From a candidate division WOR-3 bacterium (GTDB taxonomy: Bacteria > Hydrothermota > Tepidihabitantia > SM23-42 > JAOAFX01): 64,000 nt of DNA. The translations under genes were made by a program, and so were the position numbers. How positions within the stretch are numbered: the first letter of the stretch is position 1; every line of letters starts with the position of its first letter. This document shows positions 1 to 64,000 of the stretch, piece after piece. Location of the stretch: positions 11,746 through 75,745 of the forward strand of contig JBBILZ010000004.1 in assembly GCA_037444665.1 (NCBI GenBank). The letters are read 5' to 3'. A model generated the notes under the pieces. It did not search any database and was not told the DNA's origin. It saw only the letters and a list, made by a program, of their open reading frames with translations.

Positions 1-759
1 AACAAATATCACATTCTCTTTAATGTGGTCCTCAATATAACGACGATAATAGTGTTCTAAAAATCCTTCTCCTACTATAACTAATTTTGCATCGGGAAAA
101 TGCTTGACCACCTCAGGGAAAGCCATTAAAAGATATTTTAAGCCTTTGCGTGGTTCAAATCTGCCAACAAAAAGAATCTTCGGAGAATATTTCTTCAGTT
201 CCTCAACTTCAGGCACATCAGGATGGAATCTTTGGGTATCAATGCCATTTGGTATAATGCGGTATTCACCAATGGGGAAATACTTTAAGACACAATCACG
301 TGCAACTGTAGATACCGCAATCATCCCATCAATCCTGCGGAAATACTGTTCAAGCACAGGTTCCCACAGAACGTAACCAAAACTATCTTCATAGGCAGAA
401 TGAAAAGTGACAAAATTTTTTGCCTTTGAATACTTTATTGCCAGATAAGGGAGCACTGGTGCAAGCGCACCATGCAGATGAATGATATCAAATTTCTCTG
501 CTTCAAGGAAATGGCGCACCTGCCACGGTAAAGTTAGACCAAAACTCATTACTGAAAATGAACGATTCTTTGGAAATTTGATTGCCCTGCCCATGCGTAT
601 AATTCTCTCATCCACATAAGGATAATTTTTACCAAATGATGGTGCAAGAATCTTCGTTTGATGACCCATCCGGTTCAAGTTTTTCCAGAGATGTAGTATG
701 TGTTCTGAAATTCCTCCAGTGTGGGGATAAAAAATATCAGAAACAAGTAGTATCTTCAA
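1..759 (-). CDS. Glycosyltransferase family 4 (GT-B fold), partial. The N-terminus lies in the window and the C-terminus runs past position 1.
   Basis: The reverse-complement translation begins [21 protein letters not shown] from a TTG start at about 757-759. It continues through the EX7E-like region ([11 protein letters not shown]...VIVGEGFLE). No ATG start is present, so it is missing from the ORF track. Confidence 0.6.
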
Positions 760-1181
760 TCAACACCTCCAGTATGACCAAAACCGCCACCACCTCGTGC
801 GGTTTTGTTCAAGTGTGCAACCTTTTTAAAACTAACTTTTACAACACGACTGAAGACCATCTGAGCAATTCTATCACCCCTTTTTATACGCACACAATTT
901 TTCCCATAATTGAATAAAATTACTTTTATCTCACCACGATAATCAGCATCTATTGTGCCTGGTGCATTCAGTATACCAATGCCATACTTTGATGCTAAAC
1001 CACTACGCGGTCTGACCTGTGCCTCATATCCTTCTGGTAATTCAATACTGATTCCGGTAGGCACCATACAAAATTCATTCGGCTTTAATGTGATTGTTTT
1101 TTCTATATCTGCACAAAGGTCGCAGCCTGCTGAATGCGGAGTCTGATACTCAGGAATAAAAGTCCCTTTTATTTTAACCAT
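756..1181 (-). CDS. dut: dUTP diphosphatase (dUTPase)
   Basis: ORF 756..1277 carries the dUTPase motifs ([20 protein letters not shown]). The likely true start is the internal MVKIKG at about 1181. Confidence 0.8.
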
Positions 1182-1243
1182 CAATTTTTCAGCTTTTCTA
1201 TTTTCAGATATTTTGGATTTCCGAAGTTTAGACATCTTTATCT

Positions 1244-2089
1244 TCACTCCATCCATTCCGGATGAAAAACGAACCACTGGTCAGGGTACTGACCAATAAT
1301 GGATTCAAACCTTTTTATTATATGGGTATTAAATTCGTCTTCGCTTTTAAATATATTGACTGATTCAATAACGCCCAAATAACGTTTGTCATAACCTTTC
1401 TTATTTAAAAGAACCATATAGCCAATGACCACAGGTATCTTCCTCTTCACAATGATTCCTGCCAGATTTATGGGAAAACTCCTTTTTCCTGAAAAAAAAT
1501 TCATCACGGTTCCCTGTTTTGTTATATCTCGGTCTGCAAGTACTGCAAGCACCCGATTATTTTTGATTGTATCAAGAATAGCATAACTTGACCGAGAGAC
1601 CGGAAATGTTCTTAATCCAGTTGCCTCCCTGTGTTTTGTATATAACTCAAACATTTCATGCTCAGTTTCTTCAACCAGCGCATTTATCGGATAGCCACAT
1701 GCAGCAAGATAACTTCCAGCATAATCCCAATTACCAATGTGCAGGGTAATTAAAATACAACCATTTCCATATTTCAATGCAGTATCCAGATTTTCTAATC
1801 CCCGGGCAACAACATCTTTTATAACCTCAGTTTTTCTTAAAAATCCCAACCGGAAAAAATCAATCATACACCGAGCAAAATTCTCAAATGTGCGGCGGCA
1901 AAGATAAGAGTGCATTTCCTGATGTCCTGGGATAATATAATAAAGATTTCGCAGGATATAACCTCTTTTCTTTTTAAGAAAAAAATAACATAGACCACCG
2001 ATAATGCGCGCAATCCTGTCCGTCACACTGAACGGAAGTATCTTCACCAATGCTATTCCGCATTTTTGTAATTTAACCGCAATATTCAC
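1244..2089 (-). CDS. Lysophospholipid/lipid A-type acyltransferase (LpxL/HtrB-like LPLAT family)
   Basis: The 281-aa ORF has an N-terminal hydrophobic segment and an LPLAT-like core. It sits in an operon with a GT4 gene and dut. Confidence 0.55.
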
Positions 2090-2101
2090 TACGTAAATTT
2101 T

Positions 2102-3310
2102 TTAATCTTTATATTGTTCTAACGCGATTGCAAGCACAGAGATAGCTTTTCTGATATCTTCTTCCTTAAGCACATAAGCAATTCTTATCTGATTTTTGCC
2201 TTTTTTTAATGTAGAATAAAAACCATTTGCAGGTGCAAGCATAACAGTGCTATTTTCGTAGCTGAAATCGGTCAAGAGCCACTGACAGAAACGGTCAGCA
2301 TCCTTTACCGGTAAACTCAGCACAGTATAAAACGCACCCTCTGGCCTATTGCCATAAACCTCAGGAATCTTTTTTAAACATTCAAATAGAACATTACGCC
2401 GATGCTCATATTCTTTAATCATCGGCGTAATATATTTGTTAATATGCTTATATGCTGCAATAGCGCCAACCTGTTCAAGAGTAGGAGGGCACAATCTTGC
2501 TTGACAGAATCTTATTAGCGCATCCATAAGCTCTTTATTACGACTGATGATACAACCTACCCGTGCACCACAGGCGGAAAATCTTTTTGATATTGAATCC
2601 ATTAGAATTATGCGGTCTTCTATCTCGGGTAAGGATAGAGCACTGATATGGGTTTTGCCATCATAGATAAATTCACGGTATACCTCATCAGATAGAATAA
2701 AAAGATTATACTTTTTAGCAAGTCGCTGCAGGATAAACATCTCTTCTTCAGTAAGCACAGTGCCCGTAGGGTTATTAGGGGTATTGATTAAGACTGCTCT
2801 TGTCCGACTGGTTATTCTTTTTTCTATGTCCGATACCGGGGGAAGATGAAATCCATTTTCAATCTTTGTTTCTATTGCAACCAGTTTTACATTTGACATT
2901 GTTGCCAGACCATTATAATTCGTATAGTATGGCTCAAACACAATGATTTCATCTCTTGGGTCACAAACCACCATCATTGCAAAAATTATCGCTTCACTAC
3001 CGCCAATAGTTATCCAGATATTATCCAGGTCCAGATTAAAACCAAGATTCCGATAATAATCAAGCACAGCAAGCCGCAGGTCAAGAAGTCCACCTGAAGG
3101 ACCGTAGCCAAGAACCTTTTCTCTATATTGTGCAATTGATTCAAAAATTTCTGCTGGTGTTTCTATATCTGGTTGCCCAATATTTAGATGAAAAACCTTT
3201 ACTCCCCTTTTTTTTGCCTCGTCAGCAAATGAAGATAGTTTTCTGATTGGCGAATAGGGCATGCGGTCTGCCCTTTTTGACAGATAATGTCCATTTATGT
3301 TATTTTTATC
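2102..3310 (-). CDS. PLP-dependent aminotransferase class I/II (aspartate/aromatic aminotransferase-like)
   Basis: It carries the SISKRFSACGARVG PLP-lysine motif and a fold-type I layout. The start is probably MDKNNING at about 3310. Confidence 0.75.
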   Translation of the reverse strand, partial: DKNNINGHYLSKRADRMPYSPIRKLSSFADEAKKRGVKVFHLNIGQPDIETPAEIFESIAQYREKVLGYGPSGGLLDLRLAVLDYYRNLGFNLDLDNIWITIGGSEAIIFAMMVVCDPRDEIIVFEPYYTNYNGLATMSNVKLVAIETKIENGFHLPPVSDIEKRITSRTRAVLINTPNNPTGTVLTEEEMFILQRLAKKYNLFILSDEVYREFIYDGKTHISALSLPEIEDRIILMDSISKRFSACGARVGCIISRNKELMDALIRFCQARLCPPTLEQVGAIAAYKHINKYITPMIKEYEHRRNVLFECLKKIPEVYGNRPEGAFYTVLSLPVKDADRFCQWLLTDFSYENSTVMLAPANGFYSTLKKGKNQIRIAYVLKEEDIRKAISVLAIALEQYKD

Positions 3311-3366
3311 CATAATAGAATTATATTCAACAAGGTGCAAAAGTCAATTATTTTGGAAATAGCACC

Positions 3367-3394
3367 TTGACATTCAGAAAAATTTTTGTATAAT
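3367..3394 (+). promoter_or_regulatory. Sigma70-type promoter (TTGACA, 16-nt spacer with TG, TATAAT) upstream of the PAS-GGDEF gene
   Basis: The sequence ttgacattcagaaaaatttttgtataat lies 24 nt upstream of the ATG at 3418. Confidence 0.5.
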
Positions 3395-3417
3395 TTACTA
3401 AAAAAATAATTGCAAAT

Positions 3418-4788
3418 ATGAAAAACAAGAAATCCATTAATTTTCTGCCGGCAAAATTTTTGGATAAAATTGATAAATTGAAGAATAGAATTGATGAACT
3501 CCAGAATGCGCTGAGCCGGTATCAAGAAATAAACAAGGCGGTTTTTGAACATTCGCCTGTAGGAATTACAATTCGGCGTGGCACTGGAGAACTGGTCTCA
3601 TTTAATAAATCCTGGAAGAAAATATGGAATTTAACATATCGGCAAATTGTTGAAAATGAAAGAGAATGCAGAAACTGGAAGGTCCACCAGCGCTATCCTT
3701 TTCTTAAAGATGCGATTCCCGCGGTTCAGAATATTTTTGATAAAGGTGGAGAAATATTTTTACCTGAAATACATGTTGTTGACCAGAATACAAATTTTGA
3801 CAAGTGGATTTCCCAGCATTACTACGCAATTAAAAATATTCAAGGTAAGGTAGAACATGTTGTAACCATTACTCAGGATATAACTGAACAAAAACATACA
3901 CTTAGTGCACTCCAGGAGAGTGAAGAAAAATTTAGAACGATTGTTAACAATGTAAACCTTGGGGTTTACCGTTCTACTGGTGCATCCCCAGGACATTTTT
4001 TGCAAGTTAATCCAGCATTTGCCCGAATGTTTGGTTATAATTCAATCAAAAAATTGTTAAGGGCACCCGTAGAAAAATTCTATAAAAATCCCCGGGAGCG
4101 TATCCAGTTTCTCAGAGATGTTTCTATTAATGGAGAAGTACAAAATAGAAAAATAGAGTTAAAACGATGTGACGGCTCTGTATTCTGGGCGTCCATATAT
4201 GCCAAGGCACATTTTGATGAAAATGGCACTCTTAAATGGATAGATGGTGTGATTGAAGATATTACTGAACAAAAAATTATGGAAGAAAGACTGCACGCCC
4301 TTTCATTAACTGATGAACTCACCGGACTCTATAACCGTAGGGGATTTTTGACCCTTGCTGAACATCAATTAAAGATTGCTCATCGCACAAAAAAATCTAT
4401 CCTTTTACTTTTTATGGATATGGATAATCTTAAAGATATCAATGACGAATTCGGTCACACAATGGGTGACCAGGCATTGATTAACACAACAAAAATTCTC
4501 AAAAAGGCATTCAGAGAATCTGATATCATTGCCCGTATTGGCGGAGATGAATTTGTCGTCCTGACCCTGGAGATTAAAAAAACAAGTGGTAGTGCATTTT
4601 ATGACCGTCTGAAACAAAACCTTGATAAATTTAATAAAATATCCCATCTTCCTTTTAAAATATCCCTGAGTGTTGGCTGGTCATACTATGAGCCAACAAG
4701 ACCGCGCTCCATCACACTTCTATTAAAACAGGCTGACCGTATGATGTATTTGCATAAGCAGAAAAAGAAAAAAACTAAATTAAAATAA
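3418..4788 (+). CDS. PAS/PAC sensor domains fused to a GGDEF diguanylate cyclase
   Basis: Two PAS-like segments precede LTGLYNRRGF...GGDEFVV, the GGDEF active site. Confidence 0.8.
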   Translation: MKNKKSINFLPAKFLDKIDKLKNRIDELQNALSRYQEINKAVFEHSPVGITIRRGTGELVSFNKSWKKIWNLTYRQIVENERECRNWKVHQRYPFLKDAIPAVQNIFDKGGEIFLPEIHVVDQNTNFDKWISQHYYAIKNIQGKVEHVVTITQDITEQKHTLSALQESEEKFRTIVNNVNLGVYRSTGASPGHFLQVNPAFARMFGYNSIKKLLRAPVEKFYKNPRERIQFLRDVSINGEVQNRKIELKRCDGSVFWASIYAKAHFDENGTLKWIDGVIEDITEQKIMEERLHALSLTDELTGLYNRRGFLTLAEHQLKIAHRTKKSILLLFMDMDNLKDINDEFGHTMGDQALINTTKILKKAFRESDIIARIGGDEFVVLTLEIKKTSGSAFYDRLKQNLDKFNKISHLPFKISLSVGWSYYEPTRPRSITLLLKQADRMMYLHKQKKKKTKLK

Positions 4789-4828
4789 ATGACCTGGAAA
4801 ATTTTTTTAAATAAAAAAGGAGGTAATA

Positions 4829-7029
4829 TGAATTTATTTGCAGGGCTCTTTTTAATAACAGCAATAGGATTTTCCAGTCCATTAAAAATGGTAAGAAACT
4901 TACAAAAATATTATTTTAAACACGAGTATGTGCATTCTGCAGTAAAATCAGAGAGTCCATGGAACTGGAATCTTATTGATCTGCCCGGTGGCGAAATTTT
5001 GGGTACATTCAGCCATCCCGGTGCAACAAATTTAGCATTTGCATATTCATTCCGTGATGTATGGCGCACAACCGATGGTGGTGCAAACTGGGAACTATCC
5101 TTAGAAAATTGTATGCCACAAGGCGGTATTATGTCCACTCCAACACGCGGCATGGTTGTTGATGGTGGTGGTGTTATCTGGGTCACACTAAATGGTGGTA
5201 GTGATTGGGCAGAAGTTTTATATACAAACAACTTCCAAACTGCGAGTTTTGATATCCCTGACACTGTAATCTATCTTGTGGATAGCACTCCACCAAGGCT
5301 TCTACGAAGCACAAATTCAGGCCTATCCTGGCAAATCCTTGGCACCTTTGATAATCTTTATAGTGTGGACCAGGTCGTCCACATTCCAAGTTCACCAAAT
5401 GTATTCTGGCTTTTGGGTCACACAATACCTAATGATACCCTCACATATATATATTATTCACCTGCCAGTGCATTTGTTGATACAATTTCTGCCGGTGAAG
5501 TTCTTGATTTCCAGCCCAATCCTTATAATCCTAACCACACACTTATTGCTACGTATAATGGAATGTATCAGGCATTATCTCCCACTGGGCCATGGGCAAT
5601 GTTAAATGAACCGCTGGTATTTGGACTGTTCCAGCCTGTAGATATTGAATTTACAGGCAATGATTCAATTGTGGTCACAAGTTTTCTCAATCCAGGAATT
5701 TTCAAAGGACAGAGACAATATAATGTGTGGTTGTTCTCTTATGTAGAATCGCGTGAGATTGCCACTTATATGAGCTTTGGTGGAACCACCACACTTTATG
5801 CCGGATGCCTGGGTAAGGGAGTATATAAATCTACAAACGATGGTGCATCCTGGACGCTCCAGCGAAATAACCTTTATGCCCATACACTTATCAGTCCAGG
5901 TAGCGTGAGTTATCCTTCTGTTGATACTATCTTTTATTGTATTGGACTTGGCGGAATTATCTATCGTATCAGAAATCTTGGTTCTTCCTATGATACACTG
6001 AAGAATTTTTTGATAATGGGTTCTGCTATTGAATCTGCTCCAACCAATCCCAATTTTCTTATTGCCTCCTGCACTGATTTACAGATTTCTGGAACGACGT
6101 TCAGTATGGGCACAATATTCACATCCACTGATGGCGGAGCAAACTGGACAAAGGTTGATTCTAACTATTTACCCACCGACTTTCTAATCACCAGCAACCC
6201 CAACATCATTATTGGGCTCTGCGATACATTTCTTATCCGTTCCACGACCGGTGGCACCAATTTCACACCGGTCTTTGCAAAACCTGTAACGCTCTCTAAC
6301 CTTGCTGGTCTTGATACAATTTTTATTGCGACAGAAGATTCAGTCTTTGTCAGTTATAATCAAGGTGCAACCTGGCAGTTTCTTACCATTGATCCGGGTG
6401 GAGATTATACAGATGAAATTTCTTACGATAATACCCGCAAGATTCTATATCTGACAGATGTCCCAATTTACCGATACAATCTGTTGAGCGGTGTTTTAGA
6501 TAGTATAATGTTCAATGGGTATACCAATTTTGTAACTGATGTAGCACCAAATGGCTATCTATATTTCCTTTATCATGGTGGTGATACTGCTTACATTGCC
6601 CGTTCCTTTGATGCCGGGAATACGATTGAACAAGAACCATTTCCCATCCCCCATCAATTTGGTGGTTTACTTGCTTGCGATGGAGCACTATTCTATTATG
6701 AAGGAGCAAGAAGATTCTGGGTAAGTACAGATATTACCCACCATATTGATGAACTACAAAAGAATAAACCTGATGCGCTTTTTCCCATCTCAACAATCAT
6801 CAAAAAAGGAGCAAATATCAAAATAAAAACAGAGTCCACACAATGGCGAAACTATTCAATCAAATTCTATGACATTTCAGGACGGCTTGCAAAAGATGTT
6901 AATCCAGAAGAAATATTATGGGGGACTGACTACCTTGAATTCAGCACAGATGGTCTTAGAACAGGTGTCTACTTTTTGATGTTTAACAATCAACAAACGG
7001 CAGGCATAAAAAAATTGATTATATATTAA
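4829..7029 (+). CDS. Secreted BNR/Asp-box (sialidase-like beta-propeller) repeat protein with a T9SS C-terminal sorting domain
   Basis: It has repeated TDGGANW / STDGGANWT / STTGGTNF Asp-box motifs. The RBS is aaaggagg, with an ATG at 4829 and a signal peptide. The C-terminal roughly 80 aa resemble a Por/T9SS CTD (...GVYFLMFNNQQTAGIKKLIIY). Confidence 0.6.
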
Positions 7030-7081
7030 AACAGCCTTGTAGTATATAAGCACAAACGGAATATTAAAGCAACTGCTGTTA

Positions 7082-7109
7082 TTGACTTTACCAATAGAAT
7101 AAATATAAT
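7082..7109 (+). promoter_or_regulatory. Sigma70-like promoter (TTGACT, 16-nt spacer, TATAAT) upstream of the epimerase gene
   Basis: Sequence ttgactttaccaatagaataaatataat. Confidence 0.4.
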
Positions 7110-7114
7110 TCTTT

Positions 7115-8032
7115 ATGAAAATTCTTGTTACTGGTGGTGCAGGATTTATCGGTTCCCATATTGTAGATGCATATATTAAACAGGGGCATAGTGTTGTAAT
7201 CATTGATGACCTTTCAACCGGAGATATCAAAAATGTAAATCCAGATGCAACCTTTATTAAAGATGATATAAAAAATCCAGAACTGGAGCAGGTGTTTCGC
7301 AAATTTGAGTTTGATGTGGTAAATCATCATGCTGCACAGATCAATGTGCGCCGTTCTCTTGATGACCCACTTTTTGACGCAGAAGTCAACATAATTGGCT
7401 CATTGAATCTCCTTAATCTTTCAGCAAAGTACAGGGTAAAAAAATTTATCTTTTCCTCAAGCGGAGGTGCAATCTATGGTGAGCCTGATAATTACCCTAT
7501 TACGGAAGATTTTCCAATTGAACCACTTTCTCCATATGGCGTTGCTAAATTTACTGTTGAGAATTATATTAAAGTTTTTGCGAAATTATACAACTTTGAT
7601 TATGTTATTCTCCGCTACAGCAATGTTTATGGCCCAAGGCAGATTTCTAAAAGTGAAGCAGGCGTGATATCCATCTTTATCAATCAGATACTTGAAAATA
7701 AAGAGTGTTTTGTTAACGGTGATGGCGAACAAACAAGGGATTATGTATATGTGGGTGATGTAGTTAGAGCAAATTTGCTTGCTTTAGATGCCCAATCAGA
7801 TTTTTTCAATATTGGTACCGGCATTGAAACGAGTGTTAATAAACTCCTTGATGTGTTGTCCAAAATACTAAATAGAGAAATACCCCACCAACACCGTGCA
7901 CCTATTCCAGGGGAAGTTTTAAAAAATGTCCTGAGCTTCTCCAAGGCAAAAAATATTCTCGGCTGGGCACCAGAAGTTCCTTTAATAAAAGGCATTGAAC
8001 TGACTTATCAATTTTTTAATAATGAAAAATAA
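7115..8032 (+). CDS. NAD-dependent epimerase/dehydratase (UDP-sugar 4-epimerase GalE-like SDR)
   Basis: It starts MKILVTGGAGFIGSH and carries the YxxxK catalytic region. Confidence 0.75.
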   Translation: MKILVTGGAGFIGSHIVDAYIKQGHSVVIIDDLSTGDIKNVNPDATFIKDDIKNPELEQVFRKFEFDVVNHHAAQINVRRSLDDPLFDAEVNIIGSLNLLNLSAKYRVKKFIFSSSGGAIYGEPDNYPITEDFPIEPLSPYGVAKFTVENYIKVFAKLYNFDYVILRYSNVYGPRQISKSEAGVISIFINQILENKECFVNGDGEQTRDYVYVGDVVRANLLALDAQSDFFNIGTGIETSVNKLLDVLSKILNREIPHQHRAPIPGEVLKNVLSFSKAKNILGWAPEVPLIKGIELTYQFFNNEK

Positions 8033-8912
8033 GGCAAGGTATCTTGACCATAAGGTCATTGCCCGTTTAGCCAGGCTTGACCTCAAGGCAAGACTTGTTG
8101 TTGAAGGATTTTTAACCGGACTACACCATAGCCCTTATAAAGGTTTCTCTCAGGAATTTACTGATTACCGTCCCTATATTCCGGGTGATGAATTAAAGTG
8201 CATTGACTGGAAAGTTTACGCACGACGCGATCGCTTTTATATAAAAGAATATCAGGAAGAAACCAATCTGCGCGCCTATATCCTTCTTGACAAAAGTGGC
8301 TCAATGGGCTATGGGAAAAACATTACTAAACTTGAATACGCAAAATTTTTGAGTGCCTGCCTTGCCTATTTATTGTTCAAACAAAGGGATGGTGTGGGAA
8401 TAATGACATTTGACACAAAAATAAATGATTTCATACCACCGTCAGCAAAAAAAATTAATTTCACAAGGATTATTGAAGCAATTGACCATATAACCCCCGG
8501 CAGGGAAACATCACTTGCTCAGGTTTTGTTTGAACTCGGACAAAAGATAAAACGTAGGGCACTTGTAATACTTATTTCTGATTTATTTGATGAACCGGCT
8601 CTGGTTTTGAAATCGCTCAAATCTTTCCATGCCCGTAAACATGAAATCGTCGTGTTCCAGATAATTGATGCGCAAGAATTATCATTTCCATTTATTGAAA
8701 CAGCACTCTTCCAGGATATGGAAACAAATGAGCATATTGTGCTTGACCCCATTGCAATCCGCAATGCCTATCAGAAAAAATTTAAAGATTTTTTAAATAA
8801 TTACCGACGCAACCTGAATGAAGCCCGGATTGATTATGAATTAATAAACACCGAACAAACATTTGAAAGGGCATTGTTTACATATTTAGAGAAAAGAGCA
8901 AAGTTGTTATGA
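8022..8912 (+). CDS. DUF58 domain protein (vWA-like; normally the MoxR partner)
   Basis: It carries the DUF58 signature (GxHxSxxKGxSxEFxxxRxYxxGD...IDWK). Confidence 0.7.
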   Translation: MKNKARYLDHKVIARLARLDLKARLVVEGFLTGLHHSPYKGFSQEFTDYRPYIPGDELKCIDWKVYARRDRFYIKEYQEETNLRAYILLDKSGSMGYGKNITKLEYAKFLSACLAYLLFKQRDGVGIMTFDTKINDFIPPSAKKINFTRIIEAIDHITPGRETSLAQVLFELGQKIKRRALVILISDLFDEPALVLKSLKSFHARKHEIVVFQIIDAQELSFPFIETALFQDMETNEHIVLDPIAIRNAYQKKFKDFLNNYRRNLNEARIDYELINTEQTFERALFTYLEKRAKLL

Positions 8913-10723
8913 AATTTTTAAATCCAGACTATCTTCTGGGGCTCCTTCTTATTGCAGTTCCCATTATTATCCACCTCTATTATAAAAAAAGATTGAAAAA
9001 AATTCTCTTCTCCTCACTAATGTTTTTAAAAAGTGCTGAAGCAACACGTTTGCGATGGTATAAATTAAAAGAAATCCTGATATTGATTATGCGTTGTCTA
9101 ATCATTGCGGGAATGTTTTTCGCACTTGCCCGTCCACAATATACAGGAAAACTATTCGCAAAAAATCGCCTTGCTGCGGTAAGTGTAATTATTGATAATT
9201 CAATCAGTATGAACTATAATGATAATTTTACAAATGCGCTGAAAAAGGCTGAGCAGGTGATTTCTAACTATTCACCCAAAAGTATATTTTATGTTACGCC
9301 GTTGTGTGAACAAAAAAATTTTAAACCATTCTGGAGCAATAAACATAGTGCCCTGGAAAATTTAAAAAAGATAAAATTATCGTATCTATCTTGCCCTTTG
9401 AAAGATTTGATAAATAATTTAAAAAATGAAAATACAGCATTGCCGAAAGAGTATATCTATATCGGCGATGGACAGAAGATAAATTTTAAGGATATGGAAC
9501 CAACAAAAGATTTATACTGGTTAAAAATTCCTATGGGTAGCGAGAATATTGCGATTGAAGATGTCTCTGTGAAAGACCCATTTCAGGTGCCAAAGGATTA
9601 TTATGAATTGAAAGTAAATATAAAAAATTATTCAAAGCGTGTATATCGCGGTAATGTTCAGCTTATCGTAGACAATTACATAAAACAGAATGTGTGTGAA
9701 ATTTCACCAGGGCAGAATCTTATCACCACATTTGCTCTTCCTGTAACTATTAAAAAGGGTGTGATACAACTGGATAAAGATAGCCTGGACATAGACAATC
9801 AATATTTTTTTTCAAAATCCCTGATGACAGACATTAAAGTTCTCATCGTGGGAAGCGATGCCTATATTAGAACCGGCCTATCACCTTCAAATAGTATCAG
9901 TACACCATTCCAGATTGAAAATGCCAGTACCATAAAAAAAACAGATTTACGCCCATTTCAAATTATCATTTTGAATGGTATTGAAGAACTCACCGAATTT
10001 GAAATAATAAAATTAAACAATTTTCTTTCCCAGCAAGCAAATGGATTAATTATTTTTTTAGGACCAAAGATTGGCGCGAATTTTAAAAATTTCCTTGCTG
10101 TGTTCGGAACAATTGAGGGACAGATTGATGTTGAAGGTTATTTAAATATCAAATGGATTGATACTGAATATGAACCCTTTCGTATTTTTGCTGATAATCC
10201 CGGTATCAATCTTATCAAGTTCTTTAAGTCATACAGGATTATCCCCAGGGCACAGGTGCTGGCAAAATTGAGTAATGGTATACCCCTGATTCTTTATCAC
10301 AATAATATAATGCTTATTACCTCACAGTTCAATGAAGCCAGTACTGATATTATTTATAATCCAAATTTTATACCATTATTACACTCACTCATTTATGGGC
10401 TAACCAATAAATACACAGATAATGAATTCCGGACTGGAGATAAATTTCCGCGACAGGTAAAAATCAAATCTCCAGATGGCGAAGTTTTAAGTGAAAATAT
10501 TTTTTTTAAACCTGGATTTTATGCGGTCGAGAAGGAGACTGTAGGTGTGAACATAGACCATCTGGAGAGCAATCCCCAAATACTCAGTCCAGAAATGGCA
10601 AATGAATTGGGAATTAAAATCATCACCCCTGAATCACTGCAGGGTTTTTCAGATTTAACCAACATATTTTTATTAATTGCCTTCTGTGCCCTGATATGTG
10701 AATTAATTCTTATGTTATTATAA
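8909..10723 (+). CDS. BatA-like membrane protein with the N-terminal double-transmembrane (aerotolerance-regulator N-terminal) domain
   Basis: It starts LLGLLLIAVPIIIHLYYKKR, followed by a large extracytoplasmic region and a C-terminal TM helix. It is translationally coupled to the DUF58 gene. Confidence 0.5.
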   Translation: MKFLNPDYLLGLLLIAVPIIIHLYYKKRLKKILFSSLMFLKSAEATRLRWYKLKEILILIMRCLIIAGMFFALARPQYTGKLFAKNRLAAVSVIIDNSISMNYNDNFTNALKKAEQVISNYSPKSIFYVTPLCEQKNFKPFWSNKHSALENLKKIKLSYLSCPLKDLINNLKNENTALPKEYIYIGDGQKINFKDMEPTKDLYWLKIPMGSENIAIEDVSVKDPFQVPKDYYELKVNIKNYSKRVYRGNVQLIVDNYIKQNVCEISPGQNLITTFALPVTIKKGVIQLDKDSLDIDNQYFFSKSLMTDIKVLIVGSDAYIRTGLSPSNSISTPFQIENASTIKKTDLRPFQIIILNGIEELTEFEIIKLNNFLSQQANGLIIFLGPKIGANFKNFLAVFGTIEGQIDVEGYLNIKWIDTEYEPFRIFADNPGINLIKFFKSYRIIPRAQVLAKLSNGIPLILYHNNIMLITSQFNEASTDIIYNPNFIPLLHSLIYGLTNKYTDNEFRTGDKFPRQVKIKSPDGEVLSENIFFKPGFYAVEKETVGVNIDHLESNPQILSPEMANELGIKIITPESLQGFSDLTNIFLLIAFCALICELILMLL

Positions 10724-10724
10724 A

Positions 10725-11639
10725 TCAATAAACCAGCACCTTTGATCGCTGTGGCTGGTAATATACCACCATAAAAAAATCGGGTAAAGTGATCTCCGGC
10801 GTAAGGTAATATTCACCTGAAACGAGGTCTGTGGTCTTAACACGAACTATGATCATGGCTTTTGTAATACTACTAATACGATTCTTTGCACCACTGACAA
10901 TTATTGTATCAATATAAGGGTCAAATACTTTTACAAATTGCCCTGAATTCTTTACAACATTCACGGGAATCCCGGTAAATAAACGCTGCCCCGTTGTATC
11001 AATTATCACCTTAACTAAAATATTATCTTTAGAAAATTTTACGAACTCGGAAACTGATTCAATTTTCAATTTCTTTTCAAAAGTAGCAGATTGATTTTTG
11101 ACATCCAGTGATTCAGTATTGACCAAATTCAGACCTTGTAAAATTTTTTTCGGTCCGGTCGCAGATAAGGTATCAAGAACTTCAATTGTAGAAATTGAAT
11201 AGCCATTTTTCAAACTCCCCCTGATTGGAATCAATGGTTTGATTATCTTACTCATCTTTTCATCAACTTCTATATTTATATATTTAACTTCATAATCTAC
11301 TAAGATATCCTTCACCGGAATCTCAAAGTTTTTTGTAGAAATAACATTCTTACCAGGCACGACATCGGCAAGGTCACACATAGCCTTGGGCGGAGATAGC
11401 CAGAGCCCCAAAAGCGCCTTTCCTTTACCATTGAATTTTACTTTAATCCTATCAATCAAATTTGTAGCAATATAGGCATCCGGCAGATTAGTAAAAATCA
11501 CCTTGATTTCTTTTTCGTAGCTATATGTTCCTTCAATTACAACAAAGAGCCAGAGCCCAAACGCAAATATTACCGCCAGAATCTTGCGTGCAGGTTCAAC
11601 AGTGAAAAAATTTAAGATGGCTCTTAGAATTTTGAGCAT
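10725..11639 (-). CDS. YbbR-like (CdaR-type) repeat domain protein
   Basis: It has an N-terminal TM helix followed by repeated beta-rich YbbR-like modules. The assignment is tentative. Confidence 0.35.
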   Translation of the reverse strand: MLKILRAILNFFTVEPARKILAVIFAFGLWLFVVIEGTYSYEKEIKVIFTNLPDAYIATNLIDRIKVKFNGKGKALLGLWLSPPKAMCDLADVVPGKNVISTKNFEIPVKDILVDYEVKYINIEVDEKMSKIIKPLIPIRGSLKNGYSISTIEVLDTLSATGPKKILQGLNLVNTESLDVKNQSATFEKKLKIESVSEFVKFSKDNILVKVIIDTTGQRLFTGIPVNVVKNSGQFVKVFDPYIDTIIVSGAKNRISSITKAMIIVRVKTTDLVSGEYYLTPEITLPDFFMVVYYQPQRSKVLVY

Positions 11640-12529
11640 AAAAATACCATTATGCCCTTTTGAATGTGCAAGCGGTTTTCTGCCTGGTCAAAAACGATCG
11701 AATGGGCACCATCAATAACTTCATCCGTAATCTCTTCTCCCCTGTGTGCGGGCAGACAATGCATAATTAAATAATCTTTTTTTTGAACATTGGTCAGGAG
11801 TTTACTATTTAACTGGAATGATTGAAAAATCTTTTTTCTCTGCTCTGCTTCAGACTCCTGTCCCATTGATGCCCAGACATCAGTATAGATAACATCAGCA
11901 TCCTTTACCGCTTCAATTGGATTATTTGTCCATTTTACACTATTTGCTCTTTTCAAATAATCTTTGTTCGGCTCATAACCATCGGGCGTGGCAACATTCA
12001 TTTTAAAACCGAGCATGGATGAAGCTGCAACAAATGAATTACATACATTATTGCCATCACCAACATAGGCAAGAACAACTTTATTCAAGTCGCCTTTCTT
12101 CTCAATAATAGTAAACAGGTCACAGAGTATCTGACAGGGATGCTCCAGGTCGCATAGTCCATTAATTACAGGAATACTTGCATTTTCAGCGAGTTCTTTA
12201 ATATGCTTGTGGCTGAATACCCTTGCCATAATTATATCAACCCAGCGTGAAAGGTTCTTTGCTACATCAGAGACACTTTCCCTTTTTCCTAATTGAATAT
12301 CGGCGGGTGCAAGATAGATCGCATGACCACCCAATTGGGTCATCCCAGTTTCAAATGTTACCCTGGTTCTTAAGGAAGGTTTTTCAAATATCATTGCCAG
12401 GGTCTTGTCTTTCAAAATTTTGTGTTCAATACCTTTTTTCTGTTTGTCCTTAAGGTTGCGGGTAATATCAAAAATTTTATATACCTCTTCCCGATTTAAA
12501 TCAAAGATAGATGTAAGGTCTCTTTTCAT
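11624..12529 (-). CDS. argF: Ornithine carbamoyltransferase
   Basis: It carries the SLRTRVTFE (STRTR), HPCQ, DVWASMG and HCLP motifs that distinguish OTCase from ATCase. Confidence 0.8.
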   Translation of the reverse strand: MKRDLTSIFDLNREEVYKIFDITRNLKDKQKKGIEHKILKDKTLAMIFEKPSLRTRVTFETGMTQLGGHAIYLAPADIQLGKRESVSDVAKNLSRWVDIIMARVFSHKHIKELAENASIPVINGLCDLEHPCQILCDLFTIIEKKGDLNKVVLAYVGDGNNVCNSFVAASSMLGFKMNVATPDGYEPNKDYLKRANSVKWTNNPIEAVKDADVIYTDVWASMGQESEAEQRKKIFQSFQLNSKLLTNVQKKDYLIMHCLPAHRGEEITDEVIDGAHSIVFDQAENRLHIQKGIMVFLCSKF

Positions 12530-12674
12530 TTTTTCACTCCTCTTTTTATTCATTATATAAAATTTTGTTTAAAAATCAATATTGAGAAAAAATTTTTAAA
12601 ATCTTGAATAAATACCTGAAACACTTTATATGCGGTCTAACAAATAAATTTTTGTATTGTTTCTGACTTTTGAT

Positions 12675-13238
12675 TTATTTTGTCCAGGTGATTTCCAATT
12701 CACTGAATCCCTTATCTGCTTCAATGGGCGTTATGTATTTTATCTCAATATTTTTTGCACCTGCCAATTCCAGTGCCTTTTTATAAAAAGAAATAATCCC
12801 GAAACTTATTAGCTGGTGTTTTTTTTCAAAACCAATATGTTTAACTCTTACCTTTCCCTCTCCCATCAAACTTACTTCTATCTCTATACCTCTGAAATAA
12901 GTATTATTAATTGCAGATAGTCGCTTGATAAGAGAAGATGGAGAATCAGGTTTAATGAATACTTTATAAATACCCTGCAATTGCTGAAAAAGGATTTCTT
13001 CACTGAGCGCAATCATTTGCTCTTTATTACCACCCGCTGCTAAATTAATCGTTGTTTCTACAAACTTTATAAATGACTCAAGTGGATACCAATCAGTTAC
13101 AAGGATTGCCTTTTTCTCAAATATTTGTTTTGTTTCTTTATCCAACAATTTCAGAACCTTCCTAAATAACTCTTCACCATATTTTAGTTTAACCGCCTTT
13201 ATGGTATCTAAAATAACTGAACCTTTAATTTCCACCAT
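12675..13238 (-). CDS. Hypothetical protein (187 aa)
   Basis: It is a clean ORF with no family that I can name with confidence. Confidence 0.3.
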   Translation of the reverse strand: MVEIKGSVILDTIKAVKLKYGEELFRKVLKLLDKETKQIFEKKAILVTDWYPLESFIKFVETTINLAAGGNKEQMIALSEEILFQQLQGIYKVFIKPDSPSSLIKRLSAINNTYFRGIEIEVSLMGEGKVRVKHIGFEKKHQLISFGIISFYKKALELAGAKNIEIKYITPIEADKGFSELEITWTK

Positions 13239-13297
13239 AGAAAGTCCTATTTATAAATTTACTCAATAATTGTAAATTGTCAATAGGCATTTGTATT

Positions 13298-13621
13298 CTA
13301 AAGCAAACTCTTTACTTCCTTCTGAAAGTTTGTTTTATCAAGGACAAAAGTTTTTATTATTCTGCCATTTACGACGCAGTCGCCATAATTGGCATTACGC
13401 CTTTTTGCTACTTCGGGTTCCTTAGCTATATCAATATAAACAATCGGAATTTTGTTATCAATCTCTCTTATATATTTTTCCATTCTTTTTAAGAAAAATG
13501 GATATGCGGCAGAACATTTATTCGGACCACAGAATATCAGAACCTTGCCTTTGTCTTCATCCTGTGGCTGGTATTCTAAGGACGCTTTTTTTATGAGCGG
13601 TTGATATACAAAATTTTTTTT
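13298..13621 (-). pseudogene. Start-less ORF encoding a small alpha/beta redox-like domain (KVLIFCGPNKCSAAYPFF...). It is in the -1/+1 frame relative to the end of the upstream GNAT gene and joins it through an A8 homopolymer.
   Basis: The frame opens directly after a stop codon with no ATG, GTG or TTG before the conserved part. Removing one A from the A8 run at about 13610-13621 fuses it to the GNAT ORF. Confidence 0.3.
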
Positions 13622-14113
13622 CTATTGGGTAATAAAGAAAATCAGGGTCATCGCCTATAGTTTGGAATCCCTTTTTTTTAAAAAACTCACGGGCTGAGAG
13701 TTGCCCCTCAGATTCACCTGGAAATGTCCGAACCACCAATGCTGATGGTGGCTTATTCCCAAACCATTCTGAAGGTCTTTTCATATCCTCATTCAAACTC
13801 ACAAGCAATTGCTTGCCAATCCCTTTTTGCCAATATCTCTTCTCATGTATATAGATACAATCAATCCAGACAATATTCTCTTCAGGCACAGGATGAAACT
13901 GTATCATACCTGCTGGTTCATTGTCAACATAACCAACTTTAGCAAATGAACCCCATTTTTTTAGCATATCAAGTGCCCACGCCCTCTTCTCTTCCATCCC
14001 TTTTATCCAATCTGGGTCTTCTCTCTTCTCTGGTGGAACGCAGACCAGACATAAATCTGAGATGATTTCTTTATTAACATCCTTGATTAAAATTCTTGGT
14101 TCTTCAGCCATTT
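13557..14113 (-). CDS. GNAT family N-acetyltransferase (paralog of 15193..15738)
   Basis: It carries a QKGIGKQLL motif A. The likely start is MAEEP. The 16-aa tail after the position where the paralog ends looks like frameshift read-through. Confidence 0.6.
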
Positions 14114-14128
14114 TTTTCTCTCTCTTCT

Positions 14129-14560
14129 TATGGTATATAAACCTTTCTTCCACCTTCCCAGTTATCCCACCACTCAATTCTATTAGGTTTAATTTTCAAT
14201 AAACAATATTCCGCTGATTCTGGTGTCTTGAAATACTGCGATAAATCGTATGGGGCAATTTTCCATACCCTCTTTTTTTGTGCTATATTGTCCACAATCC
14301 AGCCTTACCAGTTACTATGGCTGTTTTATCACCCGAAGGGTGCTGAACAAATGCCAGACAGATTATTAAATTTTGTTTATCTGTTTTACCTTACGGGAAT
14401 TAGCAAGGGTTGCTACCCAGATAGATAAATCATCTTCAATAATGGGCATGACTGGACGAATCTGCGGCTGGTCATCATCAACAGTTGCCAAAAAGGCAAA
14501 AAGACAGGTCTCTTTCATTATAGCAACTATTTTTTCTTTATCTGATGGCTCATAGTTCAC
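14129..14560 (-). pseudogene. Pyridoxamine 5'-phosphate oxidase-like FMN-binding split-barrel protein (general stress protein 26 family), disrupted by two frameshifts
   Basis: The N-terminal part runs ETCLFAFLATVDDDQPQIRPVM...SRKVKQINK. The middle part continues in frame +1 as ICLAFVQHPSGDKTAIVTGKA. The C-terminal part continues in frame +2 as QKKRVWKIAPYDLSQYFKTPESAEYCLLKIKPNRIEWWD. The GTG start at 14560 was taken from the ORF track. Confidence 0.5.
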
Positions 14561-14577
14561 CAGGAAACAAATTTATT

Positions 14578-15081
14578 TCATTTTTTCAAATAAAATTTTG
14601 TATTTACGCTGGCGGTCTTGTTAGAAAGTTTATCAGTAACTGTAATATTAACGGTGTATTCCCCATCTTCTAATTCTGCAATAGTATTAATATTATTGGT
14701 GAGATATACCTGATTCATATCACGCTCTTTAGAAAATGGAATGGGCTCGGTTAAAAAATTGCCATCAAGCAGGACTTCATCCTTTGGACCTTTGACCACT
14801 AAGTGTTCAGGGATATGGATCTCATAAGAAGAGTCTGGATTTTGTTTATATTTGACATTGTTTAAATTCATATAAATCCAGACCACATCACCAGGCTTGT
14901 ATGTTCCATTGGGCTGTTCTTTATATTTCATATAATCTTCGGGTGATTCAGAACAGAAAACTACATTAGTAATCTTAAATTCACTACCTGAAGGCTTTGC
15001 AGGTTCCTGTTTTGAGCAAGCGACCAAAACCAAACCCAATAGCATAAGCATTAGCTTTACAACCAGATTATTGTTTTTCAT
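14578..15081 (-). CDS. Lipoprotein, hypothetical
   Basis: It has a signal peptide with the lipobox LVAC. Confidence 0.45.
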   Translation of the reverse strand: MKNNNLVVKLMLMLLGLVLVACSKQEPAKPSGSEFKITNVVFCSESPEDYMKYKEQPNGTYKPGDVVWIYMNLNNVKYKQNPDSSYEIHIPEHLVVKGPKDEVLLDGNFLTEPIPFSKERDMNQVYLTNNINTIAELEDGEYTVNITVTDKLSNKTASVNTKFYLKK

Positions 15082-15192
15082 ATGACCCCCTTTTCTAATA
15101 AATTATATCCAATCCTGAATGTTTTTCAATCCTTTTAATCTGTTCCTTTATTTTCTTCCTTAGAACTTGGTAGAAATTGCAATGCCTTTAAA

Positions 15193-15738
15193 TTATAATT
15201 CTAATCTCATAAGCGGAAATTCTTTATCGTCTTTATAAATTGTGAAGCCGTTTTTAAGATAAAATTCTGCAGGGCCCGAAGGATTCTCAGGATTATCTTT
15301 ACGTGCAAATGACTCAACTGCTTTTATTTTTCTTTTGGCTAAATCATCAATTACAATCTGAAGAAGTCTTTTGCCAAACCCCATACCTCTAAATTCTTTC
15401 TGGGGAATGAATAAACAGGATATCAATACTGCATCATTACTTGGCGATGATGAATAACGAAAAGAATTCGGAAGAAACATAGGTGGTGCGTACTGTGCAT
15501 AACCAACAGGCTTCCCATCAGCATACAATATCTTACCGCAGTTGCCAAATTTGCTAAGAGTATCCTTTAACCAGAGCATTTTCTTTTTGAGCATTTCTTC
15601 TTTTCTTTCCTTTTCCGGTTCTATGCACTCTGCAGAAAGTTCCCAGTAAATGCAATACTTACAACTATATGGATAACTATTCCACTCTGGGGCATCTTTT
15701 AAGTTATTTAATGTCAGATTAATAATTTCAAGTTTCAT
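15193..15738 (-). CDS. GNAT family N-acetyltransferase (paralog of 13557..14113)
   Basis: It shares the paralog architecture, including the RGMGFGKRLL motif A. Confidence 0.6.
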   Translation of the reverse strand: MKLEIINLTLNNLKDAPEWNSYPYSCKYCIYWELSAECIEPEKERKEEMLKKKMLWLKDTLSKFGNCGKILYADGKPVGYAQYAPPMFLPNSFRYSSSPSNDAVLISCLFIPQKEFRGMGFGKRLLQIVIDDLAKRKIKAVESFARKDNPENPSGPAEFYLKNGFTIYKDDKEFPLMRLEL

Positions 15739-15796
15739 TTACAATTAAACAATTGCCCAATAATGCCAATTTAAGAACATAAAAATGTTGTGCATT

Positions 15797-16429
15797 TTAA
15801 TATTTTGTCCTTACTCTTATTACCAGTGCCTTTTTCTCAATATCCAGTATTACCAGCATAAAATCATTCAAATCCTTTTCAAGCACCAGCTTTATTTCCT
15901 TTGGTTTATGCATAATATCGTCACCCGCAGTCCTGCATTGATATAGACCATTTACATCAGGCAGGTCAAGTTCTTTTAATGATTTTTCATACAATTGTTC
16001 TATTGTTGGATTGTATATAGAACCTTCCTCAGGTGGTTCTTTTCCCATTTCTTTATATGACCTGATAATTCCTTCTTTTGTCATTTTAATACCGCACATC
16101 TTCATCAAAAAATCCTCGGGGATAGGCAGTTCATGCCATTCGCCACTCTTTTTTGCTTCAGAAAAATATTTTTGAAAACCCTGCTCATCAAATTGAAATG
16201 CGATATCTATTTTCAATCCTTCGCGTCCAAAGAATCCGGGCTTTTCTGGATAAGCCCTGTAATACAAAGTCTTTGCTGAAGATGGCACATTGAATTCCCG
16301 GCGCAATATTGTTTCGTCAGACTCTTCTATGCAATTTAAGAGAGCGATAAAGATAATGATTTCAAAAATTCTATGACTGACTCTCACTTTCATCAAATTT
16401 CGCAACTTATATTCTCCTATATTTTGCAC
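15797..16429 (-). CDS. Hypothetical secreted protein
   Basis: There is a likely signal peptide at the internal start MKVRVSH... and no recognisable domain. Confidence 0.3.
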   Translation of the reverse strand: MQNIGEYKLRNLMKVRVSHRIFEIIIFIALLNCIEESDETILRREFNVPSSAKTLYYRAYPEKPGFFGREGLKIDIAFQFDEQGFQKYFSEAKKSGEWHELPIPEDFLMKMCGIKMTKEGIIRSYKEMGKEPPEEGSIYNPTIEQLYEKSLKELDLPDVNGLYQCRTAGDDIMHKPKEIKLVLEKDLNDFMLVILDIEKKALVIRVRTKY

Positions 16430-16746
16430 TACTTACCAAAATATTCCTTTTGTATTCTCTCCTGGGCAATTCTGCTACTGGGATCGTCTCCGCGTGCAAC
16501 ATTTACCGAAACCTTGCCACCAAGAATCTGGAAGATCTCTGCCACATCACTATGAGTAAATCCAGGGCAGAGAATAATTGCATCAATATTCTCCTGCTCA
16601 TAGACTGTTTTAGCAACATCTATTGCCTCTTTCTGGTCTTTTACGATGACAGTTATTAACCGATACTTTCCAGTATCAATAATACTCCGATGCTTTTCCA
16701 CATCAGCATCAGGGGCATGTGCCAAAAATAGTGCCTTAAAAGCCAT
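16429..16746 (-). CDS. Hypothetical small protein (105 aa)
   Basis: It is a clean ORF of unknown family. Confidence 0.3.
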   Translation of the reverse strand: MAFKALFLAHAPDADVEKHRSIIDTGKYRLITVIVKDQKEAIDVAKTVYEQENIDAIILCPGFTHSDVAEIFQILGGKVSVNVARGDDPSSRIAQERIQKEYFGK

Positions 16747-16762
16747 AATTACCTCCTTTTAT

Positions 16763-17092
16763 TTACTCCAATTCTTCATCAAGCCATTTTAGATAACCTT
16801 CATAACCTGCAACTATTGGCACGGCAATTATCTCTGGTGTTTGGTAAGGATGGATTTCTTTTATCACTCTTTCAAGTTCATCATACAAACTCTTTTTACT
16901 TTTTATGATACATAGATACTCATCCGCATTTTCAATCTTTCCTTTCCACCAATAGATGCTCTTTATTGGTCCTAAAATCTGAACACAGCCAGCAAGTCGC
17001 TTTTCAACTGCTACATTTGCAATCTTTTCTGCATCTTCCTTCTTTTCAACAGTCGTAAAAACCTGGATATAATCATCTGCCCCTTGCACCAT
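16763..17092 (-). CDS. cutA: Divalent-cation tolerance protein CutA1
   Basis: The ~109-aa sequence has the CutA1 layout (FTTVEKKEDAEKIA...GCVQILGPIKSIYWWKGKI). Confidence 0.7.
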   Translation of the reverse strand: MVQGADDYIQVFTTVEKKEDAEKIANVAVEKRLAGCVQILGPIKSIYWWKGKIENADEYLCIIKSKKSLYDELERVIKEIHPYQTPEIIAVPIVAGYEGYLKWLDEELE

Positions 17093-17163
17093 AAATCACG
17101 CCTCCTTATTAAACCTTTTATAAAAGTTGTAACTCAACAAACCTTTATCCATATCTCCAGCAA

Positions 17164-17772
17164 CTAAAATCTATAGCCGATTCCAGCGCCAAGGTTTAAT
17201 GGATTATGGAAAGCGGGAATCTGGTAGCCTACATAAAAGACAAACCCTGGACCTTGTGCCGGACCAAAATTGATAAAAAAATCATAGGGCGCATAAATAG
17301 ATAAATGAGTTCCGAAGGATAGAATCTTATTTTTGTCGTCCTTGAAGCCAACCATTAGTTCTGTCCTAACAAGCTCAGGTAATGCAGGGCCTATTGTAAA
17401 CGAGAAAACATTACGACTTTTGTTTCTGGTTGCCTCAAATTTATATGCCATATAGAGTGAATAGGCTCTTTTGGGTACTGTACCACTATACTCACCATTT
17501 ATTATGTATATCAGCAATACATTGGTAAGCCCAATATTTTCATTAAATCCGTAATTGAAACCAAAACCGCTACATAAACCGCGTGTATTTGCCATTGAAT
17601 AACTTGATATATTCGAACTATAATCAAAACATCTGAATCCAGCAACAGCACCCACCCAACCTGATGAGCCTTTTTTGACCATTGGCGAATCAAATGTTGG
17701 CGACATGCAACAAGATAGCAAAACAAGCAATATAAATGCTAAATAAATCTTTGGTTTCTTCTCCCTGTGCAT
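17164..17772 (-). CDS. Small lipoprotein/outer-membrane-like protein, paralog 1, intact
   Basis: It has a signal peptide ending LLSCC, an alternating hydrophobic pattern and the C-terminal GIGYRF. It is 70-80% identical to 19549..20161. Confidence 0.45.
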   Translation of the reverse strand: MHREKKPKIYLAFILLVLLSCCMSPTFDSPMVKKGSSGWVGAVAGFRCFDYSSNISSYSMANTRGLCSGFGFNYGFNENIGLTNVLLIYIINGEYSGTVPKRAYSLYMAYKFEATRNKSRNVFSFTIGPALPELVRTELMVGFKDDKNKILSFGTHLSIYAPYDFFINFGPAQGPGFVFYVGYQIPAFHNPLNLGAGIGYRF

Positions 17773-17986
17773 AACAATCCTCCTTGTATGATTATACACT
17801 TCTCAATGGATTCTGTCAATAATTCAAAACCGAGGCTGCGAATAAACTCGGACTCAGTACACCTGAACCACAGCCTGTACCAGGGCAAACTTGCTTTATT
17901 GTCTCCAATCTGATGGATTCTTAAGATGCTGAAATAAATTCAGCATGACAATATCGCTAATCCAAAGTTTTCTGCAACCTTAAATT

Positions 17987-18480
17987 CTACTTGTTTTTAC
18001 TGATAATTACAACACTTGATGCTTTCAATGAATGCGTGAACTTTATCGGTGGAATTTTTACAACAAATTTAACAAGTTCACTATCCCATTTCTCAATGCC
18101 TTTCAGTCTCTGTCGGTGGATCACACGCCAGAAGTATGCCCACCAATCCCAGTTATGAACGATAACCTTCATTGCCAAATTTATTATATATAAAATCTAA
18201 CAGTAAGCAAGCCTGAAGTGACTTGCCAAAATAGAGAAAAAGTTCAAATACTAATTTGCAATAAAATTGTAGCGTCCGACTTTAGTCGGACGAAAAGATT
18301 CTCATTTAACTACCTTCAGGGCTAACCTCTGGTTCTGATAGAACCATCGGTTCTTGAAGAAACCTCTGCCCTACGATTTTTTTTGCAGAACAACCCTTGT
18401 GGTTGTCCGAAAGTTCTGAAACAAACCTAACTTGAAGCCGTGACAATGGTCAGAGCACGCTCTCTCCTTAAGAGAGGAAT
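17987..18480 (-). pseudogene. Decayed remnant of a SAM-methyltransferase paralog, i.e. a duplicate of 18746..19525
   Basis: ORF 17987..18178 and frames near 18300-18400 translate to segments resembling the middle and C-terminus of the neighbouring MTase (HGFKLGLFQNF...QKKS versus AGMKLYKIFSDF...AKKTRRASP). The nucleotide repeat tgccctacga(t/g)t(t/c)ttttttgc occurs at 18358 and at the MTase 3' end at 18748. Confidence 0.3.
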
Positions 18481-18574
18481 CTATAATGAAAAATCAATTA
18501 TTATTTATTGGAACCTTTCAAATTCCAACAAGTAAAAAATAATAATAAATTCCTGACCTGAATAACGAAATTTA

Positions 18575-18625
18575 CTTTTCTCGTTTTCTCGAGAAAACGG
18601 GAAAATGATTGAATTTTCCTTATAA
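18575..18625. repeat. Palindromic repeat element, copy A (13-bp stem, 4-nt loop, plus a conserved 3' tail)
   Basis: The sequence is ttttctcgttttc tcga gaaaacgggaaaa followed by tgattgaattttccttataaat. A second copy lies at 22265. Confidence 0.5.
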
Positions 18626-18745
18626 ATTGGCACCTTTTACAAACTATCTTCTTTCTGCCAGAAAAATGTTGATTTTTTCACATTTTTCAACTATTTCCCG
18701 CCTGGCGAAAAAATGTTGAAAAATATAAAAGGCAGCTTGATTAAA

Positions 18746-19525
18746 TCAGGGGCTTGCCCTACGAGTCTTTTTTGCGATTATTATCATTCTCCTTGAATCA
18801 TTGGTGAATGGCTTTGAGTCAAAATCACTGAAAATCTTGTATAATTTCATTCCTGCCCTTGCTAATAGATTTCTCATCTCGGTCGGATTGTAAATCCGGA
18901 CAAAAAATGACTTATCTTTTCTCTTACCATCTCTGAATATAATTCTTTTATCATATACCTGACCGGTCAAACTATCAAAGGTATTCCTTTCAATCATTAA
19001 ATCATTTCCCTTTGTGGTTACGATATACGGCAGGAAGTTCTTTAAAAAAACATCCCGATTAAAGGTATCAAAGCAGAAAAGACCACCAGGTTTTAATGCG
19101 TAGGCGATATTTTTTAAAACCAGAAGATTTTCATTATCCTCAAAATAACCGAAGGCGGTAAAAATAAGAAGAACCCTATCAAATTTCTCTTTCCACCAAA
19201 TTTTTCTCATATTCTTTTGAATATAGCAAACCTTTAAACCCTTATTTTTTGCTTCATTTTTTGCAATCTTAAGAAACCCCGGACTAATATCAACACCTAT
19301 CACATCATACCCAAGTTCACTTAAACGATTTGTATGCCTTCCATGACCACAGGCAAGGTCAAGAATTTTCATTGATTTTCTTAACCCTAATTCCCGAATA
19401 AAGAATTGCACCTCTTTTTCAGTCCGTTCTTCAGTCAACCCATCGCCATAAAAATACAAATAATCATTTGGCTCAAAAACCGCCTTAAAATCAAAGACCG
19501 GCTTACAGGAATTTTTAACACCCAT
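18746..19525 (-). CDS. Class I SAM-dependent methyltransferase
   Basis: It carries motif I (ILDLACGHGRHT) and the post-I acidic residue (VIGVDIS). Confidence 0.7.
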   Translation of the reverse strand: MGVKNSCKPVFDFKAVFEPNDYLYFYGDGLTEERTEKEVQFFIRELGLRKSMKILDLACGHGRHTNRLSELGYDVIGVDISPGFLKIAKNEAKNKGLKVCYIQKNMRKIWWKEKFDRVLLIFTAFGYFEDNENLLVLKNIAYALKPGGLFCFDTFNRDVFLKNFLPYIVTTKGNDLMIERNTFDSLTGQVYDKRIIFRDGKRKDKSFFVRIYNPTEMRNLLARAGMKLYKIFSDFDSKPFTNDSRRMIIIAKKTRRASP

Positions 19526-19548
19526 TTTTATTCTCCTTTCGCCTGCAG

Positions 19549-20161
19549 CTAAAATCTATAGCCACGCCCAGCGCCAAGGTTTAATGGATTATTGAAATAG
19601 GGAATCTGGTAACCAATATAAAGTACAAATCCCGAACCTTGTGCAGGACTTAGATTGATAAAAAAAATCGTAAGGCGCATACAGAGTTAAATGAGTTCCG
19701 AAGCAGAGAATTTCATTTTTATCCCCTTTGAAGCCAACCATTAGTTCTGCCCTAACAATCTCAGGTAATGCAGGGCCTATTGTTAAAGAGAACACATTAC
19801 GACTTTTGTTTCTGGTTATCTCAAATTTAGGGGCAAGATAGAATGAAGGTTTAAATTCCACTTTAGGTTCTATGCCATCATAATAACCATTCATTCCGTA
19901 TACCAATACTACACCCGTAATCCCGACATTTTCAGTAAATCCATAATTGAAACCAAAACCACTACATGCACCGCGCGTATTTTCAAGGGAATATTCATCT
20001 GGGATGCCATAATCAAAACATCTAAATCCAGCAACAGCACCCACCCAACCTGATGAACCTTTTTTGACCATCGGCGAATCAAATGTTGGTGAAATGCAAG
20101 AGAGAAATACAAGCAATATAATCGCTAAATAAAAAAGTGCGTTAGGAAAAGTTCTGGCCAA
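19549..20161 (-). CDS. Small lipoprotein/OMP-like protein, paralog 2, with the C-terminus frameshifted at a T8 (coding A8) tract
   Basis: It matches paralog 1 up to APYDFF. One extra T relative to copy 1 (T8 versus T7, near 19670-19680) shifts the frame. Correcting it restores ...GYQIPYFNNPLNLGAGRGYRF with a stop at 19549. Confidence 0.5.
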
Positions 20162-20178
20162 AAAATCCTCCTATTTTA

Positions 20179-20600
20179 CTACCATACGCCAAAATTAGAA
20201 AGCAGCGATAGGGTAAGTCCAATGTATAGAGATGTTTCACCAAAAGTCCAATATTTCCAATATTTGATTTTATAGTGTATTATGCCGGCTTCCAAGCCCA
20301 AACCGAATCTTTTAAAATTACCAGATATCCCTAAACTCGCGCGGAAATAATCACGCTTCTCAAAATTGAGATACTCAGCAGCCCCCTGTTCCCACACATT
20401 AAACCTAAAAGTGCATACACTGCGAAGTCTGCGTAGTAATGCTGTTCAAATTCTTTTATATGCAAATAGGGCACATAATAAATATACACAGGAACCGATG
20501 TGCCTCCCCATTTTCTTATTCTTTCTCGGAGTCCAATTTCGTTAGTGTATGTTCCAGTAAATGGACCAGCAATTTCAAAACCACTGACCCCGAAACCCAA
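20179..20600 (-). pseudogene. Fragmentary third distant paralog-like beta-rich protein, split over two frames
   Basis: ORFs 20331..20600 and 20179..20397 overlap and could join by a frameshift. They have glycine-aromatic-rich alternating hydrophobic segments and end ...SNFGVW. The call is speculative. Confidence 0.2.
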
Positions 20601-20921
20601 ACCAAATGGTGGTGCAAGGCCTATTGCAACAAAAACTACTCTACCAAGTAATTTGGGTGGAATCAGACCCCCCCATCAACTAAACCAAAATAAAACATCC
20701 CTCTGTTCTATATTCTTCTGCATAAAAAAGATTAGGACGAAAAAAAGAAACCAAAATAATCAGGAAAAGAATTCTCGAAAATAGGTTAAAGGCTATGCCA
20801 AAACTCCATCTTAATTTCTTTTTCATTATTTTTATTTTAATCAAATACTGATAAAGTTCAAGACTTTATTTTAAATAAAAATAATTATATCAGGATTAAC
20901 TATCTGCAACTGCTTTCTGCA

Positions 20922-21929
20922 TCAATATTTGGTCAGATAATGTTTAGCAAAATATGGCATCGGTAAAAACAATATAATAATTAGAAGAAGAATAAGCCAA
21001 AGGCGTTTTGGGTTTTTTCGCACAATGTATAAGATGCCGCAATAGAGTGGGATAATGGTTATGCCAGCGAGGATGAGAAGTCCCGGAGTCGCAAGGAATT
21101 CCTGCAGCAATTCTAATGGATTACCGCCAATCAAAGCTGCAAGTAGTATTAGAACTACACCCAAAATAAGTCCTTTCAGATGCCCACCCTGGTATGGATA
21201 CAGGTCATTACTCATACCTGTTTTCTGCCGAACTTCCTTCTTTTTTGTTTTCACTGTATAAAGTATGCTGGCGAGAACAAGGACGATGAAGAAATAAGTA
21301 GCAGGTATCCAAAATCCTCCCGCAATACCTAAGGCAAGTGGGAAAAATATTATAAATATAATTAGCAGAAGGGGTAGAATTGTTGGCGAACTTTCTGAAT
21401 GTTTGAAGACATACTTGAATATCCTTCGTGTCACCCAGATAATAAGCCAGGCGAAGATGACAATCCATGGCATGACAATCTCTAAGTATGAGATAAAGTA
21501 GTCCCAGTAGTCTGACTCTTCTCCTATCAGTTCAGGGAATAACCATTTGATTAGTTTATCTCCCCATTTTCTAATAAACAGAATCTTAAGTAGCAAAAGC
21601 AGCAATACCCATACCCACCAAACTCCCCAGTAACTCCAAACGATGTGCGCAGGAACCGCCCACATTTCAAAAAGAAACGGAACAGAGCTCATCACATAAA
21701 AAACGCAATAGAACAAAATTGCAAAAAAAGGATAAAAGAATGAATTGCCCCATGATTCTTTATCAAACCAGCGGATCAAAAACGGTCCTAAAACAGTGAC
21801 ACTAACATGTGAAAGTAATGCCATTCCGACTGCCCCTCTAATATACAATACAACACCGATGGGGATTACAAGAAGATTAAGGAGCGATGCTATAAAGAAC
21901 CCTATTTCAGGATTATCCTTCTTTTTCAT
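20922..21929 (-). CDS. Polytopic integral membrane protein, hypothetical
   Basis: It has about 8-10 TM segments, is W-rich, and belongs to no named family. Confidence 0.4.
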   Translation of the reverse strand: MKKKDNPEIGFFIASLLNLLVIPIGVVLYIRGAVGMALLSHVSVTVLGPFLIRWFDKESWGNSFFYPFFAILFYCVFYVMSSVPFLFEMWAVPAHIVWSYWGVWWVWVLLLLLLKILFIRKWGDKLIKWLFPELIGEESDYWDYFISYLEIVMPWIVIFAWLIIWVTRRIFKYVFKHSESSPTILPLLLIIFIIFFPLALGIAGGFWIPATYFFIVLVLASILYTVKTKKKEVRQKTGMSNDLYPYQGGHLKGLILGVVLILLAALIGGNPLELLQEFLATPGLLILAGITIIPLYCGILYIVRKNPKRLWLILLLIIILFLPMPYFAKHYLTKY

Positions 21930-22264
21930 TTAAATAACTCCATTACGCTACAAAAAACAAATATATTGTTACATTTTCGAATCTTGAATCTCATTGAACA
22001 CGGTTTCCTTTGGCCATTATTTTTATCTTACCTAAATTCTAACAGATTTCAAGTATCTGTTTTAAATCAAAATTTTTTACTAAAATTAAACTATCTTCAA
22101 TTACCTTCTGCTGGTTCAGAAAATCATAGATAACATAATCATCGATTTTAGACCTCAAAACCTCATAGTTCAGACCCCCCAAAAAATAAATCTTTACGAC
22201 CCCAAAATCCAATTAGAATATAAGAAAAAACCCACAAATTCCAAAATTTCAATAATATTATTTT

Positions 22265-22320
22265 TTTTCTCGTTTTCTCGTGAAAACGAGAAAAGGTTGA
22301 AATTCCATAAGAAATCAATC
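22265..22320. repeat. Palindromic repeat element, copy B
   Basis: The sequence is ttttctcgttttc tcgt gaaaacgagaaaa followed by ggttgaaattccataagaaat. It is a perfect 13-bp stem. Confidence 0.5.
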
Positions 22321-22336
22321 TCGCTAACTCCAGATT

Positions 22337-23176
22337 TTATTCTGACCTTTGCCAGGACATCATCTTCAGTCTTTTAGTTTCTACAAATCCGGCATTTTTA
22401 TATAACTCATGTGCCGGATGATTTGATTCAAAGACACCCAAACTTATACTTGAAAATCCTTTCTCCTTTAAATTTATTATTACCTTGTGCAAAAGCGCCT
22501 TTCCATATCCCCTCCCCTGCATTTCTGGATGAACCATAATATCAAGTATCTCGGGCTTGTCATCTTCAATACAAATAACAACTCCTACATATTTAGATTC
22601 CACTTTTCCAACAAAACCAGAACTTTTTTCCTTAAAAATTTGTTTTATTGACTCAGAGCAATATATATCTAAAAACTCTCTCTGAACCAATTTTTGATAA
22701 AAATCATTTTTATAACAAAATTTTTTTAATTCACAAATAAACCTTGAATGCTCCTCATTTATGTTTTCAAACTCCAATATGGGAACAGTCATTTTTTTAT
22801 AATGTGCAATATCTAATACCATCATAATATCTGCATCATATTTAAAGCCAAATTTTTCTAATATCGGAAAATAGTCTTTCAAATTCTGAAAAACTGCAAT
22901 ACCTGAAATTTGGGGCTTCTGGATAAAGAATTTAATAAACGATAAAAAAGGTTCTTCTTCTGATGAGAAATTAAAATAACGGAATATCTCAAGTTTACGA
23001 TATTTCAATTCAACAATTAGGAGCCCAAAATTTTGTGCACCCTTCTTGGCGAGATAGAAATGGCAGTAAGGATTTTCACAAAAAGACTTGAGATAATATT
23101 CTTCATTCGGCGCAGGATTTATGAGTGGCAAAATTGATTCCAAAAACTTTTCTCTTTCAATCTCATAAATATCCAT
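22337..23176 (-). CDS. GNAT family acetyltransferase with an N-terminal domain of unknown function
   Basis: The C-terminal part carries a GNAT motif A (MQGRGYGKALL). Confidence 0.55.
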   Translation of the reverse strand: MDIYEIEREKFLESILPLINPAPNEEYYLKSFCENPYCHFYLAKKGAQNFGLLIVELKYRKLEIFRYFNFSSEEEPFLSFIKFFIQKPQISGIAVFQNLKDYFPILEKFGFKYDADIMMVLDIAHYKKMTVPILEFENINEEHSRFICELKKFCYKNDFYQKLVQREFLDIYCSESIKQIFKEKSSGFVGKVESKYVGVVICIEDDKPEILDIMVHPEMQGRGYGKALLHKVIINLKEKGFSSISLGVFESNHPAHELYKNAGFVETKRLKMMSWQRSE

Positions 23177-23233
23177 TTTTTTAAATCCATTTATAAAGGC
23201 TATGATACAATCTCAATGTTATTAATTGACTCA

Positions 23234-23464
23234 TCATATCCCCTCAATCATTACCACCTTGTCCCTTGATTTTTCGCCTTTTATGATTCTTATTGCGCTC
23301 TTTTTCACATTGAAATACTCAGCAAGGACCTCGATCAAAATTTTATTTGCCTTGCCTTCAACAGGTGGGGTAGTGATTTTTATTTTCAAGTAATCTGGCA
23401 TTTGTATAACTTCATTCTTCTTTGCATTAGGCACAACCTTTATATTTACTATCTTCACCATCAT
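23234..23464 (-). CDS. DUF167 (YggU/UPF0235) family protein
   Basis: The ~75-aa sequence has the KANKILIEVLAEYF...IIKGEKSRDK pattern. Confidence 0.55.
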   Translation of the reverse strand: MMVKIVNIKVVPNAKKNEVIQMPDYLKIKITTPPVEGKANKILIEVLAEYFNVKKSAIRIIKGEKSRDKVVMIEGI

Positions 23465-23650
23465 TCCTCATCTCTTTAACTATAATGTAGTTCTAAGCAT
23501 AAATCCTTATCAATTTTGTTAATTATATATGCTTAGTAAAAAAAGTCAATGCCCAGAAAAAAATACGCGACTAAAGTCGCTACTCTGGAATAAAAGTAAA
23601 TTGTAATAGTTTAGCCACCCTGAAATTGTAGTTACTTGATTTATCAAGCA

Positions 23651-23676
23651 CCAAAAAGAGCCCAATGAATTGGGCA
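23651..23676 (-). terminator. Rho-independent terminator downstream of the tspO-like gene
   Basis: On the minus strand the sequence is gcccaattcattgggc followed by tctttttgg. Confidence 0.45.
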
Positions 23677-23764
23677 ACTACATTGATTTAATTCCATTTT
23701 TTAGAATGCCTAACCTATTACAGTAAATTTCTGGTTTAAGTGGTCAACAATGAGTCAACTTTTT

Positions 23765-24238
23765 TCAATTCAAAAACATTATCCAGCCATTTAAGACAGA
23801 AGCAAAACTTACCCAGAGTATATAAGGAATAAGTAAGTATGCAGCCGGTGGGGAAACCCTGAAAAATAAAATTATTGTGAACAATATCGCCAGCCAGAGA
23901 ATGACAATATCAATAAAACCTAACACTGGCGAACGGAGCCCGAAAAAGAAAACAGACCACAGGATATTCAGAACCAGCTGCACAACAAAAACTATAAAGG
24001 CAATCTTCACACCAGGATAAGAAAAGCCTTTATGCCAGACAAAATAGAGTGCAATGCCCATAAGGATGAATAGTGTTGTCCAGACCGGTCCAAAGACCCA
24101 ATTTGGTGGATTGATGACAGGTTTATTTATACTCAGATACCAGGTGGCAACCGATTGCCTTGTGGCAAAAGAACCAATAAAGCCTGCCCCAAGGCATATT
24201 ACTAATGAAATAACAAATTTTATGATATCAAATTTCAT
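23765..24238 (-). CDS. tspO: TspO/MBR (tryptophan-rich sensory protein) family
   Basis: It has five TM helices and NPPNWVFGPVWTTLFILMG. Confidence 0.8.
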   Translation of the reverse strand: MKFDIIKFVISLVICLGAGFIGSFATRQSVATWYLSINKPVINPPNWVFGPVWTTLFILMGIALYFVWHKGFSYPGVKIAFIVFVVQLVLNILWSVFFFGLRSPVLGFIDIVILWLAILFTIILFFRVSPPAAYLLIPYILWVSFASVLNGWIMFLN

Positions 24239-24247
24239 AATAACCTC

Positions 24248-24994
24248 CTATTTTACTTCTACTGATGCATTTGGATCAAAGGGATTGGTTCTGAGTGCCA
24301 GAGAATACAGATAAGGATAATCCTTTTTTAGATGTTCAACATATCTGAGCCATTCTTCAATCAGAATTTGATATATGCGAATAATATCTTTTGATAGATG
24401 CTGGTAATCGGCATCGGATAAGTCAGTCAATTTTTTCCGGTATATTAATTCTTCTGTCAGATGGAATACTGCCCAGAGAAGATTGGTGAATGTTTCGTGT
24501 TCAAGTAGATTGGGATTTTCTAATAGGGTGAGAAGAAAGTCCTTTTTTGATTGGAGAAAATTCCGGAGTCTCTCAAGATCTACATTTTTTGCATCAATCT
24601 TAAAATTATGATTCTGTAAATTGTTTTTGAACTGTATGAAATCCCTATCTGTCCAATCCCGGTCAATGACAATATCCTTTACAATTTCCTGAGAATTTTC
24701 ATCAAATCCTGCATACATTCTCACCAGTTCATTTCCGACTTCACTGAAGAACACTCCTACAACCATATTCAACTTCTGAAGCAGCGTTTGCTTTTCGCGA
24801 TAATGGAGTAAACGGTGTATCACAAGTGTAACAAGCAAAACCTCAATAAAGACAAAGGCAATATCGCCAATCAGATAGATAAATATATGATGAGGGTCAC
24901 GGAAGATTAGATAGTGCACAAAATAGGCAATAATACTCAGTAAAATCAGGATTATTCCGAAGACCACCTGCCAATCAAAAAATTTCTTTGCCAC
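24248..24994 (-). CDS. Hypothetical membrane-anchored protein (2 N-terminal TM helices)
   Basis: It is a clean ORF with no named family. Confidence 0.3.
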   Translation of the reverse strand: MAKKFFDWQVVFGIILILLSIIAYFVHYLIFRDPHHIFIYLIGDIAFVFIEVLLVTLVIHRLLHYREKQTLLQKLNMVVGVFFSEVGNELVRMYAGFDENSQEIVKDIVIDRDWTDRDFIQFKNNLQNHNFKIDAKNVDLERLRNFLQSKKDFLLTLLENPNLLEHETFTNLLWAVFHLTEELIYRKKLTDLSDADYQHLSKDIIRIYQILIEEWLRYVEHLKKDYPYLYSLALRTNPFDPNASVEVK

Positions 24995-25006
24995 GGCTGA
25001 GCCTCC

Positions 25007-25276
25007 TTAAATTCCTAAAAATGCAAGGATGCCGATGATAATAAATATGGCACCTGCAATATAAGAAATCATCCGACGATTAAGTTTTTCCATAATAAAT
25101 TTACCAAGATACACCGCAAGCAAAGACAATATTGCCAGAGCAAAGATTACGCCTAAGAAGACGAGCACACCATTATATTTTGTCGCAAACAATCCTGCAG
25201 CAATCTGTGTCTTATCACCCAGTTCAGCAAGGACTATGGTGATGAAAGGAACAATAAAATCTGCAAACATAGCCAT
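25007..25276 (-). CDS. UPF0016 (GDT1/TMEM165) family half-size membrane protein
   Basis: It is 89 aa with three TM helices and the E-x-G-D-K-T motif (ELGDKTQ). Confidence 0.6.
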   Translation of the reverse strand: MAMFADFIVPFITIVLAELGDKTQIAAGLFATKYNGVLVFLGVIFALAILSLLAVYLGKFIMEKLNRRMISYIAGAIFIIIGILAFLGI

Positions 25277-25732
25277 CTAATTACTATTACCAAGAGGCCG
25301 AACTTTTTCCCATTTTTCAATACCGCCCGAGATCTTTTTGAAGATTTTATTAACTCTTATCCTTGTGTGGTTATTAAATTCCTGGCATCTTTTTCTATCC
25401 CTGTTCTGTAATTTACACCTTAATAATTTTAACTCGTATTCTATCTGCCCTTTTGTAACTGGAATTTTTTCTTTTATCTTCGCATCGGTTTTTAAAATCT
25501 TCTTAACATCAAAATTATACCCGCGCTTCTTTGCTTCTTTAGCGACTTCCAGAAGATAAAGCCCAAGCATTTCTATTGGGTCTTTTGTTTTTTTAAAACG
25601 GATAAGTTGAGGATGGTTCTTATAACCACGGGTCTTGCCCATAAGAACCTTCTGGGCAAGCAATCCTTCACGCCATAAGGCAAGCAACCCTTTTGTATCA
25701 AGGTAAACAGGATGTAAAGTCCACAATCTCAC
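25277..25732 (-). CDS. Pyrimidine dimer DNA glycosylase (T4 endonuclease V-like) family protein
   Basis: It starts MRLWTLHPVYLDTKGLLALWREGLLAQKVL...NHPQL, which is typical of the Pyr_excise family. Confidence 0.55.
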   Translation of the reverse strand: MRLWTLHPVYLDTKGLLALWREGLLAQKVLMGKTRGYKNHPQLIRFKKTKDPIEMLGLYLLEVAKEAKKRGYNFDVKKILKTDAKIKEKIPVTKGQIEYELKLLRCKLQNRDRKRCQEFNNHTRIRVNKIFKKISGGIEKWEKVRPLGNSN

Positions 25733-26235
25733 AGTGATTCAGGGTCAACAAATAAATCCACCCAGGGAAGTTTATAGGTAAAAACAATATATAGCAATGC
25801 TGAAACAATCAATAGTGCGATAATCGCGACTTTAAAATTCTTTGTAAAGTCATTCTTTTCAAGATTCTTCTCTATTAAACCGGCGATGATTCCAGCAATG
25901 TATGTTACGACGATCGCCCAGAATACCTCTAAAATTGCTAATGTAAGTTTACCATAAAGTGCTGGAACTAAATACCAGACAAGAAAAATTATCCAGGGAA
26001 TAACAATCGCTGAAAATAGCCTGGGAAACCAGAAATTTTTTGTATTTTTCTTGATAAGAATATATTCCACAACGCTGGTGATGAGATATGCCCAGAATGC
26101 CATTTTCAGATGCTGGAATATTGATTCATTTATTCCGCAAAAAGGTATTAGAAAACGCCATTGTGTCCAGTCATAGCCAAAATGTAGTAAAGAAAAGAAC
26201 ACAAGATAAAGTATTGATTTAATAAAGATATTCAT
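25729..26235 (-). CDS. Hypothetical membrane protein
   Basis: It has four or five TM helices. Confidence 0.3.
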   Translation of the reverse strand: MNIFIKSILYLVFFSLLHFGYDWTQWRFLIPFCGINESIFQHLKMAFWAYLITSVVEYILIKKNTKNFWFPRLFSAIVIPWIIFLVWYLVPALYGKLTLAILEVFWAIVVTYIAGIIAGLIEKNLEKNDFTKNFKVAIIALLIVSALLYIVFTYKLPWVDLFVDPESL

Positions 26236-26323
26236 AGACAGCAAATTTTATCCGTATTTTTTTATATGTCAACTGTGTAATATTACTCAAAAATTCCTTA
26301 TAGAAAGCTAATGCATTTAATTA

Positions 26324-27673
26324 TTATTTTTTACTTTGTTTTCTTACTTTTCTTATCTTTCGCAGAACAGTGCCGGTGATACTTTTTTCGCGTGGAGAAA
26401 CAACTGGTTCAATTTCTTCAACCTCTTTGCCTGTATCAACCTTAATTGACGGACTTTTAGTTACAGCAAGAACTTGGGATGGATAGACACTTCTATGTCC
26501 GGTCATTAAATAACTTATCACGCAGGAGACCGCGGCATAAGGGGCAATCTTGGCACCAAACATTTCTACTGCCATAATACTTGCCGCAATAGGTGTATTG
26601 GCTGCACCAGCCAGCAGACTCACAAACCCCAGGGCAGAGAATGTAGCAATATCAAGATGGAAAATATTAGCAAAAAGCATGCCTGAGGTTGCACCGATGA
26701 AGAATATTGGTGTAACCACTCCACCACTGCCGCCAAAATTTAGTGTAATTGATGTAAATATCATCTTTAATAAAAATGCGAAAATAAAAACTTCCTTTCC
26801 GGCAAGGCAGTTTTCTATTGTCTCAAGTCCAAGACCAAAATACTCTCTTGAGACAAAAAAACCAAAAATGATGAGTGGGACACCACCAATAATGCCTTTC
26901 AATGGTTTATAGATATTTATTCTTTCTGAAAGGTACTTACCATATCTCATTATCTCAATGAACAACATTGAACAGAGTCCGAAAAAGACACCACCAAGCA
27001 CAATCTTCAAGAAAAAAGATTCACTAAAAACAGGGACAAATCCAAATGGATGATAAAAATACCTTACACCAAGAGAATAAGAAATATGATAACTTGTCAT
27101 ACCAGCGATGAATGAAGGCAACAGTGCCTCATATAGCAAATCCCCGATAAAGAGAACCTCAACTCCAAAGATTGCACCGGCGATTGGTGTTCCGAAGACC
27201 GAGGCAAAACCAGCACTGATGCCACATATTACAAACCTTTTTCTATCAATATCATCAAATCTAAAAATATCAGCAAAGAACGAACTGAGCCCGGCACCAA
27301 TCTGGGCACAGGGACCTTCCTTACCTGCAGAACCACCAAAGGCAATAGTAATGACCGAGGCAATGAGTTTAATCGGAACCACCAGGATATTTATCTTTCC
27401 TGCTCGCTTATGGACTGCTTCAATGACCTTCTCTGTGCCGTGTCCCTCTGCCTCGGGTGCCAGATATTGAATCAATAATGCGCTTACTACAAATACTACA
27501 GGGATGAAAAAATAATAATATGGAAAACTACCAGCCCAAACCGTAGTCCAGTTCAATGACTTCAAGAAAACAGTCGTGGATAAACCAACGATTACGCCAA
27601 TGAATGTAGCGAGCACCACCCATTTGAGGACGGCGATAAATAATAGAATTTCTTCAGCAAATTTACTCTTCAT
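26324..27673 (-). CDS. ClC family voltage-gated chloride channel / H+-Cl- antiporter
   Basis: It carries the GSAGKEGP selectivity motif and a multi-TM layout. Confidence 0.8.
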   Translation of the reverse strand: MKSKFAEEILLFIAVLKWVVLATFIGVIVGLSTTVFLKSLNWTTVWAGSFPYYYFFIPVVFVVSALLIQYLAPEAEGHGTEKVIEAVHKRAGKINILVVPIKLIASVITIAFGGSAGKEGPCAQIGAGLSSFFADIFRFDDIDRKRFVICGISAGFASVFGTPIAGAIFGVEVLFIGDLLYEALLPSFIAGMTSYHISYSLGVRYFYHPFGFVPVFSESFFLKIVLGGVFFGLCSMLFIEIMRYGKYLSERINIYKPLKGIIGGVPLIIFGFFVSREYFGLGLETIENCLAGKEVFIFAFLLKMIFTSITLNFGGSGGVVTPIFFIGATSGMLFANIFHLDIATFSALGFVSLLAGAANTPIAASIMAVEMFGAKIAPYAAVSCVISYLMTGHRSVYPSQVLAVTKSPSIKVDTGKEVEEIEPVVSPREKSITGTVLRKIRKVRKQSKK

Positions 27674-27735
27674 ATATTTTCATAATCTTTTTTGTCACAA
27701 CCTCACGATTTACATTGTATTTTTGCAAGGTTTCT

Positions 27736-28773
27736 TTAAATTTCTTTTTCTTTATTTTCAAGATAGACTGTTCTTATCGGATATGGTATTGTTATATTTT
27801 CTTTTTTGAAACGCTTGTGTAAGCGTTTTACGAACTCATGCTTAAGCAAATATTGATTAGCGAATTCTTCACAGCGCAGAATCACCGTGAAATTTATGCT
27901 AAAATCACCAAAGGTATGATAACGAATAAAAGGTTCAAAGTCTTTTACCGCACCGGGGACATCTCTCATTACTTCTTTTGCAACATCAACTACAATCTGC
28001 TCAACCTTTTCCAGGTCGCTTTCATAACTGACACCCACCTGGATTAAAACCGCCATCCCTTTTTCAGGTAAATAATAATTTTTAACGATGGTCTGGGCAA
28101 GTTTAGCATTGGGGATAATAATTAAATTATTGCTCAATTCTCTGATTGTAGTATTACGCCAGGTAATGTCAACAACATATCCCTCTTCCCTATTGCTCAA
28201 TTGAACATAATCGCCCGGTTTTAACTGCCTTGAAACAATAATCTGCAAGCCCGCAAAGAGATTACTCAGGGTATCCTGAAGTGCTAATGCTACAGCAAGC
28301 CCGCCAATACCAAGCCCAGCAAGGATTGGGGCGATAGAAATGCCCAGAGCATTGAGTATTATCAAAATCCCGATGATTAAGACAAAGACCCTTGTAATAT
28401 TGGTCAGAATAGTAGTCTTAGGAATTGCCTCTTTTATCCCTCCCGAAACCAAATCAACAAAACCAACCGCAATATTTGCAAGCACCATCGTAATAGAAAA
28501 GATTGTCAGGACAAGGAAGATTTTATTGACAATACTTAATGTTGGGACATCCACAACCAAGTGGGGAACTGCCAGGGATATTCCCGCAAGAATAAACCAG
28601 AAAATTATCCAACCCCGCAGGGAACGGATGATTATATCATCACCCTGCCATTTTGTCTTTTTCGCTATTCTGTGGAGCCAATTAAAAAGAATAAACTGGC
28701 ACAGAAAACCCAAAATGATTGAACCAAGCACATAGGATATTGGCAGAATATATTTAATTATTATCACTATCAT
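27736..28773 (-). CDS. Mechanosensitive ion channel (MscS family)
   Basis: TM helices are followed by an MscS beta domain (PGDYVQLSNREEGYVVDITWRNTTIR). Confidence 0.75.
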   Translation of the reverse strand: MIVIIIKYILPISYVLGSIILGFLCQFILFNWLHRIAKKTKWQGDDIIIRSLRGWIIFWFILAGISLAVPHLVVDVPTLSIVNKIFLVLTIFSITMVLANIAVGFVDLVSGGIKEAIPKTTILTNITRVFVLIIGILIILNALGISIAPILAGLGIGGLAVALALQDTLSNLFAGLQIIVSRQLKPGDYVQLSNREEGYVVDITWRNTTIRELSNNLIIIPNAKLAQTIVKNYYLPEKGMAVLIQVGVSYESDLEKVEQIVVDVAKEVMRDVPGAVKDFEPFIRYHTFGDFSINFTVILRCEEFANQYLLKHEFVKRLHKRFKKENITIPYPIRTVYLENKEKEI

Positions 28774-28836
28774 ACTTATTTATCATACTCAACAATTTCA
28801 ATATTTCAAGACCTAATTTATTTAGTGGCTCAAATG

Positions 28837-28864
28837 TTGATTTCAATTGGATTTTAAATATAAT
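28837..28864 (+). promoter_or_regulatory. Sigma70-like promoter (TTGATT, 16-nt spacer, TATAAT) for the ABC transporter operon
   Basis: The sequence ttgatttcaattggattttaaatataat is followed by the aaaggagg RBS. Confidence 0.4.
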
Positions 28865-28882
28865 TCCATTAAAGGAGGATTT

Positions 28883-30163
28883 ATGAGAAGAATGCTAATT
28901 ATCATTTTGTTACTTATTTCTGGAAGCATTGTTACTCTATCAAACAGTGGATGCAAATCAAAAGAGAATTTAATCAATTTACTCGTTGTCTGGGGCGGAG
29001 AAGAGTTGGAGAGTTTCAGGGCAATGATAAAGCCCTTTGAGGATTCCACTGGGTTTAAGGTCAATATTGAGGCAACCCGAGATATTAATGCAGTATTGGT
29101 AACACGACTGGAAGCAGGTAATCCACCAGATATGGCAAACCTTCCCAATCCTGGTGTGTTAAAAGAGTTTGCCCGGGAAAAGAAAATCCTGCCATTAGAC
29201 AATTTTGTTGATACAAATAGGTTGCTAAATGAATATGGCAAATACTGGGTGGAGTTAGGCAGTTATGATGGTAGGTTATATGGAATATTCATAAAGGCAT
29301 CATTAAAGAGCTTGATCTGGTATGCTCCAAAAAATCTTGCGAATTTTTGCAAGGAACCACCTAAAACCTGGGATGAGTTAATGACATTAACAGAAAAGAT
29401 TTCTCAAGCTGGTAAAATACCATGGAGTATTGGCTTGGAAAGTGGTTCAGCAAGTGGCTGGCCAGGAACAGACTGGATTGAAGACATTTTATTGCGCAGT
29501 GCCGGTGAAGAGATTTATGACAAATGGATAAATCACGAAATTTCCTGGCTCCATCCCGCAATAAAAACCGCCTGGCAAATCTTTGGCAAGATAGTCCGCA
29601 ATAAGAATTATTTATATGGCGGCACTAATGGCACGATTGCAACAAATTTTGGTGATGCAATAAATCCCCTTTTTACATCTCCTCCCGGGGCATACCTCCA
29701 TCGCCAGGCAATTTTTATTCAGGGCTTTATTCACACACAGTTTCCCGATTTAATTCCCGAAAAAGATTTTTCTTTCTTTTCTTTTCCACCCATTAAAAGC
29801 AACAGACCAAATCCTATGATTGTTGCTGCTGACTTATTTGTGGTCTTCAGAGATAAAAAGCCTGTGCGCGCATTAATAAATTATCTAACGAGTGCACGGG
29901 CACAGGAGATATGGGTAAAAAGGGGCGGAGCGATTGCCCCCAATAAACAGGTATCACTTGAATCATATCCAGACAAATTGAGTAAGAAGGCAGCAACAAT
30001 CTTTAATCAGACATCAATCTTCAGATTTGATGCCTCAGATATGATGCCTGCCAGTATGAACAATGCATTTTGTAAGGGTGTGATAGACTATGTTGCGGGC
30101 AAGGAACTTGACGAAATCCTTAAACATATTGAAAATATTGCCCTTGAATCTTATGGCAGGTAA
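28883..30163 (+). CDS. ABC transporter extracellular solute-binding lipoprotein (carbohydrate, family 1)
   Basis: It has a lipobox LSNSGC and the SBP_bac_1 layout. Confidence 0.7.
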   Translation: MRRMLIIILLLISGSIVTLSNSGCKSKENLINLLVVWGGEELESFRAMIKPFEDSTGFKVNIEATRDINAVLVTRLEAGNPPDMANLPNPGVLKEFAREKKILPLDNFVDTNRLLNEYGKYWVELGSYDGRLYGIFIKASLKSLIWYAPKNLANFCKEPPKTWDELMTLTEKISQAGKIPWSIGLESGSASGWPGTDWIEDILLRSAGEEIYDKWINHEISWLHPAIKTAWQIFGKIVRNKNYLYGGTNGTIATNFGDAINPLFTSPPGAYLHRQAIFIQGFIHTQFPDLIPEKDFSFFSFPPIKSNRPNPMIVAADLFVVFRDKKPVRALINYLTSARAQEIWVKRGGAIAPNKQVSLESYPDKLSKKAATIFNQTSIFRFDASDMMPASMNNAFCKGVIDYVAGKELDEILKHIENIALESYGR

Positions 30164-31022
30164 ACCTTATCATAAACCCTGTGAACCCTGGTTATATTTA
30201 GCACCTGCTCTTCTTTTTCTTATCTTCTATCTCATATATCCTACTTGCCACACCATATTTTTAAGTTTTATGGATAGATATGGAACTCACTTCGTGGGCA
30301 TCAACAATTTTCTAAAACTTTTTACGGAAAAGGGTAATCTCATTATATTAAGAAACAACCTGCTCTGGTTAATAACCTTTACCTCTATGACTGTCGGCCT
30401 GGGTTTTATAATTGCTTTTATCATAGAGAAAGTGCCGTTTGAATCCTTTTTTAAATCAGTCATCTTTATGCCCATGGCAATCTCATTCGTTGGTGCCGGT
30501 GTAATCTGGAAGTTTATGTATACATTTCGTCCAGAAGGAACAGAACAGATCGGATTTCTGAATATGCTTCTTGTTAGTCTAAATATAAAACCAGTTGCAT
30601 TCCTTGTTGATACATATTTGAATAATTTCGCTTTAATACTTGTCGGGATATGGATATGGACTGGTTTCTGTATGGTGATTCTCTCAGCAGCACTAAAAAA
30701 CATTCCTGATGAATTGATTGATGCTGCGCGTGTTGATGGGGCAAATGGATGGCAAGTCTTCTTTTATATTATTTTGCCCCTGGTCTGGCCTGTAATGGTG
30801 GCGGTGGCGACTACAATGGTAATAAATGTTCTAAAAATTTTTGATATTGTATATGTAATGACCAATGGTGATTATGGAACTGAAGTTATTGCCACTGGAA
30901 TGTATAAGCAGTTATTCCTGCACAGAAATCTGGGAATGGCAAGCGCCTTTGCGGTGATACTCCTGATAGCAATTCTTCCGGTCATAATCTTTAATCTAAA
31001 GAAACTTTTAAAGAATGAATAA
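30153..31022 (+). CDS. ABC transporter permease (MalF/UgpA-like)
   Basis: It has six TM helices and the EAA loop region (DELIDAARVDGA). Its start overlaps the SBP stop (ATGGCAGGTAA). Confidence 0.75.
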   Translation: MAGKPYHKPCEPWLYLAPALLFLIFYLIYPTCHTIFLSFMDRYGTHFVGINNFLKLFTEKGNLIILRNNLLWLITFTSMTVGLGFIIAFIIEKVPFESFFKSVIFMPMAISFVGAGVIWKFMYTFRPEGTEQIGFLNMLLVSLNIKPVAFLVDTYLNNFALILVGIWIWTGFCMVILSAALKNIPDELIDAARVDGANGWQVFFYIILPLVWPVMVAVATTMVINVLKIFDIVYVMTNGDYGTEVIATGMYKQLFLHRNLGMASAFAVILLIAILPVIIFNLKKLLKNE

Positions 31023-31866
31023 GATTTCTTTTTCGCGATTTACTTTTGGTTTCCTCATAATAATCATTGCTATTTTTTGGTTGATACCAACACTGGGTTT
31101 ATTCATTAGTTCCTTAAGAACCCCTCAGGATGTAATGAGCAGTGGTTGGTGGAAGGTATTCAAAAACATTATTGATTTTCGGCAGTTTACACTTGGAAAC
31201 TATATTAATGTCATAAAAAACTATGGCCTGGCAAGGGCATTCTTAAACAGTCTACTCATCACGATTCCAAGCACTATTTTACCAATCTTTATTGCATCAC
31301 TGGCAGCCTTTGCCTTTGTCCTTATGGAAATCCCATTTAGGCGTATTCTACAAATGGTTGTCATCGGACTTTTAGTTATACCAATACAGATAACGATGGT
31401 TCCCATTTTAAGGATTTATAATAGTCTGGGACTGGCTGGAACATTTCCCGGGCTCTGGCTTGCCCACACTGGTTATGGTTTGCCATTAGCGATCTATATG
31501 TTATACAATTTCTTCGGGATGATACCGAAAGAGCTTTTTGAGGCAGCTTATGTTGAGGGTGCATCTTCTTTTACGATCTACCGAAAGATTCTCATCCCTT
31601 TATCAATGCCTGCCATCGCCTCCTTAACCGTGTTCCAATTCTTATGGGTCTGGAATGACCTGCTGATCGGTCTTATATATCTTGGTGGTAATGAGCAGGT
31701 TGCACCATTGACCGTCAAGGTCAGCAATATGGTGAATTCCCTGGGTCAGAACTGGCATCTTTTAACATCTGCCGCATTTATATCAATGATTATGCCTCTT
31801 ATAATATTTTTCTTCCTTCAAAGGTATTTTGAGCGCGGCATCCTGGTCGGTGCAATAAAAGGATAA
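31015..31866 (+). CDS. ABC transporter permease (MalG/UgpE-like)
   Basis: It carries the EAA motif (ELFEAAYVEGAS). Confidence 0.75.
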   Translation: MNKISFSRFTFGFLIIIIAIFWLIPTLGLFISSLRTPQDVMSSGWWKVFKNIIDFRQFTLGNYINVIKNYGLARAFLNSLLITIPSTILPIFIASLAAFAFVLMEIPFRRILQMVVIGLLVIPIQITMVPILRIYNSLGLAGTFPGLWLAHTGYGLPLAIYMLYNFFGMIPKELFEAAYVEGASSFTIYRKILIPLSMPAIASLTVFQFLWVWNDLLIGLIYLGGNEQVAPLTVKVSNMVNSLGQNWHLLTSAAFISMIMPLIIFFFLQRYFERGILVGAIKG

Positions 31867-31871
31867 AAAAA

Positions 31872-32408
31872 TTACTTGTTTAACCAATCATCAATGGTAT
31901 TTAACAACAATTTGACTCTCTTCTTTATCAAGTAATAATACCATAGACCTGATATTGCAGAAAGTATAAAAATAAACAAAAGTGCTATATTAGATGGAAA
32001 GCGCGTAAAAAAAATAGCAATAAATACAAAAAATACGCCGGGGATGGCAAGATTAAGGCAGACCGTGATCCTTACTTTCTGTGGATTAACAAGTTCTATT
32101 GAACCATGGATTGGAACTACTGAATACCGTGAAACACCATAGTCATAATATTGAAACTCTTTGAAGAAGATTTCCTTCTGGCTGAAAGGATAAAAGTATA
32201 TTTTGTTCTTTATTTTTGATTTTAATATATCCTGTATTCCGGAGGCAGGCGGCAGTGTGTAATGAACCTTAAATAACTCCCAATCAACTTTGTGGACCTT
32301 AATGATTTGAGTGAAATAGCTTGGGATTTTCATCTTTGCAAGAATTTCATCCAGTATTAAGCCAAGAACGAAAAATGCAAACCCAAAATAAATCAAAGTC
32401 CAATCCAT
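31872..32408 (-). CDS. Hypothetical membrane protein
   Basis: It has one N-terminal TM helix and two C-terminal TM helices. Confidence 0.3.
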   Translation of the reverse strand: MDWTLIYFGFAFFVLGLILDEILAKMKIPSYFTQIIKVHKVDWELFKVHYTLPPASGIQDILKSKIKNKIYFYPFSQKEIFFKEFQYYDYGVSRYSVVPIHGSIELVNPQKVRITVCLNLAIPGVFFVFIAIFFTRFPSNIALLFIFILSAISGLWYYYLIKKRVKLLLNTIDDWLNK

Positions 32409-32540
32409 ATCCTACCCCTTTCTCTGCCTTGGGTTTGAAATTCACTGTTTATAAAAATTATCATCATCTTATTTTTCTTAAAAATAAAAATTCAAAAATT
32501 TATCAAACAAAACTCTCAAATCAAACATCACAACTTTCAT

Positions 32541-32556
32541 ATTTGGTCAATTGACC
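32541..32556. promoter_or_regulatory. Perfect 16-bp palindrome TTGGTCAATTGACCAA (operator-like) overlapping the arsR-family gene stop
   Basis: Similar sites occur at 32906 and 42461. Confidence 0.4.
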
Positions 32557-32876
32557 AAATACGAAAATACCTCAATAATCTTTAATTTTTTTACTAAATT
32601 CTCAAGCATTAACATCACATCTCCAATTGCTTCCTCTTTTATCCAATAATACCGATCTTGAAATTGCACATCATAACGCACCAAGTCTAATTGCCGCAAT
32701 GATTTAAGGACATGGGAAACTTTGGAAATGCTCAATCTCATTATCTTAGGAATTTCAGAAGGTTTCTTTTTGCTGCCTTTTAGCAAATATAAGATTTCGT
32801 ATGCAGTGAGATTGCCCAAGACACGACAAATTCGCGAAGCCCGATATCTAATTTCTGGTATCTTCTTTTTTGGCAT
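32547..32876 (-). CDS. ArsR/SmtB family winged-helix transcriptional regulator
   Basis: It carries the HTH region RICRVLGNLTAYEILYLL...ISKVSHVLKSL. Confidence 0.7.
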   Translation of the reverse strand: MPKKKIPEIRYRASRICRVLGNLTAYEILYLLKGSKKKPSEIPKIMRLSISKVSHVLKSLRQLDLVRYDVQFQDRYYWIKEEAIGDVMLMLENLVKKLKIIEVFSYLVN

Positions 32877-32905
32877 GTGCCATTATAACCAGTTTTTTAT
32901 ATTTT

Positions 32906-32921
32906 GTCAATTGGCCAAATT
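32906..32921. promoter_or_regulatory. Imperfect palindrome TTGTCAATTGGCCAA in the arsR promoter region (putative autoregulatory operator)
   Basis: It lies 30-45 nt upstream of the arsR start codon. Confidence 0.4.
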
Positions 32922-32984
32922 AGAAAAGGATACCTTAAATTTATCGAAATGCGGCATAAAAATATTCAATTTTTATTCGGTATT

Positions 32985-33755
32985 TTATGCTTTACGCAGA
33001 TATGAATGAATAAATTTGTAAAGATGTGTCGCTCTTCCGATTTCGGTTTCGGCAATAATTTTTCCATCCTTTGCAATAATCAATGTTCCCCCGAAGCTTC
33101 CGCCCGGAATGGGTTCAAAGGCATTTACCAAAAAAGTGGTAACACCGGTCTTAGCTATCTGCCGGGCATAGACAAATTTTTCTTTTCTCTCCCAATCTTT
33201 TTTATTATTGCAACTACCACCAAATGAACGGGACATAGGCACAATTAAGTAATCAAACTTTTCTTTTTTTAGTATTTTTACGACAGAGTTATCAAAGATA
33301 TCACCGCAAATTGCAAACGCCAATTTTCCAAACGGAGTTAAACAGGAAGGCAAATCTTTGCCTTCAACATAGAGGTCTTTGGGCACCCTGCGGCTATGCC
33401 ATTGGGGATTGATTCGGCGATACTTTAAAATAATTTCTCCCATATCACTAAATAATAATGCAGAATCATAGATCTTCTCCTTTTCTTTTTCTAAAATACC
33501 GATTGCAATATAGATGCGATATCTTTTAGCAATTGCTCCAATTCTGCCAGTAAGTTTACCAGGTATTTTTATCGCAAGGGAAATATTTTTTTTGTAATCC
33601 TCTGTGGGTAAACCAGTTAATGCACATTCTGGAAAACAGATTAATTGGCAATGCTTTTTATATGCCATTTTAACCGAATCTTCAACTTGCATTATGTTTT
33701 CTTCTATTCCTGATTGTTTAAACAGAAATGACGATAAAAACACCTTAAAATTCAT
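32985..33755 (-). CDS. Carbon-nitrogen hydrolase (nitrilase superfamily) amidohydrolase
   Basis: It carries the E-K-C triad context (CFPE...AFAICGD). Confidence 0.7.
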   Translation of the reverse strand: MNFKVFLSSFLFKQSGIEENIMQVEDSVKMAYKKHCQLICFPECALTGLPTEDYKKNISLAIKIPGKLTGRIGAIAKRYRIYIAIGILEKEKEKIYDSALLFSDMGEIILKYRRINPQWHSRRVPKDLYVEGKDLPSCLTPFGKLAFAICGDIFDNSVVKILKKEKFDYLIVPMSRSFGGSCNNKKDWERKEKFVYARQIAKTGVTTFLVNAFEPIPGGSFGGTLIIAKDGKIIAETEIGRATHLYKFIHSYLRKA

Positions 33756-34007
33756 AAGACCTCACTCTACAAAATCCGTCAATTACCTGTATCTGATAAA
33801 TTCGCTGATAACACCTACTTTTTTATAAATATTATAATTATACAAAAAAATAGGTATACTTGCAAGGCGGAACTGCACAATTTTTATCCATCCTATAAAT
33901 TAGACTAAAATAATAATTAGTCAAACTAATCATCCGAAATCGGCTGTTAAAACACCGGCCAGTGGATGCAATTCTCTTATCCGAACAGATGCCCCTATCT
34001 CTTTAAG

Positions 34008-34541
34008 TCAGGCAACTAAATATTCAACGCTGGCTGGGAAATCTGTGTCGCCGCCATCATAATTTACCTCATCAAATTTATCACGATGTTTATCTGGGTC
34101 ATCAAAAAATATAATGTCGCCGATAACAATCCTGCCAGGACGGCACAGCAATTTAGACAGACACGCCAAACTTTCTTTCTTTTTCTGGTCAGTTATATGG
34201 TGCAGAGAGTAGACCATCAGGATTTTTGTAATTCTATACAAAAAGAGATTTAATGTAGCACTAGGGTCTTCAAATGAACCATAAGCAAAAATCAGGTTAT
34301 CAATCTTCTCCTGTTGAGCCTTCTTACGCGCCTTTTTTAGACTTTTTTTATTAATATCAATGCCTATTACACATTTACAAATATGCGCAGCAGAAATGGC
34401 TTTATCCCCGGTACCGGTTCCGAGGTCAAGCAAAATATCGTTATTATTCAATTCCAGTTCTTTTAGAGCAACCTGGCCTACTAAATATGGCACATTCTTT
34501 TGGTTCTCCTCTATACATTTCATCATAAAAAGTTGAGACAA
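34008..34541 (-). CDS. Class I SAM-dependent methyltransferase
   Basis: It carries motif I (ILLDLGTGTGD). Confidence 0.6.
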   Translation of the reverse strand: MSQLFMMKCIEENQKNVPYLVGQVALKELELNNNDILLDLGTGTGDKAISAAHICKCVIGIDINKKSLKKARKKAQQEKIDNLIFAYGSFEDPSATLNLFLYRITKILMVYSLHHITDQKKKESLACLSKLLCRPGRIVIGDIIFFDDPDKHRDKFDEVNYDGGDTDFPASVEYLVA

Positions 34542-34620
34542 TCGGCTAAAGCCTTGCTCTACAGATGCTTTTTGTAGAGTCTACTTCTGCAACTACATTT
34601 TTAAAAAAAATTACTGCTAT

Positions 34621-34947
34621 TTAAGATTCCTCGCCTTTGGTCTTTGTCTTTATTGGTTCAACCAACAAAATATAGGCGGGTTTTTCACTGCGCGAGCGAT
34701 GGCGTGTCCCCTGCTTAACCAGATAACCTTCACCTTCTTTTAATTCAATTGATTCATTCTCAAAGTCAATGAAAATCTTTCCTTTTAACACATAAAAGAA
34801 TTCATCTTCATTCATATGTGTATGCCATTTGAAGGCACCGTCAATCTTGGCAATCCGCAGGGCAGTTTCATTGACATATATAACATCCTGCGGTTGCCAT
34901 GGTTCTTTTAATTTTTTATCAATATCCTTAAAACTTATTTTTGGCAT
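34621..34947 (-). CDS. Cupin domain protein
   Basis: The ~108-aa sequence has a cupin_2-like beta-barrel signature. Confidence 0.55.
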   Translation of the reverse strand: MPKISFKDIDKKLKEPWQPQDVIYVNETALRIAKIDGAFKWHTHMNEDEFFYVLKGKIFIDFENESIELKEGEGYLVKQGTRHRSRSEKPAYILLVEPIKTKTKGEES

Positions 34948-35002
34948 AATACCTCCAATTTATTCAAACATCTAATGTACTGTTCATTGTTATTACTTAA
35001 AA

Positions 35003-35093
35003 GGCATTGCCGCCAGTGTGGTTATTAGTCTATTTGTTGTTCGTTATTTTTAGCCATTAAACTATGCCGAAAGACCATACCAGCCGCTATGCC
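35003..35093. repeat. IVS-like inverted-repeat stem-loop element, locus 1 (empty, degenerate)
   Basis: The left arm is ggcattgccgccagtgtggttattag. After a ~45-nt loop, the right arm is accataccagccgctatgcc. It belongs to the same family as 38646 and 46150/46606. Confidence 0.4.
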
Positions 35094-35141
35094 ATATAAC
35101 CAAAAACTTACAACTATCATAGAAAATTACGGCATTTATGA

Positions 35142-36749
35142 TTACATCCTGAAGACGCCAAATTTATGGTCAAGAATTGAGGCATTCAGGGACATCGCAA
35201 TTCCCAAGCCAAGAACCGTACGCGTATCCATCGGGTCAAGTATTCCATCATCCCAGAGTCTTGCGGTAGAATAATAGGCACTTGATTCATACTCATACTT
35301 TGCCAGAATCGGTTTGCGGATTTCTTCTATTTCCTCAGGAGTGAGTTTTCTACCTTCTTTTTCTAATGCCTTGACCTTGATGTCAGTCAGAACATCTGCT
35401 GCCTGTTCGCCACCCATCACACAAATTTTTGCTGTGGGCCACATAAATAAGAGCCTTGGTTCATAAGCCCGACCGCACATTCCATAATTGCCTGCACCAT
35501 AAGAACCACCAATGATTATGGTAAATTTAGGGACCTGGGCATTTGCTACCGCATGCACCAATTTTGCACCATCCTTTGCAATTCCCTGATGTTCATATCG
35601 TTTTCCCACAATAAATCCGGTAATGTTCTGCAGAAATATCAATGGTATCTTCCGCACACAGCACAACTCAATGAAGTGGGCGCCCTTCTGCGATGATTCA
35701 GAGAATAAAACACCATTGTTGGCAAGAATTCCTACGGGATAACCCATAATCCTTGCAAATCCACACACGAGGGTCTGACCATACAATTCTTTGAATTCGT
35801 GGAATTCACTGCCATCAACTATCCGCGCAATGACTTCACGCATATCAAATGGTTTGCGTAAATCCTTAGGGATTATACCATAAAGCTCTTTTGGGTCATA
35901 TGCAGGGTCAACCGGTGTGCTCCGCTCTAATGGATATTTCGGTTGTCTGCCCAGATTCTCCACAATATTTCTGGTTATTTCTATTGCCTGCTCATCATTT
36001 ATGGCATAATGGTCAGAAACACCTGAAATCCTGCAGTGGACATCAGCACCACCAAGTTCCTCTTCAGTAACGACTTCTCCTGTTGCAGCCTTGACCAGGG
36101 GTGGACCGCCAATGTAAATCGTCCCTACACCCTTTACATGGACAACTTCATCACTCATTGCTGGCTGATACGCACCGCCAGCTGTGCAGAATCCCATTAC
36201 TACAGAAATCTGCGGAATATTCATTGCCGACATTATCGCCTGGTTATAAAAGATTCTTCCAAAATGGAATCTATCAGGAAATGTCCCTACCTGTAAGGGG
36301 AGAAAGATGCCCCCAGAGTCCACAAGATAGATACAGGGAAGCCGATTCTCTATGGCAATCTCCTGAGCACGAATATGTTTTTTTATGGTCTCAGGTATGT
36401 ATGTGCCGCCTTTTACAGTTGCGTCATGGGCGATAACCATTACCTCTCTACCATGGACTACACCGATGCCCGTGATAATCGCCGCAGAAGGATGCTCATT
36501 ATCATACATATCCCAGGCAGCAAGCGGACTCAGTTCTAAAAATGGTGTATCAGGGTCAAGCAATAATCTCAATCTGTCGCGCACAAATAGTTTACCCCTT
36601 TCTTTGTGTTTTTTATGCATATAATCTGGACCGCCTTTACGCACCAGTGCCAGCCGCTCTTTGAGAAGTTTGACTGCCTGCTCCACTGCCTGATAATTCT
36701 CCTTGAAATCAGCACTATTGGTGTCTATTTTTGATTCTATTTTATACAT
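35142..36749 (-). CDS. Acyl-CoA carboxylase carboxyltransferase subunit (methylcrotonyl-/propionyl-CoA carboxylase beta-like), 535 aa
   Basis: It has the two-domain crotonase-fold carboxyltransferase layout. Confidence 0.8.
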
Positions 36750-36760
36750 ACACTCCTTTA

Positions 36761-36839
36761 AATTCTAAACAAATTAGAAATCCCAATGTTCCAAGCTATT
36801 TTGCGTTTGGAATTTTTAACATTGAGCATTGTTTAGAAT
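36761..36839. promoter_or_regulatory. Nested imperfect palindrome (about 80 nt) in the spacer upstream of the carboxyltransferase gene
   Basis: The outer arms aaattctaaaca and tgtttagaattt pair, as do the inner arms caatgttccaa and ttggaa..aacattg. A tttagaattt direct repeat is also present. Confidence 0.4.
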
Positions 36840-36860
36840 TTCAAATTTAGAATTTAGTGC

Positions 36861-37265
36861 TCACACAAGCACAGCCTTGTATCCATAGCAGATTATTCCT
36901 GCTGAGCCCTCTTCTTGAATCTTTCGGAAGACAAGTTTTACCTGTTTACCAATCATAACATCTTCGGGTTTACAATCTACTACCTGGGCAGTAATCCGCA
37001 CTCCATCATTCAATTCTATTATTGCGACATTATACGGAACCTGAGTGTTGAACTGTTCTGGTGCAACACGAATTGTTGTATATGTTACAATCTTTCCAGT
37101 TTCGCTCAATTTGACTTTTTCAAAATCTCGTGATTTACAATTATCACAGATAAGTCGGGGTGGAAAGAAAATCTTTCCACATTTTTTACATTTACCCGCC
37201 TCAAGCCGATACCTTTGAGGCATCTCTCTGGTATATCTTGGTGAAGGCATAATTGCTCCTTTCAA
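36861..37265 (-). CDS. DUF35 Zn-ribbon/OB-fold protein (thiolase-HMGS scaffold partner)
   Basis: A CxxC...CxxC rubredoxin-like knuckle is followed by an OB fold. Confidence 0.7.
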   Translation of the reverse strand: MKGAIMPSPRYTREMPQRYRLEAGKCKKCGKIFFPPRLICDNCKSRDFEKVKLSETGKIVTYTTIRVAPEQFNTQVPYNVAIIELNDGVRITAQVVDCKPEDVMIGKQVKLVFRKIQEEGSAGIICYGYKAVLV

Positions 37266-37434
37266 TCAAAACGCAATAATTGCAGTATCATCCGCCACAA
37301 TTCTTGGCGGATTCGCAGTATCGTCCCTTTGGGACTTGCAGTATCGCTGTTGCTTGCACACCTGTCTTTTGCAAACGAAGTGATACTGCACCTCCTGCGA
37401 GTAAAACGATACTGCAAGCGAAGCGATCCTGCGT

Positions 37435-38580
37435 TTATATTGTAAATATATGGACTACCGATGAGGCACCTGAACCACCCATATTCTGCGTCAACCCGAT
37501 CTTTGCATTCTTGACCTGTCTTTTCCCTGCATTGCCACGCAATTGCTCAACAACTTCAACAATCTGCGCAATGCCAGTGGCACCGACGGGATGGCCTTTT
37601 GATTTTAAACCACCTGATGTATTAATAGGTATCTTACCGGTCAATTCAGTCTCACCCTTTTCAACCATCAAGTATGCCTTTCCTCTTTCACAGAAGCCGA
37701 GTTCTTCCATTATACACAATTCAGCAATCGTGAAACAATCATGAACCTCAGCACAATTTACATCGGCAGGTTTTATTCCCGCCATTTTGAACGCCCTTTC
37801 TCCCGCAGTTCTAATGGCGTTAAGACTAAGAATATCCTGCCTCTGATGCAAAGCAATTGTATCGGTTCCAGCACCAGAACCGATCACCCTAACGATTGGT
37901 TTACCTAATTTTTTTGCAGTTTCGGCAGTCGTCACGATTACGCATGCTGCACCATCTGAGACGGGTGAACTGTCCATCATGGTTATCGGGTCTGCAACCA
38001 TCGTTGCATTCAAAACATCATCAAGCGTAACTTCCCTCTGGAATTGGGCATTTGGATTGAGTGCGCCATTTTTATGATTTTTTACTGCGACCATTGCGAG
38101 GTGCTTACGCGTAGCACCATATCTGTGAAAATAGGCATTGGCAATCATTGCAAAAAGTCCAGGGAATGTTATCCCATGGTAGCATTCATATTCTTGGTCA
38201 GCGGCAGTAGATAACGCATAGGTCACATCTGCACCATCGGTCATCTTCTCTACGCCACCGGCAAGGACAATATCATTCATTCCTGAGGCAACATCTAAAA
38301 ATGCCTGCCTGAAGGAAAATCCACCTGAGGCACAGGCAGACTCTACCCTTACTGCTGGTATCGGTGCTACACCAAGATAGTCTGCCATCAATGCACCAAT
38401 GTGCTCCTGGCCAACAAATAGACCTGATGTCATCGTTCCAACATACATTGCATCAATACGGTCAACACCCGCATCGTCAATTGCTTTTAGTGCGGCTTCA
38501 ACAAAAATATCTCTTATTGATTTTGTCCATAATTCACCAAATTTGGTCATACCAATACCGATTACCGCAACTTCCCTCAT
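37435..38580 (-). CDS. Thiolase (acetyl-CoA acetyltransferase, SCP-x/archaeal type)
   Basis: It has the thiolase fold with catalytic Cys, His and Cys contexts. Confidence 0.8.
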
Positions 38581-38645
38581 TATTAACCTCCTTTAGCAGA
38601 AATTATAAAATATTTGGCAAGCCCTGACATCTGTTTTTCGTTTTT

Positions 38646-38739
38646 GGGCATGGCAGCCATTATGGTCTTTAGGCATAATTTTATGCTGAAATAAACTTTT
38701 GACTTAAAACCAAACCGGCGGCTATGCCATATAACCATA
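38646..38739. repeat. IVS-like inverted-repeat stem-loop element, locus 2 (empty, degenerate)
   Basis: The left arm is gggcatggcagccattatggtctttagg. After a ~40-nt loop, the right arm is accaaaccggcggctatgccatat. Confidence 0.4.
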
Positions 38740-38756
38740 AACAATGCCCCAAACCA

Positions 38757-39815
38757 TCACTCTGCCATTATAATCTTATGCCTGTGTTTGGCATATTCGC
38801 CATAGGTCAAATAAATACGATTATTCTCAAGCATATCCTTAATCTTTTCTGCCTTATCACGCACTTCGTTTATTCTCTCTGTCATTTTGAACACAAAGGC
38901 ATCGCTACCAGCACCAGAACCAAAAGAGACAAGAAAGATTAAATCATTGGGCTGTGCTACATCAAGAACTGCGGAAAATCCGGTTGGTGAAGAACCAGAA
39001 TAGGTATTACCCATTAATGGCACAATCCAGCCCGGCTCAATCTGCTCTTTTTTGAATCCTAATCTCTTACCTATGGTCATAGGAAACTTACCATTGGGCA
39101 TATGAAAGATTGCATATTTGAAGTCCTGTGGTTTGTATCCAGTCTTTTCAAGCATCCCTTTGCCTGCATTATAGATATGTTTAAAATACGCCGGGTCACC
39201 AGTGAATCTTCCACCATGTCTGGGATAGAACTGGTACTCCCGACGCCAGAAATCCGGTGTATCAGTTGCCCAGGAATATGTATCAAGAACTTCTACTACA
39301 ATATTTTCTTTGCCAAAAATAAATGCAGAACCACCAGCAGATGCAGAGAATTCAAGGGCATCGCCTGGTGCACCCTGAGAAGTATCAGCACCGATTCCCA
39401 TCGCATATTCCATTAGACCTGCCCTGACCAAACCATATGCCACAAACATCGCCTCAGTCCCTGCCTTACAGGCAAACTCAAAACTGGCAATGTGGACCTC
39501 AGGTGTAATACCAAGAACCTCAGCGACAACTGTTGCCGATGGTTTTACTGCATAAGGGTGGGATTCAGAACCAACATAGACTGCGCCAATCTTTTTCGGG
39601 TCAATTCCCGCACGCTTCAAGGCATTCTTTGCCGCAGCCACAGAAATGGTGATTGTATCCTCATCCATCCCGGGCACGGTCTTCTCTTTGAGTGCCAATC
39701 CCTTTTTTATTGTCTCCGGGTCTCTGCCCCATTGTTTTGCAATCTCATCTACTTTAATACGATAACGGGGCAGATAAGACCCATAACCCACAATTCCAAT
39801 CTTTTCAGTTGGCAT
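38757..39815 (-). CDS. Hydroxymethylglutaryl-CoA synthase (archaeal/ketoacyl-synthase III-like type)
   Basis: It starts MPTEKIGIVGYGSYLPRYRIKVDEIA... and carries a Cys-His-Asn triad layout. Confidence 0.75.
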   Translation of the reverse strand: MPTEKIGIVGYGSYLPRYRIKVDEIAKQWGRDPETIKKGLALKEKTVPGMDEDTITISVAAAKNALKRAGIDPKKIGAVYVGSESHPYAVKPSATVVAEVLGITPEVHIASFEFACKAGTEAMFVAYGLVRAGLMEYAMGIGADTSQGAPGDALEFSASAGGSAFIFGKENIVVEVLDTYSWATDTPDFWRREYQFYPRHGGRFTGDPAYFKHIYNAGKGMLEKTGYKPQDFKYAIFHMPNGKFPMTIGKRLGFKKEQIEPGWIVPLMGNTYSGSSPTGFSAVLDVAQPNDLIFLVSFGSGAGSDAFVFKMTERINEVRDKAEKIKDMLENNRIYLTYGEYAKHRHKIIMAE

Positions 39816-39856
39816 TAATTACCTCCTTAATAATAAAGATTTTATTCTGACTTAAG

Positions 39857-40888
39857 TCAGAGACCATAATCTTTCATTTCTTTAAGTTCACGCAAAACCT
39901 CTCTCATAGGTGGGGCATCAAACCATTTTCTCTTTGTCAGGCCATTTGTATATGCCTGATATATCAAACTTATCGCCCTGTATAACTCTCTGGTGAGAGG
40001 CGGGGGTGATGATTTCACATTTGATTTCCAATTAACCCTGTCTCTTTTCTTTGCCTCTTCCACATCCTTGAACCACTCTGTATTACGATAAAATATCCGT
40101 GCGATCTCCTTGCTCACAGGTAAACCTTCATAGGTGAACCTACATTCATCCAGTGTTCCCAGGGCATCAACAAGGACAAAATTACGTTGCTCATCAAAAC
40201 CGAGTTCAATCTTACCATCCTCATTAAACAGACCAAGAGATTTGGTCTCTTTTGTAATCAATTCGTTGATAATAGCAACTATCCTTTTCATCTCATCAAG
40301 TTCTTTGTCAGATAGTGCACAAATATTTTTAGCCTCATCCCAGGAAAGATACCTATCAGTAATCTCAAGTTTTGTTGAAACATCATAGATCGGTCTATCA
40401 AGGACCTGCCCTGGTTCAGGCATCTTATCAAATCCGATATCAGATAATTTCAAAGTTCCCTCTTTTAAGCGCTTGAATACTGATGAACCACCAGGTAGGG
40501 CATTGCGATAGATTACCTCAAGGGGTATTAAGAAGTTATTCTTCTCTTTTTGATAAATAGAATAATCATACACATTACCTGTTAAGGCTGGTCTTATCAC
40601 CCTGAGGATTTTTACCTCAATTGTATTGGAAGGCTTTGATAATTCATTCAAGCGTTTGGGTTTTCCATCCTCAACAACACCAAGATAATGGGTCTTTATT
40701 CCGAGTTCCTCAGCCTTTTCAAAAAAATAGGCAGTGGCAATGCAGATTGCAGCACCTTTATTTAATATATGGTCAGGCATCTCACCCCAGTCAAAGACTG
40801 AATATCTATCTGAAAAGACAAATCTACCAATGCCAGGTTCTTTATCTGTTGGTTCTTTTATTATATTCAAATCTTTGACACTACCCAT
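39857..40888 (-). CDS. SAICAR synthetase family protein (PurC-like, long form)
   Basis: It carries the N-terminal GSVKDL...GRFVFSDRYSVFDWG motif region. Confidence 0.55.
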   Translation of the reverse strand: MGSVKDLNIIKEPTDKEPGIGRFVFSDRYSVFDWGEMPDHILNKGAAICIATAYFFEKAEELGIKTHYLGVVEDGKPKRLNELSKPSNTIEVKILRVIRPALTGNVYDYSIYQKEKNNFLIPLEVIYRNALPGGSSVFKRLKEGTLKLSDIGFDKMPEPGQVLDRPIYDVSTKLEITDRYLSWDEAKNICALSDKELDEMKRIVAIINELITKETKSLGLFNEDGKIELGFDEQRNFVLVDALGTLDECRFTYEGLPVSKEIARIFYRNTEWFKDVEEAKKRDRVNWKSNVKSSPPPLTRELYRAISLIYQAYTNGLTKRKWFDAPPMREVLRELKEMKDYGL

Positions 40889-41354
40889 TCTTAATCTCCT
40901 CATCTGCCTTTTCCAGTTCTTTTTTCTTCTCGTCTTGATATGCCGCTACCTTTGATGTAAGGGTCTTATCAGATAAAGCAAGAATCTTTATTGCGGCAAG
41001 GCCTGCCTCTTCAGGTTCAAGGATTGTAAGGGGGCATACTCCAGAGGGCATGCGCAGGGTAGAAAAGATATCTGCACCAGAGAACTTCTCACTATAAGGT
41101 GGACAGGCAATCACTGGCTTTGTTGTATTTGCATCAACAAAACCGCTCAGGGCATTACTCCTGCCTGCAACTGTGATAAAGACGACATTCTCGTTTCCAT
41201 AGGACTTAATGATTTCAAGGACTCTTAAGGGAACTTTATGGGCAGAGGCGACCCGCATTATGCAACCAACCCCAAATCCCTCTATTACCTTCGCAATCTT
41301 TTTACAATGCTCAAGGTCTCCTTTAGACCCCATAATGATGACTACCTTTGCCAT
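40881..41354 (-). CDS. AIR carboxylase / N5-CAIR mutase family protein (PurE-like)
   Basis: It carries VVIIMGSKGDLEHCKK...VASAHKVP...VAGRSNALSG. Confidence 0.7.
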   Translation of the reverse strand: MAKVVIIMGSKGDLEHCKKIAKVIEGFGVGCIMRVASAHKVPLRVLEIIKSYGNENVVFITVAGRSNALSGFVDANTTKPVIACPPYSEKFSGADIFSTLRMPSGVCPLTILEPEEAGLAAIKILALSDKTLTSKVAAYQDEKKKELEKADEEIKNG

Positions 41355-41429
41355 TCATACCCCTTTCTTTTAATAAATTTTATTATATTCAAAAAAGGCA
41401 TTGAGGTCAATAAAAATCGGTGACTCCCT

Positions 41430-42419
41430 TTATTTTTGGTCTTTTAAGTACTTATCAAAAAACCCAAGCACCCTTTCAAAGAATTCCGGATAGTTAACAA
41501 ATTCTGGACCATTAATTCCGCCGTGCTCAGCTCCTGGTACTATCCATAATTCTTTTGGTCCTTTTAGTTTTTTCGCCACCTTTTCTGACATCCATACCGG
41601 TGTCCGATTATCTTTTTCACCAACAATCAAAAATACTGGAATTGTTATCTTCTCTGCTGCATTGATGGGTAATAATTCTTCTGGATAATCTTCAGGGATT
41701 ACAAAATTTCTTTCGGGTAAAGATTTCTTAAGAACTGCTAAGAGTTCCTCAAATGAACTCATCAATGCCCTGCCCGCATAAGCAGCAATGCCATTTCTCT
41801 TTGCGATAATGGCAAAAGAGAGATAAGCTCCTGTTGAAAAACCCATAACTCCAATTCTTGTAGTATCAACTTCTAACCTCTGTTTCACATAATCAATCGC
41901 TGCATCATAATCAGTAATAAATTCGGTGCAGCATAAACGTTCCGGGTTTATTTGCCAGTCAGCACTCACACCAAAACCACGCCAGTCAAAGAGAAATACA
42001 TTGTAGCCTTTTGTAAAAAAATGGTAGGCATAAAAGATAAACTGGGTCATATTCCCTGCATCGCCACCACAGATAATCAGCGTGGGCCTTCGGGAATCAT
42101 CCATAGTTTGATATTCACGCGGTGCTGGTTTTAATTCATTTGGAACCGGCACCATTCTGCCGATGATGGAATTGGCAATGCCTGCCGTCTCCTGGGCAGG
42201 GATAAACCATCCTCTCAAATTTAGACTATCAGATGTGAGAAACTCAACCTCCTGATAAATTATCCCATAATCTGAAGGTATCGCCTTATACTCTCGCTCT
42301 GGTTTGAGTGCGTATGAGGGGAAAAAAACAAATAATAGCAATACTAAATATAATGCATATTGTTTAAAACACATATCAGTTCTTAATTGTGGTAGAGTAA
42401 ACATCAAACCTCCTTTCAC
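41430..42419 (-). CDS. Secreted alpha/beta hydrolase (dienelactone hydrolase/peptidase S9-like)
   Basis: It has a signal peptide and the GFSTGAY nucleophile elbow. Confidence 0.6.
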   Translation of the reverse strand: MKGGLMFTLPQLRTDMCFKQYALYLVLLLFVFFPSYALKPEREYKAIPSDYGIIYQEVEFLTSDSLNLRGWFIPAQETAGIANSIIGRMVPVPNELKPAPREYQTMDDSRRPTLIICGGDAGNMTQFIFYAYHFFTKGYNVFLFDWRGFGVSADWQINPERLCCTEFITDYDAAIDYVKQRLEVDTTRIGVMGFSTGAYLSFAIIAKRNGIAAYAGRALMSSFEELLAVLKKSLPERNFVIPEDYPEELLPINAAEKITIPVFLIVGEKDNRTPVWMSEKVAKKLKGPKELWIVPGAEHGGINGPEFVNYPEFFERVLGFFDKYLKDQK

Positions 42420-42460
42420 CCCATCCCTGAAATAAATTTAGGACATGTTCTCTTTTTAAT

Positions 42461-42476
42461 GTTACAAAAACTTTTG
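42461..42476. promoter_or_regulatory. Third operator-like palindrome TTGTCAAATTGACCA, upstream of the alpha/beta hydrolase gene
   Basis: It is related to TTGGTCAATTGACCAA at 32541. Confidence 0.3.
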
Positions 42477-42500
42477 TCAAATTGACCATTAGAATCTATC

Positions 42501-43115
42501 CTAAGATACATTCGTGGTTTGTGTCTTCCTATATGAATACATCAACAAAAGGAGCCAGGCACCATATATGAGACCAGCAGCTATTGTTAAAAAACCGATT
42601 ATTCTTACAAAACTGGCAATCACGATATCCATAGTCAGAAGTCCTAATTTACCGAGGAGATAGTTCCAATCATGGGTTATCGGTCCTGTGACACCAAAAA
42701 GTGTTACTAAAGGTAATTCCATTGTCCGCGCATCCGCAATATAATTGGCAACACCGAAAAAATTCGTTGCCAGCCAGACAAGGGCGACCGAAATCGCAAA
42801 GAAATCACGCTGATGATAAAACATAATTATACCGATTACCGGAATCAAACATTGCAAAAATGAACCACCGAGCGTGCAGATAAAATTACCAAAGAGTGCA
42901 AAGACAAGGTGACCGAGTTCATGAATACAAAGATTTAATGGAGCAAATATACCTTGATTATCAAAGCCGGGTATATTACGCACAAAGAGATAAAAAAGAT
43001 AAAGGTAGAGTAAGAACCGGAGTTGCCAGCGCCGACCCAGACACCAATTTTTGGACTTCTGGAGGAAACGGAACAAAAAATCACTAACATGTGCTTTCAA
43101 CCCCACAGATTCCAA
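42501..43115 (-). CDS. Small polytopic membrane protein with an HExxH motif (putative intramembrane zinc metallopeptidase-like)
   Basis: HELGH lies within a TM segment. Confidence 0.3.
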   Translation of the reverse strand: MESVGLKAHVSDFLFRFLQKSKNWCLGRRWQLRFLLYLYLFYLFVRNIPGFDNQGIFAPLNLCIHELGHLVFALFGNFICTLGGSFLQCLIPVIGIIMFYHQRDFFAISVALVWLATNFFGVANYIADARTMELPLVTLFGVTGPITHDWNYLLGKLGLLTMDIVIASFVRIIGFLTIAAGLIYGAWLLLLMYSYRKTQTTNVS

Positions 43116-43237
43116 GTGCCTCCTTTAAATCATTTCAGTTGTTCGGACAGGGACGAGCCCTGTCCCTACATTATAACATATCGTCGCCTATGGGACGGTC
43201 AAGAATCCCGTCTTCGGCATTCGTTAAAGGGAAAGGG

Positions 43238-43627
43238 TCATTTAGTATATTTCCGTAATGCATCTTTTATCATTCTTTTGGATGGATATGGATACTGTTT
43301 TCCTTTGTAATAATAAATTCGGCAACCACAACTGCATTCCTGTTTTACAAATTCAGTGGTCTGTTTGCTTTTTGAAAGTTCTTCGCAAGGTAGACATCGT
43401 GCCTTATCTATTGTCTCCTGAATATCTTCTCCATTTATCCTGATTGTAGGTGAACCGACAAATTTATATTTTTTTGCCTTTGCTGCAGTGTCTATCAAGA
43501 TTTCTTTAATTTCTGATTTTATATTGAGTTCTTTCAAAGATTCCTTGAGCAATTTCTTTGTTATTAAACACCAGGGGCAATCAAGAATATAAAGATATTC
43601 AATTTTTAATGAAGGTTTTTTTCTCAT
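43238..43627 (-). CDS. Thioredoxin-fold protein with a CPWC motif and a Cys-rich C-terminus
   Basis: It carries LDCPWC near the N-terminus and CSCGC near the C-terminus. Confidence 0.4.
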   Translation of the reverse strand: MRKKPSLKIEYLYILDCPWCLITKKLLKESLKELNIKSEIKEILIDTAAKAKKYKFVGSPTIRINGEDIQETIDKARCLPCEELSKSKQTTEFVKQECSCGCRIYYYKGKQYPYPSKRMIKDALRKYTK

Positions 43628-43645
43628 AATTCTCCTAAAGTTATG

Positions 43646-44818
43646 CTATCCTATTCTTTTCAATGCCTGTTCAAGGTCGGCAATCAAATCATCAACATTT
43701 TCAATACCTACTGACATACGCACAAATCCTGGATTTATTCCCGCCTTTACCAACTCCTCTTCAGTATATGTGGAATGGGTCATTGATGCAGGATGCTCAA
43801 TAAGGGTATCTGTATCACCGAGGCTTACTGCAAGGGTGAATAATTTGATTGAATTCATAAGAATTTTTCCTGCCTCTTTTCCACCCTTTAAATCAAATCC
43901 TAACATACCACCAAATGCCCGCATCTGCTTTTTGGCAATATTATGACCAGGATGGTCTTCAAGACCAGGATAATAGACCTTCTCTACCTTGGGATGGCTT
44001 TTCAAAAATCGTGCGATTGCCATAGCGTTTTCACAATGTCTCTCCATCCGCACTGCCAATGTTCTCAGACCCCGTAAAATCAGCCAGGCATTCACCGGTG
44101 AAATACAGCCGCCAACATCCTTTGCAATTCCATCCCCCATTACTTTTATCAAATCTTTTTTCCCGACAACTATTCCACCAATCAAATCTCCATGGCCACC
44201 AAGATACTTTGTTGCGGAATGCAATACTATATCCGCGCCAAGTTCTATTGGTCTTTGCAGATATGGTGTGGCAAATGTGTTATCCACACAGAGTAAAATT
44301 TTATGTTTATGCGCAATGCCGGCTATTTTGGCGATATCATTTATTTTTAAAGTGGGATTGGCTGGTGATTCAATGAGAATCATTTTTGTTTTTGGCTGGA
44401 TGGTTGATTCAATCTCCTTTTCGTCGGTGGTGTCCACAAAAGTAGTAGTAATTCCTATGCGCGGTAAGACATTTTGAAAAAGGGCATAAGTGCCGCCATA
44501 GATTACCTTATCACATAAAATATGCTCCCCATTTTTGCAAACGGTGAGCACCGTGGCAAATATTGCTGCCATACCTGAGGCAAATGCCAATCCTGCCTCA
44601 GCTGACTCAAGTAGAGCCATCTTTTGTGCCAGTAAATTAATGGTTGGATTACCCAAACGGGTATAAATATATCCTTCTTCTTCTTGTTTAAATAATCGTG
44701 CACCGTGATCAACATCTTTAAAAACAAATGTAGATGTCATATAAATTGGCGGAACATGGGCACCAGTCTTTTCATCGTGATGCACACCACCATGCACGAT
44801 ATTCGTCTCTATGTGCAT
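43646..44818 (-). CDS. PLP-dependent Cys/Met metabolism enzyme (methionine gamma-lyase / cystathionine gamma-synthase family)
   Basis: It carries the HSATKYLGGHGD PLP-lysine motif. Confidence 0.75.
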   Translation of the reverse strand: MHIETNIVHGGVHHDEKTGAHVPPIYMTSTFVFKDVDHGARLFKQEEEGYIYTRLGNPTINLLAQKMALLESAEAGLAFASGMAAIFATVLTVCKNGEHILCDKVIYGGTYALFQNVLPRIGITTTFVDTTDEKEIESTIQPKTKMILIESPANPTLKINDIAKIAGIAHKHKILLCVDNTFATPYLQRPIELGADIVLHSATKYLGGHGDLIGGIVVGKKDLIKVMGDGIAKDVGGCISPVNAWLILRGLRTLAVRMERHCENAMAIARFLKSHPKVEKVYYPGLEDHPGHNIAKKQMRAFGGMLGFDLKGGKEAGKILMNSIKLFTLAVSLGDTDTLIEHPASMTHSTYTEEELVKAGINPGFVRMSVGIENVDDLIADLEQALKRIG

Positions 44819-44967
44819 AAAAACCTCCTATCAAGAAAACCCAAATCCCAAATAGCAAATCCCAAACAAGCTCCAATATGCAAACTATTAACAAAAGAAT
44901 AATTTGATCTCTTGAAATTTCTCCTAATCGCGACCTTCTCAAACAAATTTCCTGATACAGTCATAAA

Positions 44968-45273
44968 TTATCCAATCTTCAACATTGCTCTATCTATCTT
45001 ATATTTTTCGCAGATACGTTCAATCACTGAATCAGGGACCTGTGCACCAATTCGCTCATATCTTTCGTATTCTTTTTTAGTCAACCCTATCGATTTCGCA
45101 AACTCCCCGGTTGACATTTGTAATTCTGTCCTGAATCTCCACAGTCTCTGTGGTGTTCCGTCGCGATTACATTTAATATCCTCCCAATATCTAATCTTCT
45201 CGGGCGGATAGTATTTTTTGATGAACATTAACATCTGATATGAATTAATCAGCCGCTGTTTATAAATATTCAT
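44968..45273 (-). CDS. XRE-family helix-turn-helix transcriptional regulator
   Basis: It carries an HTH_3-like segment (TGEFAKSIGLTKKEYERYE). Confidence 0.55.
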   Translation of the reverse strand: MNIYKQRLINSYQMLMFIKKYYPPEKIRYWEDIKCNRDGTPQRLWRFRTELQMSTGEFAKSIGLTKKEYERYERIGAQVPDSVIERICEKYKIDRAMLKIG

Positions 45274-45743
45274 AATTCTTTTAAATTCTTGACATCCCTT
45301 ATATCAATATCGCGACCCGCCCTGCTCTTTATTCTTATGAGTTCATCCTTGTCTATAACTTCAAACTTGACCCCTTCTATCTCAATCTTAACCTTTTTTA
45401 ACTTATCATAGTCGTAAATTAAAACGACATCAAGATTGAAAGCATTTTTTTGGTCTCTGAAATTGATTACCCCGGCATTCTTTTTTCTTATCCACTCACT
45501 CCTTTTCTTCTTATCCGATAGTTCTAATGGATTGATGGGAACAAGGGGTGAAAGATGAAACTCCTTGAGGATTTTGTTGAATTTCTTTACATTGGATGGT
45601 GAAAATTGCAGGACAATATCAAGGTCAAAGGTTGCCCTGGGAACACCATGGATAATTGCTGCCACTCCTCCTACAACTGCATATTTTATCTTCGCTTCGC
45701 TGAGCCTTCTGATAATTGCAAAGAATGGTGGAAGCATACCCAT
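45270..45743 (-). CDS. Minimal nucleotidyltransferase-fold protein (toxin-antitoxin-associated type)
   Basis: It carries GG.AA.IHG..R.T.D.D. Its stop overlaps the HTH gene start by 4 nt. Confidence 0.4.
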   Translation of the reverse strand: MGMLPPFFAIIRRLSEAKIKYAVVGGVAAIIHGVPRATFDLDIVLQFSPSNVKKFNKILKEFHLSPLVPINPLELSDKKKRSEWIRKKNAGVINFRDQKNAFNLDVVLIYDYDKLKKVKIEIEGVKFEVIDKDELIRIKSRAGRDIDIRDVKNLKEL

Positions 45744-45744
45744 T

Positions 45745-46584
45745 TTATTCTTCAGTAAGTTCAATCAATACACCACCTGCGGTCTGGGGATGGATAAAGG
45801 CAATCTTTTTGCCCATTGCACCCTTGCGGGGTTTTTCATCTATCAATTTCACACCAGATTTTTTTAACTCTTCCAGTACCTCTTCAATATTCTCAACTGC
45901 AAAGGCAATGTGGTGCAAGCCCTCTCCCCTTTTTTCAATAAATTTGGCAACCGTGCTCTCTGGATTCAATGGTTCAAGTAATTCAATATGTGTATCACCG
46001 ATTTCCAGCATTGCAACCTTTACTTTTTGCGCAGGAACTTCTTCTATGGTAAGCAGGGTCAATCCTAAAACATCCTGCCAGAACTTGAGACTCTCGGTGA
46101 TGCTCTTTACTGCGATGGCGATATGGGACAAAAAATAGTAAGTAGTATAAGGTTTCTGGGCATAGCGGCCAGTATGGTCATTAGGCGTGGTCTTATGTTT
46201 CCGGTATTTGAAATTATCCCAGGCCTGAGCCAAATTAAACAATTGACGTGCACATATATCATAGACTTTTATTAGTCTCTCACAAGTTTCTACTTCAATA
46301 TGGTAGATATCCTTGATATGTTCTAAACTTACAATAGTTTCGTTGCACTCTGCCATAGCATCATCAAGATATTTTTGAAATCCAGACTTCTGATGCTTTT
46401 TTGCAAAGCCTTCACTTATTAAACGGGGGATCGCCTTTGACGACCTACTTAATTGCTCGTAGAGATCATATTTTTCACTTGCTGGCAACTTCGGTAAGAT
46501 AACTCTTGCAATCTCAATAGATGCCCGATATGCATTTTGAAAAACTTCCAAATCACGGAAACTCCGTATAGGCTTTTTATTCAT
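45745..46584 (-). CDS. In-frame fusion ORF of a four-helix-bundle protein (23S rRNA intervening-sequence protein family) and methylmalonyl-CoA epimerase (VOC fold)
   Basis: The N-terminal ~125 aa ([22 protein letters not shown]...) are four-helix-bundle-like. The C-terminal ~135 aa ([10 protein letters not shown]...[10 protein letters not shown]...GGVLIELTE) are MCE. The linker is encoded by the inverted-repeat arm. Confidence 0.6.
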
Positions 46585-46634
46585 AAGAAATAAACCTATA
46601 ACCTAAAACCATACTGGCAGCTATGCCCAATAAC
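46150..46634 (-). mobile_element. IVS-like element: near-perfect inverted repeats of about 28 bp flanking the four-helix-bundle ORF
   Basis: Arm 46150-46178 (rc gaccatactggccgctatgccca) and arm 46606-46634 (accatactggcagctatgccca) match at 21 of 23 positions. Degenerate empty copies lie at 35003 and 38646. Confidence 0.5.
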
Positions 46635-46643
46635 CATAAACCA

Positions 46644-47939
46644 CTATAACAATTTTCTCTTCTTTGCTTCTTCTTCAAGCCAGGGGCGGAATTTAGGATG
46701 AGCAATATTAATCAATGCTTCTGCACGCTGACGAAGATTTTTCCCATGAAGATAGGCAACCCCATATTCTGTAACAACATAATGAACATCCGCCCGTGTC
46801 GTTACTACACCAGCACCAACTTGAAGTGTTGGGACAATCTTTGAAAGTGTATCATTCTTTGCAGTTGAGGGTAAGGCGATTATTGGTTTTCCGCCTTTTG
46901 CCTGGGCAGCACCACGGATAAAGTCAACTTGACCACCAAATCCAGAATAGATTTTTGTGCCAATTGAGTCTGAACAGACCTGGCCTGTAATATCAACCTC
47001 AATCGCCGAGTTTATTGCTATCATCTTGTCATTGCGTGCGACCACAACAGGATGATTAGTATAGTTGGTAGGATGGGTCTCAAAGATAGGATTATTATCA
47101 ATAAATTCATAAAGCCTTTTAGTGCCAAGATAGAATGTTGCCACAACTTTATAGGGATGGAGTGTCTTTTTTGCACCAGTGATAACTCCTGCCTCAATAG
47201 CCTCCATTATACTATCTGATACCATCTCAGTATGCACACCCAAATCCCTCTTGTCAAACATTGCTTTCAATGCCGCATTTGGTATACCGCCAATTCCCAG
47301 TTGCAAAGTAGAACCATCTTCAACTAAATTGGCAATATATGAACCAATCTTTTTCTCAACTTCAGTGAATGGTATACTTTCAAGTTCAGGTAAATCCGCA
47401 TTAACCTCAACTATCTTATGAACCCTGGAAATATGAATAAACGAATCACCCAGGGTGCGGGGCATCTTCTCGTTCACCTGGGCAATGACAATCTTTGCAG
47501 TCTCAGCCGCTGCCTTTGATGAAAGGCATTCAACACCAAAACTCATAAAACCATGTTCATCTGGTGGTGAAAGATGCAAAAACGCAACATCAATAGGTAA
47601 TAAACCAGAATAGAATAAATCTGGTATTTCATACAAAAATACGGGTATATAATCAGCGCGCCCGTCATTTACTGCCGCACGATCACCCGGACCAACAAAC
47701 AAAGAGTTGTGTCTGAAATGCCCTTCCATACCTGGTTTTGACAATGGGTCATCGCCAAAAAGTAAAACATGTGTCACCTCAACATTCTTCAATTCATCCT
47801 TGCGTGTAGCAAGTGCCTGGGTAAGGGTCATTGGTGTCGCCGCATTCCCGCTTATGTAAATTCGGTCGTTACTCTTTACTACAGATACTGCTTCTTCAAT
47901 TGAACATTTTTTCTTTTTATATTCATCAAACCAGGTCAT
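46644..47939 (-). CDS. Acetyl-CoA hydrolase/transferase family protein (4-hydroxybutyrate or succinyl-CoA:acetate CoA-transferase-like)
   Basis: It has the two-domain CoA-transferase layout, 431 aa. Confidence 0.7.
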   Translation of the reverse strand: MTWFDEYKKKKCSIEEAVSVVKSNDRIYISGNAATPMTLTQALATRKDELKNVEVTHVLLFGDDPLSKPGMEGHFRHNSLFVGPGDRAAVNDGRADYIPVFLYEIPDLFYSGLLPIDVAFLHLSPPDEHGFMSFGVECLSSKAAAETAKIVIAQVNEKMPRTLGDSFIHISRVHKIVEVNADLPELESIPFTEVEKKIGSYIANLVEDGSTLQLGIGGIPNAALKAMFDKRDLGVHTEMVSDSIMEAIEAGVITGAKKTLHPYKVVATFYLGTKRLYEFIDNNPIFETHPTNYTNHPVVVARNDKMIAINSAIEVDITGQVCSDSIGTKIYSGFGGQVDFIRGAAQAKGGKPIIALPSTAKNDTLSKIVPTLQVGAGVVTTRADVHYVVTEYGVAYLHGKNLRQRAEALINIAHPKFRPWLEEEAKKRKLL

Positions 47940-49024
47940 ACTAAATACTCCTTTTTAATATCACCTTTCTCTGCATATAGTCCATTGGCAAAATCGGGCA
48001 TTTCTTTAAGGGCTGATTCAAAACCCAGCTCAGCAATAACACGGAGATATGGAAAGATTCCTGAAGAAATTGCATGTGTTGCAGTGCGCGCAACCAATGT
48101 TGTAGCATTCGGCATACAGAAATGGACAACGCCATCAATTGAATAAATAAATCGTCCGGTCGGCGTGATCTTCGCAGTCTCTATGGAACCACCCTGGTCA
48201 ATATCAAAATCAATAATCACCGAGCCCTTCTTCATTGTCTTTACCATATCTGAGGTAACTAATACGGGCGTCCTTTTGCCAGGCACGAGGACTGCGCCAA
48301 TCACAACATCAGCAAATCTTACGAGTTTCTCAAGATTATGCCTTGTGGAGAACATCGTGGTAATTCTGGTACCTATTGTATGACACATCAGGTTATCAAG
48401 TTTATCCCTTACCACATCAACAATATAGACATTGGCACCAAGCGAGGCAAAACTGATTGCTGCATTTGAACCAAGTGTGCCGCAACCTAAAATCACAACC
48501 TCTGCTGAAGGTATACCTGGTAAACCACCAAGCAAAATTCCCCTACCACCACCAGGTGATTCCAGGAGTCTACCCGCAAGTTGAACTGAAAGTTTCCCTG
48601 CCATCTCACTCATCGGTATTACAATAGATCGGAAGAGCTCTTCGCGCTGGACGATTTCGTATCCCACAAGTGTAATCTTCTTTTCCCTTATTACCTGAAA
48701 AAACTCTTTTGTTGCGGTTACAAGGTGCATAAACCCCATTATTATCTGTCCATCTTTTATTAAAGAGTATTCTTCTTGCTGGGGTCTGCGAACTTTAAGC
48801 ACAATATCAGCACGGCGATATGCCTCTTCTTTTGAATATACTATCTCTGCACCAGCCTTTATATATTCTTCATCAGTAAATCCTGCACCCTCACCCGCAC
48901 CGGTTTCCACATAAACCTTTGCTCCATAAATGAGCAATTCTTTTACCGCCATCGGTGAAAAACCAACTCTATATTCAGGAACTTCTTTGAATGGCGGTAA
49001 TTCTCTTGGTATTCCAAAATTCAT
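47936..49024 (-). CDS. ald: Alanine dehydrogenase / PNT family NAD(P)-binding protein
   Basis: It has the AlaDH/PNT N- and C-terminal domains and a GxGxxG motif (ILGCGTLG). Confidence 0.7.
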   Translation of the reverse strand: MNFGIPRELPPFKEVPEYRVGFSPMAVKELLIYGAKVYVETGAGEGAGFTDEEYIKAGAEIVYSKEEAYRRADIVLKVRRPQQEEYSLIKDGQIIMGFMHLVTATKEFFQVIREKKITLVGYEIVQREELFRSIVIPMSEMAGKLSVQLAGRLLESPGGGRGILLGGLPGIPSAEVVILGCGTLGSNAAISFASLGANVYIVDVVRDKLDNLMCHTIGTRITTMFSTRHNLEKLVRFADVVIGAVLVPGKRTPVLVTSDMVKTMKKGSVIIDFDIDQGGSIETAKITPTGRFIYSIDGVVHFCMPNATTLVARTATHAISSGIFPYLRVIAELGFESALKEMPDFANGLYAEKGDIKKEYLV

Positions 49025-49034
49025 TGAGCCTCCT

Positions 49035-50666
49035 CTAAATATTTCTGTTCAAAGACCTTATCCTGGGCACATTTCGTATTGCCTCTTCAATCATAAATCC
49101 TGACAGGATAAGCAAAATTATAGAAATTGCGCCCAGCATAATTTTTTGTGCAGATAAAAACTTAATTGTTTGTAGCACTAATGATACAATGGTAACTACA
49201 AGCATAAATATTGCCGGAATTAATGTATACAAAGTTGTTTTTTTTCTGCTCATAAGCCAGGTTGTAACAACCAGCAATGCTAAAGCAGCAACGAGCTGAT
49301 TAGATGCACCAAATACAGGCCAGATACTCTGCCATGGTCCTAAAGCGAGATAGGTTGCCAACCCAATGACGACCAAACTATTTATATATATATTTTTCAT
49401 AAACCCGATCCTGAACCGCTCACCAAAAAGTTCGGTGCCAATATAACGGGTAATCCTTGTTGCTGTGTCCAGAGTTGTGACAATAAATGTTTTGAGCATT
49501 GTAATACCAATAAACATTCCTAAAAAACCAAGCAGTGGCTTTGTAATCTCACCATATCCTTTTCCAAATGCTACAATCCAGTTACCACCTTTTATCAATT
49601 CCGGATAGACAAAGCCTTCTGGACCTCCAAACCAGTAAAGACCAGCACAGACCGAAATCACTGCGAGCACGCTCAAGACACCTTCGGTGATCATTGCACC
49701 ATAACCAACCCTCTTCGCATCCCTTTCATTGTTCAACTGTTTTGATGTGGTTCCACTGGCAACAAGGGAATGGAAACCTGATATTGCACCACAGGCGATC
49801 GTAACAAACATCATCGGAAATAAAAGACCTTCGCTTCCGGGAAAACTTACAAATGCCGGTGTTTTAATAACCGGATGGGTAATGATTATTCCGATATATC
49901 CCACAATCAGTCCAAAGAACAAAACAAAAAACGAAAGATAATCCCTGGGTTGTAGTATAATATTTACGGGCAGGATAGAGGCAGTATATGCATAGGCAAT
50001 CAAAAGCGTAAAGAGCCAGCCATGATAGGTCCATTTTATCGGTAAATACCAGCCAAGAAGAATGAGTCCGCATAAAATTAGTATACCAACAACTGTTGCA
50101 GTAATTGAGTTCACACGCCAGCGATAGAGCATAAGACCTGTAAGAATTGCTGTTGGAATAATACCGAATGTTGGAATGACAATCTCGGGCGTGGTTTCAA
50201 GGGTCTTCGCAGCAGAGGCAGCGAACACTGCAATAACCAGAATTAGAGAGAGCCAGATAAAAAGCGAAAATATTATCTTTGCCCTTACGCCCATTGTCGT
50301 TTCAGTGGTATCACCGATAGAACGGCCATCGCTTCTAATTGAAACCATCAAACTTGAAAAATCATGTATACCACCAATAAAGATTGAACCAAAGATTATC
50401 CAGAGTATTGCCGGACCCCAACCCCATATTGCACAGGCTATAACCGGACCAAGAATTGGTCCCGCACCCGCAATAGAAGAAAAATGGTGGCCAAATAAAA
50501 CTAACCAGTTCTTTGCCGGTACATAATCAACACCATCATATTTATAATGTGCTGGTGTCTTATTTTGTGGGTTAACATCAAATAATCTTTCAATTATTCT
50601 GCCATAATAACGATAACCAAGCATAAAGAGCAGAATGGCAAAGAATGCAATAAAAAGAGAATTCAT
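49035..50666 (-). CDS. cstA: Carbon starvation protein A family transporter
   Basis: It has a polytopic CstA N-terminal signature. Confidence 0.8.
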   Translation of the reverse strand: MNSLFIAFFAILLFMLGYRYYGRIIERLFDVNPQNKTPAHYKYDGVDYVPAKNWLVLFGHHFSSIAGAGPILGPVIACAIWGWGPAILWIIFGSIFIGGIHDFSSLMVSIRSDGRSIGDTTETTMGVRAKIIFSLFIWLSLILVIAVFAASAAKTLETTPEIVIPTFGIIPTAILTGLMLYRWRVNSITATVVGILILCGLILLGWYLPIKWTYHGWLFTLLIAYAYTASILPVNIILQPRDYLSFFVLFFGLIVGYIGIIITHPVIKTPAFVSFPGSEGLLFPMMFVTIACGAISGFHSLVASGTTSKQLNNERDAKRVGYGAMITEGVLSVLAVISVCAGLYWFGGPEGFVYPELIKGGNWIVAFGKGYGEITKPLLGFLGMFIGITMLKTFIVTTLDTATRITRYIGTELFGERFRIGFMKNIYINSLVVIGLATYLALGPWQSIWPVFGASNQLVAALALLVVTTWLMSRKKTTLYTLIPAIFMLVVTIVSLVLQTIKFLSAQKIMLGAISIILLILSGFMIEEAIRNVPRIRSLNRNI

Positions 50667-50676
50667 TCAGCCTCCT

Positions 50677-52230
50677 CTAAAATATGCTCTTCTCTTTATA
50701 CTCTCCATAAACCTCACGCAGAATGTGCGAAATCTCGCCAACACTTGCATATAATCTCACACAATGAAGAATATATTCCATCAAATTATCTCCATTCTCT
50801 GCAGCAGACTTTAACTGTCTCAGACTTTCTTTAATCTTCTTGTTATCCCTTTTTGATAATACTGCTTTCAAACGCCCGATCTGTTTATTAACGACCGCAG
50901 GATTTACCTTTAAAATCTTCTGCCTCTTCTTTTCTTCACTCTTATATTTATTAACACCTAAAATATTTATTTCACCTTTTTCAATCTTTTGCTGGTAAAT
51001 ATAGGCGCTCTGATGAATTTCTTTCTGAAAATAACCCTGTTCAATTGCCCTGACCGCACCACCCATTGATTCAATCTTATCAAGATAATCCTTTGCCTCT
51101 TTTTCAATAATTCTGGTCATAGATTCAATGGCATACGAACCACCCAGTGGATCAACAATATCAGGGATTGATGTTTCATAACCAATAATCTGTTGGGTGC
51201 GCAGGGCAAGTTTTACAGATTCCTCTGTAGGTAGACCAAGGGCTTCGTCATAAGAGTTTGTATGCAATGACTGGGTGCCACCAAGAACAGCAGCAAGCGC
51301 CTGATATGCAACCCTGATTGCATTGTTCACTGGTTCCTGGGCAGTAAGGGTTGAACCACCGGTCTGGGTGTGAAATCTCAACATACAGGAACGATTATTC
51401 TTTGCACCAAATTTTTCCCGCATAATCCTTGCCCATAACCTCCTTGCGGCACGGAACTTGGCAACCTCTTCAAGAAAATTATTATGGCAATTAAAGAAAA
51501 AGGAGAGCCTCGGGGCAAAATAATCAACATCAAGGCCCCTTTTTATTGCCTCTTTTACATAGGTAATACTATTGGCAAATGTAAATGCGACTTCCTGTAC
51601 TGCAGTTGCACCTGCCTCGCGGATATGATAACCTGAAATAGATATCGTATTCCACTTGGGAAGATTTTTACTACAATAATCAATCAAATCAATGGTCAAT
51701 TTAAGTGATGGTTCAGGTGGGAAGATATATGTGCCACGGGCGATATATTCCTTCAGGATGTCGTTCTGAACTGTTCCTTCAAGCACTGATGGTGAAATCC
51801 CCTGTTTTTCAGCAACTGCGATATACATACACAAAAGGATTGAAGCAGTGGCATTAATCGTCATTGAAGTGCTGACTCTATCAAGGGGTATACCATCAAA
51901 TAGAATCTCCATATCGGCAAGGGTATCAATTGCAACACCGGTTCTGCCAACTTCACCTTCTGCCATTGGTTCATTAGAATCATAACCCATCTGGGTAGGT
52001 AAGTCAAAGGCAACAGAGAGCCCGGTCTGACCCTGTTTTAAGAGATATTTATATCGCCGATTTGACTCCTCAGCAGTGCCAAAACCTGCATACTGGCGCA
52101 TCGTCCACAATTTACCCGAATACATTGTTGAATAGATGCCCCTGGTAAATGGATAGTCACCAGGATTACCCAGGTCCCGGGTATATTCTAAATCTTTAAT
52201 ATCTTCAGGAGTAAATAACATGGATGCCAA
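50677..52230 (-). CDS. Methylmalonyl-CoA mutase family, catalytic (TIM-barrel) domain only, 517 aa
   Basis: It is typical of the MCM large-subunit N-terminal region. No B12-binding DxHxxG domain is present in this ORF. Confidence 0.8.
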
Positions 52231-52341
52231 TCAATTATCTACAATTTTTGCTAAGTGTCAATGGGGTAAAATTGAAAAGAATGTTAATCTTTGGATGAAC
52301 TCTAAAATCTTATTTGTGGGGTTAAACTCTGCGGTTATATT

Positions 52342-52962
52342 TTATTCTATAATAATCAGTTTATCTTTGCTATTTACTGTTTGCCCTTTTTGAACAAAAA
52401 TTTTCTTTATGACACCATCTCTCGGCGCCTTGAACTCATTCTGCATCTTCATTGCCTCAATAATCACCAAACCCTGCCCTTTCTTGACGGCGTCTCCTTC
52501 ACTTACCTCAACTTCAATCACCAAACCTGGCATCGGTGCAGTAATAATTGTCTCTTTTTTATGAACAGCATCTGCACCAGCCTTTAATACCCGGGCAATC
52601 TTTTCATCAACGACTTCAAAAGTATATTTATCACGGTCAACTGCAATCACCAAACCTGGCATCGGTGCAGTAATAATTGTCTCTTTTTTATGAACAGCAT
52701 CTGCACCAGCCTTTAATACCCGGGCAATCTTTTCATCAACGACTTCAAAAGTATATTCATCACGGTCAACTGCAATTTTATTATCCTTGCCAATGTGAAT
52801 CTGATATGGTCTATTATTGATTATCAGGGTCAGTGTTTCTTTATCAATGTCTACTACCTCCACCTGAATATTTTTACCATTCAAGGAAACCACATAACTA
52901 TTCCCTGATTTCTCAATATCGCACTTAAATTCCTTATCATCAATTTTCACAATATACGCCAT
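52342..52962 (-). CDS. Biotin carboxyl carrier protein (biotinyl domain EAMKM) with an internal 43-aa tandem duplication
   Basis: The C-terminus reads ...IEAMKMQNEFKAP. The segment DRD(E/K)YTFEVVDEKIARVLKAGADAVHKKETIITAPMPGLVI(A/E)V occurs twice. Confidence 0.75.
   Translation of the reverse strand: MAYIVKIDDKEFKCDIEKSGNSYVVSLNGKNIQVEVVDIDKETLTLIINNRPYQIHIGKDNKIAVDRDEYTFEVVDEKIARVLKAGADAVHKKETIITAPMPGLVIAVDRDKYTFEVVDEKIARVLKAGADAVHKKETIITAPMPGLVIEVEVSEGDAVKKGQGLVIIEAMKMQNEFKAPRDGVIKKIFVQKGQTVNSKDKLIIIE
52517..52774. repeat. Two copies of a 129-bp in-frame tandem direct repeat inside the BCCP gene
   Basis: The copies are near-identical, with 2-3 mismatches. Confidence 0.7.
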
Positions 52963-53310
52963 ATTCTCCCCTGTTGATTAATGACTTTTTCCAAGGATTG
53001 CCTCAAGTTTGACACTTTTTAAACCCTTTAGTATTCTTTTTAGTATTATCTCATCACGGTGCATAGACGCCCTTTCTTATTCTCCGTAAAAGAAATCGTC
53101 TGGGCCAGGATTTTGGCTTTAATAGATTCCTGAGCATCAAATGTAGATCATGGGGTGGGATGTCAGGAAATCTTTTAGCGAGTTTTTTTTGGTATTTTAA
53201 CAGAGGCTCAAAGAATCTTTTCTCGGCTAATTTCATAGCATTATTATATCTATGCAATCAATGTAGTCAAGTTCCCGATTTTCGCCAAAAATAGTATGAA
53301 TAATCGGATT

Positions 53311-53373
53311 TAAAACTTTCTCAACACCCTGCCAAAGATATTTCGCATAACGTCTTGCGGATAAAAGAAGTTG
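53311..53373. repeat. About 60-bp direct repeat, family B, copy 1 (second copy at 53937..54000)
   Basis: Both copies share atttaaaactttct(c/a)a... and tatttc(g/a)cataacgt(ct/at)tgcgga. Confidence 0.5.
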
Positions 53374-53441
53374 CCAAAGGCAATTTGGAGAAATCTTTGA
53401 TTTCCCTTTTATCCGCTGTTATATGAAGTGGCGTTGTTGAT

Positions 53442-53810
53442 TCATTTAGTTTCTCCCTTGTTCGCTTTTCTCAAATCCTCTAAAGTACCTCGTCTAACTG
53501 TATCGTGACAATTTGCACACAGCACTACCTTAATTTTTTTCTCGGGATCTGCATGATGGACTTGAAGAACAAACGGTCTACTATCACCACAAACAATACA
53601 TCTACCCGGTGGCGCCTTTTCTTTTAATGCCTTTAAAAATTCCACTTTTTCAGGTTCCCACTGTTTATTTTTCACTTTTGCAGCGACTTTTCTAGCACCT
53701 TTCTTACGCTTTCTTGTATACGCAGCTTTTATTCCCGGGCCTTTACCTCTCATTGTTTCCCATGCCTTTTTCGCTGGGCTTTTTTCTTCATTTTGGCCAA
53801 TTTTTATCAT
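53442..53810 (-). CDS. Small HNH endonuclease with a lysine-rich N-terminus
   Basis: It carries CIVCGDSRPFVLQVHHADPEKK...CANCHDTV, i.e. Cys4 plus the HH of an HNH His-Me finger. Confidence 0.6.
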   Translation of the reverse strand: MIKIGQNEEKSPAKKAWETMRGKGPGIKAAYTRKRKKGARKVAAKVKNKQWEPEKVEFLKALKEKAPPGRCIVCGDSRPFVLQVHHADPEKKIKVVLCANCHDTVRRGTLEDLRKANKGETK

Positions 53811-53858
53811 TTATTTCCTCCTTTTGTTAAAATGAAATCATTATCATACCGGCAGATT

Positions 53859-53930
53859 CTTTTCCAATTCTTATCCCCTTCCTAACCTGCACTACCTCAA
53901 ACATAATTTTATTATATCAACAATCTAAAA
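53859..53930. repeat. About 75-bp direct repeat, family A, copy 1. It is the promoter and leader of the HNH gene. The second copy lies at 59026..59098 upstream of the DNA MTase gene.
   Basis: The shared sequence is cttttccaattcttatccccttcctaacctgcactacctcaaacataattttattatatcaacaa. It is near-identical at both loci. Confidence 0.6.
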
Positions 53931-53936
53931 GAATCA

Positions 53937-54000
53937 AGCATTACTATATTTAAAACTTTCTAAAAACCCACCCGAAGTTATTTCACATAACGTATGCGGA
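53937..54000. repeat. About 60-bp direct repeat, family B, copy 2
   Basis: See 53311..53373. Confidence 0.5.
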
Positions 54001-54146
54001 CATACGAAGTACGAGGTGTAGCCGAGTATTTGGGCGGAGCAAAGTGTAGCCATATGGCCGCTGTTAAGTGAGTGTGATAGCATTGAGCTAAGAAAGTTGG
54101 CAAAAGTCGCAAAGGTTGTCTCTCTATATTTTTGTTTAAATGAATG

Positions 54147-55328
54147 TCAGCATCCACCGGGATTCCTGTAGATATCATCGTGCTCTCCAATTCTAAGCAA
54201 TTCCCATTGTCCGTTAAGAGGTCGCATGGCTAGTCTATACCTTCTATCTATTCTGATAGTGAATACTGTGTCGCATCCCTTAATCTTCTCAAAATTCAAC
54301 CCTGTATGATGTACACTATATTCAAGCATCTGCAAGGCCTTTTCTAATTTAGGCCTTATTTGCGGTATCTTTTGGATGCCCTTCTCAAATGTGGGTGATT
54401 TAATAATCTCAGAGCGTTCAATTGACGTAAGAAATCGTATTACGTATTGAGGAATGCTGATGGTTTGTACAATATATATAGGTACATCTCCAAAGAGTAC
54501 ATCCTGACAACGACAATCGAACAAAGACTCCAATGGTACTAAACTTCTACGTCCACTTCTCCCATTACTGATAGATGTGCCTAATTCACGTCTACCTCTC
54601 GAAAAATTCCTTCCCAGATACTGGTCAAATGCTGAGTAGCCATTAGGTTGATTTCTCATAAAACCTCTGAGCTGGCGACGAACATCTTTTCCTTGAAACC
54701 TATTATAAGCAAAAGCATTGGCAAGTGCTTCTTCAATGGGTTCATCTGCGTTACGAGGATTCAGATATACATTCTTGACATAGTCGGTATAGTAAGGCGT
54801 TCGAAAGTCTGTACCAACTTCAAGAACTGAAGCCGCAATATCCGTTATAAAATGGAAAAACTCATGAAGAAACAACAATCGGAATCCTTGTTGGAGTTGA
54901 TCCAGCATATTAAAGGAACGACCATAGCGTGATGTTTGTCCTACGCCTCTGAAAACATTTTGAGCAAGATAATAGATACCTTTATCAAGAATATATATCC
55001 CCCAACGATTTGAGGGATGCCAGTGAAAAGAACGATACCATGCTAAAACGTCAATACCTTCTCTAATAACTTTTCCTTCAATGTCTTGAACATTGATGTT
55101 GGGTATCTCCTCAAGATCACCGTTTGGAATCAAGATATAGTCTCCTATATTAGAAAATCTTCTTGGTGTTTCTTCCCAGTCATTCTTCCACGATGGGGAA
55201 TAGTTTGGTTCGGATCGTGTAATTCTGTCTCCATTCTCACGTTCTCTGCGATGGACATGATGCTCTGGTGGGAGTTCGTTGACCAATTGGTGCTCTTCCA
55301 ACAAGCAGATTATCTCACTTACGTTCAT
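54147..55328 (-). CDS. Hypothetical 393-aa protein with an HExxH motif and a C-terminal RelE/ParE-like toxin-fold segment
   Basis: It carries LFLHEFFHF. The C-terminus reads DTVFTIRIDRRYRLAMRPLNGQWELLRIGEHDDIY, resembling the RelE/ParE consensus. Its GC content is higher than in the surroundings. Confidence 0.35.
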   Translation of the reverse strand: MNVSEIICLLEEHQLVNELPPEHHVHRRERENGDRITRSEPNYSPSWKNDWEETPRRFSNIGDYILIPNGDLEEIPNINVQDIEGKVIREGIDVLAWYRSFHWHPSNRWGIYILDKGIYYLAQNVFRGVGQTSRYGRSFNMLDQLQQGFRLLFLHEFFHFITDIAASVLEVGTDFRTPYYTDYVKNVYLNPRNADEPIEEALANAFAYNRFQGKDVRRQLRGFMRNQPNGYSAFDQYLGRNFSRGRRELGTSISNGRSGRRSLVPLESLFDCRCQDVLFGDVPIYIVQTISIPQYVIRFLTSIERSEIIKSPTFEKGIQKIPQIRPKLEKALQMLEYSVHHTGLNFEKIKGCDTVFTIRIDRRYRLAMRPLNGQWELLRIGEHDDIYRNPGGC

Positions 55329-55339
55329 TTCTTACACCC

Positions 55340-55550
55340 CTTATTTTTTTAAACCTTTACCCCGATTTCACTTAACGGTCGCGGATATCTGAAGTTCCGA
55401 GCAGGCGCGCGTAAGCGTGCAAGTGAGGAATTTGGACGAACAATTGCAACGAAGTGAACCAGATATTCGCGTGTTAGGCGAGGGTGAGCCGAAGTAGAAA
55501 GTGTAACGACCCCGAACGACCGAAAGGAGCGATTCTTTTTGCTTGGCAGT
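55340..55550 (-). other. GC-rich (about 55%) ~210-nt leader/intergenic region with long-range complementarity. It is a candidate structured RNA.
   Basis: Bases gcggatatctga (55381-92) are complementary to cagatattcgcg (55460-71). The segment ccgaacgacc is repeated. The overlapping 73-aa ORF is arginine-rich and implausible. Confidence 0.2.
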
Positions 55551-55554
55551 GATT

Positions 55555-56181
55555 CTAAATTCTTTGGCATATTTCTATTAACCTTTTAATTTTTTGTTGA
55601 AGATCTTTAAGATCTTTGGTTTTCTTTGGATACCACTCGGCATTGTTGGCACCGGATGGATGTGGTAAATATATCCTATCTATAGAAATACTTTTGTTTT
55701 CTATTATCCACTTCTCGACATCTTTACCCAAACAAATTATAGCTTTTATCTGTTTTTGCATTTTGATAATTTCTTCTTTCAACCATTTATCTGCACATTT
55801 TTTTGTAAATTTATTTTTTTCATCTGTTGGACATTTATGAAAATGCGTCCAATATGTAACTTTAAATATTTTGAACAAATCGTCCGTATCTATCTCTATA
55901 TTTTTTCTTTTACAGAATTTTGTAATTTTTAAAATCAACGAAAAAGGAATTGCAGCAGAAAACAAAATGCGACGCATTTCATCGGGTTTATACCTTGCGG
56001 CATAATTATATATGGAAACAAAGTCAATAGTTGGATCTCTTGAGATTAATAAAATCTTTGTCCTATACCTATAAGGAGGAGGAATTAGAATGATAGGTAA
56101 ATTGTTTTTCTCTTTAAAAGGGCAATCTTCCGGGCATTTCTCTCTTGCTATTCTTATATATTTCTTTTTCTTTATAGTCAT
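55555..56181 (-). CDS. Uracil-DNA glycosylase superfamily-like protein
   Basis: It carries ILLISRDPT (motif-1-like), later ICLGKDVEKW, and LPHPSG (HPS motif-2-like). Spacing between them is compatible with the UDG fold. Confidence 0.4.
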   Translation of the reverse strand: MTIKKKKYIRIAREKCPEDCPFKEKNNLPIILIPPPYRYRTKILLISRDPTIDFVSIYNYAARYKPDEMRRILFSAAIPFSLILKITKFCKRKNIEIDTDDLFKIFKVTYWTHFHKCPTDEKNKFTKKCADKWLKEEIIKMQKQIKAIICLGKDVEKWIIENKSISIDRIYLPHPSGANNAEWYPKKTKDLKDLQQKIKRLIEICQRI

Positions 56182-56339
56182 AATATCATTTTCCTTAACC
56201 AAGTAAAATGTCGCTTAACGTTTTGCGACTATCCAAAGCTCCGCCGAAGGCGGAATTTGGGTAAACACCATACACCACGAACCTTTTATGCTGTGTTATA
56301 TGCCGTTGGTCGCCGTTTGCCATCGGGAAAATTCTCCTA

Positions 56340-57569
56340 TTATAAAGATTTAATAACATCCTTACAGGATAAAAATTGAATTATATCCGCAACATAATCT
56401 CTTATATTGTAATCCTCACCTGACGATTTAATGATTATTTCTGCAGGAATGGGTCTTATTTCTAACAGATTCTTATCGTAATCTTTTATTTTTTGGATGA
56501 TGCTATCCGTAACGTCTTCCAATATTTTATTATTTCTACTTAATTGAAATTTTTTGACTTCCGATAAAATTTCATTATTTTTCAAAATTGAGATTACATA
56601 ATTGTTTAAGTTCTTATTTTTCTTAAAATTTTGATCCAATACCGCTCGTTCACTCATTGTAATTATCTGCCCCAGCCACAAATCATCGTATAACATCTCT
56701 TCCAATTGTTTCTTAAAATACGCAATATTGTGCTTTTGCTCGCCTACAAAAAGGCTTTTAATAACTTCATTTCCATAAACAGCGACAATATTTACCTTTA
56801 TTCCATCAATTATAAATTCTATAAGAAATGCCTTTTCAGGTTGCTTTTTTTCATCAACATTATGTTTAATATTTTTATCTTTCAGGGTTTTGATTATGTC
56901 GTTTTTGCCTCTCAATAAACCATTATAGCAGAGTCCCCATTCTTCATCTTTTTGCGTTGTGGCAGGCTCTCCTTGAATATCAAACAAGATCCCTCCAATG
57001 AGAAAAATATTTCTTATACCGGCATTCTTAACGCAATTTCTAAAAGATCGGTCCCCAATGATCAACTTTGTGAATTTATTAAATTTTTCCATTAATTCAA
57101 CCCTTCCAGCAGTACAACCAGAATAAACTTTCATTTTCAACTCACAAAAGGCAAGGTTATCTTTGCTTTTATTAACGATGTCAAATTTTTGTTTTGTTAG
57201 TTCAGACTCTTCCAATTTGCTGGTTTGTCCCAACCACTGAGGAAGTTTCATTAAGACAAATTCAAACTCCATCTTTTCTGATGTTCCTAATTCCTCTAAT
57301 AGTTTGGCAACAAGACTTCCTCTTCCCGCCTGACTATGTTGATAATAAGATGTTATTGTTAACAGAGACTCATAGAAACTATACAAGTTGTCACTTATGA
57401 GTGATGCCTGAGATAATCCATGGAAGATCTCATCAAAAATATTAAAAATTGATTCTAAATCAATAGTCCTTTTAAACATTTCTTGGACTCTTTTCAAGTA
57501 CATTCTTTTGAGCCCGGCTTCTATTTCGTTTTTTGGTTCTGTGCTGATGAGTAATTTTCTAAGTTGCAT
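56340..57569 (-). CDS. Candidate type II restriction endonuclease (409 aa, no detectable family) downstream of the DNA methyltransferase
   Basis: It sits immediately 3' of the MTase on the same strand. It has a possible PD-(D/E)xK-like D...ELK segment (KDNLAFCELKMK). Confidence 0.3.
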   Translation of the reverse strand: MQLRKLLISTEPKNEIEAGLKRMYLKRVQEMFKRTIDLESIFNIFDEIFHGLSQASLISDNLYSFYESLLTITSYYQHSQAGRGSLVAKLLEELGTSEKMEFEFVLMKLPQWLGQTSKLEESELTKQKFDIVNKSKDNLAFCELKMKVYSGCTAGRVELMEKFNKFTKLIIGDRSFRNCVKNAGIRNIFLIGGILFDIQGEPATTQKDEEWGLCYNGLLRGKNDIIKTLKDKNIKHNVDEKKQPEKAFLIEFIIDGIKVNIVAVYGNEVIKSLFVGEQKHNIAYFKKQLEEMLYDDLWLGQIITMSERAVLDQNFKKNKNLNNYVISILKNNEILSEVKKFQLSRNNKILEDVTDSIIQKIKDYDKNLLEIRPIPAEIIIKSSGEDYNIRDYVADIIQFLSCKDVIKSL

Positions 57570-57581
57570 AATTTACACTCT

Positions 57582-58913
57582 CTATGGTTTATGACAAATT
57601 ATTACACTTTCTCCCCTTATTGCTCTATTACGAGCACCTAATAGTGGATTAAATATTAATTTTTTAAATTTAAATCCAACTTCCTCACAGAATTTTTTAG
57701 TTGTCATAGTTGTTGGAATTTTCTTACCGTTAACTGTGCTATCTCCAATTATTATTGCTAACTTACCACCGGGTTTTAATGCCCAGAAAATATTTTTTAT
57801 GGATTCCTTTAAATCCTCATAATACATAGCAACTTTGGGCGGTAATCCGCTGTGGTTACTTTTTACCTTTCTATCATTTTTCATCCCCAAATATTTTGAT
57901 TCAATTTTTTTCATATCTGTACCGAGATAATCATAGGCAATTTTATCTTTTCCAACATAATCTATGGAAAAATAATAAGGCGGACTTGTAATACAGGCAT
58001 CAAATTTTTCTTTCATCCCAGTCATATTTTTCAGTTCAAGTATGTCTCCTTCTATAATGTGAGCAGGTTTAAATTCAAGTCCATATTTATCTTTTATCTC
58101 CATTGTCTTTTTATAGCAGTTTTTAATATAATTTAATTTTTCAATAAAAAGCCCCTCCTTACCTTTTCTGTTATATCTTGAAGTCCTTACAAAAGCATCA
58201 ACCGTATCGAAATATACTGCCAACATTAATTTATGTATCACTGAATCAGGATGTTGCCATTTTTTATTTTCTATTGCTTCTAAAATATCTTGTAATTCCT
58301 TCGAGGTAAAACTTAATTTTTTTTCATCAATAAAAAGTAAATCGTTTTTCAACTCAGATAAAACGATTCCCATCGGAGTAACATCTATGCCAACACTTTT
58401 AATTCCCATAAGTGAAGCCTCATGCGTGGCAGTTCCAGAACCATTAAAAGGATCGAGAAGTAGTGAATTATGATTTAATCTAAAAGCATTAATTAAAGTT
58501 CTTACAACTCTTGGATAAAATTTTCCTTTATATGGATAAAGATTATGGAAAGCGTAGGCGTTAGTGTCGCCAAACTTATCCACAAAATCAGTATAAAGTG
58601 TTGTTTTTCCTCTAACTTTTTCAAGATGGGCAACTCGTAACCTTATAAATTCTTCATTACCTTTAAGGTTAACTACTCTATTAACAGGGTCAATTGTATA
58701 TTCATCCGTTAATCCTTGTAACTCCAAATCCAAAAACTCTAAATCTGCCAATGTTTGCATCCAAAAGCCAAATATGGTATCTCCTTTAGGAAGAATATAA
58801 TTTGCAAATTCCTTAGCATAAGCCTCCATTATCTCTTCGTAAGATGGAAATTCGTATGTACCAAACATCGTTGTTTGTTTTGTCTGTTTTTGTGGCAAGA
58901 TTTTTTCAGCCAT
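57582..58913 (-). CDS. DNA methyltransferase (N6-adenine/N4-cytosine amino-MTase; motif I before motif IV)
   Basis: It carries LLLDPFNGSGTATHEA (FxGxG) followed by ...ITSPPYY (SPPY). Confidence 0.7.
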   Translation of the reverse strand: MAEKILPQKQTKQTTMFGTYEFPSYEEIMEAYAKEFANYILPKGDTIFGFWMQTLADLEFLDLELQGLTDEYTIDPVNRVVNLKGNEEFIRLRVAHLEKVRGKTTLYTDFVDKFGDTNAYAFHNLYPYKGKFYPRVVRTLINAFRLNHNSLLLDPFNGSGTATHEASLMGIKSVGIDVTPMGIVLSELKNDLLFIDEKKLSFTSKELQDILEAIENKKWQHPDSVIHKLMLAVYFDTVDAFVRTSRYNRKGKEGLFIEKLNYIKNCYKKTMEIKDKYGLEFKPAHIIEGDILELKNMTGMKEKFDACITSPPYYFSIDYVGKDKIAYDYLGTDMKKIESKYLGMKNDRKVKSNHSGLPPKVAMYYEDLKESIKNIFWALKPGGKLAIIIGDSTVNGKKIPTTMTTKKFCEEVGFKFKKLIFNPLLGARNRAIRGESVIICHKP

Positions 58914-59025
58914 ATTCCTTTATCTCCTTTATATCCGAAGTTGATTACGGATATACATCCTTCTGGCTGAAGTGCCAGATTCTATTCTGTTTTGAATCTC
59001 TTTTATCCATTACCGCTCCCCGAGT

Positions 59026-59098
59026 CTTTTCCAATTCTTATCCCCTTCCTAACCTGCACTACCTCAAACATAATTTTATTATATCAACAAACTAAAAA
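59026..59098. repeat. About 75-bp direct repeat, family A, copy 2 (promoter region of the MTase gene)
   Basis: See 53859..53930. Confidence 0.6.
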
Positions 59099-59133
59099 AA
59101 GTCAAGCATCACAGGGGTAGGGCGTTATGAAAT

Positions 59134-60636
59134 CTATGTCTTTCTCAACATTGATTGCCTTGAGGCAAGTTTCCAGGGGTTCATCCCTGACTGTATCTTG
59201 TCTGATGATTTTGCTACAACCTTTTTTTCCTGCAGAATCTGGCTAATGATTGCTGCGGCTGCGGCAATCTCATAGTTCTCTTTTTTATATTCTATTTTAC
59301 CCAGAATTCTATCAATAAATGTTGTATCATAATCACCCGCAATAAAATTCTGATTATCCATTACCATCTTATGGAATGGGATGGATGTCTTTATACCCCT
59401 TATCACATATTCTTTTAACGCCCGTCTCATTCTTTCAATTGCTTCTTTCCTTGTCGGCGCCCAGACCAGTAACTTGGCAATCAATGGATCGTAGTAAATT
59501 GGCACTTCAAATCCGCGGTATACGCCACTATCCAGTCGCACGCCAATTCCACCAGGTTCAATGAGTTCGGTTATCACACCCATTGAAGGGGCAAAATTAT
59601 TCTCCGGCTCTTCAGCAGTTATACGACATTCAATTGCTGAGCCATTGATCTTAATATCCTCCTGCCTTAATGACAATTTTTCACCTGAAGCAATCTTAAA
59701 CTGCTCTTTGACAATATCAATGCCAGTGATAAGTTCTGTCACTGGATGTTCAACCTGCAACCGGGTATTCATCTCCAGAAAATAAAAATTGCGCTCTTTA
59801 TCAACCATAAATTCAACAGTTCCGGCATTATTATAACCAGACACCTGCACTGCCTTTTTTGCTGCCTCACCCATCCTTTCTCTTAATTCCGGAGTCATAA
59901 TTGCTGAAGGTGATTCTTCAATAAGTTTTTGATGACGTCGCTGGATTGAGCATTCCCTTTCGCCGAGATGAACAACATTACCATAATTATCCGCAAGGAT
60001 CTGAAATTCTATATGCCTGGGCTGGTCAAGAAACTTCTCTATAAAAATCGTGGGATTACCGAATGCGGATTGTGCCTCACCCATTGCCTGTTTTATCGCT
60101 GTTCCCAATTCTTTCTTATCCCTTACGACCCGCATTCCCTTACCACCGCCACCGCCTGCTGCCTTAATCAATACAGGCAGACCAATCTTCTCAATTATCT
60201 TCAGTGCCTCTTCTTCGTTTTTAACTGCACCTTCGCTTCCAGGAATTACTGGCACACCTGCCTTCACCATCGTTCTCTTTGAGGCAATCTTATCACCTAA
60301 TAGATTGATCGCCTTTGAATTTGGACCGATAAAAATAATTCCATTATCTTCGCATGCCTTTGCAAAAAACTCATTCTCTGCGAGAAATCCATAACCAGGA
60401 TGGATTGCCTCTGCCCCGCTCTTTTTTGCAATCTCAATTATCTTTTCTATTTTCAAATAACTCTCTGTGGCAGGTGGAGGTCCGAGATAATATACCTCAT
60501 CGGCATAACGGGTATGAAGAGCAGTTCTGTCCGCATCAGAATAGACCGTGACTGCCTTTATACCCATTTCTTTGCAGGCGCGGATTACCCGCACTGCAAT
60601 TTCACCACGGTTGGCAATTACAATTTTTTTGAACAT
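59134..60636 (-). CDS. accC: Biotin carboxylase (acetyl-/propionyl-CoA carboxylase or pyruvate carboxylase subunit A type)
   Basis: It starts MFKKIVIANRGEIAVRVIRACKEMGIK and carries an ATP-grasp domain plus a biotin carboxylase C-terminal domain. Confidence 0.85.
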   Translation of the reverse strand: MFKKIVIANRGEIAVRVIRACKEMGIKAVTVYSDADRTALHTRYADEVYYLGPPPATESYLKIEKIIEIAKKSGAEAIHPGYGFLAENEFFAKACEDNGIIFIGPNSKAINLLGDKIASKRTMVKAGVPVIPGSEGAVKNEEEALKIIEKIGLPVLIKAAGGGGGKGMRVVRDKKELGTAIKQAMGEAQSAFGNPTIFIEKFLDQPRHIEFQILADNYGNVVHLGERECSIQRRHQKLIEESPSAIMTPELRERMGEAAKKAVQVSGYNNAGTVEFMVDKERNFYFLEMNTRLQVEHPVTELITGIDIVKEQFKIASGEKLSLRQEDIKINGSAIECRITAEEPENNFAPSMGVITELIEPGGIGVRLDSGVYRGFEVPIYYDPLIAKLLVWAPTRKEAIERMRRALKEYVIRGIKTSIPFHKMVMDNQNFIAGDYDTTFIDRILGKIEYKKENYEIAAAAAIISQILQEKKVVAKSSDKIQSGMNPWKLASRQSMLRKT

Positions 60637-61073
60637 CTGCGCCTCTTTATTTCTAAAAGAACCTTTAAATCTTCTCTGTCTTTAGGTCTTCTTACTGCCT
60701 TTTTCATTTTGATCAGGTCATCAAGACTGGCAAAAAATACTTCAACTTTTCCGATTTTATCAACAACCTTATTTCTCCATACCTCATCAAATCTAACGCC
60801 GGCAACAAATGGATGGATATCAATTTCAATCAAATACTGTCTAATAAGAATCTTTTTTGTAAGAAGGTCACCAATGGTAATATCTGAAACATCATAACCA
60901 AATTTTTTAAGCGCAGTTAAACAGCGTCTGGCATTCGTTTTATTCGGCGCAATGAAAATATCGGTATCCATTGTCGCCCTTGAATAACCATGTACAGGAA
61001 ATGCAGTCGCACCAATAATTACAAACCGAACCCTATTTTCTCTTAATAATCTCAAAAGGTTTTCTATGTCCAT
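60618..61073 (-). CDS. Minimal nucleotidyltransferase-fold protein (second copy, paralogous to 45270..45743)
   Basis: It carries VRFVIIGATAFPVHGYSRATMDTDIFI. Confidence 0.4.
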   Translation of the reverse strand: MDIENLLRLLRENRVRFVIIGATAFPVHGYSRATMDTDIFIAPNKTNARRCLTALKKFGYDVSDITIGDLLTKKILIRQYLIEIDIHPFVAGVRFDEVWRNKVVDKIGKVEVFFASLDDLIKMKKAVRRPKDREDLKVLLEIKRRRCSKKL

Positions 61074-61221
61074 TTTTCAACAATATCTCCTTAATCATAT
61101 TTGATTTCTCAAACATCATTTTGAATCGTTCCTGGGTTGTAAGCGATAATTGATAGTCCAGTTCAAAGTTCAATTCTTTTTTACAATTATGCTGCTTCAG
61201 TTTCAGGATTTTACGATTCAT
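61033..61221 (-). CDS. Small hypothetical protein (62 aa), possible antitoxin-like partner
   Basis: It overlaps the NTase gene start. There is no family assignment. Confidence 0.2.
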   Translation of the reverse strand: MNRKILKLKQHNCKKELNFELDYQLSLTTQERFKMMFEKSNMIKEILLKNGHRKPFEIIKRK

Positions 61222-61245
61222 ACTTTGAGCACCATTATATTGGTT

Positions 61246-62793
61246 TTATAGCGGTATATTTCCATGTTTTCTCGGTGGGTTTGTATCACGCTTTGTATCA
61301 ATCATTTCAAATGCTTCAATCACCCTTGGTCTTGTCTCGCATGGTCGGATGATTGCATCAATATAACCCTTTGATGCGGTTACAAAAGGATTGGCAAATT
61401 TATCAGTATACTCATCAATCAATTTCTTTTCCAGTGTCTTTGGGTCTTTTGCCTCTTTAATCTCTTTTCTGTATAGAATCTTTACTGCGCCATCAGGACC
61501 CATCACGGCGATCTCGGCACTGGGCCAGGCAAAATTTATATCTGCCCTGGTATGCTTTGAACTCATAACACAATAAGCACCACCATAAGCCTTTCTTGTT
61601 ATTACCGTCACCCTGGGAACTGTTGCCTCACAGAAGGCATACAGCAATTTTGCCCCATTCTTTATAACACCTCCCCATTCCTGGGCAGTGCCGGGCAAAA
61701 ATCCAGGGACATCAACAAAAGTAAGAATGGGAATGTTGAAACAATCACAAAATCTCACAAATCGCGCACCCTTCATAGCCGAATCACAATCAAGGACGCC
61801 CGCAAGCACAGCTGGCTGATTTGCAACAACACCGATTGACCTACCATTCAATCGGGCAAAACCAACAATCAAATTCTTTGCATAATGTTGATGGACTTCA
61901 AGAAACTCACCATTGTCAACCACCCGTTTTATAATTTCATACATATCATAAGGTTTAATTGGACTGTCCGGAATAATTGTATCAAGTTCCTTGTCCATTC
62001 GGTTGATATCATCTGTGCATTCGATTATAGGCGGGTCTTCAAGATTATTCTGGGGAATATATGAAAGTAATTTTTTTATTAACTCAATGCAATCAACTTC
62101 ATTCTCAACGGCAAAATGGGCAACACCTGACTTTTCATTATGAACCATTGCCCCACCGAGTTGTTCAAATGTCACATCCTCATGGGTTGCTGCCTTTACT
62201 ACATCGGGTCCAGTTAGAAACATATATGAGCCCATTACCATTATGACAAAATCGGTCATTGCTGGAGAATAGACTGCACCGCCAGCGCAGGGACCCATTA
62301 TTGCTGAAATCTGGGGAATGACACCTGAGGAAAGCACATTGCGTAAAAAGACATCTGTATAGCCAGCAAGACTATCTACCCCTTCCTGGATTCTGGCACC
62401 ACCAGAATCCTTAAGTCCGATGATGGGACAACCCATTTTCATTGCCAGGTCCTGCAATTTACAAATCTTTTCTGCATAAGCTTTGGAGAGAGAACCACCA
62501 AAGACTGTAAAATCCTCAGAAAATACACAAACCGCTCTACCATTTATTCTTCCATAACCTGTTACCACACCGTCACCAAGTATCTTTTGTTTATCCATAT
62601 CAAAGTCAGTGCAACGGTGTGTCACAAACATATCTGTTTCGCGAAATGTGCCTTTATCAAGGAGCAAATCTATTCTTTCCCTTGCGGTCAGTCTTCCTTT
62701 GTCGTGCTGAGCCTTTATTCTTGCCTCTCCTCCTCCAAGCAATGCCTGTTTTTCAAGTTCTTCAAGATGCTTCAGCTTGTCTTTAATCTTCAT
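61246..62793 (-). CDS. Propionyl-CoA carboxylase beta chain / methylmalonyl-CoA carboxyltransferase (12S-type)
   Basis: It is 515 aa and starts ...[23 protein letters not shown]... Confidence 0.85.
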
Positions 62794-62855
62794 CGGTTTC
62801 CTCCATTATTTTTTGATAAATTAAAACCGCCACATTTGTGTGATAAATCACACCG

Positions 62856-63713
62856 CTACTTGGAATTTTCATTTTCGCATGGTTTTAATATTTGTCGACC
62901 ATTTTCTTCCACGAGATGTGCAAAAATCACTTTTGGGTCGTGCTCAAAGATCAAGAGCCAGTTCTCTGTAATCGCCGGCTTTAAAAGTTTCTTTTTTAAT
63001 TCTATCAATTCAAGAGGATAAAGGTCAAAACTCGTCAGATAAGGAATCCTGATATGGGCAGATGTGGGCATAAAATCGCCCCAGTAGACTGCCTTTTTAC
63101 CTTTTGACTCAATTATGACTGACTGGTGACCTTTTGTATGACCAATTGTATTAATGACCTTAACACCAGGAATTATTTCATATTCTCCTTTAATCAGTAT
63201 CAACTGTCCCGAGCTTTCTAATGGCAAAAAATTTTCTTTTAAATAACTTGCACGGGTGCGTTCATTGGTGTGTGTTGCGTCATACCATTCCTGTTCCTGG
63301 ATGATATACTTTGCATTGGGAAAGCTGGGAATGATTTTATTACCAACAAATTTTGTATTTCCACCGCAATGGTCAAAGTGGAGATGTGTATTTATGACAA
63401 AATCTATATCTTCTAATTTCAGTTTAAGCTGTGCCAGGCCGCTATCCAGGTCTGGCGGCTGTTTAACCGAATATATCTCGCGGAATTTTTCATCAAGTTT
63501 CTTTCCAATACCAGTATCAACAAGTATATTTGCCTCAGGCGTCTTTATCAACAGGCAATTGAGTGGAATTTCCACACGATTCAACTCATCCGGGTTATAT
63601 ATTTTTTCCCATAATACTTTTGGCACAACTCCGAACATTGTGCCACCATCCAGTAGAAAAGAACCATCAGATACAGCAATCAAATCAAATGCACCGAATT
63701 TCACACTCATCAA
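62856..63713 (-). CDS. MBL-fold metallo-hydrolase
   Basis: It carries the HLHFDHCGG (HxHxDH) motif. Confidence 0.7.
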   Translation of the reverse strand: MMSVKFGAFDLIAVSDGSFLLDGGTMFGVVPKVLWEKIYNPDELNRVEIPLNCLLIKTPEANILVDTGIGKKLDEKFREIYSVKQPPDLDSGLAQLKLKLEDIDFVINTHLHFDHCGGNTKFVGNKIIPSFPNAKYIIQEQEWYDATHTNERTRASYLKENFLPLESSGQLILIKGEYEIIPGVKVINTIGHTKGHQSVIIESKGKKAVYWGDFMPTSAHIRIPYLTSFDLYPLELIELKKKLLKPAITENWLLIFEHDPKVIFAHLVEENGRQILKPCENENSK

Positions 63714-63925
63714 TCCTTTTTATCAACCACTGCTAATTTGTTTTTGATTGGCGCTAAAAACTGTTCCATAGTAATATAAGGATTGACCTTCATCAGTTTC
63801 TGTAATATTAAATTTCTTTCCTCATCGGTCTTTGCATTAAGATATTTAACACGAAGGCGATCTGTTGCCTCATTCCTTTTTTTTCTTTTGTGTATTTCTG
63901 ATTTTCTGATCTGTCCTTTTCTCAT
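63710..63925 (-). CDS. Small basic hypothetical protein (71 aa)
   Basis: It is a clean ORF translationally coupled to the MBL gene. Confidence 0.25.
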   Translation of the reverse strand: MRKGQIRKSEIHKRKKRNEATDRLRVKYLNAKTDEERNLILQKLMKVNPYITMEQFLAPIKNKLAVVDKKD

Positions 63926-64000
63926 ATAACCTCCTGTGAAAAAATTATAGGATATAGTATTTTCATATTATCTAATTTTTTTTCTTTTTTTTGCTAATTT

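Follow-up and report, generated by a model that had tools for sequence, protein, structure and literature searches.

Hairpin-bounded cassettes with four-helix-bundle genes at the operon junctions of a WOR-3 bacterium

Results

The stretch of DNA analysed here (the window, 64,000 nucleotides from a candidate division WOR-3 bacterium) carries on its minus strand a host cluster in the order HMGS, thiolase, DUF35 (ChsH2-like), carboxyltransferase and cupin (34621..39815; genes assigned with Pfam, spacers compared with those of 80 relatives) and, elsewhere on that strand, an acetyl-CoA hydrolase/transferase gene (46644..47939, Pfam) upstream of an epimerase-like sequence. All four junctions of the cluster are occupied by inverted-repeat elements, and so is the CoA-transferase|epimerase junction. 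Classified by arm type, they comprise one full and two stem-only copies of type A and one stem-only copy each of types B and C.

The full-length type-A element (46141..46645, minus strand) consists of a 5' arm, a leader, a four-helix-bundle (4HB) ORF and a 3' arm. Its 5' arm in the sense of transcription (46608..46645) begins 2 nt past the CoA-transferase stop codon, and its 3' arm (46141..46178) is translated as the C-terminal tail of the 4HB ORF; in homologues, too, the tail RRRKTxPxNDTGxDA is the 3' arm in translation. Residues 10-115 of the ORF, which starts at 46584, form the PF05635 domain (46240..46557, minus strand; E 4.3e-18; 65.9 bits, cut-off 33.8), and the ORF also matches TIGR02436 (54.8 bits, cut-off 24). 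Measured against its orthologues, the domain is under purifying selection (pN 0.18, pS 0.77-0.88). A previous sequence-only reading had described this ORF as enclosed by the arms and as belonging to the 23S rRNA intervening-sequence (IVS) protein family. The family assignment holds, but the ORF has no stop codon: its reading frame crosses the 3' arm and enters the epimerase, forming a 279-aa ORF (45745..46584, minus strand) in which Pfam finds both the 4HB domain and, in frame, a methylmalonyl-CoA-epimerase-like glyoxalase domain. A gene caller predicts the same product. For the epimerase part (45745..46131, minus strand) the sole candidate start of its own is a TTG at 46131-46129.

The same fusion is present at loci L002, L003, L004, L009, L010 and L025 and in 11 protein clusters (P0121-P0131), and the epimerase part of L003, L009 and L010 lacks an independent start codon. 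Three syntenic loci (L012, L099, L115) have instead a 4HB gene with its stop codon followed by a separate, ATG-initiated epimerase, whereas three others (L093, L116, L117) have no 4HB insert, the CoA-transferase stop codon overlapping the epimerase start (ATGA). Relatives with a 4HB gene at this site also retain the flanking repeats. Thus none of the outcomes that the previous reading had named as fatal to it was observed, since the arms are complementary and the motif, with its six sites, is no general promoter element (see below).

The 20-nt arm motif GGCATAGCGGCCAGTATGGT occurs six times in the whole window at up to three mismatches, and the six copies form three inverted pairs (starting at 35003/35074, 38647/38709 and 46159/46608); shuffles give an expectation of 0.01 copies, and six were attained in none of 100. 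The three loci with a shared arm pair were those already proposed, in the cupin|carboxyltransferase, HMGS|thiolase and CoA-transferase|epimerase spacers. Aligned base by base, the arms of the third locus (46141-46178 and 46608-46645, with 429 nt between them) are complementary at 20 of 21 core positions and at 32 of 38 (84%) over their extended length of 38 nt. At the first locus, a type-A hairpin without an ORF that lies between carboxyltransferase and cupin (34989..35107, minus strand), arms 35074-35107 and 34989-35022 match at 24 of 34 positions around a loop of 51 nt. The second, likewise ORF-less and of type A, lies in the HMGS|thiolase spacer (38632..38743, minus strand; arms 38632-38683 and 38692-38743, core arms 38709-38728 and 38647-38666; inverted-repeat score z 7.0) and retains the leader of the full copy with 84% identity over 55 nt. 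A lone promoter-like hexamer pair (38630-38602) adjoins this locus. In folds of the minus-strand RNA the arms pair at all three loci, with z -2.1, -3.2 and -7.8 for loci 1, 2 and 3, respectively.

Two further hairpin spacers (36757-36844 and 37335-37418) had been missed. One is an ORF-less type-B hairpin between DUF35 and carboxyltransferase (36757..36844, minus strand; arms TTGAAATTCTAAACAA and TTGTTTAGAATTTAAA; inverted-repeat z 5.1, fold z -4.0), in which the ATG of a second 4HB subfamily and its first codons survive and which has full-length relatives in L090 and L096. The other belongs to a type-C repeat spacer of GCAGTATCG units between thiolase and DUF35 (37266..37434, minus strand; main arms 37407-37418 and 37335-37346; inverted-repeat z 5.5, fold z -5.7), which also holds small nested hairpins and recurs in relatives L082-L091. 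Because the leader, start-codon region and pre-arm tail of full copies persist in ORF-less copies, the latter are internal-deletion or stem-only derivatives, and the proposal of one repeat family with an ORF-bearing and several ORF-less members was borne out.

Comparison with 80 relatives supports the proposed insertion into intercistronic spacers, since the orthologous junctions of the thiolase operon are either tight (-16 to 15 nt), or hold an ORF-less insert (~110-260 nt), or an ORF-bearing one (~420-680 nt), spacer lengths being trimodal at five junctions. The insert ORFs, 28 of 29 of which lie on the operon strand, encode 4HB proteins of at least five subfamilies (TIGR02436) or GxxExxY nucleases (TIGR04256), with arms specific to each ORF subfamily. 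Some copies are nested or partly deleted, and different arm types replace one another rapidly at a single junction between hosts just ~10% diverged. Those ORF-less type-A copies of the operon cluster whose loop is legible by eye are all in sense orientation. In old orthologous stem-only copies, such as those at DUF35|carboxyltransferase in L084-L099, both arm cores have been kept and the outer pairing has been lost without compensation, which suggests that complementarity may be important when a copy is born or transposes rather than in its transcript. No target-site duplication was seen when filled and empty sites were compared, and no mobility enzyme was identified, transposase, integrase and reverse transcriptase being absent beside the copies examined.

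Flanking arms were found at about 60 of 80 genome loci, in WOR-3, Patescibacteria, Omnitrophota, Planctomycetota, Nitrospirota, Desulfobacterota and Bacteroidales. The 5' arm of a locus pairs better with its own 3' arm (mean score 13.6) than with the 3' flank of another locus (9.6) or with shuffled sequence (8.0; p 6e-22). Among 60 copies, pre-selected at a complementarity of at least 20/30, the paired fraction is 78% of cells, compared with 65% for shuffles and 31-40% with a slid partner; two-sided changes number 273 cells against 146 +/- 8 in shuffles, and the covariation score of 0.339 (shuffles, 0.145) was reached in none of 500. In the alignment of the arms 11 columns are invariant and 9 nearly so, four of these being an artificial GAAA linker, and the arms show a ~7-nt periodicity (lag-7 autocorrelation, z 11.5). 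The 5' arm begins 0-20 nt past the upstream stop codon at 22 of 32 loci. Loops fall into two classes, 416-460 nt and 30-54 nt, those of stem-only copies measuring 42-54 nt in 17 of 22. The cargo protein is under purifying selection across the family (mean pN 0.23, pS 0.85; median dN/dS 0.135). Mismatches in the stem, read on the sense strand, are G-U and A-C in similar number (45 and 41 in one count, 81 and 88 in another), unlike the usual outcome of selection for RNA pairing, an excess of G-U.

Cultured carriers of flanked 4HB genes include Nostoc, Calothrix, Anabaena and Riemerella. Seven of the eight plasmid records examined have the gene between inverted heptamer arrays, with matches of 29/31 to 33/35 in five cyanobacterial records, 86% over 29 nt in Calothrix PCC 7716 and 18/20 in Riemerella. 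One record, L166, has direct rather than inverted arrays, and two of the eight, L164 and L169, lie antisense to both neighbours.

Discussion

Our results confirm the three inverted-repeat loci and place them in a widespread family of small selfish DNA cassettes, some of which carry the 4HB gene of rRNA IVSs. Their site extends from the stop codon of one cistron to the ribosome-binding site of the next. The full cassette is bounded at its ends by an interrupted inverted repeat (30-50 bp, in units of ~7 nt) and has a leader of ~25-40 nt, a 4HB protein of ~130-150 aa (TIGR02436/PF05635) and, as the C-terminal tail of that protein, the translated 3' arm; the stem-only cassette has both arms and a loop of 30-54 nt. 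Comparison of the junctions across lineages shows an ancestral operon that was tightly coupled and then invaded, re-invaded and nested by different subfamilies, with decay in place thereafter.

On balance, we think it probable that these are selfish cassettes which enter operon junctions, are read through as an RNA stem and encode a protein serving the element itself. As most copies share the orientation of the operon and have no recognisable promoter, they would be transcribed by read-through; the arms would then pair as a long stem from which the cargo is looped out. Such a stem is a candidate substrate of RNase III, which acts on co-transcribed inverted-repeat elements (PMC2649163, PMC2229807), and its cleavage would separate the flanking cistrons, a suggestion made purely by analogy with rRNA IVSs and the Correia elements of Neisseria. 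Purifying selection, together with subfamily-specific arms that have an invariant core, suggests that the 4HB protein binds selectively to its own arms, whether RNA or DNA, and may serve the propagation or retention of the element, not the host.

A possible but less probable explanation is that the element acts at the DNA level. Its inverted repeats would then be terminal sites of recognition or recombination, acting in the duplex or as a cruciform or single-strand hairpin, for the cargo protein (4HB or, in sister elements, the PD-(D/E)XK-type GxxExxY nuclease) or for some unlinked enzyme. ORF-less copies would be MITE-like non-autonomous derivatives and the RNA stem a by-product. The lack of wobble bias among stem mismatches fits this explanation, as do a sequence core that is invariant in both arms across phyla, like transposase-TIR pairs, the linkage of cargo subfamily with arm type, the uniform size of stem-only copies, their uncompensated decay in place, the quick turnover of types at one junction, the antisense copies L164 and L169, and the nuclease as alternative cargo. 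However, target-site duplications and neighbouring mobility enzymes are both absent from the copies compared, and the uniform sense orientation of the eye-legible type-A copies would be unusual for MITEs. Moreover, 4HB proteins are not known to have catalytic activity, which also counts against it.

It is improbable that the hairpins serve the host, having evolved or been retained as stabilisers of mRNA, devices for translational coupling or signals for differential decay that regulate the stoichiometry of operon enzymes (cf. cyanobacterial STRR and enterobacterial REP/ERIC). They do lie exactly between cistrons, leaving the downstream Shine-Dalgarno sequence free, their folds are significantly stable, some ORF-less copies have been kept by many relatives (e.g., type A at DUF35|carboxyltransferase), and STRR hairpins in hupS-hupL have been proposed as transcript stabilisers or translation couplers (PMC2670836). 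Yet in distant relatives the genes of this operon overlap or lie 10-15 nt apart, close relatives have unrelated arm types or none at one junction, the same arm types adjoin unrelated genes in at least eight phyla, copies decay, and the cargo ORF is foreign to the chemistry of the operon. More improbable still, the 4HB-epimerase frame could be a plain two-domain gene whose flanking complementarity is incidental, a reading in keeping with an in-frame fusion kept in seven loci and 11 protein clusters, with several fusions lacking an internal start codon and with purifying selection on both parts. Against it stand the syntenic loci with a stop codon and separate ATG epimerase, those where the genes overlap at ATGA and a 4HB is missing altogether, and the dozens of unrelated contexts in which this 4HB stands free between the same arms; given these stop-bearing, 4HB-less and free-standing forms, the fusion is a secondary capture of an inserted element. 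A chance match, or a motif common to promoters or terminators in general, has next to no likelihood as an explanation of the arms and is refuted, despite the hexamer pair near locus 2, by the six sites where 0.01 were expected, by the covariation of the arms, and by the promoter-like (27, 34.6 expected) and terminator-like sites (11, 9.8 expected), none of which lies at the hairpins; there is no enrichment of promoters.

Among the closest known counterparts of the cassettes are the ORF-containing 23S rRNA IVSs of Leptospira, Coxiella and Xanthomonas. The cassette 4HB protein is the IVS protein (S23p, 23S_rRNA_IVP; PF05635/TIGR02436), in elements of ~430-500 nt, and the anatomy of ORF-bearing IVSs such as that of Coxiella (428-444 nt, a 28-bp stem, an S23p ORF, cut by RNase III; PMC4990558) resembles the 30-50-bp terminal stem and ~430-nt ORF loop described here. 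In both systems short ORF-less hairpin forms coexist and distribution is sporadic, with horizontal transfer (PMC4990558, PMC11270868). The IVS likeness proposed from sequence thus extends to protein family and anatomy but not to location: IVSs occupy 23S helices 9, 25 and 45, whereas the cassettes lie in protein-operon junctions and all 79 related loci are outside rRNA. Moreover, the cassette ORF is clearly under purifying selection while the S23p of Coxiella is believed not to be produced, excision by RNase III is only a candidate process for cassettes, and the window copy is fused to a host enzyme. The cassette protein is also related to Avd, the accessory variability determinant of diversity-generating retroelements, which has a homologous four-helix-bundle fold (PMC10053308), forms a basic pentameric barrel like S23 proteins and binds structured RNA (bioRxiv 10.1101/2023.10.23.563531). 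Unlike Avd, the window copy has no adjoining reverse transcriptase or template/variable repeat pair, and its subfamily matches the solved homologue 2GSC weakly in sequence (E 4e-4).

The ORF-less copies resemble MITEs (Correia/NEMIS of Neisseria, ERIC of enterobacteria, YPAL of Yersinia) in being intergenic inverted-repeat hairpins of ~90-120 nt that would be co-transcribed with the operon and whose sites are filled in some relatives and empty in others. In-frame fusions with host genes are known for MITEs as well (PMC2649163, PMC2229807), and Correia stems are bound and cut by RNase III (PMC2649163, PMC2229807). They differ from MITEs in having no TA or other target-site duplication, a parent that encodes a 4HB or GxxExxY protein and not an IS transposase, operon orientation in all eye-legible type-A copies, and arms of ~7-nt units. 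Such units recall the hairpin-capable heptamers of cyanobacterial STRR (short tandemly repeated repetitive) sequences, which lie between co-transcribed genes such as hupS-hupL and whose function is unknown (PMC2670836). STRR-like inverted heptamer arrays flank 4HB genes in Nostoc, Calothrix and Anabaena plasmids, although STRRs have been described as gene-less repeats and the window arms are degenerate and do not form perfect heptamer arrays; in the literature we found no paper linking the two. Like integron gene cassettes, finally, these cassettes have a small promoter-less ORF in the orientation of its neighbours, a foldable imperfect inverted repeat and read-through expression, but they carry the repeat on both sides of the ORF, not solely on the 3' side, and are scattered across housekeeping operons, not arrayed beside an integrase.

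Hairpin-bounded cassettes are a widespread and apparently undescribed population of elements. Because the full copy of the window is an in-frame fusion, and the epimerase of several relatives has no start of its own, an efficient RNase III cut in its stem would destroy the epimerase message. This copy has been captured: having lost its stop codon, it now provides the epimerase with a start codon and an N-terminal domain.

Hairpin loci in the window

Genes from 31.9 to 63.7 kb of the window are all encoded on the minus strand. The 20-nt arm GGCATAGCGGCCAGTATGGT, searched with up to three mismatches, matches six times in the window against 0.01 times in shuffled sequence, and the six matches pair up in inverted orientation at three loci (35003/35074, 38647/38709 and 46159/46608). 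The sequence-only reading had described inverted arm pairs at three loci in operon spacers, and this observation stands: domain annotation confirms the flanking genes that it had named, and the arms pair at all three loci in folds of the minus-strand RNA. In the full copy, which comprises arms, leader and ORF, the arms at 46141-46178 and 46608-46645 are complementary at 32 of 38 positions (84% over 38 nt), lie 429 nt apart and are paired in the fold (z -7.8); the two short loci of the same arm class (type A) fold as hairpins with z of -2.1 and -3.2. All three loci are real, but the count was incomplete, since two further hairpin junctions in the same gene cluster had been overlooked: a type-B (AAATTCTAAAC) hairpin at 36757-36844 (inverted-repeat z 5.1, fold z -4.0) and a type-C hairpin spacer of GCAGTATCG units at 37266-37434 (inverted-repeat z 5.5, fold z -5.7). 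The window thus contains two ORF-less type-A copies of about 110-120 nt, together with the type-B and type-C copies, all inside 4 kb. When a full-length parent of the type-C (GCAGTATC) arms was sought, only scattered pairs and no ORF-bearing parent were identified. A promoter and terminator scan of 34500-47000 detected no enrichment and no signal at the hairpins. One promoter-like hexamer pair (ATGTCA, 17 nt, TATAAT) lies at 38602-38630 on the minus strand, between the hairpin at 38647/38709 and the thiolase start, in a region where such sites are not in excess overall.

Other repeats are also present in the window. A perfect tandem duplication with a 129-nt unit (98% identity) occupies 52508-52765 within the ORF at 52342-52962, and about 600 nt are present twice, at 17154-17747 and 19539-20133 (2.39 kb apart, 77-95% identical), taking in two paralogous ORFs on the minus strand (17164-17799 and 19589-20161). 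A 79-nt A+T-rich intergenic block (53855-53933 and 59022-59100, 96% identity), a palindrome TTTTCTCGTTTTCTCGAGAAAACGGGAAAA in two copies (18575-18605 and 22265-22295) and a 97-nt block (20824-20920 and 22015-22111, 71% identity) have no sequence relation to the hairpin cassettes.

Insertion at operon junctions

A metagenome scan with the thiolase yielded 80 relatives sharing 66-90% identity, a large number of them with 10 kb of flanking sequence, onto which the window genes were mapped. We compared five junctions (CoA-transferase|epimerase, HMGS|thiolase, thiolase|DUF35, DUF35|carboxyltransferase and carboxyltransferase|cupin), and at all of them the spacers fall into three length classes, of -16 to 15 nt, about 110-260 nt and about 420-680 nt. 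Distant relatives are all in the shortest class, with genes overlapping or about 10 nt apart, and the control junction alanine dehydrogenase|CoA-transferase measures -4 nt in 17 of 17 cases. That the same junctions are tight, mid-size or ORF-bearing in different relatives bears out the earlier proposal that these elements insert into operon spacers. The long spacers contain small ORFs, on the operon strand in 28 of 29 cases, which NCBIfam assigns to five TIGR02436 subfamilies, three TIGR04256 subfamilies (GxxExxY, PD-(D/E)XK-like) and one RelE-like toxin; a protein HMM of the type-A four-helix-bundle (4HB) family recognised only three type-A copies among them, and the remaining long spacers rest on the NCBIfam assignment. 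The inserts are bounded by an inverted repeat exactly at the spacer ends, with an arm sequence specific to the ORF subfamily (for example AAATCCTAAATCCGAAAT.., AAATGCCTAAATACCTAAA, ATTGAGTCGTTGAGTC, AGTAGTCAGTAGCCAGTAA, CACTGAAGACACTGAAG and CATTGATGGAAACAGAT). They start 2-4 nt past the stop codon and run to within a few bases of the following gene's Shine-Dalgarno sequence.

The mid-size spacers share arm types with the long ones and often keep the start codon and a few codons, or half of the ORF (L101, L105, L107, L112 and the type-B copy of the window), and because of these shared arms and retained ORF pieces we regard them as deletion derivatives. Nested copies are found in L093, L108 and L099. 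Hosts that differ by about 10% in the thiolase have different types, or no insert, at one and the same junction, which points to rapid turnover; in L084, for example, the HMGS|thiolase junction is clean and the thiolase gene overlaps DUF35. By eye, filled and empty junctions showed no target-site duplication, with boundaries fuzzy enough for a short one to escape notice. Nor was a transposase seen beside the copies, the ORFs between matching arms being 4HB or GxxExxY only. We conclude that the loci are inserted and decaying cassettes, mostly oriented with the operon, that combine cognate arms with a protein under selection and reside at stop codon/Shine-Dalgarno junctions.

Some spacers have other contents. 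In the HMGS|thiolase spacer of L126 (516 nt) and the DUF35|carboxyltransferase spacers of L100 and L103 (713 and 887 nt), the occupant is either a gene for a RelE-like toxin accompanied by another small ORF or a gene of 231 aa that matches nothing in NCBIfam, and no clear inverted repeat flanks it. In three spacers of L093 (thiolase|DUF35, DUF35|carboxyltransferase and carboxyltransferase|cupin), hairpins of the AAAT type have a G+C-rich palindrome (..tatcccccccacctcaatcctccccctcgaggggggagggaaaggg..) nested in their loops; the DUF35|carboxyltransferase spacer of L102 is grouped with these. The palindrome looks like a second, smaller repeat family inserting into the first. The HMGS|thiolase spacer of L093 has a type-A hairpin nested in AAAT-type arms instead.

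Arms and protein across related loci

In about 60 of 80 genome loci an inverted repeat brackets the ORF, with the 5' arm about 70 to 25 nt upstream of the ATG and the 3' arm overlapping the end of the ORF. Across phyla, 22 of 32 loci have 0-20 nt between the upstream stop codon and the start of the type-A 5' arm. Arm sequence varies among loci, and the best partner of each 5' arm is its own 3' arm (mean score 13.6 for the own pair, 9.6 for the 3' flank of another locus and 8.0 for shuffled sequence, p 6e-22). Among 60 copies aligned in register and pre-selected for at least 20/30 complementarity, 78% of cells are paired, versus 65% in column shuffles and 31-40% with a slid partner; changes on both sides occur in 273 cells versus 146 ± 8 in shuffles, and the covariation score was reached by none of 500 shuffles. 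The arm alignment has 11 invariant and nine nearly invariant columns, four of these being the artificial GAAA linker, and the invariant columns point to sequence-specific recognition in addition to pairing. Copies come in two sizes, with loops of 416-460 nt when the ORF is present and 30-54 nt when it is absent. The short form, represented by 22 stem-only type-A copies across loci, keeps both the outer 30-bp stem and an inner stem of about 8-10 bp, and the ORF alone is missing.

The sequence-only reading held that the arms at 46 kb enclose a 4HB ORF, and the domain assignment holds, with 65.9 bits against PF05635 (cut-off 33.8) and 54.8 bits against TIGR02436 (cut-off 24). It is the ORF's extent that differs, as the frame has no stop codon and continues into the epimerase. 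Homologues with the same Pfam label number 2360 at 60-77% identity, in WOR-3, many Patescibacteria, Omnitrophota, Planctomycetota, Nitrospirota, Desulfobacterota and Bacteroidales, and their conserved C-terminal tail RRRKTxPxNDTGxDA is the translated 3' arm. Among solved structures, 2GSC is matched weakly by sequence. The protein is under purifying selection (mean pN 0.23 versus pS 0.85; median dN/dS 0.135; 0.26 for the L009/L010 pair). In the window a tblastn search with all cargo types found this single copy and no further 4HB or GxxExxY gene. No copy of the type-A 4HB is encoded in the viral contigs of IMG/VR, so that phage carriage does not account for the spread across phyla. In L071 a tRNA gene (4451-4536) lies 22 nt beyond a type-A 4HB element (4001-4429) and shares its orientation, on a contig with two further tRNAs; cassettes may enter tRNA operons too.

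Capture of the full copy by the epimerase

Having no stop codon, the 4HB ORF of the window crosses the 3' arm and, still in frame, joins the glyoxalase-fold epimerase, and a gene caller reports the resulting 279-aa ORF (45745-46584, minus strand), with both Pfam domains present. The order CoA-transferase, 4HB, epimerase is common to WOR-3 genomes L002-L004, L009, L010, L012 and L025 and to metagenome loci L099 and L115. The 4HB gene has a stop codon and the epimerase its own ATG in L012, L099 and L115; L093, L116 and L117 have no insert, and the epimerase start overlaps the CoA-transferase stop (ATGA). In the window and six relatives (L002, L003, L004, L009, L010 and L025) the stop has been lost and the frame kept, giving products of 271-279 aa. 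There is no start codon near the epimerase N-terminus in L003, L009 and L010, and only a TTG at 46131 in the window. The fused copies have kept the stem: it matches at 32/38 in the window, and of the six fused relatives four (L003, L009, L010 and L025) have it at 21/23 to 27/33. Fusions of 4HB and methylmalonyl-CoA epimerase form 11 clusters at 90% identity (P0121-P0131, 268-282 aa), none of them named in databases. Judging from these sequences, the full copy of the window has been captured by the epimerase. We reject the reading of the 4HB as an original epimerase domain, as the two are separate genes in some relatives and the 4HB is missing altogether in others. Read-through fusion of a cassette ORF to the gene downstream may be recurrent. 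Proteins P0135, P0153, P0220-P0224 and P0229 (310-358 aa) start with the same 4HB domain, one of them with a prepilin-type N-methylation motif (PF07963).

Heptamer units and cultured carriers

Autocorrelation of the arms peaks at a lag of 7 (z 11.5 in type A, z 6.4 over the whole set of filled spacers), the window arms being degenerate. On plasmids of cultured bacteria, TIGR02436 genes are annotated as 'four helix bundle protein' or 'S23 ribosomal protein', and inverted tandem-heptamer arrays flank the 4HB gene in seven of the eight records examined: Nostoc sp. ATCC 53789 (unit GGGAAAA, arms 29/31), Anabaena sp. 90 (AGGTGAC, 29/32), Calothrix brevissima (GGGTGTA, 32/36), Nostoc edaphicum (GGGAGTA, 33/34), Nostoc sp. 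C052 (GGGAACA, 33/35), Calothrix PCC 7716 (GTTAGCT, 86% over 29 nt) and Riemerella anatipestifer (GGTTYAA, 18/20). The inverted heptamer arrays flanking the 4HB genes of Nostoc, Calothrix and Anabaena are perfect. As exceptions, the arrays of Pseudanabaena are direct, not inverted, and L164 and L169 are antisense to both neighbours. The plasmid arrays are heptamer repeats of the class named STRR in cyanobacterial studies; STRRs form hairpins between co-transcribed genes, and their function is unknown (PMC2670836). The cassette arms bear some resemblance to STRRs. An array-flanked 4HB gene also lies between cas6 and cas4 in L166 (Pseudanabaena galeata pPg_01, 1504-1863) and L167 (Anabaena sp. 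90 pANA02, 1501-1869), the Anabaena operon being type I-D by cas1d. A statistical association of '23S rRNA IVP' with CRISPR loci has been reported (PMC10910872), and it may reflect hitch-hiking, not function.

Possible modes of action

What these loci are, a matter on which we are highly confident, is much more secure than how they act. The cassettes resemble the ORF-bearing intervening sequences (IVSs) of 23S rRNA in look and, by inference, in working: terminal inverted repeats form a long enclosing stem, and the ORF in the loop belongs to the S23p / 23S_rRNA_IVP family (PF05635). Unlike an IVS, the window element sits between protein-coding genes and lacks the defining rRNA location; no Rfam family reaches gathering score in the window, and none of 79 related loci has rRNA, only tRNAs being matched. 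The cassettes, with no promoter signal at their hairpins, would be transcribed by read-through, the arms would form a long stem in the transcript, and by analogy with rRNA IVSs and Correia elements RNase III could cut this stem and separate the cistrons. The Coxiella IVS (428-444 nt) has a 28-bp stem cut by RNase III (PMC4990558), and Correia elements offer a precedent for such cutting (PMC2649163). The 4HB protein could in turn act on its own arms, as suggested by the invariant arm core, by the co-variation of arms and cargo and by its homologue Avd, an RNA-binding pentameric barrel (bioRxiv 10.1101/2023.10.23.563531). We lean slightly towards this IVS-like account.

The main rival, which we consider possible rather than probable, places the action of the inverted repeats at the level of DNA, where they would be recognised as termini or form a hairpin or cruciform. 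It owes its standing to three points against a role in RNA: stem mismatches show no excess of G-U over A-C in a strand test (45 versus 41 and 81 versus 88, symmetric counts), old orthologous stem-only copies have lost their outer pairing without compensation, and an RNase III cut in the fused copy would split the message for the epimerase. The in-frame fusion and the absent wobble bias argue, in particular, against efficient cutting at the full copy of the window. Other known systems fit in part or not at all. The stem-only copies resemble bacterial MITEs such as Correia or ERIC, which are small (about 100-200 bp), non-coding inverted-repeat units in several copies per genome, but they lack a target duplication and a transposase-bearing parent. 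A diversity-generating retroelement is rejected, as the protein is a relative of Avd but there is no retroelement: the full copy is surrounded by CstA, alanine dehydrogenase, CoA-transferase, epimerase, DUF6036, HTH and PLP-enzyme genes with no reverse transcriptase, and a direct-repeat search near 46 kb found no TR/VR-like pair. An integron cassette, with its single 3' attC and array beside intI, is rejected on repeat placement, since here the ORF has a repeat on either side; the copies, moreover, are scattered through a metabolic operon.

In a broader and tentative reading, which taken as a whole we hold to be rather doubtful, rRNA IVSs, STRR hairpins and the thousands of orphan genes across bacterial operons that are annotated 'four helix bundle protein' or 'GxxExxY protein' would make up one distinct class of autonomous mobile cassette. 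Its sole product, either a nucleic-acid-binding barrel akin to Avd or a small nuclease of the PD-(D/E)XK type, would recognise its own heptad-repeat hairpin and propagate the cassette into rRNA loops and into junctions between a stop codon and a ribosome-binding site, with a mechanism that differs from those of known transposases; stem-only copies would be a non-autonomous or relic form. In the searchable literature, which is incomplete, we found no paper on heptad-inverted-repeat 4HB/GxxExxY cassettes in operon junctions, nor one linking them to STRRs; a mention may exist in curators' family notes.

Implications

The nature of rRNA IVSs and the role of their 4HB ORF have been in question for some 30 years. 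With the IVS architecture abundant outside rRNA, the question becomes testable, as sites are clearly filled or empty, the cargo falls into several families with cognate arm types, the protein is under purifying selection, and cultured carriers exist (Nostoc, Anabaena sp. 90, Calothrix and Riemerella). The cassettes also suggest a possible origin of the cyanobacterial STRR heptamers, which serve in strain typing. Two very large families of 'hypothetical' proteins are probably borne by elements and not part of the operons of their hosts, their CRISPR association included. The elements uncouple translationally coupled genes, and in this lineage a core metabolic enzyme has taken one of them over as its N-terminal domain and start codon.

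Follow-up and report, generated by a model that had tools for sequence, protein, structure and literature searches.

The window, by which we mean the whole 64-kb stretch of DNA analysed here, contains a propionate/methylmalonyl-CoA gene cluster. The gene of interest in this cluster encodes a biotin-carrier subunit (52342..52962, minus strand) and is a 206-aa open reading frame (ORF) specifying an 8-stranded BT-like barrel, a linker helix, and a biotinyl domain. Genes for its partner subunits lie upstream on the same strand, i.e., a biotin carboxylase of 500 aa without carrier domain as judged from Pfam and NCBIfam (59134..60636, minus strand) and a carboxyltransferase of PccB/MmdA type with 515 aa (61246..62793, minus strand; PF01039 with E 3e-203) that scores 811 bits on TIGR01117, under the cut-off of 998.8. 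Downstream of the carrier gene follow genes for the large subunit of methylmalonyl-CoA mutase, CstA, alanine dehydrogenase, a CoA transferase, and an epimerase. In relatives, the genes are ordered as carboxyltransferase, biotin carboxylase, carrier, and mutase and are all adjacent, and separate genes for biotin carboxylase and carrier are conserved among those relatives that are assigned to candidate division WOR-3.

The original prediction had called the gene a biotin carboxyl carrier protein, which holds insofar as the product is a biotinyl carrier, though not a canonical AccB. Its only complete biotinyl domain (52348..52545, minus strand; aa 140-205, Pfam PF00364) is the single PF00364 stretch in the 206-aa protein (E 3e-20, 72.3 bits versus a cut-off of 22.1) and carries the biotin-accepting Lys172 (codon 52447-52449) in an EAMKMQNE motif, so that a domain score above the curated cut-off and the AMKM lysine motif are found together in the window protein. 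Residues E169-A170-M171-K172-M173 correspond to invariant columns of the alignment, and EAMKMQNE as a whole is invariant in the family. The canonical AccB model TIGR00531 stayed below threshold (48.6 bits versus a cut-off of 115.2): AccB shares the biotinyl domain with AMKM motif and carries a Pro/Ala-rich linker in its N-terminal region, whereas the N-terminal half of the window protein is a BT-like barrel.

A family profile built from 43 homologues aligned with its positions 5-163 to residues 563-728 of human propionyl-CoA carboxylase alpha (PCCA; E 1.2e-22), which cover the BT segment following its helix as well as the BCCP domain. The single-copy form of the carrier described below was modeled by AlphaFold with a pLDDT of 86.7 as eight beta strands (residues 2-76), a helix (77-89), and the biotinyl domain (95-162), and the best Foldseek matches of this model were alpha chains of PCC and MCC (6ybq, 7ybu, 3n6r, and 9yx0; E 4.5e-12 to ~1e-10) with TM-scores of only ~0.44 because barrel and biotinyl domain are oriented differently. 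The carrier gene corresponds to the C-terminal portion of an apparently split alpha subunit of propionyl-CoA carboxylase, comprising BT-like barrel and biotinyl domain. Its likeness to the BT and BCCP domains of PCC/MCC alpha chains (PDB 7ybu, 3n6r, and 6ybp) lies in the collinear profile, the fold of barrel, linker, and biotinyl domain, and the top structural matches. It differs from them in that the alpha subunit in the window is split into two genes with an insert of ~6 kb between them and in that the 43-residue repeat described below is absent from every solved structure or relative.

The other half of this alpha subunit is the biotin carboxylase, of which residues 2-444 align to PCCA 63-507 and are followed by a 56-aa tail that resembles the 55-residue segment PCCA 508-562 in length, while no sequence alignment covers the tail. 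Taken together, the 500-aa biotin carboxylase and a 163-aa carrier would represent an alpha subunit that has been cut inside the BT domain and is collinear with PCCA 63-728, with the central BT helix and hook presumably supplied by the biotin carboxylase tail.

The insert between the two genes has features of its own. Two copies of a 79-nt direct repeat (53855-53933 and 59022-59100; 96% identical, with a promoter-like TTGACT...TATAAT inside) bracket 5.2 kb between the biotin carboxylase and carrier genes. Besides a 409-aa ORF, this insert carries a DNA methylase gene (57582-58913), a UDG-like ORF (55555-56202), and an ORF of 393 aa that matches ParE weakly. A gap of only 54-524 nt separates the two carboxylase genes in the relatives L003 and L063, and Logan contigs end at the 79-nt repeats. 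Beside the repeat, in the intergenic sequence just after the biotin carboxylase gene (59110-59125), seven differences separate the window from Logan contig L061; this cluster may come from exchange between repeat copies or from strain variation.

The carrier gene itself contains a tandem repeat. Tandem Repeats Finder reported a single array at 52508-52776 (period 129, 2.1 copies, 98% matches, no indels, score 524) and no other tandem repeat with a score of at least 60 in the 64-kb window. In codon register, positions 52519-52776 (minus strand) are composed of two 129-bp copies arranged head-to-tail that abut at 52647/52648 without a spacer; the original prediction had located the same repeat at 52517-52774, i.e., offset by 2 nt. 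Copy A (52648..52776, minus strand) encodes aa 63-105 (IAVDRDEYTFEVVDEKIARVLKAGADAVHKKETIITAPMPGLV) and retains the ancestral G at 52758 (Glu69), and copy B (52519..52647, minus strand; aa 106-148) is the same except for an A at 52629 (Lys112; bases in gene orientation). This is the only mismatch in 129 nt, and the longest exact run shared by the copies is 114 nt. Contrary to the earlier description of an exactly duplicated 43-aa unit with 2-3 nucleotide differences, there is one difference within 2 x 129 nt, an amino acid replacement (E to K) that leaves 42/43 residues identical. Tandem Repeats Finder counted a further mismatch, which sits in the partial third copy, where ATTGAAGTTGA after copy B is compared to ATTGCAGTTGA at the unit start. 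A match of 128/129 nt between the copies cannot be due to chance. Since the unit comprises 43 codons, the ORF at 52342-52962 stays open over 206 aa, and this together with the detected period of 129 bears out the predicted in-frame tandem duplication of 129 bp in a biotin-carrier gene. The 206-aa product was also found in an NCBI-derived protein collection, encoded on an 81,076-bp contig, and the duplication therefore belongs to the deposited record.

The duplicated unit straddles two domains. Residues 63-105 cover strands 7-8 of the barrel, the linker helix, and, from the biotinyl domain, its first strand together with PMPGLV, so that the unit includes the domain start TIITAPMPGLV and the APMPG entry had been placed correctly within it. 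Equally, the expectation of a truncated domain start followed by a complete domain agrees with what we see, with copy A leaving an orphan start ahead of the one complete PF00364 stretch. The repeated part of the biotinyl domain is limited to its first ~12 residues, and the 206-aa protein has neither a second AMKM motif nor a second complete carrier domain. This sets it apart from multi-domain carriers with tandem lipoyl or biotinyl domains, whose second complete domain with a modifiable lysine is not present in the window protein. The 43 extra residues fall between the carboxylase-docking barrel and the swinging carrier domain. For the 206-aa form, AlphaFold returned a pLDDT of 48 with values <50 for residues 58-135, too low a confidence to assign either copy to one of the domains.

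Comparison to relatives shows the 206-aa carrier as an exception. When carrier length was compared across relatives, as had been proposed, the best 119 other homologues listed measured 157-177 aa and mostly 163-164 aa, and 206 - 43 equals 163. No insertion at the carrier gene was found in 59 loci from species-representative genomes, among which the window species itself is not included (best match 64-67%). Linker residues K84, K92, K93, and E94 are almost invariant in the family. At a 90% clustering level, the 206-aa product forms a cluster with one member, and the form is known from one deposited contig only. It had no exact match on any contig in a public-assembly index including the Logan assemblies, and scans of JGI metagenome contigs yielded no match to an exact 23-mer from inside the unit or to a degenerate pattern for the first 16 codons of the gene.

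The most informative comparison comes from contigs of Logan run SRR11582170, for which a literature search returned nothing. Four of them (L001, L061, L064, and L065) are 99.86-100% identical to the window, amounting to ~99.99% over 39 kb, with one contig at 100% over 9,947 bp and another with one mismatch in 15,835 bp; a fifth (L066) encodes exactly the 393-aa protein of the window's island. Given this near-identity, both assemblies sample the same population. The carrier encoded by this run (P0002) equals the window protein minus one copy, and the respective gene on L001 is identical over 492/492 nt to the window gene with copy B taken out, while removal of copy A instead leaves one mismatch. 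The single-copy allele is ancestral. The opposite polarity, with the single-copy form as a deletion derivative, was considered and rejected because all relatives that we found are single-copy.

The endpoints of the duplication lie on a microhomology that the original prediction had left out and that points to the mechanism. An 11-nt motif at the unit start (52766..52776, minus strand; ATTGCAGTTGA) has a counterpart directly after copy B (52508..52518, minus strand; ATTGAAGTTGA), and these two arms match at 10/11 positions, with uninterrupted identity over 4 nt and 6 nt, i.e., they form an imperfect repeat. In single-copy L001, ATTGCAGTTGA and ATTGAAGTTGA are exactly 129 nt apart, and the repeat thus predates the duplication. 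At the novel junction (52637..52647, minus strand), copy A ends in GGTTTGGTG and runs on into ATTGCAGTTGA, so that the sequence reads GGTTTGGTG/ATTGCAGTTGACCGTGATAAATAT with a GGTG/ATTGC transition that is absent from the single-copy allele. The junction carries the upstream version ATTGCAGTTGA and not ATTGAAGTTGA. Matches of at least 10/11 at a spacing of 129 have a background frequency of 4.7e-5 in the window, and within the gene only 5 distinct pairs among 110,685 position pairs match at this level. The pair of 11-nt direct repeats is absent from the nearest relatives, L062 and L063. Endpoints on a direct repeat at a distance of 129 nt are the signature of a microhomology-mediated tandem duplication.

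We therefore lean, with modest confidence, towards a very recent microhomology-mediated tandem duplication that occurred inside cells as an ordinary mutation in an uncultured WOR-3-related bacterium, where one strain or sub-population carries it. Such an event might have begun with a slip during copying of the strand complementary to the coding strand: The nascent end, having just copied the upstream arm, would re-pair with the downstream arm at 10/11 bases, and 129 nt would then be copied a second time. A slip on this strand would leave the upstream arm's C in the junction, where it is indeed found. Tandem duplications of this kind are common in microbes, with ~76,000 strain-variable loci reported in 103 species of which around half show microhomology of >3 bp (bioRxiv 10.64898/2026.02.28.708716), and they have been reported as subclonal, rapidly reverting events (PMC8639346). 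The window resembles these systems in its two abutting, near-identical, in-frame copies with a repeat arm at the junction and in the persistence of a single-copy allele in the same population; it differs in that the microhomology is long yet imperfect and in that the copies are already one base apart (PMC8639346; bioRxiv 10.64898/2026.02.28.708716).

The same junction could also have arisen outside of cells, and we regard a technical artefact as a serious possibility, if not quite a probable one. It might be a chimeric library molecule, formed when the polymerase of a PCR or whole-genome amplification switched template at this 11-nt microhomology, or a product of gap-filling or polishing; the assembler would have crossed the resulting loop once, and the organism would have the 163-aa gene only. 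That the contig contains demonstrable read-derived junk lends weight to this explanation. At 48626-48638 (plus strand), only 3.9 kb from the repeat, the exact 13-nt start of an Illumina adapter (AGATCGGAAGAGC) lies inside the alanine dehydrogenase gene (47936-49024, minus strand), where it replaces 13 nt in register that read TGGCCGTTTACCA (gene orientation) in the near-identical Logan contig. As a consequence, the protein reads REELFRSIV in the window versus (E/D)DG(R/K)LPIV in 14/14 other cluster members, with the motif DG(R/K)LP changed to ELFRS, and the altered protein is present in the deposited record. On sequence grounds, these 13 nt are proven to be an adapter-derived technical error in the deposited contig, which had been overlooked in the original prediction and bears on the assembly artefact that it listed as one option. 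Another near-match to the adapter at 33031-33043 (one mismatch) was judged to be natural since L064 is 100% identical there and the same protein occurs in NCBI and Logan.

An artefact would further explain why the 206-aa form has been seen once only and why an independent assembly of the same population has one copy on an unbroken contig. In assembly from a k=31 graph, contigs would break at the unit boundaries of a fixed duplication. The Logan contig runs unbroken through its single copy, and the junction is therefore rare or absent in SRR11582170. Moreover, the junction and the sole base at which the copies differ are 19 nt apart so that one read could carry both, and the divergence from Logan of ~1.3e-4 per site predicts ~0.02 differences per 129 nt where one was observed. 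This one-base difference is equally compatible with one chimeric molecule that carried an error and with error-prone copying in the course of the event.

Several observations argue against an artefact and for a real event. The junction GGTG/ATTGC would not be producible by a de Bruijn assembler without reads containing it. The breakpoints depend on sequence, and a plain concatenation of contig ends has no reason to pick them and leaves the microhomology unexplained. False duplications at contig joins of draft assemblies share with the window repeat that two near-identical copies are adjacent and that the assembly contains other errors; however, they usually have the length of an assembler overlap and have no reason to hit a microhomology, which the window repeat does against the low background given above. 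To our knowledge, 129 nt (or 114 nt for the longest exact run) equals no common default k-mer size of assemblers, and an assembler k-mer overlap was rejected as the cause for this reason and because the endpoints lie on the microhomology. Template switching in library PCR on just 10/11 nt of homology is rare, and its product needs enough copies to survive assembly. No second repeat of this kind exists in the 64 kb. Finally, a 900-bp region around the repeat holds three differences between the window and L001 (52629, 52240, and 51789), compared to one mismatch in 25.8 kb elsewhere, which suggests that the contig follows a distinct haplotype there and that a real alternative allele was sampled. 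At position 61617, the window encodes Pro and the Logan contig Ser; we take Pro to be the conserved residue at this position in PccB-type sequences, and the window would therefore not simply be the noisier copy. The core reading given at the outset, a very recent in-frame tandem duplication, is supported, and the options named with it (real event, repeat variability, or assembly artefact) have been narrowed.

If the duplication happened inside cells as we favor, the 206-aa product would retain a complete biotinyl domain with its biotin-accepting lysine and gain 43 residues. The effect is expected to be neutral to mildly harmful, and the duplication would be unstable because recombination between the copies would restore the 163-aa form. 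It appears unlikely that the duplication is real, dominant in one natural strain, and compatible with a working 206-aa protein, be it with a swinging-arm tether that is 43 residues longer or, alternatively, with a barrel that uses the second copy of strands 7-8 while the first is looped out.

We consider it highly improbable that the duplication is real and has been selected, either for a longer biotinyl tether or because switching of the repeat adjusts carboxylase activity; such a duplication might be a first step to a multi-copy repeat or multi-domain carrier. In its favor, the repeat is in frame and preserves the complete biotinyl domain and lysine, and duplications of similar type, which have been associated with reversible phenotypes, can expand or revert fast (PMC8639346). 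Yet no other member of this large family has an extension at this site, and the fixed length of the family together with the conservation of the linker makes it unlikely that an insertion of 43 residues would be favored. Further points against selection are the duplication of only 12 residues of the carrier domain without a second AMKM motif, near-identical copies that show no time for selection, and the low pLDDT of the 206-aa model that gives no support for an ordered new element.

A very recent duplication and a technical artefact are both known kinds of events in a known kind of gene, and the importance of our results is mainly practical: The 206-aa gene model is an outlier in a family of otherwise ~163 aa and needs support from reads before it is treated as a new carrier architecture, and the adapter remnant means that the deposited record needs curation. 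If true, the favored duplication would be a textbook case of a microhomology-mediated event that is polymorphic within one uncultured population, and it could constitute a small natural test of the tolerance to tether length with a repeat at the junction of docking barrel and mobile biotinyl domain. If the 206-aa protein were functional in addition, we would see the birth of a tandem repeat caught at its first step in a length-fixed carrier family. The duplication opens no new question.

Beyond the carrier gene, we noted further repeats and a gene fusion in the window. A 52-nt motif occurs three times (35056-35107, 38691-38742, and 46590-46641) at 75-77% identity with a core of GGCTATGCC(A/C)(T/A)ATAACCA(A/T)AAAC, and a related stretch is found at the start of L061 (81% match to 38640-38738); an Rfam scan of the window including this motif gave no match. 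Two stretches of ~550 bp (17154-17710 and 19539-20099) that are 77-95% identical and 2.39 kb apart overlap ORFs at 17164-17799 and 19589-20161, which are probably paralogous genes. At 45745-46584 (minus strand), an N-terminal PF05635 domain (aa 10-115), i.e., a member of the "23S rRNA intervening sequence protein" family, precedes in one protein a glyoxalase domain that resembles methylmalonyl-CoA epimerase (aa 152-276), and the same epimerase fusion was called in L001.

Follow-up and report, generated by a model that had tools for sequence, protein, structure and literature searches.

A divergent UDG-superfamily protein with a putative Fe-S cluster is encoded on its own integron-type cassette in a WOR-3-like bacterium

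Base excision has only recently come to be recognised as a form of defence, with Brig1 in 2024 and Dag, Brig2 and Brig3 in 2025-26, and to our knowledge all characterised examples come from Proteobacteria, Actinobacteria or soil clones. Brig1, published in 2024, is an alpha-glucosyl-hmC DNA glycosylase that acts in anti-T-even defence (PMC11078745). Brig2 is described as an integron-encoded UDG-like protein of Vibrionaceae, and the same account reports that only one of seven UDG-like candidates from integrons conferred protection against the phages used and that one such protein defends against thymidine-hypermodified phages (Getz et al. 2025, bioRxiv 10.1101/2025.10.29.685425). Integron cassettes, including those of CALIN, each join a single ORF to an imperfect, attC-like hairpin bearing the boxes RYYYAAC...GTTRRRY; their sites are co-oriented with the ORFs, the cassettes are shuffled between arrays, and defence genes and toxin-like genes abound in the cargo. 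We know of no integron-like array, or cargo of one, that has been characterised in candidate phylum WOR-3.

Two established families of the UDG superfamily are relevant to the protein described here. In family 4 (UDGa; Thermus thermophilus TTHA0718, PDB 1UI0; Sulfolobus tokodaii, 4ZBY), which is encoded by a core repair gene, the cysteines of an N-terminal C-x2-3-C and of a following KC...C-x-D/N-K-W-L bind a [4Fe-4S] cluster, motif A is GE(A/G)PG, with Gly or Ala where family 1 UNG has the water-activating Asp, and motif B is HP(S/A), which supplies the leaving-group His. Family 1 UNG has no Fe-S cluster; its motif A is GQDPY, with the water-activating Asp (D64/D145) directly before the Pro, and its motif B is HPSPLS. 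The motif-A doublet, EG in family 4 and QD in family 1, tells the two families apart, and in the T. thermophilus (Tth) family 4 enzyme N80 binds N3/O4 of uracil and H155 stabilises the leaving group, while a QD doublet is functional in the family 4 scaffold (PMC5387724).

The window analysed here, a 64-kb stretch of DNA from an uncultured WOR-3-like bacterium, carries the gene of a UDG-superfamily glycosylase-like protein (the UDG-like protein) on the minus strand (Table 1). Its maximal ORF spans 55555-56202, opens with a TTG at 56202 and encodes 215 aa. Translation almost certainly starts at the ATG at 56181 and yields 208 aa that begin MTIKKK, because AAGGA stands before this ATG, the database protein P0001 matches, and the N-termini of all homologues agree with the 208-aa start. 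Residues are numbered here on the 215-aa form, in which CPEDC lies at 23, SRDPT at 54-58, YWTHFHKC at 117, KKC at 134-136 and HPSG at 181. The GC content of the gene is 29%, against 38% for the window.

Table 1. Features of the cassette array and its surroundings (positions in the window)
Feature	Positions	Strand	Remarks
Promoter-like element	59022..59100	-	TTGACT-16-TATAAT with TG; upstream of the MTase
443-aa DNA methyltransferase (MTase)	57582..58913	-	Pfam N6_N4_Mtase 9.8e-12
409-aa candidate type II restriction endonuclease, PD-(D/E)XK type	56340..57569	-	Invariant D130...E143-x-K145
attC-like site a	56213..56302	-	R' GTTAAGC; closes the R-M cassette
Whole UDG cassette	55376..56218	-	~843 bp, bounded by attC-like sites
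UDG-superfamily glycosylase-like gene	55555..56181	-	208 aa from ATG 56181
attC-like site b, of the UDG cassette	55370..55479	-	R'' GCCTAAC, R' GTTAAGT
Neighbouring cassette, 393-aa protein	54147..55328	-	Weak ParE-like C-terminal domain
attC-like site c, 3' of the 393-aa ORF	53985..54069	-	R'' ACTTAAC, R' GTTATGT
Neighbouring cassette, 122-aa HNH-endonuclease-like protein	53442..53810	-	phrog_2255 E=1.6e-9
attC-like site d, 3' of the 122-aa HNH-like ORF	53345..53425	-	Perfect arms

The resemblance to the UDG superfamily, first proposed in an earlier note from the motif positions RDPT and HPSG of the 215-aa ORF, is borne out. Each motif quoted is present, and Pfam PF03167 matches the protein at 26.2 bits (E=9.7e-6), where the curated cut-off is 24.3; the same model matches 45 of the 56 family members. 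With the AlphaFold (AF2) model, moderate in quality (pLDDT 76.6, pTM 0.75), a Foldseek comparison against the PDB places 47 of the 50 best matches in the UDG superfamily (SMUG1, vaccinia D4, UNG, TDG), with probabilities of ~0.9-1.0 and modest TM-scores to known UDGs (0.35-0.42), and the majority of the model's best matches in the BFVD viral-protein library are also UDG-like. The earlier concern that structure prediction might reveal a non-UDG fold is thus answered by matches that UDG-superfamily structures dominate. The best PDB profile match of the family is family 4 UDG, which hhalign aligns with the family profile over 140 columns at 91.6% probability and E=8.4e-7 (T. thermophilus enzyme). 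1UI0 is reached by profiles only, a single-sequence search of the PDB sequences with the UDG-like protein returning nothing relevant; family 1 UNG gives no sequence match in the PDB search and appears through fold-level matches only (vaccinia D4, BdiUng). No model of PADLOC, NCBIfam or PHROGs matches the protein. Together with the profile matches, the predicted structure indicates a genuine, divergent member of the UDG superfamily with the alpha/beta UDG fold.

The cysteines that the earlier note had regarded as extra turn out rather to be four residues, C23, C27, C124 and C136, that are invariant in all 56 aligned family sequences and that coincide, in the alignment, with the positions of the family 4 Fe-S ligands. 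In the hhalign alignment with Tth UDGa, the CxxC, KC and C of the family fall on the family 4 cysteines, and these positions would bind a putative [4Fe-4S] cluster. In the same alignment SRDPT pairs with GEGPG, YWTH with YITN and HPS with HPA. The fold, the four-cysteine layout and, by alignment, the leaving-group His of motif B (H181, in HPS) are thus those of family 4, whereas motif A is not: GE(A/G)PG is absent, the R of SRDPT stands opposite E41 and its D opposite G42, and the EG doublet has become RD. The column of the uracil-reading N80 holds His120, and identity over the aligned region is ~19%. The protein shares with family 1 an Asp directly before the motif-A Pro and a motif B that starts with HPS, but it lacks the Gln, has T58 in place of the Tyr after DP and carries the cysteine set that UNG does not have. 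By its family-1-like position, D56 of SRDPT is a candidate for the water-activating Asp. The Ser, Asp and Pro of motif A, as well as H120, H181 and S183, are each at least 90% conserved among the 56 sequences, and loss of the catalytic residues, the other objection foreseen for a UDG assignment, is not what we observe, since the candidate water-activating D56 and the leaving-group H181 are conserved family-wide. These sequence features lead us to consider the protein a previously undescribed, putatively Fe-S-binding branch of the UDG superfamily, cassette-borne in this bacterium.

The UDG-like gene is a separate, horizontally mobile integron-type cassette, the sites of which are attC-like by consensus and by covariation. 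With the consensus R''(RYYYAAC)-L''...L'-R'(GTTRRRY), in imperfect inverted repeats of 55-150 nt lying 3' of an ORF, we find four sites, all in one orientation and each 3' of an ORF, and none elsewhere in the 64 kb; two are exact in both boxes, and in the other two each box has a single mismatch. The UDG cassette begins within the R' box of site a, at its TT, and extends to the G in the R' box of its own site. Its leader (TTAAGCGACATTTTACTTGG...) is conserved and is followed by the ORF, by a spacer of ~75 nt that is also conserved, and by site b, the arms of which are GCGAATATCTG (L'') and CAGATATCCGC (L'). The L'' and L' arms of site d, GCGGATAAAAG and CTTTTATCCGC, pair perfectly and the DNA fold of this site reaches -17.5 kcal/mol (z = -4.9); taken singly, sites b and c give minimum-free-energy folds no better than those of shuffles. 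The attC-like structure is convincing because of covariation across ten sites, not because of the single-site folds of b and c: in 82% of cells the R''/R' and L''/L' positions pair, compared with 22-46% in shifted controls, seven pairs have changed on both sides, and the covariation score is reached by none of 500 shuffles. The same leader (TTAGGCGACATTTT...), ORF and attC are found together in four other metagenomic arrays carrying the UDG cassette (L003, L006, L009 and L047), where the flanking ORFs are unrelated.

In its build of single ORFs with hairpin sites, in the co-orientation of sites and ORFs, in the shuffling of cassettes between arrays and in its cargo, the array of the window resembles integron cassettes and CALIN. 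Besides the R-M genes, the cargo includes the 393-aa protein, the ParE-like match of which falls below the cut-off (PF24732, E=3.9e-4), and the 122-aa protein, for which the Pfam HNH match is weak. Unlike integrons, the array has no identified intI, attI or Pc within the 64-kb window, the six-frame translations of which contain no tyrosine-recombinase signature of an integron integrase, and it is placed inside a metabolic gene cluster, in a variable slot among the genes for propionyl-CoA carboxylase and methylmalonyl-CoA mutase, with housekeeping genes on both sides. Given that no integrase is found in the window, the array is at best a CALIN-type cluster and not a complete integron. It is likely driven by the promoter-like element upstream of the MTase gene, a second copy of which, 96% identical, lies at 53855-53933; the close relative L125 also has the conserved element, downstream of accC. 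A 25-nt inverted repeat around the whole island (I1) was dropped, other chance pairs being just as good. At 28 related loci, mostly archaeal, a strict RYYYAAC...GTTRRRY scan gave no candidate beside the UDG-like gene, and attC-like flanks are not demonstrable for the archaeal members, the relaxed scanner being too noisy at 537 matches per Mb.

The two genes preceding the UDG cassette had been proposed to form a restriction-modification (R-M) pair, and the evidence agrees. The MTase matches PADLOC MTase_II (4e-30) and carries DPFNGSGT (motif I) at 154 and SPPYY (motif IV) at 310; a motif of the SPPY form points to N4-cytosine specificity. The 409-aa protein has no family match in the profile searches. 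It has 243 homologues (72-88% identity, across phyla), it is always preceded by an N6_N4 MTase, and D130, E143 and K145 are invariant. A nuclease fold is only suggested for it, because the model is poor (pLDDT 62) and its matches, which include PD-(D/E)XK nucleases (McrC, EcoO109I and cap-snatching nucleases), are non-significant. Together the MTase and the 409-aa protein form a type II R-M module that is mobile in its own right and is found in other genomes without the UDG-like gene. Two statements of the earlier note about this neighbourhood need correction. The UDG-like gene is not upstream of the pair but downstream (3') of it, because the minus strand carries all three, with the MTase first, followed by the 409-aa protein. 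Nor is the glycosylase embedded in the R-M system: a 158-nt spacer with a structured attC-like site parts it from the pair, it has an attC-like site of its own, and its cassette occurs in four arrays that lack the pair, just as the pair occurs without the cassette. The gene only adjoins the R-M cassette, and a functional tie between them is unlikely.

In Archaea and Bacteria alike the family is rare and patchily distributed. The 1.84 billion representatives include 206 clusters of it, and its signature pattern matches 25 of about 185,000 species genomes; some MAGs carry two copies. A viral origin was considered and rejected, only two weak partial matches being found in 2.9 million viral contigs. 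No conserved neighbour of the gene was found across 30 loci. When 29 loci were examined gene by gene, about one-third, as a raw share, had defence genes at most two genes away, and the remaining two-thirds or so had no defence gene within two ORFs. The defence neighbours comprise BrxL; SIR2 with an NsnB/AriA-like ATPase; IetA/IetS; a Mokosh-like helicase; a type IIG R-M system (L003); a PLD nuclease with a C5-MTase (L001); PglZ with a DUF1156 MTase; McrBC-like proteins; and DRT proteins.

Brig1 and the UDG-like protein have in common the UDG-superfamily fold, a defence-island setting beside BREX, Pgl and R-M genes, seen for Brig1 and for the UDG-like family, and a substitution at the uracil-reading Asn position, by Glu in Brig1, a single-gene defence effector, and by His in the UDG-like protein. 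Homology between the UDG-like family and Brig1 was nevertheless rejected, as hhalign gives a probability of 0.7% over 10 aligned columns; the Brig1 sequence compared, of 261 aa with GLNPG and the Y121/E147 pocket, is that of the supplement of the paper (PMC11078745). Unlike the UDG-like protein, Brig1 has GLNPG as motif A and no four-cysteine set. Its homologues are mainly actinobacterial, whereas the UDG-like family is found mostly in Methanomicrobia, other archaea, Zixibacteria and WOR-3-like bacteria. No named Brig entry is among the best PDB fold matches of the UDG-like model. The integron UDG-like proteins of Vibrionaceae resemble it by description, as they too are said to combine a UDG fold with integron cassettes and A/T-rich, horizontally acquired DNA. 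Unlike that of Brig2, the gene studied here comes from an uncultured WOR-3-like bacterium, and its array has no integrase within 64 kb. The UDG-like protein has the Fe-S cysteine set, a feature that the account of Brig2 available to us does not report (bioRxiv 10.1101/2025.10.29.685425).

The UDG-like protein is most likely a stand-alone base-excising enzyme of defence or repair and not part of a restriction system, because it is borne on its own integron-type cassette, which merely adjoins an independently mobile R-M cassette. Between these two functions, a Brig-like anti-phage role is plausible, and we rate it as nearly an even chance, because of the cassette-array context and of the defence genes close by in about one-third of loci, and because the published integron UDG-like defence enzymes provide a precedent. 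Such an enzyme would flip a pyrimidine out of the DNA and hydrolyse its N-glycosidic bond, with Asp56 activating the water and His181 stabilising the leaving group; the altered reader of the Watson-Crick face, His120, may confer preference for a base other than plain uracil. It would work alone, as Brig1 and Brig2 do, on non-canonical bases of invading phage or plasmid DNA, and the resulting abasic sites would block replication of that DNA. The gene would be read through from the upstream promoter-like element along with the R-M cassette while remaining functionally independent of it. A bolder proposal is that the protein founds a UDG "family 7", in which a family 4 Fe-S scaffold is combined with a family-1-type Asp and a His base-reader, that its substrate is a hypermodified pyrimidine in the DNA of phages or archaeal viruses, and that it is the first Fe-S anti-viral glycosylase, moving from one domain to the other, Bacteria and Archaea, on an integron-type cassette. 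This we offer as speculation, and taken whole it is rather unlikely.

The main rival to the defence reading is accessory repair, in which an Fe-S UDG clears host DNA of uracil or of other deaminated or oxidised bases, as a cassette-borne "spare" with no anti-phage role. The nearest solved relative, Tth UDGa, is a true repair UDG, the leaving-group His and motif-A Asp would be compatible with efficient uracil excision, and the QD doublet works on a family 4 scaffold (PMC5387724). The neighbours at some loci also point this way, with photolyase, ligase and a Pol-beta-like thumb domain at L008, exonuclease VII at L012 and the ribosomal S2 and EF-Ts genes (rpsB/tsf-type) at others, and two Zixibacteria MAGs have several neighbours of the gene in common. 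Moreover, six of the seven integron UDG-like proteins are reported without phage protection (bioRxiv 10.1101/2025.10.29.685425). The uracil N3/O4-reading Asn of families 1 and 4 is, however, a conserved His here, and the rare, patchy distribution, the low GC content, the mobility of the gene as a cassette and the recurrent defence neighbours are not what accessory repair would lead one to expect. We consider it somewhat unlikely, though a serious contender.

A partnership with the adjacent R-M pair, either as Vsr-like deamination repair at the methylated cytosine or as the arm of an R.PabI-style "restriction glycosylase", would fit the position of the gene on the same strand, 3' of the MTase and nuclease with no predicted terminator between, the cytosine-N4 MTase suggested by the SPPY motif, and the R-M genes beside other family members (L003 and L001). 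Glycosylases tied to R-M systems have also been described, for example the R.PabI family (PMC10273834, PMC4357717). Yet an attC-like site lies between the gene and the pair, each is found elsewhere without the other, and no neighbour is conserved; the nearby R-M chemistries differ as well (m6A type IIG, m5C, putative m4C), which does not fit a deamination logic built on one MTase. Because the R-M association is not conserved, we rejected the Vsr-like and "restriction glycosylase" readings, and a partnership retains hardly any of our credence. The protein might instead be non-catalytic or suicidal, serving as a sensor of damage or modified bases or as a UdgX-like covalent binder. Its motif A is unlike that of every characterised family, a His-rich YWTHxHKC segment adjoins the pocket, and in UdgX a family-4-like Fe-S scaffold is described as having evolved covalent trapping of AP-DNA (PMC4787834, PMC10359453). 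Against this, the presumptive catalytic residues D56 and H181 are both conserved family-wide, the family alignment has no counterpart of the UdgX R-loop KRRIH, and a single-domain, partner-less architecture fits an enzyme better than a sensor in need of an effector; we judge such a role very unlikely.

Whatever the function of the UDG-like protein, the "R-M island" in which it was noticed is an attC-delimited cassette array, and genes co-located in such arrays are to be viewed as independent modules and not as operon partners. The RD doublet and putative His reader on a family 4 scaffold amount to a natural experiment in UDG catalysis. The family is cassette-borne in an uncultured bacterium of the FCB group and recurs in methanogen defence islands, and a distinct Fe-S-bearing UDG family of this kind would broaden base-excision defence in its enzymology as well as in its host range.

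We found that the UDG-like protein is a UDG at the superfamily level, an assignment first made from sequence motifs in an earlier note and upheld by Pfam score, model fold matches and hhalign. It scores 26.2 bits against PF03167 (cut-off 24.3), which is also matched by 45 of its 56 relatives. The structure prediction proposed as a check on the assignment returned a UDG fold: 47 of the best 50 PDB matches of the AlphaFold2 model (ten input sequences; pLDDT 76.6, pTM 0.75) are UDG-superfamily structures. The PDB matches include Geobacter SMUG1, vaccinia D4, BdiUng, TDG and an M. acetivorans UDG, with probabilities of ~0.9-1.0 yet TM-scores of just 0.35-0.42, and the best viral-protein matches in BFVD are mostly UDG-like proteins or polymerase-fused UDG domains. 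The sole relevant solved relative found by the 56-sequence family profile is the T. thermophilus family-4 UDG (1UI0, E=0.0097), and hhalign aligned the family to it across 140 columns with a probability of 91.6% and E=8.4e-7. Residues 9-25 and 74-157 of the 1UI0 sequence aligned were confirmed by the family-profile match.

In the hhalign alignment, C23 and C27 (numbered on the 215-aa ORF) fall on the N-terminal CxxC of family 4, and C124 and C136 on the cysteines of its KC...C-x-DKWL segment. The four are invariant among the 56 family sequences and are not the "extra" cysteines they had been taken for; they correspond to the residues that ligate the [4Fe-4S] cluster in family 4, homology pointing to putative cluster binding. 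Motif A, SRDPT, is aligned to GEGPG, with R55 on E41 and D56 on G42, while H120 of YWTH is aligned to N80 of YITN and H181 of HPS to H155. In Tth UDGa, N80 contacts N3 and O4 of uracil through a bidentate pair of hydrogen bonds, H155 stabilizes the leaving uracilate, and the EG doublet of family 4 is QD in family 1, where the Asp is the water-activating residue of UNG (PMC5387724). Read with these roles, the alignment indicates that the leaving-group His is kept, an Asp at the family-1 catalytic position is gained and the uracil-specifying Asn has become His. The catalytic Asp/His pair, whose loss would have spoken against the UDG reading, is conserved across the family. The enzyme is predicted to be catalytically competent, with plain uracil unlikely to be its sole or preferred substrate.

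All motifs originally quoted for the ORF are present in it: CPEDC at residue 23, SRDPT at 54, YWTHFHKC at 117, KKC at 134-136 and HPSG at 181. The gene very probably starts at ATG 56181, giving 208 aa; this codon has AAGGA in front and agrees with P0001, the matching database protein, and with the N-termini of all homologs. With this start and the minus-strand gene order, the gene lies downstream of the R-M pair and not upstream, as originally stated. The MTase, 409-aa and UDG-like genes have a GC content of 29-32%, versus 38% for the window.

Features of the cassette array and its surroundings (window coordinates unless a locus is named)
Feature	Coordinates	Strand	Remarks
MTase, 443 aa	58913-57582	-	ORF
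409-aa protein	57569-56340	-	ORF; starts 12 nt past MTase stop
UDG-like ORF, 215 aa	56202-55555	-	third of three consecutive minus-strand ORFs
attC-like site a	56302-56213	-	shared spacer repeat
attC-like site b	55479-55370	-	shared spacer repeat
attC-like site c	54069-53985	-	shared spacer repeat
attC-like site d	53425-53345	-	shared spacer repeat
attC-like site, L047	4215-4283		nearly identical to site d
attC-delimited array	53345-59100	-	CALIN-like
Slot, accC to biotin-carrier gene	52963-59133		cassette array
Same slot, L124	11293-13138		mgtE
Same slot, L125	10466-11210		different MTase-like ORF
79-nt repeat, array head	59022-59100		upstream of MTase
79-nt repeat, second copy	53855-53933		between site c and HNH-like ORF
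Biotin-carrier ORF	52342-52962		contains the 129-bp duplication
129-bp tandem duplication	52508-52776		2.1 copies, 98% identical
151-aa/62-aa ORFs	60618-61221		overlapping; between carboxyltransferase and accC genes

The spacers after the 409-aa, UDG-like, 393-aa and 122-aa ORFs have in common a GC-richer repeat of 81-110 nt, in four copies and with no further copy in the rest of the 64 kb. Each is built like an integron attC site, with a RYYYAAC-type 5' box (GCCTAAC, ACTTAAC, ATATAAC), an inner arm (for example GCGGATAAAAG, GCGGCCATATG or GCGAATATCTG), a variable centre, a complementary inner arm and a GTTRRRY-type 3' box (GTTAAGC, GTTAAGT, GTTATGY). Across ten sites on five contigs, R''/R' and L''/L' pairing is found in 82% of cells, versus 22-46% with the partner slid 1-3 columns; both-sided changes occur in 7 of 19 pairs, and none of 500 shuffles reached the covariation score. 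A profile of the four window copies showed that the same element flanks the closest homologs of the UDG-like gene on independent metagenome contigs (L003-5, L006-7, L047). In the raw sequences and a four-way alignment the UDG cassette has a conserved order: it opens with the preceding site's 3' box, followed by (G)TTAGGCGACATTTTGCTTGG..., the ORF, a conserved spacer (GCCAAGCAAAA..CTTCGCTAC.ATCG) and its own attC-like site, beyond which similarity ends and the flanking ORFs are unrelated. Its neighbors change from one array to the next. In the window they are the R-M pair; L003 has a 370-aa unknown protein and a 1105-aa type IIG enzyme, L006 small unknown proteins, L009 a PglZ, DUF1156-MTase and DUF87-ATPase system, and L047 a 237-aa unknown protein. 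The UDG unit behaves as an integron gene cassette, and the array, since no integrase signature occurs within the window, is of the CALIN type. The near-identity of site d to a site on L047, an unrelated metagenome contig, means that several samples share a circulating attC type, which is what a single integron lineage would be expected to show.

The adjacent MTase has motif I (DPFNGSGT) ahead of motif IV (SPPYY) and strong type II MTase matches; the SPPY form, a sign of N4-cytosine specificity, suggests that it is a putative N4-cytosine enzyme. Family searches gave no assignment for the 409-aa protein. Its 243 relatives are 72-88% identical and occur in very different phyla, including archaea, and such identity over distant phyla indicates recent horizontal spread. 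Loci L040-L043 place relatives in Ratteibacteria, Kryptobacter, Hydrogenedentota, WOR-3, Micrarchaeaceae and Nitrososphaerota. At the loci examined, a ~445-aa N6_N4 MTase always precedes the 409-aa relatives and a UDG-like gene never follows them; the two genes are an unnamed R-M module that has spread very recently across phyla and domains. Three residues, D130, E143 and K145, do not vary and are placed on neighboring strands by a weak model of the 409-aa protein, whose best fold matches, though non-significant, include PD-(D/E)XK nucleases (McrC, EcoO109I, cap-snatching nucleases). Given the MTase pairing, the invariant residues and these nuclease matches, the original label of candidate REase is reasonable but falls short of proof.

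The UDG-like protein could be functionally linked to this pair, in Vsr-like repair or as an R.PabI-like restriction glycosylase. A promoter-like TTGACT-16-TATAAT with TG upstream heads the array, no terminator-like site separates the UDG-like gene from the R-M genes, and read-through co-transcription of the three is plausible. The link is nonetheless unlikely, because a recombination site separates the two modules and each is found without the other. The gene is not embedded in an R-M island, as the earlier note had it, and is instead an independently mobile cassette.

The attC-delimited array makes up the entire "island" from accC to the biotin-carrier gene, with R-M, UDG-like, 393-aa (weak ParE-like C-terminal domain) and 122-aa HNH-like cassettes; a 67-aa ORF is possibly another. 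The host is a WOR-3-like bacterium, its AccC being 85-86% identical to named WOR-3 proteins, and it has GGDEF and T9SS-tail proteins. Slot contents differ among close relatives (AccC 95% identical in L124 and 97% in L125), which makes the slot, within a propionyl-CoA carboxylase/methylmalonyl-CoA mutase gene cluster, a variable integration hotspot. Two direct repeats of 79 nt, 96% identical, carry the near-consensus TTGACT-16-TATAAT site; since the element recurs downstream of accC in L125, recombination at it may have brought in the 5.17-kb segment between the copies. Nearby, the 129-bp duplication repeats ~43 residues in frame (DRD.YTFEVVDEKIARVLKAGADAVHKKETIITAPMPGLVI) and could be recent or an assembly artifact, and a DUF2204/DUF6036 nucleotidyltransferase-like ORF of 151 aa and a 62-aa ORF, kept in L124 and L125, look like a small toxin-antitoxin-type pair within a metabolic operon.

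A word-indexed search found just nine relatives of the UDG-like protein; when 1.84 billion cluster representatives were searched exhaustively with a profile, 206 passed E<=1e-3 and 48 passed E<=1e-30. Scanning 185,579 species genomes for a signature pattern led to 25 confirmed loci, most of them in Methanoregula (two copies in some MAGs), Methanocella, Methanomicrobiaceae, Methanosarcinales, Bathyarchaeota, Thermococci and Thorarchaeota, plus Zixibacteria. In two of the Methanoregula MAGs a pair of diverged copies lies on separate contigs (L030/L034, L033/L035). Two Zixibacteria MAGs (L019/L021) have several neighbors in common, with the gene on opposite sides of one; this suggests partly vertical inheritance with local rearrangement. 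Viral contigs gave two matches, both weak and partial. PADLOC, NCBIfam and PHROG hold no model for the protein, and hhalign showed no detectable sequence relationship to Brig1 (sequence from the paper's supplement), with a probability of 0.7%. Brig1 likewise has a substituted uracil-reader position, Glu147 for the His120 here. By motif definitions the protein lies outside UDG families 1-6, UdgX and the Brig1 family, and it looks like a new family mixing family-4 and family-1 features. The concept itself is not new, since both defense by glycosylases and UDG-like proteins borne on integrons are in the literature; we know of no earlier account of the family as a cassette in a WOR-3-like genome or of its spread over archaeal defense islands.

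The UDG-like protein would be a stand-alone base-excision enzyme, its likeliest role in the array being to attack non-canonical bases of invading DNA. Brig1 is a precedent for such a defense role, as is Brig2, UDG-like and carried by an integron (bioRxiv 10.1101/2025.10.29.685425). The main rival is that it is an accessory repair UDG. Across 30 loci no gene qualifies as a conserved neighbor, and many neighbors have housekeeping or repair functions (photolyase, ligase, exonuclease VII, ribosomal S2, EF-Ts, GatB). Defense genes lie within two ORFs at about 10-11 of the 29 loci of a first set: PLD nuclease with helicase and C5-MTase, a type IIG R-M enzyme, PglZ with DUF1156 MTase, BrxL, PDC-S01, a BrxP-like PAPS reductase, SIR2 with an NsnB/AriA-like ATPase, a Mokosh-like helicase, and IetA with IetS. 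A second set of 33 non-redundant metagenome loci, scanned as a pool, added McrBC-like, AspBHI-like and type IIG enzymes, MTases, SoFic, a DRT-associated DUF1848 protein, DrmMI, PglX, a HEPN protein and Vsr. The enrichment of defense neighbors around the family is suggestive, and its defense neighborhoods are recurrent, not obligatory.
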